Assembly: GCA_002269645.1 (NCBI GenBank) | Contig: NIVC01000393.1 | Coordinates: forward strand, 496,001-560,000 | DNA from: Macrostomum lignano | Lineage: Eukaryota | Direction of reading: 5' to 3' | Length of the DNA stretch: 64,000 nucleotides | Shown: piece after piece, positions 1-64,000 of the stretch | Layout: every line of letters begins with the position of its first letter | Numbering within the stretch: position 1 is the first letter of the stretch | Made by a program: the position numbers and the translations under genes | Notes under the pieces: model-generated | What the model was told of the DNA's origin: nothing | The model's input: the letters and a program-made list of their open reading frames with translations, nothing else | The model's database searches: none

Positions 1-2601
1 TTCCTAAACGCCTTTTACATTTCTAATAAACAGACTGGTTGATAAACTATTTTTTGACAAAAAGTATAGCATTAACAATCAAGACACCAGTTATCAGTAC
101 AGTAGCTTGACTACAGAGACAGGAAAGGATTGATGGATGGAGGAAGTCTAAGCCTATAGCAGTAATAGCAGCACAGCAGGCTTTACACAGCGCTCATCTA
201 GAACTGGACACAAAGTTTTATTTGTTTGTTGAACGCGACGCGAGAGACCAAAGAGTGAGAGAGAGAGAAAGGAAGGAATAGAGAAGGAAAGCCAAGAGAG
301 GACGTTGATGGTGAGGCTGTGGGTTTTAGCGGTCTGCCAACTAATTCAAGCCCAACCAACCTCCCGTTGTTTGTTTAGCTCGCCCGCCATGTGAGAGAGG
401 CGGGGGCAGGGGTGCATGCAGGTTGGGGGCTGTTTGGTCCGTTTTCCGCGATCAATAATAAACGCCAAGGCCTAACACAACAGTCTAAAAACTAAATAAG
501 CCCCGAAAACGCGCCCAGCCCAGCCAGCCAGCAGCCCCGCCACCCCAAAACCGCGCGCACAAACACAAAACTGGGGGCCCCGCAAATAAGGGAGTGAAAA
601 CTGAGGGCGGGGTAGGCTGAGAGGCGCTGAGGCAGGAAAGTTATTGATTACTCAGGCATTCAGCGCCTTCCACCCCCCCCCCCCCCCGAGGCCGTCGGGA
701 CCCCCGTGGTGGCCTCCCTCTCTCCTCTGTCTCATTTTGTTTACCTTGTTGACTCACAACACAAACCCCGGCCAGGGTACGCACGCGCACAACATAAGCG
801 CCGGAGCGGCCGGACTAATTTCTACCGCAAGTCCCCTCCCTTTCCATTCCACACAAATTCCAACTGTTATTATTCAAGTTCATATGGAATTCATATAAGC
901 TGCCCGCAACTAATATTGCAAATACTTATTATAGCAATATTATTTGCCTCGGCCCTGGAGCCTGTGGAGTCTGAGCTGAACGAGAATTAACAATATAATA
1001 CTACTGCGGACTGACTGAAGCACTTTGTGTTTGTGTGCATGCGTATCTTGTGCTGTTTGCTTATGTTCCTAGTCCTACCTTTACATTCCCTTCCTTCCTT
1101 TTCTACATCTCCCATTCCCTGTATTATTAATACAGCCCATGCCAACAAACAGCCTAAACAAGCAACCACTGTACGAGTAGTACTGTACACAAGCAACCCC
1201 ACCACCTTGCCTCCATCTGCATAAAAAACTGTCATTGTCTAGGGGGGGGGGGTCAGGACTATTTCATAAGCTAAAAAGCAACACTTCCTTTTCTTCTCTA
1301 CATCCTTCAGCTTTAGGCCTTGTCCCAAATTCACAATATCACCTATGCAGCTATGCTGTGGATGTGGAGTAGCAACGTGTACGGATTGTCCCGTCGTTGA
1401 CCCGTTGTCTATTGTCATGTCAGCATAAGCCATAAGCCATAAAGCCGTAGGCAACATGTTGTATATGCGCAACTTAGCGTCACACTTTCTTAAATAAAGC
1501 GTTGTTGCTTCAGCAAAAAATAGGGTCTAAGACTCTAAGTCAAAGAAGAAGACACTCAAGTCTCAACGCTTGTACTCAGTATTACAGTTATGACTCAATG
1601 TTCAGCCTTAGCAGTCAGTGTATCAATTGATTCAACATAGAGATCACGAAATACACGAATTGGTGTCGGTGATTAAATACATCAAGCAAAGTGAAATTCA
1701 TTCATCAAACTGTAAACTTTCGCGAGATTCTCGATTCTCACGAGATTCAGTTGACCTTGACCCCGGCCCTGAATTCGCCTAACGATTGGCTTTGTCGCTT
1801 TAGTGACTCTCTTTTCAAGTGGGCGTTGTCCCCTCATGTGATGGTCGACTTGTCACTGTCAGTTGTCAACGTTGTGTTGTGGAGACAAACGCGTGCATGA
1901 CATTAGCGCGCAGTCGCACACTTTAAATCTACGGTCAGTGCTTTAGGCGCGAACTGGCACAAGTGCCGCTATGAGGAGTTGTTAAGTTGTAGTTCCAAAG
2001 CTTCAAAGCTCGTCCCATTTCATCGTACGAGCGTACGTATGATATGATAAATAATGATCGTGATAGTTGAAAGTTTTCACTGTCTAGTCTACTAATGTCT
2101 AGTGTCTGAAGTCTGAAAAAGTTTCTGAAGTTTAAAAAGGATGCATCTAAATCTGAAACAAAGAAAATTCGATCCATCATAATAGATCATTGGACTATTC
2201 AAAAGCATTGAAAAGAAGGAACAAACCAGAGAAGGGAAATCTCTCCGAAGCTCTACTCCAATATATTCTACACTACAATACACACAGTCAACACAGACCC
2301 AGGCAGTTGACGACCGCATACAAACACATTGGATTTGGAAAAAGGGGGACAGCTTTTAGAAGGCCTCCTCTCTTCTCCCTCGGGCCTGCTGCTGTGTGTG
2401 TGTTAGTTTAGTTTTGGGGACTAAACTAAAGCAAAGGCAAAACTGCCTTCAGCTTTGCCTGGCCTGCTTGGCGTTCTCTCCCCCCAACAGCCGCTGTTTG
2501 TGTTGTTTATTCAGCGCGTGAGGGGTGGGCGCGGGGTGGGGCGAGCGAAGGCTTGAGCGCGCGAGATAAGCATTTATCGGGCGGGGAGGCCCTCCCACAG
2601 T

Positions 2602-2665
2602 GTAAATACCAATCCATATGCTGTTTACCCAGTTATTTACCGTGGCCTCAGCCCCAACTGTTTAC
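2602..2665. promoter_or_regulatory. Cluster of four forkhead-type RTAAAYA sites upstream of FoxP
   Basis: GTAAATA 2602-2608, TGTTTAC 2622-2628, TATTTAC 2634-2640, TGTTTAC 2659-2665; CCAAT at 2609-2613. Confidence 0.5.
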
Positions 2666-3278
2666 CCAGAAAACAGGCAACTGAACCAACCCAACCTCCG
2701 CTCTCTTCCGAGGCCCTCCACCCCCACCGCAATACACAAGGCCTCCAAAAAGCGTTTTCGCGTCCACCCCCACCCCCTGCTTCTCCCCTTGCAGCCAAAC
2801 ACTGCAGCGCTCCAATCTTGATCTCTCCCCAAACCACCAACAACCCCTGGCTGCTTGCGCTCTCTGCCTCCCCTATTGGCGAGTCCGTGTGGACGAAACA
2901 ACACACACAACCCCTCCAACACACAACATATACAAACACTAAACTGAGAGCGCATTTAAAATATTCCGTTGATCAATTAAAAGCAGCAAGAGAGAAAAGG
3001 GGGAAGACACAAGAGGACGTCCGGAGGAGGCAGGTTACAACGATCAGCTAGGAGAAGGCTTTCCCGATACACGTACTTCTCAAGCTATTGCTTCTCCAAG
3101 CTAACAGGCTGAGGTGAAATCCCCTTTATCAGAGGTTGCTCTTTAACTGTCAATCAAAAGGCAGCAAGCATTTTATTCATTGCTGCAGGTGCTGCTTACC
3201 GTCAAACAATTTTTATTAGGCTAGAGAAATTGGATAGCTCAGGCTTTGAAAATTGTCAAAGCATCCAACGGGATCCAA

Positions 3279-3679
3279 ATGCAACTGGTCATGGACCTCA
3301 GTCAGCCTCATCACCAGCAGCAGCAGCAGCACTCTGTGAGCCTGTCAAACAAGTCGCCGTCCTCGAGTTCGGCTAGTCCAGATTGCGCTCAGGTAAAAAG
3401 AAAAGTTCTCTAAACATAATTACGTTCCTAGGTGGCCGCGTCACGCCAGTCTATTAATAGCTTGCGGCGTACCGCCCACCTTATAAACCCCAGCACAGTC
3501 AGACAGAAGCACCGTACACAGTTTGATGATTAAAATTGAAGTTTGAACCCTAGAATGCAAACCTACTCAGTGCAAATTGAATAGCAATTAGACTCTCTGC
3601 GAGCGCAATGGTAGATAATCACAAGCAAAATGTGAAGAATCGAAATCTCTAAACTTTTATACTTCAGGTACCAAAGCAA

Positions 3680-3710
<31 letters not shown>

Positions 3711-6700
3711 TGCAGGCTGCAGCAAATCAGCAGGAACTGCAGCGACATGTAATTCAGCTTTGGCAACAACAACAACAACAACAACAACAACAGCCTCAGC
3801 CCCAGCATTTAGGCCTGACGGAGCTGCCGACTGACCTGTCCTCCGCTGCTGCCACTGCGCTGCTACTAAGCCAGGGTGGCTGGGGCTGCCTGTACGACCC
3901 CGAGGCTCTATGGAAGCTGCGCAGCTTGCAGATGATGCAGGCGAATGCAGCCAGTCTGCAGGAATCGGCTGCGGCCGCACTTCAGGAGGCCTCCGGACTG
4001 GTGCGAAACGCCTGCCCGGCTGATTCGCTGACCACCGGTGGCACCGGGCAGTGTCGCTGGCCCTGCTGTGCCTACAGGAGTGTCTCCCAGGTAATTAGTT
4101 ACGCAGGCAGTTCACTGGGCAAAAGACGTTCGGATTAGGGATTGGATTTGAATTTGCTGACTCCTATTGCTAAAATCCTGAGCCTTTTTGCTGCCTTCTG
4201 CCAGTCGGACCTCGCCTCGCACATGTCCCGCGAGCACCCGCTTGACAGCGCAGCGGTGGGTCAACTGCGCGCCCAGTCAGCCTGCGTGCGCGCCCTCGAA
4301 GCTGCACTCGGGGACGAACGATCGCGGCTGGCTGCTATGACGAAGCATGTCCGAGAAGCCGCTGCCACCACCGCCGCCGCAGCTGCAAGCGTCGCCTGTC
4401 AGCAGCCGACAACAACAACAACGCGAGACCAAAGTTTGCATCACAACAACCATCAGCAGCAACAACAGCAAATCTATTTTAACTCTGCTCTGCTTGCGGC
4501 TGCTTCCTCTCCGATGGGTGGCCTGGTTCAGAATGGCGCCTCGGCGGCTGCGGCTGCGGCTGCAGCGGCGGCGGTTGCAGCTGCGGCTGCGTCTGTCTCC
4601 GTCACATCTTCCGCAGCGCCATCATCTGCCATCTCGGCGATGGCCTCCGGGGCAGCTACAGCGACTCCAACGACAGGGATGTCTTCGAATGCAGCAGCTG
4701 CTGCTGCGGCGTCGAGGCGGGGCCGACTGCCCGACAAAGCCGGTCTGCCGCTAGGAGGAGGTTGGAAAGCTGAAATTCTGTTAAACTGAAAAATGTCATT
4801 TCAAAATCGAAACATTTCAATCACCAGACTCTAATTTTCAAAACTTCAGACTTTCACAAGAATCGTGATTTCTACAACAAAAACGACATCCGACCGCCGT
4901 TTACATACGCATCATTGATTCGGCAGGTAAGCTGATGGTCTATCTTGCAAGCGATGGCGATAATCTTTTTTATAGTTTTTATTTACGAGCGCAATGCAAG
5001 AATTTCTGCACATTTTGACACTGCCGCAGGCAATAATCGAATCGCCCAATCGACAGCTCACGCTGAACGAGATCTACATTTGGTTTCAGCGCAGTTTCGC
5101 GTTCTTCCGACGAAACGAGGCCACGTGGAAGGTGAGAATTTTCTGTAGCACTGTACATTCGTGTTTTTGTACAGCAACCGAAACATTCGATTGCTTGCCC
5201 CGTACAAAGTCATAGTCTTTGTTCTTAGGCAAAGCTAATATTAGAAAAACACCATCTTCGAATGGATTCCCAACTCAAAGTAAATTATGGTTTGAATTTG
5301 AATAATCTATTGGATTTCAATTTCTTAAGGCCTATGACTCAGTTTTTGTGTTGTAAAATAAGTAAATTGTCCTGCCGAAACTGTCATATCAAGGGCTGCA
5401 GTTATAGCAGCACAATATAACCTTGGTTGATTGCATTGCATTGCTGCTTTCTGCCTCAAGTGGGTCAGCCGTCTGGACTGACGGGGTTCTTCCTTGTCCT
5501 TCCGTCCATGGCTGCCCCCTCCCCTCTCCTTCTGTCTCTCGTATTCCTTATGTTCCGCCTGCTAAGAAACAAGGGGCTTTCGGGTCGGTCATAACTGAAT
5601 TTTGCAACTTTTCCCTTTCTTCTTTATTTTTCTCTTTCTTTCTTCTTCAGACCCCCCCGCGCATGCGATTGCAGCAATGTGCGCGCCTGCGTGTGTTCCA
5701 CTTCCAACTAACAAGACTGAACTGGATGCACCGTTCTCCCCTCCGCTCTCTGCTCCCCTTCCTATTCCCGCATGCGCTTGTTTGGGCACGACAAACAAAC
5801 AGGGGCCTCGGGGCTCAGTTTAGCCAAGGGAAGGAAACACACGGCAGGGAGAAGGGATAGGAAAAGGGCTGCATCGGCAGCAAAGAGGGCTGCATCCCCT
5901 CCCCGTCCTCCTTGTGTTGGTTGTTTACTCTGCCAGCGCGCGGCCTGGTGGAGTGCGGAATGACGGCTTTGTTGATTCTCCAGACATTCAAACCCTTGCG
6001 CACAGGGGAACGCTGGGTTCCGGTTTTCTAAAGGAGGAACAAGGAGAGCTTTCGTGTGGGGGGAGTAAGCAAGGGGAAGGCGGGCAGTCAGTCGAGAGGC
6101 GAGTTCAGTGCTTCAAGCTAAAGCTTGATCGTGGAACTAAAGTGTTTCAGCAAGCCCAAGCCAAACGGGATAAACTCTCATTTAATCAATTCTATGCTGT
6201 ATCAATTCGTAGATCCAGTTTGACAGTTGACAGAAGAATTTGTTTGATTGAACATGCAACGAAACTGGCTCTGGCCTGTGATAGCCCCAGTTTGTGTTTG
6301 TTTTCTTTGTGCGTCAGCGAGTGGCGCTGGCGCTGGCGTTGCATGATTGGATCGATCTGGTCGGTAAATGTTGTGTATATTTATCTTAACCATTCCGTAT
6401 GCAAACCCAACCTGGAGGCGAGGTAAATAGAGAGTGAAGCCATGGTCGTTTGCTGTCAGTTCATGCTAAAATTCTGGGCAAGCAAACAATTTGCGAATGC
6501 TATTTTTAGGGGGAGAAGTTGACATTTTCCTGTGTCGTAAATTTTTACAGAGAACCATTAAGATAGAGAGAAAGAAACAAAGATTAGACTGACTACAAAG
6601 ACTAGGCGGAGGAAGGACAGGGGGGAGCCGCGCGGGATTGCCGGCAGTCGAGGGCGATACTTCCTCGAAATGGGGTTGGGGAGCCACAGGCAGGGGACCA

Positions 6701-8792
6701 GTAAAAGAGCCTTCCCAGAAAAGATGGACCCAGACTGTGAAGTCAAACGAATCCCACCACAAACGCTTCTCAACAGAATGCGGTCAGGCACAACCTATCT
6801 CTGCACAAATGCTTTATGCGAGTCGAAAACGTCAAAGGCGCCGTCTGGACGGTGGACGAAGCGGAGTTCTACAGGCGCCGGCTGCAGCGAGGAGCCAGCG
6901 GTGGCAGCGTCGGAGTCGGAAGCACTTTGTGAGTCAGCCGTGGTACAAGGCCAAGCCAATCAGCTTGATATTCATTCCAATACATGAGATTAACACTTTT
7001 AAGCTTCTGTAATAGAATGAGGTTATTGTGAACCCTAAGCCCGCCCTGAGTAGGCTACTGCTTTGAGCTGTTTGCGAGTATATATTATTTATGTACTTTG
7101 TACTTTAAGTTACAGTCGGTATTTCAGTGTGTCTATTACACTACTTTACCCTACTCCTCAGCTTGGCAACTAAGCTGAAGTAAAAGAAACACGAACAGCT
7201 AAAAAGTCTGAGCTAACGCAGCCGACACATAGACACAAACGCACTGGGCCAAGCTAAGTAGGTAAACTAAGTAAGGCACTGTGCTGTACACATTTGCAGC
7301 AGCAAAGTATGCGCTTGTACTGCGATATAAGGGCCAAGGGAGGCGTGTTGTTGACTGGGAAAACACAAACACGGGGGCGGCGGGAAGGGGATGAGAGGAG
7401 CAAAAAGGAGTGGGGATATAGAGAGCGAGCCACAAGATGGGGACAGAGGAGCAAGATGGGAGACGGCGGGGGAGTTGAAACCCAGGCCAGAAAACAAGGT
7501 AAAGAAATGTCGCTTTGGGGCGTGTAAAGTACAACTGGGCTGGGTCGCAAACAACACGGCCACCCCTTCTTACCCCCTTAGTCGAAAAACAACTCCCCAA
7601 CCTTCTATTCGATTCCTCCTTGACCGCAGGGCGTCCGTGAAGGCGGAGCTGGCAGGATTTGGATCGCCTGGGAGCGCCGATGCTACTGATGTAAGCAACT
7701 TGACCCTAAAAATAAACAGCAACATTCTACTTTTTCTACTGTTAGTAGCTCTGCGTACACAATTATTCTGGCTAATGAAGCCCAAACCTATTTATGCTTC
7801 TATATGCAATATAAACATATCGTTCGCAGGACGGCAGCGTTCTTGGCAAAGAGGAGCTGGCGATGCAGTACAAAGAAGAGCTTCGGTAAGTGCGGCGGAT
7901 TCTTGGCTGCTTTGCTTTGGTTTGAATTGGAAGACAATTGCATGGTATTGTTATTGCAGGTGTAAGTTTGGTGGTCAACCATTGAAATTAGGTCAATGGA
8001 ACTTTTTCAATGCAGCCGAAGTGGGGGTCAATGCAACCGAAGTGGGGGTCAATGCAACCGAAGTGGGGGTCAATGCAACCGAAGTGGGGGTCAATGAAAC
8101 CGAAGTGGGGGTCAATGCAACCGAAGTGGGGGTCAATGCAACCGAAGTGGGGGTCAATGCAACCGAAGTAGGGGTCAATGCAACCGAAGTGGGGGTCAAT
8201 GCAACCGAAGTGGGGGTCAATGCAACCGAAGTGGGGGTCAATGCAACCGAAGTGGGGGTCAATGCAACCGAAGTGGGGGTCAATGCAACCGAAGTGGGGG
8301 TCAATGAAACCGAAGTGGGGGTCAATGCAACCGAAATGCGGGTCAATGCGGCCTAAGTGGGAGTCAATACAACCGAAATGGGGGTCAATGCATCCAAAAC
8401 AAAGTTATATTACTAAAACGGATTGCGACAGGGGCCTCGCCCCCAGCCAGTAGTAGTAACACTAAAACGGGCGGCAACTCATGATCCTCATCTTCAGAGA
8501 CGACTCCGATCTGCTGCCAGCTAGCACAGCCGACTGGGGCATTCCAGCTGGAGCTGCGAAGCGCCTTCGACTCACCGATCTCGAGCCAGACGAGGCCGCG
8601 GAGCAATCGAACCACTCAATTGGCAGCAGTGGCCACGATTGCGGAGCTCTCCGACTGGTGTCGGCTGCCGCTGACGCCACCGATGATGCTGACGGCTTCG
8701 CAGACGGAGCCGTTGGCGAGGCCTCTATGGCCGATGAGGATGGCCACTACACTGGCGCTGAGAATGGAGTCGACGAGGAGACCGTCTTGTGA
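3279..8792 (+). CDS. FoxP: Forkhead box P transcription factor, ~611 aa, 9 coding exons
   Basis: Phase-consistent GT-AG exons: 3279-3392, 3668-4090, 4205-4760, 4850-4926, 5030-5131, 6777-6928, 7630-7690, 7830-7885, 8498-8792 (1836 nt). Encodes polyQ, a C2H2 finger ([24 protein letters not shown]), a leucine zipper ([26 protein letters not shown]) and a forkhead domain ([75 protein letters not shown]). The start codon is the least certain part. Confidence 0.96.
8018..8395. repeat. 21-bp minisatellite in the last FoxP intron
   Basis: Unit GAAGTGGGGGTCAATGCAACC, about 18 copies. Confidence 0.95.
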
Positions 8793-8968
8793 AATGACTC
8801 TGTGGGAAACGGCAGTTTCACTTGAGGCTTGAAATCAACCTCGTCATTCGAATATGGACTATGAACCCTCCCTGACTCTTGCGATTAACCTGTCAAACAG
8901 ATTGGTTCTCAGTTTTCATTTTCTCGATCTCTTTTGCCAGCCCCCCCCCCACATCTTTGGCTGCTATG

Positions 8969-9791
8969 CCAGCCTCCCAGATCCTCAGTTGCTGGGCCAG
9001 CCTCCCAGATCCTCAGTTGCTGAGCCAGCCACCCAGATCCTCAGTTGCTGGGCCAGCCTCCCAGATCCTCAGTTTCTGGGCCAGCCTCCCAGATCCTTAG
9101 TTGCTGGGCCACCTCAGATACTCAGTTTCTGGGCCAGCCTCCCAGATCCTCAGTTTCTAGGCCAGCCTCCCAGATCCTCAGTTGCTGGGCCAGCCTCCCA
9201 GATCCTCAGTTGCTGAGCCAGCCACCCAGATCCTCAGTTGCTGAGCCAGCCTCCCAGATCCTCAGTTTTTGGGCCAGCCTCCCAGATCCTTAGTTGCTGG
9301 GCCACCTCAGATACTCAGTTTCTGGGCCAGCCTCCCAGATCCCCAGTTGCTGGGCCAGCCTCCCAGATCCTCAGTTTCTGGGCCAGCCTCCCAGATCCTT
9401 AGTTGCTGGGCCACCTCAGATACTCAGTTTCTGGGCCAGCCTCCCAGATCCTCAGTTGCTGGGCCACCTTTTCAGATACTCAGTTTTTGGGCCAGCCTCC
9501 CAGATGCTCAGCTAATTTTCCAGCCTCCCAGATCCTCAGTAGCTGGGCCAGCCTCCCAGATCCTCAGTAGCTGGGCCAGCCTCCCAGATCCTCAGTTGCT
9601 GGGCCAGCCTCCCAGATCCTCAGTAGCTGGGCCAGCCTCCCAGATCCTCAGTAGCTGGGCCAGCCTTCCAGATCCTCAGTAGCTGGGCCAGCCTCCCAGA
9701 TCCTCAGTAGCTGGGCCAGCCTCCCAGATCCTCAGTTGCTGGGCCAGCCTCCCAGATCCTCAGATGCTGGGCCAGCCTCCCAGATCCTCAG
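8969..9791. repeat. ~28-bp minisatellite downstream of the FoxP stop
   Basis: Unit GGGCCAGCCTCCCAGATCCTCAGTTGCT with variants. Confidence 0.95.
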
Positions 9792-11049
9792 ATTTATCTT
9801 TCACACTCGCAGACATTCACCCGAGAGTTGCTTTAGCAAATCAGCCAATGAGAATACTGAAACGCATAAAAAATCTCTAGTGTCTGACCCCACAGCTTCT
9901 CTCCTCAACCGTCAACTGTCAGTTTTGATGTTAATCATTCCTAAATCCTGCTCGATATTATATTAATTATCCCTGGGCCTGCCATGATTTGACTTGTAAT
10001 TTTTTGCGCTGTTGCAGTCCCAGGCCAGATTGAAAATCCCTAGCAACAGAATTTCTTGACAGAATACTCGTAACTCACCTGCATTCTGCGCGGGCCTGTT
10101 TTGCGTTGCTTCTGCTGTTGCCAGCAGTTCTTTAATTTGAATCTTGCAATGCGGCAGTAATCTCTATCCCACCTGATGTATATTTGTCTCAAATGACCGG
10201 ATTGATTTGCTTGACTTGCTACTGCAATCAAGTAGCAAGATTGGAATGTCTTTTGCTTTTTTCATGCCTTTATTGCTGTCTCTCTAAGTCTTGCATCCAC
10301 GAAGACAAATTATGAATGCTACGTTCCTTACAGACTACTGACAGTACAGTTCGTGTTATAAAAATCTAATCTGTTCTTGAACTATTAATAAATTTCTACA
10401 TTTTGCGGTTCTTCCTGTCTAGTTTTGCTGTTGTTTAAATAGTTTTTCAGTATGACCACCCCTTCAATGCTTAAGGATTAATAATACGCGTTTTACTACA
10501 CAATGCAATCTATTAAATATCTGAAATCTGTCTAATTTAAGCTTACATAAACCTGTACAGCACTATACGGCCTCAGTGCCCATCCAATAGCAAAGCTCAA
10601 TCAATCAAAGTTTGTTGCCTTTACATGCATTTCGTATCAATTTTTCTATTATTAAAAGGCGTCTTCCTACAGTACATGTAAAAGTTCTTCGAGATACTAA
10701 AACAAGAGTGGTGTAAAGGTAGACGGTATTATTAAACCGAATAGAATGAGGCTAAAAAGTTGCAAAAGAAACCGGTTAGTTTACTTCGTGTAATTCGGGG
10801 CTAAACCATAATTTTAATTGGTTTACTCATACATCATAAATAAACCATAAACTACTTTTAAAGCTGGATCTTTTTGCAACTGAGAGATCGGGATTGTAAC
10901 GGAGCGTAAAAACATTACCGATAGCATAGTTAAATTCCTTTGATAAATAATTAATAAAAATTGATTACACCTGCCCTTAATTGGGCCAAGTGTGCAACCG
11001 ACAGCTCAGCTTGTTGTTCAGTCCATGGACTCAATTACACCCTCAATTA

Positions 11050-11220
11050 CCCCAGCTAATGCTGGTACATGTACGAGTACATACCAATTTTACAGATGGG
11101 TGAACTGAAGCAATGCAGAGTTAACTGTCTTGCTTATAAAGGACACAAATTGTTCTATAGTGTTTTTGGGAATCGAACCCCCGATCTTCAAGCTAGTCCG
11201 TGAGGCCGACGCTAGAGTCC
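11050..11220. mobile_element. Probable degraded remnant of a SINE/RTE-type interspersed repeat
   Basis: GCTGGTAC...TTTTACAGATGGGTGAACTGAAGCAATGCAGAGTTAACTGTCTTGC...AAGGACAC followed by GGGAATCGAACCCC. Resembles from memory a widespread invertebrate retroposon segment; single copy here, no TSD seen. Confidence 0.35.
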
Positions 11221-12765
11221 GAAGAAATTTCTCCAGATATCCTGCAGATCAGGTAGTACTGAATGCCGCCGAGAAGTTCATGGTATTCGCAATTCGGATG
11301 GGTGCCAAAACAATTCGTAGCATACAGAATGCTTCTTTGCAAGCATTGGCAGTTTCCCGGATTTATATGTGGTTGTCAGAATCTCGAGTCGTAAATTGCT
11401 GCTCATTACTTTTAGAAATCAGCGAGTCGCGGAGCCAGACTGTACTACAGAAGCCTGAGCCGGTAGCTGTGAGACCCGTAACCCACGGAGAAGCTGAAGT
11501 ACTTTAGCACCGCTCTCCGCGTCATTCTAAAGCCTCATCAGAATTTTCAGCTTGCGGCTTCCAGACGATGTCATTTCGTGCAGTTTGTTTAAGCCTAATA
11601 GCAAACGACGAAGCTCAGACTTTTAGAGTTTTAGATGTTTTCAGTGGTACTACGAGTATACTTTTTTATAAAAGAAAAGGTAGAAGAACAGGTAGAAGCT
11701 GGCGTTGAACGCCCACCAGCTGCACAACGGAGTAGATGATGGCAGCGGCTGAGCACTCGAATTCAAATTTACTCAAATAAGGTTTCGTACGCTCATAGTC
11801 GAAGACGCTCTCGCGGCTGGACCCGCCTGAGTGCTGCTCAGTCGAAGATGATTCAAACCTCTGAGCCGCAGCAATAAGCAGGAACACGACCACTCCGAAG
11901 AAATGTCACATTCTCACTCAACGCAACGATTGACCGAATGGACAGACGGCTTATACCAATAATTTGAAAGTTTCTTTGTAGTAAAGTCTGCTTGCCTTCA
12001 GCAGATATTTCACAGACCTTGAATGAAGTAAACAACACAATAATTTAAGTTTTTAATCCGAAGCAGTTGAGAACTATCATTTTGTGTCACTTTGCATCTA
12101 TTTTTATTTCATTCATCATAGAGGAACTTGGGTGTGAATTTGTGTCATGTACGCTCCCTATAAGGTGACGCTGGATTGTGACTGAGTCGTTTTGATTTGA
12201 GCAGAATGAGCAGTTGGATTGTAATTGTGTTCGGTTTAAGCGCTTTTCTAGTTACAAACGGTTTCATATGAAGTGATATAAAGGAGGAATTTCTGCTTTA
12301 TTTGCAACTTTCACATAGCAAAGCAATTTAAAGCCTTGTGTTTCCCCATGCAGGTATTGTTAATTATATTCATGCACGGTTTGCCTGAAGAAATGATACC
12401 TGGTTACTCAGTCAATCTTATGCCAAGTCCACCAACTGACTGTTTGATAACTTATCAGTAGCTGACCAAAATTTTCTTCTATAGACTGAAAGACGCTTTC
12501 TTCTGTAGGCCTAGAAAATCTCTGAGACGGCTTGATTTATCTTATCGCAGAACAGACTCCCTACTTTCTTGGCTATGAAGATTTTGACTCGACCAGTCTT
12601 TCGAGAAGGCGACAGTGCAAAGTCCTTCTCACAAGCATAAACTTGACTGTAACTGACTTAACCAGACACCCCGATAGTATAATAGGTGGTGCCAGGGGCT
12701 CAATTTGTTGACGCAGAAATTTGAGTTCCATTTTGTTCTTGCTACTAGAGGACGCAGTTGGCAGA

Positions 12766-15700
12766 ATGTGGCTCACAACCCTGATCTTCTACCTGTTCAT
12801 TCTCATCGGCGGGGCGCACCTGCTTCGGAAGAACTTGCGCAATCGCCAGACAGCAAAGCTGAAGCACTGCGGCTTCTATTCAATCGGCGGAGAGTTCTTC
12901 AGCCTGAAGAAGTGGCTCATGTACTGCCTGCTCTGGTTGCGGGCTTGGCGTCAGAGGCAAAAGCCGATTCGAGTCTGGGACCGCGAGCTCCTGCAGCAAT
13001 GGGAAGAGTCCGAGAAACCGCAGCAGCTTGACCAGAACGACAAGGATGTAAGTTGACGATAGAGATCCGCCTATTCTGTCGCGAAGGGCAGGATGTCATG
13101 GTGACGACATGACGCGCTTTTTAATTTTGAGTGTGGGAGCCTGGCAAGCCTCTTAAGGGTGTCACCGCCAGTCAGCACGTTTCAGTACCTAAAAAACTGG
13201 GCCCAATTCCAGAGGTTCCATTACGAGACAATCTCTAGATTTTGTTCACCCTTTGTTCAATCTATCGTACAGGTATAAGCAAATGGTACTTGGTATATAA
13301 TCGTAATTCCTCTAATGCTATCAAGTAAGGTCTAAGTAAGGTCTGCCAACTACATTCGCGTATCATTTTTGGCATGTGGCATGTGTTTTAACACAAAGCA
13401 AAAACTGGTTCCAGTTGCAACTAGTCCAAAGACCCACCTTATTCTACTAATTAGTTCTTTTTAATCGGCGAAATCTCATCAAGCAGCTCGCGTAGTCTAA
13501 GCAAAGCAGTTCATAAACCCGATATCTTGGTATAGTTCTTGTCATTCGAGTAATTTCTTTGTTCCCCCAGTCCATCGATTCTGTCTATTTCTACGGAGGC
13601 GAGCTGGAATCGGACAAGCCGGCCATAGTTATCCGAATGGCCAGGCGGCCCGACCGAGTGGCCGAGCTCTGGTTTCTGGTGCGCATGCCGGACGGTACCA
13701 TCCTGGAGCACCCGGTGCAGCCCAATACTCACGTGACCAACTGCAGTCCGGACACCTTCTCCGCCGGCGGATTTACTATTACTTGCGACGAGCCGATGAA
13801 CTACTGGAGCCTGCGCTACCACGGCCTGATGAAGCGCGGCATCGCCGACCAGCTGGAGCCGCAGGCCACGTCGCACAACCTGGATGACTACGTGACTGTC
13901 AATCTGCGCGCAAAATTCCGCGCCTCCGTCAATCCGTTCGACGCTAAGACGGATCTCAGTCCAAAATCGTGGCCGAGTTTCTCGCCCGCGAGCCCTGGAG
14001 CTCTGCATTCTTTGCCAAGCTGAAGCGAAACGAGGAACAAGTCCACCTGGAGCAGTGGGGAATGCTGACTGGAGAGATGACAGTTGGAACTCAGCGCTAC
14101 GATCTCAATATGAGCGCTTATAGGGACCACTCCTACGGTATGGCTCAATTAAGAACTTGATTTAAAATTAATGAGTAACTTACGAGTGTATATACGACAG
14201 TTCGTGTATGCCAATTTTGTTGCAGGACTGCGCAATTGGCGTCAATACTATCGCTACGCGGCCCACTTTGGCTACCTGGAGAATGGGAGCTTCTTCAGCT
14301 TCGGCTCGGTGTCGATTCCACAGACGACAACGCACGTGAAGTACGGCTATATCTACCTGCCCTACGGCAAGAAGTGCGCCATCGATGGCCACGACTTGAA
14401 CCTGTGGGAGAAAGGTGAAATAACGGAGCCGCCGAAGAACTACCAGGTGCGACTGATTGCCAACGGCAAGGACTACAAAGTTGAGGTTTGGGCCGGTGAG
14501 AACATCCCGCTGTACGTGCAATCGGCCAGTTGCGTTCTATTCGAAAGGTTCACCGAATTCACCGTTAATGGCATTCGCGGATGGGGCATAACGGAGTACT
14601 GCTACTGGCATCACAGTCCTCTGGAAGGTACACCGGAGGGTTCCTTGCCAATGCCTATTGTTCCGGGTGCTCTGAGCAATGAAGACACCCTTGTCGTTGA
14701 CTTGGACCAACAAGACTGCTGTGTGAGGTCTCTGACTGGCGGCAAAGGGTCGCAGCTGGCTGTGGCTACAAAAATCTTTAATGAGAGCGGCAGAAGCGAC
14801 GTCCGAGTGCCGAAGGGGTTCGTAGTGACCACTAATGCGTACCGAGAGTTTATCCAAGCCAACACCGTGTTGTGGGAGGGCATTAACGAGCTGCGAGCGG
14901 CTGCCACCTCCGGAAAGGGCGGGTCTCTGGAACCTGCTTGTAAATCCTTGATCAAAGCTTTCGCCTCGGCGACTCTGCCAGCATCTGTGACCGAGGTAGT
15001 GATGAATTCATTGGATCGGATTTTTAGCGGCGAACCCGAAATTCGGTTCGCTGTGCGCTCGTCCGGCGTTAGCGAGGATGGCTCCAGCGCGTCCAGCGCA
15101 GGCCAGATGGAGACGTTCCTGGGCGTGAATCGGGATGAGCTGCCGGTAAAAATTGTTGAGTGCTGGGCGTCGCTTTTTTGCCATCGGGCCGTGCAGTACA
15201 GGCACAGCGTAGGCCAGGGCATCGATGCCAGCATGGCGGTGGTGGTGCAGGGGATGGTCCCAGCCACAGCGGCTGGAGTTCTCTTCAGCCAGGATCCGAT
15301 AAGCGGCTGCTCGAGCCTGATGAAGATTGAAGCGAACTTCGGCCTCGGCGAGAGTGTCGTGTCCGGCTTAGTGACGCCTGACTCGTTCACCGTTCGACGA
15401 TTTCCGGACGGCTACAAGACCATTGAGGATCGCCAGCTGGGCGAGAAGTCCGAAGTCATGCAGGTGGGCGAGTCAGGCGGCCTGGAGACCAGGCACAGTG
15501 ATGAGAAGGTCAGCTCCCTGAGCGACAAGCGAGTGCTGGCTCTGGCAGAGCTTGGCGAGGAGCTCGAGAAACGCTACGGAGCTGCCGTCGACGTTGAATT
15601 TGCACTGGTCGACGACACAATCCACCTGCTCCAGGTGCGCCCTGTTACTGCGATGGGACCAGAGACTTTGGATGATGTGATGCACGAGTTCGACAGCTCG

Positions 15701-17592
15701 TTCAGCTACAAGGAGGGCTGGCTGACAACGGCCAACATTGGCGAAATGAGTCCCGGTGCGATGACACCGCTGACTCTGAGCACGTTCGGCCGAGCGGTTG
15801 ACTGGAGCATGATAAAGTACAAGGCGACCAAGTCTGGCATTGTCCCAGAGATCAGCAGGCCGATGTCTGGCTTAGCCTGCAGCGCCAATCACCTGCTAAT
15901 CAACATGATGGAGCTGGGCCTGGGCTCCGAGGTCATGTCGCTGTTCGGCAAGTTCGACATGGCCTGCATCGCGCTGCTCGGTCGGACGCTGGACGAACCA
16001 ACTCGCGACGATCTACGACGCTACACGGACGGTGAGGCGAACCTGCTGGACAAGATTTGGAACGCCGTCTGTGACATTCTGACCATCTACCAGTCGACCA
16101 AGCTCACTGAGGCCTGGGAAAAGAAGTTCCAAGACGGCTACCACGTGATGCCGCAGTACACAGCTAAGGAGCAGTACATGGAGCTGGACTCTCGCATGCC
16201 GGACTATGCTCAGTGCTGGTGCGACACCATCATCAACACGGGCAAGTCCGCCGTCAACAGCATGGTGCTGGTGAGCATCTTCAACGAGCAATTCGGCTTG
16301 AATGAGCAGACGTTCAGCAAGCTGGCTCTGTGCCTGTCCAACTGCGAAAACGTCTACAGTGCCGATGTGCCGACCGCTCTGCACAACCTGGCCGTCGATC
16401 TGTCGAACTCTCCGAACTGCAGCGCCTTCCTGGCTTTGTCGCCGAAGGATGCCGCCAACTGGCTTCTGTCGTACGAAAGCGGCAAGGCCGGTGAGAGCTT
16501 TCGCAGCTTCATCAACCGGCATGGCTTCCGCTGCATCCGGGAGGCCGAGTTCCGTGAGGTGTCCTGGCGAGCCGCTCCGGAAAAAATCGTGGCCATAATG
16601 CAGGCCACCATTTCGGCTGGCCTGGTGCGGCGCGAGGCCAAGGAGACGCTGACTATTGATGAGATCGTGGAGCAGTTGGAGCTGCGCAACCCACTGACGA
16701 GGCGACTCGTCAAGGCGCTGATTCCGTTGGCCAGACGCGGTGTCGCAAGCCGCGAATGGGGTAAGGCCATCTCCATTCGAATGGTGGACGCCATCAAGGA
16801 GGGTTACAAGCACCTCGGCCAGCTAATGGTTAAAGAAGAGTTGGCGCCGGACACCGACTTGGTGTACTTCTTCACTCACCGGGAGCTCGGCCTGCTCGTT
16901 GATCGCAAGGACACCTCTTCATTGATCAAGAAGGTGAGCAAGCACGAGAAACACGCAGACTCATTAACAATTGTACCTATAGGTAGGTTTGAGTAAAAAT
17001 CTGAAGTCTGAGGATAAGTATAATAATCGATACGATTTTATTCAAGATTAAAAACTTTAAAAAGTTTTCATGCGTAAGCACAGCCCGCCATTCCGCCATC
17101 CCGTCCCTCGCACAGGCCCTGAAGCGACGCGCTGCTCTGCCGCGCCAGAACGCCCTGCAGCTTCCCGAGCTGATCAAAGGCAACCCCCGGTTCGACCTGC
17201 TCGCCGAGCAGGAGCGGCCGCGATCTCCTCCCGGTGCCAGACGCGGCAGCGGCGAGCAGCTGAGCGTCGCCGGCATGCCGGTGAGCCGCGGCTCGGTGAC
17301 CGGGCGCGCTCGGGTAATCCGCAACCTGCAGGACGCGGCCGAAATCGAGAAGGACGACGTGCTGATCGTACCGTACACCGACGTGGGCTGGACGCCCTAC
17401 TTCCCACTGATCAGCGGCCTCGCCACGGAGAAGGGAGGCCTGCTGTCGCACGGAGCCGTGGTGGCCCGCGAGTTCGGCATCCCCTGCATCGTCGGGGCCA
17501 AGCAGGCGACCTCGCTGTTCAAGACTGGCGACTTTGTCGATCTTGACGGCGAGCGCGGCCTGCTGAGGCTGGCGGAGCAGCAGCAGGAGTGA
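12766..17592 (+). CDS. Membrane-anchored PEP-utilising/ATP-grasp enzyme with rifampicin phosphotransferase/PigC domain order (often auto-annotated putative PEP synthase), ~1344 aa; apparent 1-nt deletion at 13963-13966
   Basis: Exons 12766-13047, 13571-14137, 14226-16933, 17116-17592. Hydrophobic N-terminus MWLTTLIFYLFILIGG. PPDK_N motifs GGKGSQLA, FAVRSSGVSED, SAGQMETFLGV, AGVLFSQDP, GLGESVVSG, DVEFA..LLQVRPVT. RPH-type middle region (TTANIGEMSPGAMTPL; FINRHGFRCIREAE). C-terminal His domain GGLLSHGAVVAREFGIP. No PEP-binding TIM barrel. Confidence 0.93.
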
Positions 17593-17723
17593 CACCCAAG
17601 AGAGCCTTGGCACCGCTGTTGCGAACATGCAGAATCACTGGCTAGGAAATTGCTGAATCACGTATAACAAAGACTCTTGCTGAAAAACATGGGACCTCCG
17701 GAGGGGGACTTCCGAGCATTCAA

Positions 17724-19120
17724 TGGGGCATTCTATCCTACAGAATGGGGCATCCTATCCTACAGAATGGGGTATCCTATCCTACAGAATGGGGTATCCT
17801 ATCCTACAGAATGGGGTATCCTATCCTACAGAATGGGGTATCCTATCCTACAGAATGGGGTATCCTATCCTACAGAATGGGGTATCCTATCCTACAGAAT
17901 GGGGTATCCTATCCTACAGAATGGGGTATCCTATCCTACAGAATGGGGTATCCTATCCTACAGAATGGGGTATCCTATCCTACAGAATGGGGTATCCTAT
18001 CCTACAGAATGGGGTATCCTATCCTACAGAATGGGGTATCCTATCCTACAGAATGGGGTATCCTATCCTACAGAATGGGGTATCCTATCCTACAGAATGG
18101 GGTATCCTATCCTACAGAATGGGGTATCCTATCCTACAGAATGGGTATCCTATCCTACAGAATGGGGAATTCTATCCTACAGAATGGGGAATTCTATCCT
18201 ACAGAATGGGGTATCCTATCCTACAGAATGGGGAATTCTATCCTACAGAATGGGGAATTCTATCCTACAGAATGGGGTATCCTATCCTACAGAATGGGGA
18301 ATTCTATCCTACAGAATGGGGAATTCTATCCTACAGAATGGGGAATTCTATCCTACAGAATGGGGAATTCTATCCTACAGAATGGGGAATTCTATCCTAC
18401 AGAATGGGGTATCCTATCCTACAGAATGGGGTATCCTATCCTACAGAATGGGGAATTCTATCCTACAGAATGGGGAATTCTATACTACAGAATGGGGAAT
18501 TCTATCCTACAGAATGGGGTATCCTATCCTACAGAATGGGGTATCCTATCCTACAGAATGGGGTATCCTATCCTACAGAATGGGTATCCTATCCTACAGA
18601 ATGGGGAATTCTATCCTACAGAATGGGGTATCCTATCCTACAGAATGGGTATCCTATCCTACAGAATGGGGTATCCTATCCTACAGAATGGGGAATTCTA
18701 TCCTACAGAATGGGGAATTCTATCCTACAGAATGGGGTATCCTATCCTACAGAATGGGGAATTCTATCCTACAGAATGGGGAATTCTATCCTACAGAATG
18801 GGGTATCCTATCCTACAGAATGGGGTATCCTATCCTACAGAATGGGGAATTCTATCCTACAGAATGGGGTATCCTATCCTACAGAATGGGGAATTCTATC
18901 CTACAGAATGGGGAATTCTATCCTACAGAATGGGGTATCCTATCCTACAGAATGGTGAATTCTATCCTACAGAATGGGGCATTCTATCCTACAGAATGGG
19001 GAATTCTATCCTACAGAATGGGGAATTCTATCCTACAGAATGGGGTATCCTATCCTACAGAATGGGGCATCCTATCCTACAGAATGGGGAATTCTATCCT
19101 ACAGAATGGGGCATTTTATC
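17724..19120. repeat. 22-bp minisatellite between two convergent genes
   Basis: Unit ATCCTACAGAATGGGGTATCCT with a GAATTCT variant; roughly 63 copies. Confidence 0.97.
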
Positions 19121-19547
19121 CAATATAATTGGCATTGGAGCCTATAGGATATGACTTTAAGTTTGAGTTAATTCTTCTCAATTCTTCTTAAACGTCATGT
19201 TTACCTATGAGTTCTACTCAGTTCCTTTCCTAAATTTAGACTGACACTAAAGGCGACTAATATTAGAACAAACATACTCGTGATTGAACGATTTTTATCT
19301 TTCAAAATGTACTTTTATTAACTGACAGTTAAAAGTTGTCTATTAGGTCTGTTTATTTCCTAAATTCATTAAGTAATTACCATCAATTATAGCAGAAGTA
19401 GCTCTTACTACTACTGCTCGTAAGTAGTAGTAGTAACGAATCAATAATTCTACTAACTAGCAAGGAAATTGCGAACTCTTGATTCACTGCTTCAAAGACT
19501 AGAAAAAAGCCAGATAGTCCCAGTTCGAGTCCCTGCAGCTTCTGCTG

Positions 19548-22500
19548 TCAGCCCCATTTCTGTCTCTCGCCGGAGCCGAAGATGGCGAAGAACAGCACGT
19601 TTGCAGCGTGCAGCAGTGCGGCCAGGAGGAACACCCGAGACCACGACTGGGCGCTCTGCAAGTTTGGAAGGCCACTTTCTGGCGTTCGATTACATCACAT
19701 TCTATTGTCGTAGTGAAGAATAAATTATAGACTCTTAGCGAAGTCTCTTATACAACATTTCGCTATATTCTTAGGATAGCCATCCGCGTATTTTAATATT
19801 TTATTTCTCATCACTCACTCTCCTCTCTCCACCCCTCTTTCTTCCCCCATCTCACTCGATGCCCTACCTCTACCCATACCCCGTACTCTCCTCCTAAACT
19901 GCATACTCTCCTCTCCCCCACACTCTCCCCCTCTCGCTCATACTCTCCCTCTCTCCCCCACACTCTCCCCCTCTCCCCCACACTCTCCCCCTCTCGCTCA
20001 TACTCTCCCCTCTCCCCCATACTCTCCCCTCTCCCCCATACTCTCCCCCTCTCCCCCATACTCTCCCTCTCTGCCCCATACTCTCCCCTCTCCCCCACAC
20101 TCTCCCCCTCTCGCTCATACTCTCCCCTCTCCCCCATACTCTCCCCTCTCCCCCATACTCTCCCCCTCTCCCCCATACTCTCCCCTCTCCCCCATACTCT
20201 CCCCCTCTCGCTCATACTCTCCCTCTCTCCCCCACACTCTCCCCCTCTCCCCCACACTCTCCCCCTCTCGCTCATACTCTCCCTCTCTCCCCCACACTCT
20301 CCCCCTCTCCCCCACACTCTCCCCCTCTCGCTCATACTCTCCCCTCTCCCCCATACTCTCCCCTTTCCCCCATACTCTCCCCTCTCCCCCATACTCTCCC
20401 CTCTCCCCCACACTCTCCCCCTCTCCCCCACACTCTCCCCCTCTCGCTCATACTCTCCCTCTCTCCCCCATACTCTCCCCTCTCCCCCATACTCTCCCCT
20501 CTCCCCCATACTCTCCCCCTCTCGCTCATACTCTCCCTCTCTCCCCCACACTCTCCCCTCTCCCCCACACTCTCCCCTCTCGCTCATACTCTCCCTCTCT
20601 CCCCACACTCTCCCCCTCTCCCCCACACTCTCCCTCTCCCCCATACTCTCCCTCTCTCCCCCATACTCTCCCCTCTCCCTCATGCTCTTCCCTCTCCCCC
20701 ATACTCTCCCCTCTCCCCATACTCTCCCCATATCCCCCATACTCTCCCCTCTCCCCCATACTCTCCCCTCTCCCCCATACTCTCCCCTCTCCCCCATACT
20801 CTCCACTCTCCCCCATACTCTCCCTCTCTCCCCCATACTCTCCCCTCTCCCCCATACTCTCCCTCTCCCCCATACTCTCCCTCTCTCCCCATACTCTCCC
20901 CTCTCCCCCATACTCTCCCCTCTCCCCCATACTCTCCTCCTTTCTCCATAGTCTTCCCCAATATTTGCCTACCCTCTCTCCAATCAGTCTTCCCATTGTC
21001 TCTCTTACCCAACTCACTTCCCACCCCCCTCTCACTCCGGCACTCACGTGATCCTCCGCCATGTAGGCGGTGGCCACCGGCAGGAAGATTCCAGCCATAG
21101 AGCCGACCCCATTGGCCAGGCCCATCAGGATGCCGGCGTATCGGGGCGCCAGGTCCAGCAGGTTCACGTTGAAGCCTGCGGGCGGGGCAGGTTTGAACAG
21201 GAATTTGGGAAGAGAGGGGGTTATGACCGGGATGGGAGAAGTGCCCCAGCTACCTGACAGAGCGATCGCGCTAAAGCCGACAGCCAGGGTCAGGCAGACG
21301 ACAGCCACTCTGGCATCGGATGAGTAACCAGCGACCAGAAGAAATATTGCCTCCATGCCGAAGCCTGCGATGGTTGGTTTGAAGGCGTGGTGATCAGGTG
21401 TGGGGTTGATCGGTGTGGGGTTGATCGGTGTGGGGTTGATCATGTGTGGGGTTGATCGGTGTGGGGTTGATCGGTGTGGGGTTGATCGGTGTGGGGTTGA
21501 TCGGTGTGGGATTGATCGGTGTGGGGTTGATCGGTGTGGGGTTGATCGGTGTGGGGTTGATCGGTGTGGGGTTGATCGGTGTGGGGTTGATCATGTGTGG
21601 GGTTGATCATGTGTGGGATTTATCGGGTGTGGGATTGATCATGTGGGGGATTGATCGGGTGTGGGATTGATCAGGTGTGGGATTGATCGGTGTGGGATTG
21701 ATCGGGTGTGGGGTTGATCGGTGTGGGATTGATCAGGTGTAGGATTGATCGGGTGTGGGATTGATTGGGTGTGGGAATGATCGAGTATGCGATTGATCGG
21801 GTGTGGGATTGATCGGGTGTGGGATTGATCGGGAGTGGGATTGATCGGGTGTAGGATTGATCGGGTGTGGGATTGATCGGGTGTGGGAATGATCGAGTAT
21901 GCGATTGATCGGGTGTGGGATTGATCGGGTGTGGGATTGATCGGGTGTGGGATTGATCGGGTATGGGATTGATCGGGTGTGGGATTGATCGGGTGTGGGA
22001 TTGATCGGTGTGGGATTGATCGGGTGTGGGGTTGATCGGTGTGGGATTGATCAGGTGTAGGATTGATCGGGTGTGGGATTGATTGGGTGTGGGAATGATC
22101 GAGTATGCGATTGATCGGGTGTGGGATTGATCGGGTGTGGGATTGATCGGGAGTGGGATTGATCGGGTGTAGGATTGATCGGGTGTGGGATTGATCGGGT
22201 GTGGGAATGATCGAGTATGCGATTGATCGGGTGTGGGATTGATCGGGTGTGGGATTGATCGGGTATGGGATTGATCGGGTGTGGGATTGATCAGGTGTGG
22301 GATTGATCGAGTGTGGGATTGATCAGGTGAGGGATTGTTCAGGTTTGGGATTGATCAGGTGTGGTATCATTACCAAAGCAGATGTACAGCTTTCTAACCG
22401 CCGTAGTTGTCAGGCGCCCATTGTTGAGGAAGTCGGCAGTGCAGCCTCCGATGGGGACGATGACGGAGGTCAGCAGGTGCGGCATCGCCGACACGAAGCC

Positions 22501-25362
22501 GCTCTGCAAGACGATTGACGCGTTGCCATGGAAACAGGGCCCAAATGAATTTAGCGAAATCAATCTCACCTGCGTCAAATCGAACTGAAAGACGTCGCAA
22601 AAAAACTTGGTGGGCTCCACAATGAGCAGGTAGAATGCTCAGCCGTGAGCAATCTCCATCACGATAACAGCCAGCACTGGCAGTGAGGTGAAGATCGACT
22701 TCCAGGGCGTGTCGCAGCTCTGGGGGGGGGGTAATTTATTGCCCTAGTTTCAGATTATGACATCAACCAGGTAAAAAATTCTTGATTAAAACCTGTGCAT
22801 CCACGTCCGTATGGTCACCGATCGAGTCAACAATGTAATTTCGCTCAGCCTCCGAGATGCAGGGGTGCTCGGCCGGCTTCTCGGATACGTACAGAAACCA
22901 CAAGGCAAACCAGAGTATGCCAATGCCTCCTGGGATGGGGTGGGTCTGGTGTAACAGCATAGATACCCTGTCTAACAGCATAGACACCCTGTCTAACAGC
23001 ATAGATACCCTGTCTAACAGCATGGACACCCTGTCTAACAGCATAGACACCCTGTCTAACAGCATAGACACCCTCTCTAACAGCATAGACACCCTGTCTA
23101 ACAGCATGGACACCCTGTCTAACAGCATAGACACCCTGTCTAACAGCATAGACACCCTGTCTAACAGCATGGACACCCTGTCTAACAGCATAGACACCCT
23201 GTCTAACAGCATAGACACCCTGTCTAACAGCATGGACACCCTGTCTAACAGCATAGATACCCTGTCTAACAGCATAGACACTCTGTCTAACAGCATGGAC
23301 ACCCTGTCTAACAGCATGGACACCCTGTCTAACAGCATGGACACCCTGTCTAACAGCATGGATGCCTCACCATAGATATAGAACGGAGCAGGCCAGCCAA
23401 TGGAGTCGGTCAGCGCCCCGGACAGCAATAGGCTGAAAAGCACCCCAACGTTGGACCCGCAGAAGGCGATGTTGGCGAGCTGCGAGAGCTCATGCGGTGG
23501 CGCCCAATAGCGCCAAATTCCGAGACAGGCGGGATAGGTGCAGCCCTGCGGGGGAGGGGTGGTCAGACATCAGTCATACAATGGTCGCAACTTACTTAGA
23601 AAAAGATCATTTAAAATAGTCATGCAATGCTCGCAGTTGGTCCCATACTTTACTGCTAAAATGACCATTATAAACACCTGGTCCCAATCCTCACCTCGGC
23701 CAGACCCTGCAGAAACCGGATCAAAATGGTGAATCCGTAGCTCGCACTCATGGCCAGTGGGAGCAGCAGGTTGAGCGCAGAAGAGATCACCGTGGCCAGA
23801 CCGAAGGCTCGAGTTGCCGACAGCTTGTTGGCGATGATGCCACCTGGAAGCTGGGTGATCAGGTAGCCCCAGAAGTATGAGCTCTCCACCGCGCCCACCA
23901 CGGATGCCGGCCACGGCTCCGCGAGGTGCTGAAGGCGGTTGAGCAGAATGGGCTTTTCAGTGACTGCTGTCAGGGTTTCTGAGACCTTCCGTGGTGTACG
24001 GTGGTGCATGAAGACAAACACCCTTTGGAAACACCGGTGCATGAAGACAAACACCCTTTGGAAACACCGGTGCATGAAGACAAACACCCTTTGGAAACAC
24101 CGGTGCATGAAGACAAACACCCTCTGGAAACACCGGTGCATGGAGACACCCTCTAGAAACACCGGTGTATGAAGACACCCTCTAGAAACACCGGTGCATG
24201 AAGACACCCTCTAGAAACACCGGTGCATGAAGACACCCTCTAGAAACACCGGTGCATGAAGACACCCTCTAGAAACACCGGTGCATGAAGACACCCTCTA
24301 GAAACACCGGTGCATGAAGACACCCTCTGGAAACAACGGTGCATGAAGACACCCTCTGGAAACAACGGTGCATGAAGACACCCTCTAGAAACACCGGTGC
24401 ATGAAGACAAACACCCTTTGGAAACACCGGTGCATGAAGACAAACACCCTCTGGAAACACCGGTGCATGGAGACACCCTCTAGAAACACCGGTGCATGAA
24501 GACACCCTCTAGAAACACCGGTGTATGAAGACACCCTCTAGAAACACCGGTGCATGAAGACAGACACCCTCTAGAAACACCGGTGCATGAAGACACCCTC
24601 TAGAAACACCGGTGCATGAAGACAGACACCCTCTAGAAACACCGGTGCATGAAGACAAACACCCTTTGGAAACACCGGTGCATGAAGACAAACACCCTCT
24701 GGAAACACCGGTGCATGGAGACGCCCTCTAGAAACACCGGTGCATGAAGACACCCTCTAGAAACACCGGTGCATGAAGACAGACACCCTCTAGAAACACC
24801 GGTGCATGAAGACAAACACCCTTTGGAAACACCGGTGCATGAAGACAAACACCCTCTGGAAACACCGGTGCATGGAGACACCCTCTAGAAACACCGGTGC
24901 ATGAAGACACCCTCTAGAAACACCGGTGTATGAAGACGCCCTCTAGAAACACCGGTGCATGAAGACGCCATCCAGAAACACCGGTGCATGAAGACGCCAT
25001 CCAGAAACACCGGTGTATGAAGACGCCATCCAGAAAAACCGGTGCATGAAGACGCCATCCAGAAACACCGGTGCATGAAGACGCCATCCAGAAGACAGCA
25101 AAGCCATCGAACGCACCTCGGTAGTGTTGTCGGCCTCTCCGCGGGCACCTGAGGCATTGAACCTGCTCCTGAAGTAGCCGCAAGCCACTCCAATGCTGCA
25201 TCGAAAGCTGAACGTGATGGCCAGACCCAGCGAGCACAGCATCGCTAAAAGCATTCTCTGCTTAACACACGCTTTTCCGCACAAGTTCACTCCGCTTTTC
25301 TCAAGCAGCAACCCTTTCGGATTGTCGGCGACTTCATTTGTCGAACCGTCTGTTTCCTGCAT
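19548..25362 (-). CDS. SLC17 vesicular glutamate transporter-like MFS transporter (divergent); in-frame TGA in exon 5, possibly a pseudogene or null allele
   Basis: Exons (transcript order) 25362-25117, 23928-23695, 23545-23371, 22929-22793, 22719-22570, 22503-22374, 21364-21254, 21175-21048, 19655-19548, all phase-consistent. Motifs [81 protein letters not shown]. TGA at 22641-22639. Confidence 0.9.
19905..20940. repeat. CT-rich degenerate minisatellite, SLC17 intron 8
   Basis: Units like CTCTCCCCCATACTCTCCC. Confidence 0.95.
21395..22362. repeat. 15-16-bp minisatellite, SLC17 intron 6
   Basis: Unit GTGTGGGATTGATCGG / GTGTGGGGTTGATCG. Confidence 0.95.
22951..23363. repeat. 21-bp minisatellite filling SLC17 intron 3
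   Basis: Unit CCCTGTCTAACAGCATAGACA. Confidence 0.96.
24003..25092. repeat. 29-33-bp minisatellite, SLC17 intron 1
   Basis: Unit GAAACACCGGTGCATGAAGAC(AAAC)ACCCTCTA. Confidence 0.96.
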
Positions 25363-25635
25363 GGCGTGACCATAAAACCCTTCGAGAGGGTTGCGAGCCA
25401 CTTTTTATTGCCATTGATTTGAGCAGGAAGCTCTCCATATTTGGATTTAAGCCATTTGTTCTGCAGCAGTCCGCAAAAATATTTTTTTCAATTTAAAATA
25501 AACTTTTCCACCTTGGACAAGCACCTTTTTCCGAGGCAGGAAAGGCAGCCCGTTTGGAGCCGTGGAAATTCTATTTGCTTTGCTATTGTTTAACTAGAAC
25601 ACGGACTCTTGTGCTGCAAGCCTATTAACCACCTG

Positions 25636-26130
25636 TCTAAAATCCACATATCTAACACCCACATATCTAACACCCACATATCTAACACCCGCATATCTAA
25701 CACCCACATATTTAACACCCGCATATCTAACACCCACATATCCAACACCCACGCGTCTAACACCCACATATCTAACACCCACATATTTAACACCCACATA
25801 TTTAACACCCACATATCTAACACCCACATATTTAACACCCGCATATCTAACACCCACATATCCAACACCCACGCGTCTAACACCCACATATCTAACACCC
25901 ACATATTTAACACCCACATATCTAACACCCACATATTTAACACCCGCATATCTAACACCCACATATCTAACACCCACATATCTAACACCCACATATCTAA
26001 CACCCACATATCTAACACCCACATTTCTAACACCCACATATCTAACACCCACATTTCTAACACCCACATATCTAACACCCACATTTCTAACACCCACATA
26101 TCTCACACCCACATATCTAACACCCACATA
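25636..26130. repeat. 15-bp minisatellite upstream of the SLC17 gene
   Basis: Unit TCTAACACCCACATA. Confidence 0.96.
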
Positions 26131-26137
26131 TAGCAGC

Positions 26138-26254
26138 CATATTAGAAATCGAGAGGCGCCATATTAGAAATCGGTCGCGCCATATCAGAAATGGGGAGCT
26201 CCATATTAGAAATCGGTGGCGCCATATTAGAAATTGGGGGCGCCATATTAGAAA
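26138..26254. repeat. Six degenerate ~22-bp units with a CCATATTAGAAA core
   Basis: GCCATATTAGAAA core repeated six times with variable spacers. Confidence 0.8.
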
Positions 26255-26428
26255 CCGCAGATCATCAAGATCATTGACATTCAATAACTATTCGCTTTGA
26301 CAAAGACAAGTCAGAATCGTGTTTATATTTTGAGTTTATTTTCAGAATTTCGAATCGAACCAAGTTCCTCAAGTCAGAGCCATTGGGATCAAAACTTTGA
26401 TTCGGGATCTCGGGACCCGTGAGCACGG

Positions 26429-29400
26429 TCACTCCAGCTCGAAGTCCCGAAGAAGGACGCTCTGGAACTCGATGGGGCCCTGCTTCATCACCCGCCTGTA
26501 CGGCAGCGCCAACCGCAGCTCCTGCACCGAGGGCTGCTCCGCCACGGTGATCCCCTTGGCGGCCTGCTGGATGGCGCTCAGCGCGAGCTGCAGCTCCGGG
26601 ACAACCAGCTGGGAGACATCGAACTCCCCGGTGAGGCAGCTGAACAGGTGTTCCTGCTCTGCGGTCAGGCTGCCGCACAGCGCCATCAGGATGAGCACCA
26701 GCAACATCAGCGCCTTCCAGGTCCACTCCTGCGGGAGAGGCGTGCGCTGGGATCTGGGATCTGCGATCTGGGATCTGCGATCTGGGATCTGCGATCTGGG
26801 ATCTGCGATCTGGGATCTGCGATCTGCGATCTGCGATCTGCGATCTGCGATCTGGGATCTGCGATCTGGGATCTGCGATCTGGGATCTGCGATCTGGGAT
26901 CTGCGATCTGGGATCTGCGATCTGGGATCTGCGATCTGGGATCTGCGATCTGGGATCTGCGATCTGGGATCTGCGATCTGGGATCTGCGATCTGGGATCT
27001 GCGATCTGGGATCTGCGATCTGGGATCTGCGATCTGGGATCTGCGATCTGGGATCTGCGATCTGGGATCTGCGATCTGGGATCTGCGATCTGGGATCTGC
27101 GATCTGGGATCTGCGATCTGGGATCTGCGATCTGGGATCTGCGATCTGGGATCTGCGATCTGGGATCTGCGATCTGGGATCTGCGATCTGGGATCTGCGA
27201 TCTGGGATCTGCGATCTGGGATCTGCGATCTGGGATCTGCGATCTGGGATCTGCGATCTGGGATCTGCGATCTGGGATCTGCGATCTGGGATCTGCGATC
27301 TGGGATCTGCGATCTGGGATCTGCGATCTGGGATCTGCGATCTGGGATCTGCGATCTGGGATCTGCGATCTGGGATCTGCGATCTGGGATCTGCGATCTG
27401 GGATCTGCGATCTGGGATCTGCGATCTGGGATCTGCGATCTGGGATCTGCGATCTGGGATCTGCGATCTGGGATCTGCGATCTGGGATCTGCGATCTGGG
27501 ATCTGCGATCTGGGATCTGCGATCTGGGATCTGCGATCTGGGATCTGCGATCTGGGATCTGCGATCTGGGATCTGCGATCTGGGATCTGCGATCTGGGAT
27601 CTGCGATCTGGGATCTGCGATCTGGGATCTGCGATCTGGGATCTGCGATCTGGGATCTGCGATCTGGGATCTGCGATCTGGGATCTGCGATCTGGGATCT
27701 GCGATCTGGGATCTGCGATCTGGGATCTGCGATCTGGGATCTGCGATCTGGGATCTGCGATCTGGGATCTGCGATCTGGGATCTGCGATCTGGGATCTGC
27801 GATCTGGGATCTGCGATCTGGGATCTGCGATCTGGGATCTGCGATCTGGGATCTGCGATCTGGGATCTGCGATCTGGGATCTGCGATCTGGGATCTGCGA
27901 TCTGGGATCTGCGATCTGGGATCTGCGATCTGGGATCTGCGATCTGGGATCTGCGATCTGGGATCTGCGATCTGGGATCTGCGATCTGGGATCTGCGATC
28001 TGGGATCTGCGATCTGGGATCTGCGATCTGGGATCTGCGATCTGGGATCTGCGATCTGGGATCTGCGATCTGGGATCTGCGATCTGGGATCTGCGATCTG
28101 GGATCTGCGATCTGGGATCTGCGATCTGGGATCTGCGATCTGGGATCTGCGATCTGGGATCTGCGATCTGGGATCTGCGATCTGGGATCTGCGATCTGGG
28201 ATCTGCGATCTGGGATCTGCGATCTGGGATCTGCGATCTGGGATCTGCGATCTGGGATCTGGATCTGGGATCTGGGATCTGGGATCTGGGATCTGCGATC
28301 TGGGATCTGCGATCTGGGATCTGCGATCTGGGATCAGACTCTCACCTTAGTCGAGTGGCAGCTCCGCAGCAGGTTGTGTCCCACGGGGCGAATGAGGTGC
28401 AGGGCCTGCCGGATGTTCCCCGCAGTTCCCGGCTTCTCTCCTGGAGGCGGCAGCCCGATGTCCCGCACGGAGGCCAGCAGGGGGTCCAGAAAATCGTCGA
28501 TCAGCCGGTTGTGGTTTCCAAGAAACATGCAGGCCGCCAGCTGGTTGGGAGCGACGTCCAGCAACCGGACCTTCTTCAGCGGCTCGGCTGTGATGATCTG
28601 CAGGATTTCGAGGCGTTCTGGGATGCTTGAGAATGCCTTGACAGCATTGAAATCCACCTGTGTCCCCACCTGTCACAGACAGTGTCCCCACCTGTGTCCC
28701 CCCACCTGTGTCCCCACCTGTCACAGACAGTGTCCCCACCTGTGTCCCCACCTGTCACAGACAGTGTCCCCACCTGTGTCCCCACCTGTCACAGACAGGT
28801 ACCCACCTGTCACAGACAGTGTCCCCAGCTGTCACAGACAGTGTCCCCAGCTGTCACAGACAGTGTCCCTACCTGTCACAGACAGTGTCCCCAGCTGTCA
28901 CAGACAGTGTCCCCACCTGTCACAGGCAGTGTCCCCACCTGTCACAGGCACACCTGTCGCAGCCTGTCAAGACAGCCCTCACCTCGAAGATGTTCCCAGC
29001 CTCATTTCTCCCAACCGCGGCCGGCAGGCAGTGGTCGATGAGGCAGTTCACAATGTCCAGCAGCACCTCGCCACTGGCCAGGGTGCTCATCCAGTTCCCG
29101 AAGCCCGGGCTGAGCATCTTCGGGCTCAGAGTTGAGATCTCAAAGTCGTACAGCTCACCTTTGGGAGGAGGGATATATGAAGGTCATAGAGTCGATCCAC
29201 ACTCTCCACACTCAGCCCTCACTATCCAGTCCACACTCAGCCCTCACTATCCAGTCCTCACACAGCCCTCACTATCCAGTCCACACACAGCCCTCACTAT
29301 CCAGTCCACAATCACCCCTCACTATCCAGTCCACACTCAGCCCTCACTATCCAGTCCACACACAGCCCTCACTATCCAGTCCACAATCAGCCCTCACTAT

Positions 29401-29755
29401 CCAGTCCTCACTCAGCCCTCACTATCCAGTCCTCACTCAGCCCTCACTATCCAGTCCACACTCAGCCCTCACTATCCAGTCCTCACTCAGCCCTCACTAC
29501 TCATGTCAGCGGCTCACAAGCCAGGGTTCCACGGCAGGACTCACCCAGCGGATCGAAGATCACCTTGCCGTAGAGTCTGGATTCATCATCCAGCAGCTTC
29601 ATCTGGGCAGCTGTGGTCTGCAGCCAGTTGCACACAACTCCCTCAGCCTGCTGAGGTGCCAACACGGTGGTCTCAGGGAACACATTCCAGTCTGCCAGGG
29701 TGAGTCTGAGAGGCTTGAGCTGGCCTCGGGTTCTACTCTCCTCTGATTGACTCTC

Positions 29756-29793
<38 letters not shown>

Positions 29794-29887
29794 CGGGATT
29801 TTTGCCCTGCAGCTCAAATGTCCCTGTCTGAACAGTGAACTGCCTGCCACAGGGGCGGCAGGTGCGGGTCACAACGGCCTGCTGCAT
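26429..29887 (-). CDS. Uncharacterised protein, ~376 aa, 4 coding exons (possible additional 5' exon)
   Basis: Exons 29887-29545, 29158-28983, 28657-28346, 26728-26429; GT-AG and phase-consistent (1,0,0). N-terminal CxxC (TCRPCG) and polyQ; globular-looking helical body; hydrophobic WKALMLLVLILMALCG. No family recognised. Confidence 0.8.
26749..28334. repeat. Near-perfect 14-bp (2 x 7-bp) satellite filling an intron
   Basis: (GATCTGGGATCTGC)n, about 113 copies. Confidence 0.99.
28655..28945. repeat. ~22-bp minisatellite abutting a splice acceptor
   Basis: CCCCACCTGTCACAGACAGTGT and CCCACCTGTGTC units. Confidence 0.9.
29200..29500. repeat. 25-bp intronic minisatellite
   Basis: Unit CAGCCCTCACTATCCAGTCCACACT. 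Confidence 0.93.
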
Positions 29888-30077
29888 GGGAAGCTGCGGT
29901 GGCCTTAAAATGCTGCTTTTGATTGGCTTTTGTCTGCTTTTGCATATGCATGAAGGAGATTGAGATCGGGGCTGCTTGAATGAAGTTGAGCTTTTTATGC
30001 TGCTCTGTCTGTGCGAACTCGGGTTTAGTTTATGGCTGAGGGTCTCTGATGGCCGCTGCTTGCAGTGGGATGGAGTG

Positions 30078-30568
30078 GGACAGATGGGACAGATGGGACA
30101 GATGGGGAAGATGGGGTAGATGGGGTAGATGGGGTAGATAGGGTAGACGGGGTAGATGGGGTAGACGGGGTAGATGGGGTAGATGGGGTAGATGGGGCAG
30201 ATGGGGTAGATGGGGTAGATAGGGTAGACGGGGTAGATGGGGTAGATGGGGTAGATGGGGTAGATGGGGTAGATGGGGTAGATGGGGTAGATGGGGTAGA
30301 CGGGGTAGATGGGGTAGATGGGGTAGATGGGGTAGATGGGGTAGATGGGGTAGATGGGGCAGATGGGGTAGATGGGGTAGATGGGGTAGATGGGATAGAT
30401 GGGATAGATGGGGTAGATGGGGTAGATGGGGTAGATGGGGTAGATGGGGTAGATGGGGTAGATGGGGTAGATGGGGCAGATGGGGTAGATGGGGTAGATG
30501 GGGTAGATGGGGCAGATGGGATAGATGGGATAGATGGGGTAGATGGGATAGATGGGGTAGATGGGACA
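30078..30568. repeat. 9-bp G-rich tandem repeat
   Basis: (GATGGGGTA)n, about 54 copies. Confidence 0.97.
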
Positions 30569-31431
30569 GACGTTAATTATGTGAATTTAAAAGTGAGAGG
30601 TGAATGTGAAGTGGGGCAAAAAGCACAAAGACAGTAACACCAGCTAAAACTTGTTGTTTTTTTGTTTTTTGTGGTTGAACTTTAGCAATTTATCAAGTCG
30701 CGGTTAAGATGCTCCACACAGCAAATTAAATATTATATCAATGGGTAATGCTTTGAGTAATCATAATTTGTTTTTAAAGTTATCTAAAGGCTTTTAGGAA
30801 AATAAAAAACTTTACTCCTAAACATAAAGCTAAAATGGCTTGTTAAAATGATTTCAAACCTGTGGTTGAGGTTCGAAGATATTTCAGATTGCAGAATCTA
30901 CTATTAGTAGTGTTGAATATAGGGACAACAGAAAACGATGAGAAATTTGCCAGCTACCAGTAACTGTGCCAGCATGGCATCGATAAACCGATTTTTTCAG
31001 GTTAAATTCATGGCAAGCAGCGGTATAACAAATGAACAACGTTAGGAGTACAGAGAGGACAGAGGGGTTCGCAGATGACTCTAAACAAAGGAAATGAAAA
31101 AAATCATCAGAAATACTGACTTTCGTTAAATTGTGGTTGCTTGTATTTGTGGGTCTCGAGAGGGAGACGGCTATTGATGCCTAAATTGCTATTGCGAGTT
31201 CATTTTTTCAGAATATTTTTCAACCTGTTTGGGTTAAATTACTCGTAATTCTCAAGTAGTATAAGTAGCGTTTAACGTTCTTTAATGCTTTTCAATGTTT
31301 AAATCGATAATCGATATGTATCGAAAAAACAGTTTGAATAAAAACTTGAAAAACTTTTACACTACTGCTTGAGAATTTTAGTAGTCTAATGCGACTTTCA
31401 TATTCTATTTCTTGATGGCGGTTTAATTTTT

Positions 31432-47603
<16,172 letters not shown>

Positions 47604-48111
47604 GCTGTGAAATTTGTCTGGGGTTGCTCTAAGAGAAAGAATTCGCTACAAGTGGAGCGGCAAAGGTTGCGGAGACTCTGCTGTTCAAACAAATCCTAGT
47701 GATTGGGATATTCGGGATCCGTGTTGCAGAGCTGGGACTGAAAGCAGAGAGCCAAGAAGCAGCGGCTCCCTGCCATATCACCCCCTGCTCACGCCCTCCC
47801 CCCACCCTCCGCGCCTCAGCCACACTCTGCAGTGCATTGGGGAGCGCCGCCCTGATCCAATCAGGTGTGGCAGAAAGTTGCTGCTAGCGGATCAGAGCGG
47901 GGTGCGCAGTTCATTATTTGGTCAGGAATGCACAGCTGACCCCAGGCGAGCTCAAAATGCGTTTCATCTTCATCATTTCAATGCCTTCATCTGGGGTTGC
48001 TGGGAATTTGTATTGACTCTGGTGATTGCAGTGAATATTAGATAATTGAATATTCCGACTAACGGAATGTACGCTCGTAGATGTATATCGTGTAGGCTGG
48101 CTTTGCTGTAC

Positions 48112-48858
48112 GAGTCTGTACGAGAGACTGTAATGATGCTGTATTAGTGTGTACGAGAGACTGTAATGATGCTGTATTAGTCTGTTCGAGAGTCTGTAAT
48201 GATGCTGTATTAGTCTGTACGATAGGCTGTAATGATGCTATATTAGTCTGTACGAGAGTCTGTAATGATGCTGTATTAGTCTGTACAAGAGTCTGTAATG
48301 ATGCTGTATTAGTGTGTACGAGAGACTGTAATGATGCTGTATTAGTCTGTACGAGAGACTGTAATGATGCTGTATTAGTCTGTTCGAGAGTCTGTAATGA
48401 TGCTGTATTAGTCTGTACGAGAGTCTGTAATGATGCTATATTAGTCTGTACGAGAGTCTGTAATGATGCTATATTAGTCTGCACGAGAGTCTGTAATGAT
48501 GCTGTATTAGTCTGTACAAGAGTCTGTAATGATGCTGTATTAGTCTGTACGAGAGACTGTAATGATGCTGTATTAGTCTGTTCGAGAGTCTGTAATGATG
48601 CTGTATTAGTCTGTACGATAGGCTGTAATGATGCTATATTAGTCTGTACAAGAGTCTGTAATGATGCTGTATTAGTCTGTACAAGAGGCTGTAATGATGC
48701 TATATTAGTCTGTACAAGAGTCTGTAATGATGCTGTATTAGTCTGTACAAGAGTCTGTAATGATGCTATATTAGTCTGTACAAGAGTCTGTAATGATGCT
48801 GTATTAGTCTGTACAAGAGTCTGTAATGATGCTGTATTCGTCTGTACGAGAGTCTGTT
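48112..48858. repeat. 33-bp minisatellite upstream of calbindin
   Basis: Unit GAGTCTGTAATGATGCTGTATTAGTCTGTACGA. Confidence 0.96.
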
Positions 48859-49417
48859 TGAGTTTATATGAGACTGTGTGGGTCTGTATGAATGTAAGCT
48901 AGAGTCTGTGCGAGTCTGTGTGAGCCTTGTGAGCTGTAATAGAGTATTTGAGAGTCTCCAATACGAAAGACATGCACTTAATCATGATGAACAACATTAA
49001 ATATTGAATTATGATTTCTTAGGACCCATTAAAGTACCGTGCCAATTACAAACAAGTAGCGCCTACCTGACGAAAATTGTGAAATTGAAGATGTTCGTCT
49101 GAAAGAAGATTTAAGCAAAAATGGGCAGAAAAATAGGAGAGCACATTTGTTGAGAGCATTGCGGCTTTCGCGGCTCTTTCCACGAGGCGAACAAACAAAT
49201 CACTGACTATAATGAATAGCTGAGTTCTTGAGAGCGCGCGGACTTCAATAATACAGACTTAATCCTTTTTGTTTCAAGCGTTTATTCTCGAATGTCTGGA
49301 GTGAAAAAATAACAAACCTGTAAAAACAGTCTCAGTTATACTACTAGAGAAATGTGCAGTAGTAGTATAGTTCGAATAAAAGTGCCTAATATTGTTGAAA
49401 GAAAGTATCGATAAAGT

Positions 49418-50388
49418 CTAAGTGATTTTGTAGACATTGTTGTGCATCGGGCCGCCGCACGTGATCTCTGGCTGACCGTTGCACGGCAGTGAGCAATCGG
49501 AGTTCGGCAGCTTCTCACCGTGATTGCCGTGGCTCTGGCCGCACCAGCAGGCGTTGCCGCCCTGCAGGCCAAGAAATTTGGTGTCCCAGGCTACGCAGGT
49601 TTTCAAACAGGCTGCCAGAGTCATCTCGGTGCTGCGCTTTCCCATGATCGGCAGGTCACGGGCGTGGGGCCGGTCCGGATAGCAACCGACCAGCTCGGTG
49701 TTGTGGGTCTTGACCTTTTTGAAGAACTTCTTGATTCCTGTAAGAGGGAGTTTATACACCTTTTAACGGTCTTTTGAGGGTGCTTGACTGGGGTTGGCGG
49801 AGTGGGGTGGGGTGCCGGAGTTTATGAGGGTGTTTGACTGGGGTTGGCGGAGTGGGGTGGGGGTGCCGGAGTTTATGAGGGTGTCTGACTGGGATTGGCG
49901 GATGGGGTGGGGGTGCCGGAGTTTATGAGGGTGTCTAACTGGGATTGGCAGAGTGGGGTGGGGTGTATGAGCTAGGGTGTCTAACTGGGATTGGCAGAGT
50001 GGGGTGGGGTGTATGAGCTAGGGTGTTTTACTGAGATTGGCAGAGTGGGGTGGGTGTATGAGCTAGGGTGTTTTACTTGGATTGGCGGAGTGGGGTGGGT
50101 GTATGAGCTAGAGTGTTTTACTACTGAGATTGGCGGAGTGGGTTGGGTGCCGGATTTTTTAGGGTGTTTGTTTGATGTTTGGCGGAAGGGAGCCACAGTT
50201 CTTGAGTCATTGATCCTTTTTCAAACTCACGAGCTAAATGTACATGTATAGCTACTTAATAATCACAACGTAGCTTCGTAAAACTTACTTTTAGGGCAGC
50301 AATCGACGTTAGTGATTAGCTGGCAGAACACTGCACAGAGCAAGCAAATCTTGGCGAATGTTTTCAATGAACCTAATTGCGATCGCAT
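49418..50388 (-). CDS. Small secreted single-WSC-domain protein, ~139 aa
   Basis: Exon 1 50388-50289 (MRSQLGSLKTFAKICLLCAVFCQLITNVDCCPK, signal-peptide-like, phase 1) and exon 2 49737-49418 with the 8-Cys WSC pattern: VGCY, CLKTC, LGLQGGNACWCG, DCSLPCNG, TCGG...NNVY. Confidence 0.88.
49775..50150. repeat. ~45-bp G-rich minisatellite in the WSC gene intron
   Basis: GACTGGGATTGGCGGAGTGGGGTGGGG...TATGAG units. Confidence 0.88.
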
Positions 50389-50648
50389 TTTGATTGCCGC
50401 AAATTTTATCCGCAAGTGACAGTAGGTGCAGCGATGTACATCATTTGCAAAGAAGGTATACCTACTATAGAAAGTGCAAGTAAGCTCTAATAGCTGGCAA
50501 GTTTCTATTTTGTGTATCAAACCACAAATTAAATAAAAAACCGTCTATGGCGTAATCAACTTTGGTTTCAATTGAACAAGTAAATACATACCGAATAAAA
50601 AACTCTGATTCGAGCCATTTTATCTACCTCAAGTAGACAGTTCAGGTT

Positions 50649-51015
50649 ATTTTTATTTATTATATTGCAGGGGGGTTGTGTGCACCCTGGCGCACTTTAA
50701 GCGACATAGGCACACAACCGGCGAGAGAGGCATTACTGCCCATTCCGCCGACTCCCCTGAGCAGGCAGACAAGCGCGCGGATACGTACGCAGGCACACGC
50801 TCACACAGGAGTGTACAGCGGCCCTAACTTTATATTATCGTTAGGCATGTACACTTCACTGCGCCTTGGGGGGTTGGCTCTCAAGGCCGTTAATTGCACG
50901 AGCAGAGCCAAGCTGAGATTCCAATTCAGCCCCAAATTAATGTGACTGCACTTGGAATCGAGCCTGGGTCGCTGGCACACCAGAGCAGCTGCGCTACCGC
51001 TGGGCTCCGGCCCCC
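50649..51015 (-). mobile_element. tRNA-derived SINE, copy 2
   Basis: Same element as 45972-46342; perfect 13-bp TSD GACAGTTCAGGTT at 50636-50648 and 51016-51028; A-rich tail. Confidence 0.92.
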
Positions 51016-51946
51016 GACAGTTCAGGTTCATCGGATATATTTTTTTCAAATAACTTTTCAAGTCGTAACAAAAAAATTCAGATTGTGGTTAACCAAAATA
51101 TGATCTCCAGCAATGCTGCCGTTATGCAAAACGAAAAACCCACTGCAGAAAATGTTATGCAACTTTATTCTGTGTATTTTGCTGTTCTCAGATCAAGCGC
51201 AATAACTGGAATACAAAATAGACGAACAAAATTATCTGTAGGGGCTTCCAGCTACAACAGGTTGGGAAATTCGGTGCAAGCGATCGAACTGCGCTACTTA
51301 CAGTAGTTTTGTGAGGCGTTTATTGTTTAAATTCCTAATAGAATAAATAACACAAATAACGGAAACACTGCAGCAGCAAAGAGAAAACTGAGGCTAAAGA
51401 TGAGCCGAATGATTTTACAGAGGCGTGGCAGACACAAAAAATCAATGAGAAATTCACGCGGTACACAAATTTGCCAGAAATTTGCTGTACATAAATACAC
51501 ACTTTGAAGTACTGTTCTATATTCTTACTGTTACTTCTGTACACGTACATGCTATGCTAATTATAACTCACGCTAAAGTACATGGAAAAATATAAAATTT
51601 ATGCACATGAATTCTCATTTTTAGCAGTCTTAGAAATGGAATTTCAATGTTAATATGGATAGATTTTGTCGATTGGAAATGGATTGAAATTTAACAAGCG
51701 CAAACAGATGATATTAAAGGGCAATAATATAATAAGTACTTTTGGCCGCTAATAATTTCCGCTGAAGGCTGCTCATGTTTTGCCAGTTTCAGATTCTTCT
51801 GCTTATTTCATACTTGGGAATATTTCAAAACTTGACTATATTAATATTTACGCGACATGCTAAGTGCTTTGTCTCTTGCAAAAAAGTGCATCGAGTCCTT
51901 ATTTGAATTGTAACAGATGCGGACGGACAGATAGACTGTGACCTGT

Positions 51947-54900
51947 TCAATACGGCAGGCCCTGCGATTTAACGCTGAACATGTTGGGCCACTCGGAGCA
52001 GTCGGTCTCGCAGCCGGGCTTCAATAAATAGCCAATGCCGCACAGCAGGAGGAAGAATGCCTCAATAGGGAGGCTGAGCAGCATGCCGCGGTACAGGGTG
52101 TTCAGTAGGCTGCCACGACGGCGACCGACTCCGCTAGAGGAAGCGACCCGCAATCTGCGGATAGAACGATAGACAAAACAATGTACAATATAATCTAGTA
52201 AGGTTATAAAGCTGATAGTTTGACTGTGACTTTTTTAGTTAGTTGGGCTGGGGGAGTTTTATGGGTTTAATTTGGGGTGGTGGGGCTGTTAAGTGTGCGC
52301 TAGAGGGAGTTTTATGGCTTTAACTTGGGGTGGTGGGTCTGTTAAGTGCGCGCTTGAGGGAGTTTTATGGCTTTGATTTGGGGTGGTGGGTCTGTTAAGT
52401 GTGCGCTAGAGGGAGTTTTATGGCTTTAATTTGGGGTGGTGGGTCTGGTAAGTTAAATAAATTTGCTAGAATCGAAATATTTAAGTCTAATAGACGTAAA
52501 CAGGACAATGGGTGCTCACTAACTAGTAAAGTTCAGTGCGCCACAGTAAATTCAAGCCACAAATAGAATTAGCTGGCATTTTTTCGATGGATAGACGATT
52601 AAGATTAATTAGCAAGACAAAGGTGGATGTTAATTTAAATTCGCGCGAAAATCATACTTAGCAGCGGCAGCGGCGGCGGCGGCAGCAGTGGCAGCTGCGG
52701 AGCCTGGTTCGTCGTCATAATAATAAGCATCAGCATCTTCTACACGCGGAACAGAGGCGACAGCGTCAACAGAATCAAGCCGCTACAAAAGAAGAAATGA
52801 AAGCATAAACAAAATAGAGAAATAGCTAGGAAACAAAATCAATAAAAGGCAGGATTTGGTGCGCATAGTGCAGTAGGTGACACACCAATAGCAGTGGGGA
52901 ATTTCAAATGGAGCTACAGAGCAAATTAATCGAAGAACTTACTAAGTCTACAGACTAATTATAATCGTGCGCGCTTTAAGCTCGAGTATTTATAACTCGG
53001 ATGAAGTGTCAAGGTAATAGATAAAAAAACAGATAGACAATAGGAATCTATTTTCGTAGCTACTCGAGATAAGTAGTAGCATTCTAAACGTTTCCAATTG
53101 ATTTTTTCATTGTTTCAGTAAAAATATTAGCATTTAACTACTTAGCTAGTAGGGCAGTAACGAGTTTTATTCATATTTTTCTCTAAACTGTACAGAAATG
53201 ACGCAACTCACCTCGTACGACGATTCTCTAAGCGCCAGCTCTCGCTTCACCGCCCTCAACCGGCGGAGCGCATCAGCCAGCTCAGCTTCCAGCCTGGTCA
53301 GCTGACCGGCCACCTTGGCCATTTCTGGGCTGCCTGCCGCCGGCGCTGCAACAGACTCTCCGGCCGCAGCGCCATGATCAAAACTGTTGGCTGCCAGCAC
53401 CACGGAGGCGTAGCCGGCCCACTTTCGGACCAGCTCGGCCGCTTTGGCCACCCGAGCCTCGGCAGCCGCGGCCCCGGTGGCCTTGGCCGCCAGCTGGGCC
53501 GCCGTGTCCGACAGTCGCGGCCGGTTCTCCAGCGCCAGCTGCCGCGCCTCGGCCACGCCGCGCGAGATCTCGGCGAGGCGGTCGGACAGTTGGGCGCAGC
53601 CGGCGAACGACGACTGCAGCCGGCGATGCCGACGGCGCGCCTCGGCGTAGGCCTGGCGCCACAGCGACAAACAGTCGGCGATGCGGCCGCGCTGGCGCTC
53701 GGACAGGTCCGGCCGGCGGAGGCAGAGCTGCAGCGACATCGCGGCCGATTTGTGCCGCTCAAGCCGGTCAACGAGCTCTTTGAGTCGGCGAGCGGAGGCT
53801 TCGACATTGGCGAGGTCGCCGTCTTCTGCTGTGGATGACGGCACTGTCGGCTGCTGCTGAAGCTCGCGCAGGGTGGCCGCCAGCCACTCGGACATCCGCT
53901 CGGCCTCGTGCTCCAGGCTGGCCGCCGAGCCGCTGCGGGCCGCCAGCTGAGCATCGCGTTGCGTCGCTTCGGCCAGTAGGCGTCTCCAGCGCGCTATCAC
54001 GCGACCGGCGCGCGATTCCTCGTCGACACCGTTTGTGGCGCCAGAATCGGCGCCGGCCAAGCCTTCGGCGCTGGCCACTTCTCTTAATCGCCGTTCGAGC
54101 TCGCGAATCCGATCGATTTTCGAGCGGCAGGCGGTGAATAGGCGAGTCTGGGGGAATAGTTGGAAGAAGACAATCGATAGATAAGTTAGTTGCCGAATTG
54201 CACTACTGCCATGAGTAGGCAAGTAAAGCGAATCAATGTCGAAATTTGAAAAATTACATCGAAAAAAGTCGATTATTGGTGGGAAAATTTGCAAGCTCGG
54301 GTTGTGAATAAATGATGACAGCTCAGGTAGGAAATCAGATAGAACCGTGACAGATGCTTGCAGCAGATTTACATGAAGGCGCTTGTCACAAATTTTTAAT
54401 CGCTAGCATAGTAAGATAAGTAGTATATTCAGTGAAAGAATGTGCACATCTTAAAATACAGAGGTGGATCAAAGCTGCGCTTGTGCTCATTCTGGGCACG
54501 AAGGTGCTCAAAAGGGCTTTATAACACAATGTGAATGGTGGGGTGGCGATTGGGCGAACCTGAACGGAAAAGTGCGACCGAACTGGAGACCGACTGGCAC
54601 TTCGACGATGCGGAGGAGGGCAGCGAAGAGTCTGCGTGCGGGCGGCCGAGTGAAAATTGTTATATCGAATAATATTAACAAAAGCTCTATTTTATTCGGA
54701 ACTAAGCAGTCTCAGTGAACAAAAAATTAAACTAAAATTAAAAAATAAATGCTGCGTGGATAAGTACTAAAATATGGGTATGATAAAACGAAATTCAACT
54801 ACATGAGCGGTATAAAAGTGAAAGTATATAAGTATTATAAAAGTACACGAGCACTCAAGAAGTACGCGAGTACCATAAAAGTACACGAGTACTATAAAAG

Positions 54901-57900
54901 TACACGAGTACTATAAAAGTACACGAGTACTATAAAAGTACACGAGCACTAAAGAAGTACGCAAGTACTGAAAAAGTACAAGAGTACTATAAAATTACGC
55001 GAGTACTAAGATTATATGCCAGAAATGAAAATTACTTGAAAACTTTAAAACTTTACATAAAACTAAAAAAACGCATTAGTACTCAAAAGTATACGAACAC
55101 TGTAAAAGTACATAATGAAAGTAGTATTACAGCGATTAAGGCATAAATTTACAAATTTTAGCACTTAGAGAATGCCTTTGGTGACAAGAAATGAACAGGC
55201 AGGCACTCACGTAGGTGTCCGGCCCGACCAGTTCGGCCTCCTCTGCAGCGGTCGGTGTCGCCCTCAGCCTGGCCTCGCCAAATTCCAGATCGTTGTCCAC
55301 TTCGTCCAGCAGACGCTCCAAATCGTTAACAACGCGCTCAACGCGTTCCAGCTTGGCCTCCGAGCTCGAACTCGCGATTGCGCGAGCCCGGCCGCCGCGC
55401 TGCACGCTGCCGGTAGCCGCGGCCATCAGCAGATCCTCGGTCCTGTCACTGTAGACGCTGACATTGTCCGCGGCTGACATGGCGGTCGCTGTCGATGCGG
55501 CAATGGTTGCTCGCATCGGCGCAGGCGTCGGAGTTGGCGTCGGCGCTTCCCCGTCGCCGCTGCCACGTCGGCCGCGCATTCGCCCCATGAGATCGGCGGT
55601 CTCCCTAGCCACTTTGTCCAGCTCCTTGCCGAGGGCGGCCGGATCGCCGGACTCGGTGCCGGAGAGCAGAAAGCGACTAGCCTGTGGAAGTAAACAAGAC
55701 GGAAAGTATTTTAAACGTACGAATGAACTTTTTAAAGTACACAAGAACTTTCCAAGTACGCACATACTTTACTCTTTAAGTAGGCACGTACTCTTCAAAA
55801 GTATGCATGTTGTACTCTTAAAGTACGCGTACACTCTTAAAGTACGCGTGCACTCTTAAAGTACGCGTGCACTCTTAAAGTACGCATGCACTCTCAAAGT
55901 ATGCATGTACTTACCTGTTCAACATACTCCAGCTTCTTCAGCTGTGTCTCCAGCCTGGCCCGAATCTCTCTCGACTGCTCGCCGCCCGTTGAATCGTCCA
56001 GAGCCCAGCGTAGCTGGCCGCGCAGCCGATCGACTCCTCGGCGAATATCGCCGGCACCGCGGCCGCGCCGTTGCCGCCCGGTCAACCGGCCGGCCAGCGA
56101 GTCCAGCCGGTGATCCAGCCGGTCCAGCTGGGCCCGGGACTCGCCCCGTGCGTCCGTCCGGCCCAGCCCGGCCAGCTGGCGGTGCTCGGCGGACAGCGCA
56201 GAGGCCTTGGCCGTCAGGGCGTCGAGGCGCTGTCGCAGCTCGTTCAGTTCCTCCTCCTGACTGTCGATGTCGTCGCCGCGCTCGTGCAGCGCCAGCAGGT
56301 CGGTCTCCAGGCCGGACACGGCCGACTCCAACTGGCGAAGGGTGTCGCGCATCTTCTGCCAGCAGCGCCAGGTGTCCTCGATCTCTAATCTGCGCTCCAT
56401 AGCGCGCTGACAGATTCGGCGCCAGCGCTGCTCTAGACTGCGCATCGCGCGCTGAATGGCCAGGCGCTCCTGCTCAGTGGGGCAGGCGTCCCGCTCGTAC
56501 ATCAGCAGCTCGCATAGGTTGATCACGGCCTGGATGCCCGCACTGCGCGACTCGATCTCCGACTGCAGCTTCTGCGGGGGGCCAGGGGGTCAGGTAAGCT
56601 GGTAGATTACTCAAACAACTGTAGGTAGATTACTCAAACAACTGCAGGTAGATTACTCAAACAGCTGCAGGTAGATTACTCAAACAACTGCAGGTAGATT
56701 ACTCAAACAGCTGCAGGTAGATTACTCATACAACTGCAGGTAGATTACTCAAACAACTGCAGGTAGATTACTCAAACAGCTGCAGGTAGATTACTCATAC
56801 AACTGCAGGTAGATTACTCAAACAACTGCAGGTAGATTACTCAAACAACTGCAGGTAGATTACTCATACAACTGCAGGTAGATTACTCATACAACTGCAG
56901 GTAGATTACTCAAACAGCTGCAGGTAGATTACTCAAACAGCTGCAGGTAGATTACTCAAACAACTGCAGGTAGATTACTCAAACAGCTGCAGGTAGATTA
57001 CTCAAACAGCTGCAGGTAGATTACTCAAACAGCTGCAGGTAGATTACTCAAACAACTGCAGGTAGATTACTCAAACAGCTGCAGGTAGATTACTCAAACA
57101 ACTGCAGGTAGATTACTCAAACAGCTGCAGGTAGATTACTCATACAACTGCAGGTAGATTACTCAAACAGCTGCAGGCAGATCACGGTAACCTGTAACCA
57201 TAAAGAACACCCAGATCGCCAATGCCCCCCGCAAACCTGGTGAGCCAGAGTCTTCCGCTGTATCTCGGCAAAGTCGCAGGCCTCGTACACGAGCTTGGCC
57301 TGCAGCTCCCGCTCGGTGGCCAGCAGCCAGCCCCGCAGCTTCTGCATGCTGAGCTCGAGCTGGCGCACCGAGTCCAGAGTGTCCCGCAGCCGAGCCAGCC
57401 GATCGTCGGTTGCCAACTGCAGCGACTGCCACCGATCGTCCAGCCTCTGCAGCTTGAACTGGATGTCCCGGGATCGAACCTCGGAGCTGGCCGACAGCAG
57501 GGCGCGGCCGCACTCCAGCGTCTCATTGTAAGCCGACTGCATCGCGGCGATCTCGGCTTTGTACTCCTGGGGTGGGATTGGGGATTTTCGCAGGTGAGGC
57601 AGAGAACTTTGCTTTATACTGAACTGTGCTTGAAGCCGGCAGGCCAGTTGATGGAATATTTAATTAATTATAGGAGACCCTAGCAACCGCCGTAGCCAAG
57701 TCAATATAAGGCAGCTGAGAAGTTTGCTCAGCCTAGCTAGTGCTTTCTCTTGGCCGGCTGTTAAAGTTTGCTCTCTACTCTTTTAAACGCAATAGTTGAG
57801 TTAGTGGTAAAAAACTCTATTTGTTAAGTTTATTTTCAATACATGTCGGCTTAGATATGCCTTCATAGTTTCGGAGCAGATTTTCAGGTAGATTTGGGGT

Positions 57901-60900
57901 AGATTCATAGTAGATTTGGAGCAGATTTTCAGGTAGATTTGGGGTAGATTTATAGTAGTTTCAGAGCAGATTTTCAGGTAGATTTGGGGTAGATTTATAG
58001 TAGTTTCAGAGCAGATTTTCAGGTAGATTTGGGGTAGATTCATAGTAGTTTCGGAGCAGATTTTCAGGTAGATTTGGGGTAGATTCATAGTAGATTTGGA
58101 GGAGATTTTCAGGTAGATTTGGGGTAGATTCATAGTAGTTTTGGAGCAGATTTTTAGGTAGATTTGGGGTAGATTCATAGTAGATTTGGAGGAGATTTTC
58201 AGGTAGATTTGGGGTAGATTTATAGTAGTTTCGGAGCAGATTTTCAGGTAGATTTGGGGTAGATTCATAGTTTCGGAGCAGATTTTCAGGTAGATTTGGG
58301 GTAGATTCATAGTAGTTTTGGAGCAGATTTTCAGGTAGATTTGGGGCAGATTTATAGTAGTTTCGGAGCAGATTTTCAGGTAGATTTGGGGTAGATTCAT
58401 AGTAGTTTTGGAGCAGATTTTCAGGTAGATTTGGGGTAGATTCATAGTTTTGGAGCAGATTTTCAGGTAGATTTGGGGTAGATTTATAGTAGTTTCAGAG
58501 CAGATTTTCAGGTAGATTTGGGGTAGATTCATAGTAGTTTCGGAGCAGATTTTCAGGTAGATTTGGGGTAGATTCATAGTAGATTTGGAGGAGATTTTCA
58601 GGTAGATTTGGGGTAGATTCATAGTAGATTTGGAGGAGATTTTCAGGTAGATTTGGGGTAGATTCATAGTAGTTTCGGAGCAGATTTTCAGGTAGATTTG
58701 GGGTAGATTCATAGTAGTTTTGGAGCAGATTTTCAGGTAGAATTGGGGTAGATTCATAGTTTTGGAGCAGATTTTCAGGTAGATTTGGGGTAGATTTATA
58801 GTAGTTTCGGAGCAGATTTTCAGGTAGATTTGGGGTAGATTTATAGTAGTTTCGGAGCAGACTTGGGGTGGATTAGTATTTTTGGAAGCAGAATAACCTG
58901 CGGATTTAAAGTAGATTTCTGAAGGCTGGACAGATAAACTATGAAGCTCATAGTAGATTTTTATTAGTTATCGATTGAATTGCACTCACGCTGGCGATCC
59001 TGTCAATCAAGTCTTCCACCTGATAGTCCTGACTGACGCTAACCTTCGCCTCCATGCCGGTCAGCCACTCCATTAACCGGTCGTATCTGCGGGCGCAATA
59101 TGAATTTAGCAATGGTGTAGCAGCTGTTCCTAACAAATTCCATAATAATCAAACAGCATTTCACACTAAACAAACAATAAACCACAATAAACCACAATAA
59201 ACAAACAAACCTGTCGTTAAATTCACGCCACTCATTAACGCCGTGCTGCAGTCGGTCCTCTTTGAGCAGCAATCGATGATGAAGCTCGTCCCACAGTTTC
59301 TCCAGCAGCACAGTGCGCTGATGCAGCAGGTGAATGTCTTCAGCGCTGACCAGCTCCCTCAGCTGGCGCTCTTTGTCGCGCAGACGGTCCCGAACGCCGC
59401 TAGTTGACTCGAATGTTTTCAGATAGTCCTAAAATATTTTTTACAAAATATATAATAAATTAATGTCCGATTATACTACTGAAAAATTTTTAATTTATAA
59501 AAGTAGCGTAATTAGCAATTTTCGTACGAATTTCACACAGCTTACAATTTTTATTATGGAATCACTCAGATGGGATAAAAAGCGGTAAAAAATTGAGGAA
59601 ACTTTCGCATAGGGAAAAACAGAAAAGTAACAAAAATAGAATCTCAGCTAATACTTCGATATTCATTGGCTTCCACCTTGCTGATATGCTTGAATCCACA
59701 TTAGATACGGGGCAATTATCATGGCGGATTTTGTGACAATTCTCAAGCATTGACTAGAGCTAAGGTGTGTAGCAAAAGTACAACATAAAAATAAAACAAA
59801 ATCGATAAAAACAGAGGATAGAATTTTTCCGCGACAGATTCTTTTTGCTTTCATAAGCAGCGACTTACGTAGAGTTGATCGAGGAATTCCTTCTGTAGAA
59901 ATGTCAAAAGACATTGGGTTGATAAAGTTTACTTTCGATACATATCGGCAGTTTAAATCATCATAAAAAATTCTATTTAAACTGCTTCCCAGCACTTTTA
60001 AAAGTTACATGTAAAAGTAGAAATCACAATACGTGTTCAAATCAGTATTAAAAAACTAACAAATTGAAAAAGATTCGAACCTACAACTTTCCTATCCTAC
60101 ACAGAAATCAACTTTCGATACATATCGGAGGTATTAGCTACTTTAATAATATTTCAAACTGCTTCTCGCATCAAATTTTAAAATTCAAGTTATAGGTCTG
60201 AAAAGAGATAGATACAGACATTTTTAACTGCGTGTATATTAAAGTCCCAAAAATCTCATAGAAGAATCGAACTCATGACCTTCCCGCCTCAAAAACTCAC
60301 CCGACATCGCTGAGCCTCCGCGTGCAACTCGTCGAACGCTGTCGGGGCCTCGCGCTCAGCAAACAGTCGAACCTCGCGCAGCCAGGCAAGACAGTCTCGG
60401 ACACCTTCGTCCGCTTCCGTCCACAGCTGGCAGATATTGTCCAGGCGGTTCAGCTGCTCAGTCAGTCCTCGATTAACCGCCTGCCAGCGAGCGTCCAACT
60501 CGGCTGTTCGTGCCTCCAGACCGGCTCGGACAGTCGGCTGTCCGGACATCTCGGCCAGCTGTTTAGCCATGTCGCGGCAGCGGGCATGCGACTCGGCGCG
60601 CTCGCCGGCCGAAGCCTGGCACAGCCGGAGCTGCTCGGCCAGGATTCGAACCTGCGGACGGTTGAGACAGTATTATTCGAATGTGTTGAGAAAAGAATAC
60701 TATCGATACATATCGGGATAAATAATACTAACGATACATATCGGGAAAATATTACTATCGATACATTTCGGGATAAATAATACTCGATAAATACTAGGAA
60801 AAAGATACTATCGTTACATATCGGGAGATATAGAATCGACGGTAAATATCAAGAAATATAGTTTTCGATACATATCGGAAAAAAGTAACAAACCTTCTGC

Positions 60901-63900
60901 ACGCTGGCCACACTGAAGCGGCACATATCCAATCGGTCCTCGGTGTCAGCCAGCCAATTCATGAGGCCCTCCAGCAGCGCCTGGTAGCTCTGCCACTGCG
61001 CCAGCCAAGCGTCAGTAGAGGCCTTCCGCTGCCTAGCCTGGCTGCACACGGCGTTCCACTGCTGCTCAAGCGACTCCAACTTCTCGGCTAGTTGAGCTCG
61101 AACGTCGGGATCGGCGCATCGGCGCAGGTAGGCGCCGCCGTCGGCTAGCAGAGCTTGAAGCACCTGCTGCCGGCTGACCAGCCGGTGTAGGAAGCTGTCC
61201 AGGGCCGCCTGCTGGCGCTGCAGGGCCGGCTCGCCACCGACCGGCGGCATGTCGGGCGCGCCGCTCGCTGATGGCGCCAGGTCGCGCTGGGCGGCGTCCA
61301 GGAATTGGCGCCATTCGGTCACCTTGTCCAGGAAGGTCTCCTGCGGTGTGAATGGTTCGAGAGCGGGTTTTCATTAGTAAAGGGGCAGAGGGCGGATTTT
61401 AATGGCTGATGTGAGTGGTTAGAAGGGCGGATTTAGGCGGTAGAGAGCGAATTTGAATAGTATAGGAGCGGATAGGAGTGGTAGAGAACGGTTAGAAAAG
61501 CCAGAGGGAGGATTTAGAGTGAGCGGATATTTTAGTAGGGAGCGGATAAGAGAAGTAGGGGGCGGATGAGTAGTAGAGAGCGGATATGAATACCTGAGGG
61601 TAGTCATATGAGTAGTAGAGAGTGGATATAAGCGGTAGAAGGCGTATATAGGCGGTAGAGGGCGGATATGAGCGGTAGAGGGCGGATATAAGCGGTAGAG
61701 GGCGGATATAGGCGGTAGAGGGCAGATATATGCGGTAGAAGGCGGATATAGGCGGTAGAGGGCGGATGTAGGCGGTAGAGGGCGGATATAAGCGGTAGAG
61801 GGCGGATATAAGCGGTAGAGGGCGGATATAGGCGGTAGAGGGCGGATTTAATCCATAGACAGCGCACACAAAATAATAGAAGGCAACTTTCTCAAACCCA
61901 CCTGCACAAGCACAGACGCCTGCAGGGCCCGGCTCCGGTCCAGGCACTGGGCCATGAGGCGCTGCCACTGCTGGCTGAGCTGCCTCACCCTGGCCACGTC
62001 GGACTCGCCCAGCCAGCTGGCTTGGCCCAGCTCCCCCAGCCTGTCAATCTGGTACTGCCGCTGAGCGAACAGGTCGGTCAGGCCCAGCAGCTCGCACAGT
62101 CGTTTCCGGGTGTCCTCGATTGAGTCGCCCGAGCCGGGCTCCGGGTCCGGCTGGGCCAGGCAGGACTCGGCGCTGTCCAGGAAGGCCTGCGCCGAGTTGA
62201 ACATGTCGAAGAATCGCTTCCGCTGGGCGCTGCTGCGGTCCACCTGGGACGGCGGTTGGGGTTGGGCGATTGGGCTTTGAAGTTTTGAAATATCCCTTGC
62301 ACTCTTCTCACCCTGTTTGCCCTCTCCTTCGCCCTCTCTGCCTTCTCCTTTACCCTCTATGCCTTCTCCTTTACCCTCTTTAACCTCTCCTTCCATTCCA
62401 TGCCCTCTCCTTCACCCTCCATACCCTCTCCTTCCCCCTCCATGCCCTCTCCTTCACCCTCTCTGCCCTCTCCTTCCTCCTCCATACCCTCTCCTTCCTC
62501 CTCCATACCCTCTCCTTCCCCCTCCATGCCCTCTCCTTCACCCTCTCTGCCCTCTCCTTCCTCCTCCATACCCTCTCCTCCCCCTCCATACCCTCACCTT
62601 CACCCTCTCTGCCCTCTCCTTCGTCCTCCATACCCTCTCCTCCCCCCTCCATACCCTCTCCTCCCCCCTCCATGCCCTCTCCCCCCTCCATGCCCTCTCA
62701 TCCCCCTTACATGCCCTCTCCTTCCCCCTCCATGCCCTTTCCTCCCCCTCCATGCCCTCTCCCTTCCGCAGCGCTCACCTCCATCTGGAACTTCTTCAGC
62801 ACGGATCGCAGGGCCGACCGTCTCTGGTCGATGGCGGTCTCCGCAGCGGCCATCGCCGACAAGTTGGACGATTCCATTCGGCCTGACAGACCGCTGCCGC
62901 GGGCTTCGGCCAGCCGGCGCAGTCGAGCGGTCAGCGGAGCGTCTAGCTCGGAGTCCAGCACACGGCAACGGCTTAGCAACGCGGCCGGATCGAGCGGTTG
63001 AGTCGCCAAGCCTCCGCCGTCGCCTCGCATCAGGCGGTCGGCTGAGCGCTCCTGCAACAGGCAGGTGTGGAGTTGCTGATACTTAAAGTACTTTTGGGGG
63101 AATTAAAAGTACTTAAAAGGTCATTATTAAAGACTGATAAGGCTCGAAAGGCACTTCAAGGTAGATTGACGAGTCTTATGTTTTAAAGTTCTTTGAAAAT
63201 GATCTTAAAAGTACTCTCTATTCAAGGTGATTCTTAAAAAAGTACTTTAGTGAGACGATTTATCGATATTGAAATTCCGATGGCTCAAAAAAAGATTATA
63301 CGCTTGTAGAAGTCATTTTAAGGGCGATTCTAAGAAAATGTACACATAAATTACAAGAACATGTACTCAACCATCGATTATTAAAGTTGAGTAAAAACAT
63401 TTGCAGGTGTTTGCCTTCGGCGAAAGCGTCCCACAAGGAAAGGATCCAAAAGTGGCCCAAACCAGATTTCATCCCAGATTTCAGATTTGCAAACGGAGGT
63501 TTCTCTCACCTGTTCGGCCAGAAACTTTTCGCATTCGTCCAGGGCGTCGTTGTACGCCTTCCACTGTCCGGCTGTCCGGGACAGCTCGACCGCTCTTTCG
63601 GACGCTTCGCTGGCAGCCTGGCGCCACCTGGCGGCGAAATCCTTGCGAGAAGCTTCCAGACTCCGAGCCACGGCGGGCTCGCACAGGCGACTCAGAATGT
63701 CCGACGACCTGGCCAGCTCGCCCAGCTCGTCTCCGCCTGTCCGAAGATGCTCGGCCAGTTCGGACAGCCGTTCAACCGAGGCTACAAACTCGGGCAGCTC
63801 GCCGCCAGCCAGGCGATTTCTGTCTAGCAGGTAGGTGACCTCGGCCAGCAGCTGGGTGGCCGCCTGCTGCGCCCGGCTGTGCGACTCCCACTGGGCCAGG

Positions 63901-63923
63901 GCGTTGGCCAGGCGGGACTTCAC
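51947..63923 (-). CDS. Nesprin-like (SYNE/Msp300/ANC-1 class) spectrin-repeat protein with C-terminal TM + KASH-like tail; 5'-partial (continues past the window end)
   Basis: Phase-consistent exons 63923-63510, 63051-62779, 62243-61902, 61340-60894, 60651-60301, 59428-59211, 59086-58990, 57566-57237, 56571-55915, 55681-55211, 54147-53212, 52782-52658, 52154-51947. Repeated spectrin-type helices (e.g. [28 protein letters not shown]). Ends [43 protein letters not shown]-stop. Confidence 0.9.
52245..52450. repeat. ~56-bp minisatellite, 3-4 copies
   Basis: GAGGGAGTTTTATGGCTTTAATTTGGGGTGGTGGGTCTGTTAAGTGTGCGCTA-type units. Confidence 0.88.
54825..55110. repeat. 19-bp AGTAC-rich minisatellite
   Basis: Unit AGTACTATAAAAGTACACG. 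Confidence 0.88.
55720..55910. repeat. 19-bp AGTAC-rich minisatellite
   Basis: Unit AAGTACGCGTGCACTCTTA. Confidence 0.85.
56598..57176. repeat. 23-bp minisatellite filling a nesprin intron
   Basis: Unit GGTAGATTACTCAAACAGCTGCA, about 25 copies. Confidence 0.97.
57858..58870. repeat. 45-bp minisatellite
   Basis: Unit GAGCAGATTTTCAGGTAGATTTGGGGTAGATTCATAGTAGTTTCG, about 22 copies. Confidence 0.97.
61560..61850. repeat. 20-bp minisatellite
   Basis: Unit GCGGATATAGGCGGTAGAGG. Confidence 0.92.
62320..62768. repeat. CT-rich ~21-bp degenerate minisatellite
   Basis: CCCTCTCCTTCCCCCTCCATG-type units. Confidence 0.9.
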
Positions 63924-64000
63924 CTGGGGGAGGGATCGGTACAGGGGCTCATGCCTTGATCAGGACTAACTAATGCTTCAAAAAAGGTCAACAGGTCATA

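What the first reader, a model, noticed from the sequence alone, without database searches (positions are those of the whole stretch)
12766..17592. Animal membrane-anchored RPH/PigC-architecture enzyme: an ATP-driven small-molecule activating system of unknown substrate
Seen: ATP-grasp (PPDK_N) domain, then a long helical middle domain, then a C-terminal phospho-His swivel domain (SHGAVVARE), with no PEP-binding TIM barrel. An N-terminal hydrophobic anchor and a ~330-aa extra domain precede these. Established: PEP synthase/PPDK place the His domain centrally and end in a TIM barrel. The order seen here is that of bacterial rifampicin phosphotransferase and the prodigiosin condensing enzyme PigC/RedH, which phosphorylate a hydrophobic small molecule via phospho-His. 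Inference: this is not a gluconeogenic enzyme but a membrane-tethered xenobiotic-inactivating or pigment/secondary-metabolite-forming enzyme in an animal. Similar invertebrate proteins are, as I recall, auto-annotated but uncharacterised.
Basis: partly seen in the sequence, partly recalled or inferred. Interest (0 to 1): 0.85.

Follow-up and report, generated by a model that had tools for sequence, protein, structure and literature searches.

The report
Animal fused phosphate-lyase and RPH-like dikinase gene
This flatworm gene encodes a membrane-anchored enzyme joining a rifampicin-phosphotransferase-type ATP-driven kinase to a domain resembling a bacterial phosphosteroid lyase, a pairing also found as adjacent genes in gut bacteria, so it probably removes a hydroxyl group from a fatty molecule at the cost of ATP; nobody has tested it.

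Summary
Window 12766-17592 (+) is a four-exon gene of the flatworm Macrostomum lignano. It encodes an N-terminal anchor, a ~330-aa domain, a PPDK_N ATP-grasp, an Rph-type helical domain and a C-terminal phospho-His swivel domain. There is no TIM barrel anywhere in the window.

The kinase half resembles Listeria rifampin phosphotransferase over its whole length and keeps its catalytic residues. It falls far below the curated cut-offs for RPH, PigC and PpsA.

The new result concerns the "extra" domain. It is a DUF7065/DUF7064 (AttH-like) domain. Its closest solved relative, and its only PDB sequence hit, is 25-phosphosteroid lyase, with a shared R-D-x-S-x-G-x-R motif. In 9 of 11 bacterial loci examined, a stand-alone gene for this domain lies directly upstream of an RPH-like dikinase gene. 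The animal protein is therefore a fusion of that pair.

Best explanation (inferred, about 0.5): the kinase phosphorylates a hydrophobic alcohol and the lyase-like domain eliminates the phosphate. The substrate is unknown.

The fusion occurs across Bilateria, including a shark and a turtle. RefSeq labels it "rifampicin phosphotransferase-like", and I found no characterisation.

This window's copy carries a 1-bp deletion in exon 2.

The parts
12766..17592 (+). Whole CDS: 4 exons, 1344 codons once the 1-bp deletion is repaired
   Evidence: Matches M. lignano BOX15_Mlig003482g1.
12769..12825 (+). N-terminal hydrophobic anchor (aa 2-20, WLTTLIFYLFILIGGAHLL), followed by the basic cluster RKNLRNRQTAKLK. 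Read as a P450-like signal anchor with the catalytic domains in the cytosol (inference from the positive-inside rule).
   Evidence: Orthologues in oyster, abalone, shark, urchin and lobster also start with a hydrophobic segment.
12871..12915 (+). Juxtamembrane motif GFYSIGGEFFSLKKW, corresponding to the family consensus G-x-Y-x-x-P-G-x-W-Y-x-L-K
   Evidence: Visible in the N-termini of many long and short family members.
13571..14656 (+). N-terminal catalytic-looking domain (aa ~95-427): DUF7065 + DUF7064, AttH-like all-beta fold, 25-phosphosteroid-lyase-like. Interrupted by intron 2.
   Evidence: Pfam. AF2 model pLDDT 91.6. Foldseek top hit 25-PSL, E 1.5e-13. Profile against PDB sequences finds only 25-PSL, E 9.7e-10. 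hhalign 93.8%.
13962..13963 (+). Site of the 1-bp deletion relative to the syntenic copy (missing G). It causes a frameshift in exon 2 of this window's copy.
14041..14061 (+). Conserved motif V-H-L-E-Q-W-G (family H-Y-E-Q-x-G; H, E, Q and G invariant or nearly so)
14122..14239 (+). Conserved motif R-D-H-S-Y-G-L-R-N-W (aa 279-288, split by intron 2). It aligns with R-D-R-S-W-G-V-R of 25-PSL. The Asp is Asn in the product-complex entry 9g4c.
14732..15688 (+). ATP-grasp (PPDK_N) domain. Contains GGKG (K22 equivalent, 14735-14755), AVRSS (R117 equivalent, 15047-15067), DVEF (E297 equivalent, 15587-15607) and LLQVRP (15626-15649).
   Evidence: Residue roles are from PMC4844700.
15689..17343 (+). 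Helical middle domain of Rph type (precomputed Pfam Rph_4th, PF27448), interrupted by intron 3. Contains S-R-E-W-G-K (16748-16768), equivalent to RPH-Lm Arg666-Glu667...Lys670, the second phosphotransfer site.
17344..17559 (+). Phospho-His swivel domain (PEP-utilizers), with the catalytic His in LLSHGAVVARE (17440-17472; His1297, equivalent to RPH-Lm His825)

Best explanation
The gene encodes a bifunctional, membrane-anchored enzyme that fuses two activities which bacteria encode as a two-gene cassette.

Step 1 rests on strong homology. The RPH-type dikinase half binds ATP in its ATP-grasp domain. It transfers the beta-phosphate to the swivel His (His1297) and releases AMP and Pi. The swivel domain then carries the phosphate to the helical acceptor domain, where the Arg-Glu...Lys motif helps transfer it to a hydroxyl of a hydrophobic small molecule.

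Step 2 is inferred. The N-terminal domain, which resembles 25-phosphosteroid lyase, eliminates that phosphate. The net reaction is an ATP-driven dehydration of an alcohol to an alkene, or another reaction that uses phosphate as the leaving group.

The N-terminal signal anchor would hold the enzyme on a membrane with both catalytic halves in the cytosol, next to ATP and a membrane-dissolved substrate. The substrate is unknown. By analogy with 25-PSL, a hindered (tertiary or secondary) alcohol on a sterol or isoprenoid chain is the leading guess.
For: Kinase half:
- Pfam finds PPDK_N plus PEP-utilizers and no TIM barrel.
- The best PDB sequence and fold matches are Listeria RPH over the whole length: phmmer E 7e-77 and Foldseek E 1.3e-45 over ~960 columns.
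- The equivalents of K22, R117, E297, Q309/R311, R666-E667-K670 and H825 are all conserved, and invariant or nearly so across 23-25 homologues (roles from PMC4844700).

N-terminal domain:
- High-confidence AF2 model (pLDDT 91.6).
- The four top Foldseek hits are 25-PSL entries (E 1.5e-13 to 4e-12), ahead of AttH, kievitone hydratase and the Fsa2-type pericyclases.
- The family profile finds only 25-PSL among 177,635 PDB sequences (E 9.7e-10). The match is three collinear stretches on the family's most conserved motifs. They include R-D-x-S-x-G-x-R, whose Asp is Asn in the product complex 9g4c.
- hhalign against 25-PSL N-terminal fragments gives 93.8% probability.

Coupling:
- 9 of 11 bacterial loci carrying a stand-alone N-domain homologue have an RPH-like dikinase gene immediately downstream, often with overlapping stop and start codons. 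The order is the same as in the fusion.
- The best bacterial hit found from the kinase side (P0003) has the same upstream neighbour.
- In an ATP-grasp NJ tree, the animal kinases and the lyase-linked bacterial kinases group apart from RPH-Lm, with 63% bootstrap.

Precedent:
- Sterolibacterium uses a kinase plus 25-PSL tandem for ATP-dependent dehydration. The tertiary phosphoester has such a high transfer potential that an ATP-to-ADP kinase is fully reversible (PMC8449060). A dikinase that spends two anhydride bonds would make the step irreversible (inference).
Against: - No biochemical data exist for any member.
- Identity to 25-PSL is only ~14%.
- A 25-PSL homologue gives no Pfam DUF7064/7065 hit, so the relationship is at superfamily level.
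- The same fold also houses hydratases and pericyclases.
- The Sterolibacterium kinase 25-HSK belongs to a different kinase class and is not adjacent to its lyase.
- 2 of 11 bacterial N-domain genes lack a neighbouring kinase.
- Many animals, including birds, Aplysia and thrips, have anchor-plus-N-domain proteins without a kinase. The domain can therefore work without a fused kinase.
- That the Asp-to-Asn change in 9g4c marks the catalytic residue is my inference from the deposited sequences, not a published statement I could read.
Confidence: 0.5

Rival explanations
1. Terminal phosphorylation, essentially the first reader's view. The enzyme inactivates or tags a hydrophobic xenobiotic or endogenous small molecule by phosphorylation, as RPH does. 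The N-terminal beta-domain only binds or delivers the lipid substrate.
For: Whole-length similarity to RPH and conserved phosphotransfer residues. AttH-like and lipocalin-like folds often bind hydrophobic ligands.
Against: The N-domain family keeps a set of invariant polar residues typical of an active site: R, H-x-E-Q, R-D-H-S, R, E. These are shared in part with a lyase. The protein is far below the RPH equivalog cut-off. The first half of the acceptor domain, where RPH binds rifampin, does not align by sequence.
Confidence: 0.15
2. PigC-like activation for bond formation. Phosphorylation creates a leaving group, and the N-domain then catalyses a condensation or cyclisation (carbocation or pericyclic chemistry) rather than a simple elimination.
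For: PigC/RedH are in the same dikinase superfamily. The N-domain fold is shared with the Diels-Alderases Fsa2, Phm7 and CghA at E ~1e-9.
Against: 25-PSL ranks above the pericyclases by fold and is the only sequence-level PDB hit. The PigC/RedH NCBIfam scores are far below their cut-offs. No second-substrate pathway genes are conserved next to the bacterial pair.
Confidence: 0.15
3. Reverse order. The N-domain acts as a hydratase (like kievitone hydratase or CrtC) that makes an alcohol from an alkene. The kinase then traps this alcohol as a phosphate ester.
For: Kievitone hydratase and AttH are strong fold matches, E 2e-10 to 5e-10.
Against: The hydratases are not found by the sequence profile, whereas the phosphate lyase is. 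The shared motif with 25-PSL is Arg-rich.
Confidence: 0.1
4. It is a genuine PEP synthase or pyruvate phosphate dikinase, as some automatic names say.
For: The ATP-grasp and His domains hit PpsA/PPDK models.
Against: The His domain is C-terminal. There is no PEP-binding TIM barrel in the gene or the window. PpsA and PPDK match only by the ATP-grasp and His domains, at E 3e-17 and 3.5e-08 or weaker against 1.3e-45 for RPH. NCBIfam PpsA scores 309 bits against a 598 cut-off. PpsA is the outgroup in the tree.
Confidence: 0.01
5. This particular copy is a pseudogene, or carries an assembly error. This is independent of what the family does.
For: A single-base deletion after 13962 breaks the frame in exon 2.
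Against: dN/dS of 0.076 against the intact syntenic copy and no other lesion. The deletion is therefore very recent or a sequencing/assembly indel.
Confidence: 0.5

Closest known systems
Rifampin phosphotransferase (RPH-Lm, PDB 5FBS/5HV1) and the wider RPH-like small-molecule dikinase superfamily (Stogios et al. 2016, PMC4844700)
   Same: Same three-module order: ATP-grasp, helical acceptor domain, C-terminal swivel His. All catalytic residues are conserved, including the Arg-Glu...Lys 'block 9'. It is the best sequence and fold match in the PDB.
   Different: About 22% identity in the structural alignment. NCBIfam RPH score is 357 bits against a 999 cut-off. The first half of the acceptor domain is not alignable by sequence. 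It carries an N-terminal anchor plus a lyase-like domain, and it groups with lyase-linked bacterial kinases rather than with RPH-Lm. This is like Stogios's distant clades, which keep the catalytic motif but not rifampin specificity.
25-phosphosteroid lyase (25-PSL, PDB 9FZN/9G2I/9G4C), part of the 25-HSK/25-PSL ATP-dependent dehydration step of anaerobic cholesterol degradation in Sterolibacterium denitrificans (PMC8449060, PMC7411048)
   Same: Same two-lobed AttH-like fold. It is the only PDB sequence hit of the N-domain family profile. The D-x-Y-F, Q-x-G...R-D-x-S-x-G-x-R and G-x-G-x-x-E-F motifs are shared. Both work, or are proposed to work, downstream of a kinase.
   Different: About 14% identity. 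H-x-E of the family's H-x-E-Q motif is not shared. The partner kinase in Sterolibacterium is an ATP-to-ADP phosphotransferase-family enzyme encoded elsewhere, not an RPH-type dikinase. A 25-PSL homologue is not captured by Pfam DUF7064/7065.
PigC/RedH/HapC prodiginine-condensing enzymes
   Same: Same dikinase architecture. They give a precedent for phosphorylation used as leaving-group activation rather than as an end point (PMC13534948 listed).
   Different: NCBIfam PigC scores 306 against 1300 and RedH 284 against 1350. They have no N-terminal lyase-like domain.
Bacterial DUF7065/DUF7064 gene plus RPH-like dikinase gene cassettes (e.g. Breznakiella homolactica RmG30, Treponemataceae, Spirochaetota and Clostridiales MAGs)
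   Same: Both halves are homologous to the animal protein (N-domain 24-29%, kinase 29-34% identity). The order is the same, and the genes are often translationally coupled.
   Different: Two separate polypeptides with no membrane anchor. They are also uncharacterised.

Membership tests
RPH-like small-molecule dikinase superfamily | N-terminal ATP-grasp (PPDK_N) with the Lys22, Arg117 and Glu297 equivalents | tested here: met
   PPDK_N E 6e-70. GGK, AVRSS and DVEF are aligned to RPH-Lm and invariant or nearly so in homologues.
RPH-like small-molecule dikinase superfamily | Swivel phospho-His domain at the C-terminus, with no PEP/pyruvate TIM barrel | tested here: met
   PEP-utilizers at aa 1263-1334. 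The stop codon follows 10 codons later. No PEP-utilizers_C in the gene or the window.
RPH-like small-molecule dikinase superfamily | Helical acceptor domain with the Arg-Glu...Lys 'block 9' motif | tested here: met
   SREWGK aligns to RPH-Lm R666-E667-K670. R and E are nearly invariant. Precomputed Pfam Rph_4th. Whole-length Foldseek match to RPH.
RPH-like small-molecule dikinase superfamily | Dikinase chemistry: ATP to AMP + Pi + phospho-acceptor via phospho-His | not testable with these tools
   Needs an enzyme assay.
Rifampin phosphotransferase proper (clade A; NCBIfam NF041857) | More than 42% identity to RPH-Lm, or reaching the equivalog cut-off, with conserved rifampin-contact motifs | tested here: not met
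   357 bits against a 999 cut-off. About 22% identity. The apex/arm region (aa ~770-1010) is not aligned by phmmer.
PigC/RedH prodiginine ligases | Reaches the NCBIfam equivalog cut-off | tested here: not met
   PigC 306 against 1300; RedH 284 against 1350.
PEP synthase / PPDK | Central His domain followed by a C-terminal PEP-binding TIM barrel | tested here: not met
Pfam DUF7065 + DUF7064 (Rv3169-like) | Matches to both Pfam models in order | tested here: inconclusive
   The window protein scores below the gathering cut-offs (17-19 bits against 24.7-27). However, 39 of 48 (DUF7064, best E 1e-12) and 25 of 48 (DUF7065) of its aligned homologues match.
25-phosphosteroid lyase-like (AttH-like fold) phosphate lyases | Fold similarity to 25-PSL | tested here: met
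   Foldseek ranks 1-4, E 1.5e-13 to 4e-12, TM 0.55-0.57.
25-phosphosteroid lyase-like (AttH-like fold) phosphate lyases | Sequence-level homology and the shared R-D-x-S-x-G-x-R motif | tested here: met
   hmmsearch E 9.7e-10, the only PDB hit. hhalign 93.8%. The motif is nearly invariant in the family.
25-phosphosteroid lyase-like (AttH-like fold) phosphate lyases | C-O lyase activity on a phosphoester | not testable with these tools
   Needs an assay. The paper on the 25-PSL structure was not in the searchable library.

The most novel reading that the evidence does not exclude
Animals from flatworms to sharks and turtles carry an ER-anchored, oxygen-independent, ATP-driven dehydratase for sterol or isoprenoid alcohols. 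An example reaction would be a 25-hydroxysterol converted to a delta-24 sterol. It would be built by fusing a bacterial lyase-kinase operon, and would be an animal counterpart of the anaerobic bacterial cholesterol side-chain chemistry, using a dikinase to make the step irreversible.
Probability: 0.15. Interest if true: 0.9.

Novelty: new variant of a known kind. Interest (0 to 1): 0.7.

Why it matters
If the kinase-lyase reading is right, it assigns a concrete and testable reaction type to a protein family conserved across Bilateria. That family currently carries misleading automatic names: PEP synthase, rifampicin phosphotransferase, PigC-like, YvkC-like. It would be the first eukaryotic use of RPH-type dikinase chemistry, and the first case of that chemistry coupled to a phosphate lyase. 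It would extend the "phosphorylate, then eliminate" logic known from anaerobic bacterial sterol degradation to animals, with possible relevance to oxysterol, vitamin D, ecdysteroid or terpenoid metabolism. The bacterial two-gene cassette, including one in the cultured Breznakiella homolactica, offers an easy experimental entry point.

Tried and rejected
- PEP synthase identity: rejected.
- Bacterial contamination: rejected. The gene has three GT-AG introns, lies next to a FOXP gene, and is syntenic with an M. lignano contig.
- A second copy in the window: none.
- The search for related loci with family alignments A1 and A4 failed because no stretch was conserved enough. A single-protein scan gave 3 loci.
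- An 84-aa 25-PSL fragment returned only fragments of 146 aa or fewer from the large protein database. A full-length homologue was pieced together from a frameshifted metagenome gene. It gave no Pfam hit, so common Pfam membership of 25-PSL and the N-domain is not shown.
- Genes around the bacterial pairs show no conserved third partner or substrate clue.
- Literature searches for YvkC-like, putative PEP synthase in insects, DUF7064/7065 and phosphosteroid lyase found no characterisation of the animal family or of the domain.


Full report
**1. What is in the sequence**

Six-frame translation and the splice signals give a four-exon gene on the + strand:
- exon 1, 12766-13047;
- exon 2, 13571-14137;
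- exon 3, 14226-16933;
- exon 4, 17116-17592.

All introns are GT-AG. The ATG is at 12766 and the TGA ends at 17592, exactly the finding's coordinates.

The product is ~99.6% identical (four amino-acid differences outside the frameshift) to the 1344-aa Macrostomum lignano protein BOX15_Mlig003482g1. The window is syntenic with contig NIVC01000161.1 of that flatworm: 100% identical upstream and 97.6% across the gene. A FOXP gene lies upstream. This is a genuine animal gene, not contamination.

It lacks a G after position 13962 (TCC-AAAA here, TCCGAAAA in the other contig), which shifts the frame within exon 2. Otherwise the two copies differ at 15 synonymous and 4 non-synonymous codons, giving dN/dS 0.076. 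The lesion is therefore either very recent or an assembly indel.

**2. The kinase half**

- Pfam finds PPDK_N at aa 453-771 (E 6e-70) and the PEP-utilizers swivel domain at aa 1263-1334 (E 1e-22). It finds no PEP-utilizers_C.
- The TIM-barrel half of E. coli PpsA matches nothing in the 64-kb window.
- By sequence, the best solved structures are the Listeria rifampin phosphotransferase entries, at E 7e-77 in two stretches.
- An AlphaFold model of aa ~427-1344 (pLDDT 83.7) matches RPH over about 960 columns (E 1.3e-45). PpsA, HpeI and PPDK match only through shared domains.
- Every residue that Stogios et al. (PMC4844700) tie to catalysis is conserved: Lys22 (GGKG), Arg117 (AVRSS), Glu297, Gln309/Arg311, the Arg666-Glu667...Lys670 motif of the second phosphotransfer site (SREWGK) and His825 (SHGAVVARE). 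All are invariant or nearly so in alignments of 23-25 homologues.
- The protein is nevertheless far below every curated NCBIfam cut-off: RPH 357 against 999, PigC 306 against 1300, PpsA 309 against 598. The rifampin-contacting part of the acceptor domain does not align by sequence.

It therefore works like an RPH-type dikinase, but it is not a rifampin phosphotransferase, a PigC or a PEP synthase.

**3. The N-terminal domain is the new information**

A search of 1.84 billion representative proteins with aa 77-427 found only 420 relatives. They fall into three classes:
- about 1300-aa proteins with the full architecture;
- about 410-aa proteins with the anchor and this domain only;
- about 340-aa bacterial stand-alone proteins.

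Pfam assigns the family to DUF7065 + DUF7064: 25 and 39 of 48 members match, although the window protein itself is sub-threshold. The family has a constellation of invariant polar residues that looks like an active site: D-S-x-Y-F, A-R-R, E-x-W-S, H-Y-E-Q-x-G, R-D-H-S-(F/Y)-G-x-R-x-W and G-x-G-x-x-E.

An AlphaFold model is confident (pLDDT 91.6, pTM 0.90).
- Its four best PDB matches are 25-phosphosteroid lyase entries (9FZN, 9G2I, 9G4C; E 1.5e-13 to 4e-12).
- These rank ahead of AttH, kievitone hydratase and the Fsa2/Phm7/CghA pericyclases.
- By sequence, the family profile finds 25-PSL and nothing else in the PDB (E 9.7e-10). The three collinear matches fall on the family's conserved motifs.
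- The 25-PSL motif R-D-R-S-W-G-V-R aligns with R-D-H-S-x-G-x-R. The product-complex entry 9G4C carries Asn in place of that Asp, which I read as a catalytic-residue mutant (inference).
- hhalign against an alignment of 25-PSL N-terminal fragments gives 93.8% probability.
- The relationship is distant. Identity is about 14%, and a 25-PSL homologue has no significant Pfam hit.

**4. Genetic coupling**

In bacteria, the stand-alone N-domain gene is followed at once by an RPH-like dikinase gene (PPDK_N + Rph_4th + PEP-utilizers). The stop and start codons usually overlap or lie within about 40 bp.
- This holds in loci L001, L002, L006, L007 and L008, which are a Spirochaetota MAG and metagenome contigs.
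- It also holds in Breznakiella homolactica RmG30, a Treponemataceae MAG and a Clostridiales MAG.
- Two loci lack the kinase.
- Independently, the best bacterial hit obtained from the kinase side (P0003) has a DUF7065 + DUF7064 gene overlapping its start.
- In total, 9 of 11 loci are linked, in the same order as the domains of the animal protein.
- In a neighbour-joining tree of the ATP-grasp domain, the animal kinases, P0003 and the lyase-linked bacterial kinases form a group (63% bootstrap). It is separate from RPH-Lm and other bacterial homologues (70%), with PpsA as outgroup.

The animal gene is therefore a Rosetta-stone fusion of a conserved bacterial two-gene unit.

**5. Distribution and naming**

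Named cluster members show the full fusion in:
- a flatworm;
- molluscs (oyster, abalone, Elysia);
- crustaceans (spiny lobster, a shrimp);
- insects (sawflies, a sand fly, a cricket, a wasp);
- chelicerates (Limulus, a scorpion);
- a priapulid;
- echinoderms (a sea urchin, a starfish);
- a sawshark;
- as a partial model, a turtle.

Anchor-plus-N-domain proteins without a kinase occur in birds (chicken LOC776594), a hemichordate, Aplysia, a thrips and a stick insect.

RefSeq names vary: "rifampicin phosphotransferase(-like)", "PigC-like", "YvkC-like", "putative phosphoenolpyruvate synthase" or "uncharacterized". The RPH-like nature is thus already recorded by automatic annotation. Literature searches found no functional study of the animal proteins or of DUF7064/7065.

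**6. Mechanism**

Shown by homology: there is an ATP-grasp site, a swivel His and an acceptor site with the RPH catalytic motif. Hence ATP goes to AMP + Pi + His-P, and the phosphate then goes to a hydroxyl of a bound small molecule.

Inferred: the phosphoester is the substrate of the fused lyase-like domain, which eliminates phosphate. The result is an ATP-dependent dehydration, or a related reaction in which phosphate is the leaving group.

The precedent is the 25-HSK/25-PSL tandem of Sterolibacterium. There, the tertiary phosphoester has a group-transfer potential at least as high as ATP, and the ATP-to-ADP kinase is fully reversible (PMC8449060). A dikinase would pull such a step forward; this is my inference. 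PigC shows that this kinase family is already used for leaving-group activation.

The N-terminus has about 19 hydrophobic residues starting at residue 2, followed by RKNLRNRQTAKLK. By the positive-inside rule this looks like a P450-type signal anchor. It would place both catalytic halves in the cytosol at a membrane surface, which fits a lipid-soluble substrate and the need for ATP (inference).

The substrate is unknown. A sterol or isoprenoid alcohol is the best guess by analogy only.

**7. Verdict**

The xenobiotic or pigment guess is unsupported, and the key domain went unrecognised.

I rate this as a new variant of a known kind. It combines a known kinase class with a known lyase class in a fusion and operon that the searchable literature does not describe, in animals. 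Confidence in the kinase-then-lyase mechanism is about 0.5. Confidence that the two halves act on the same substrate in one pathway is about 0.8.

Noticed in passing
window 13962-13963: Single-base deletion (missing G) relative to the syntenic M. lignano contig. It frameshifts exon 2 of an otherwise well-conserved copy (dN/dS 0.076). It could be an assembly indel or a recent null allele.
   Followed up: partly
window 17722-19111, 19902-20937, 21391-22364, 22952-23359, 24018-25093, 25636-26131, 26747-28335, 30082-30565, 33284-34260, 34671-36782, 37308-38247, 40763-42176, 48104-48857, 56601-58861 and others: The window is packed with more than 20 unrelated minisatellite and microsatellite arrays (units of 4-50 bp, up to 265 copies). 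They produce long spurious ORFs and extreme GC/AT skews, for example around 40-42 kb.
   Followed up: partly
window ~3280-8800 (FOXP-CC in ORF 4142-4789): A FOXP-type forkhead gene lies upstream of the finding. The stretch 2829-10460 is 100% identical to contig NIVC01000161.1, whereas the dikinase gene region is only 97.6% identical.
   Followed up: partly
P0021/P0192 (chicken LOC776594), P0016 (Aplysia), P0014 (hemichordate), P0036 (thrips), P0123 (stick insect): Many animals, including birds, have ~410-aa proteins with the same anchor, juxtamembrane motif and lyase-like domain but no kinase. Whether they pair with a separate kinase is unknown.
   Followed up: no
L016 (P0038), metagenome contig of 4304 bp: An intronless 1343-aa ORF with the complete fused architecture sits on a JGI metagenome contig of unknown origin. 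The fusion may therefore also exist in a microbe, or this may be a transcript-derived contig.
   Followed up: no
P0163/P0168/P0171 (oyster, 1013 aa) within the cluster of P0012: Oyster isoform X2 is ~314 aa shorter than the 1327-aa form. This suggests alternative products that may lack the N-terminal anchor and lyase-like domain.
   Followed up: no
L017 6001-7109: A metagenomic 25-PSL homologue is split into 136-aa and 232-aa gene calls by an apparent frameshift. It keeps the RDRSWGVR motif but has no Pfam assignment.
   Followed up: partly
L010 and L011 (Breznakiella homolactica and a Treponemataceae MAG): A 5'-nucleotidase/metallophosphoesterase gene lies near the lyase-kinase pair in both loci. 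These are close relatives, so this may be shared ancestry rather than functional linkage.
   Followed up: no
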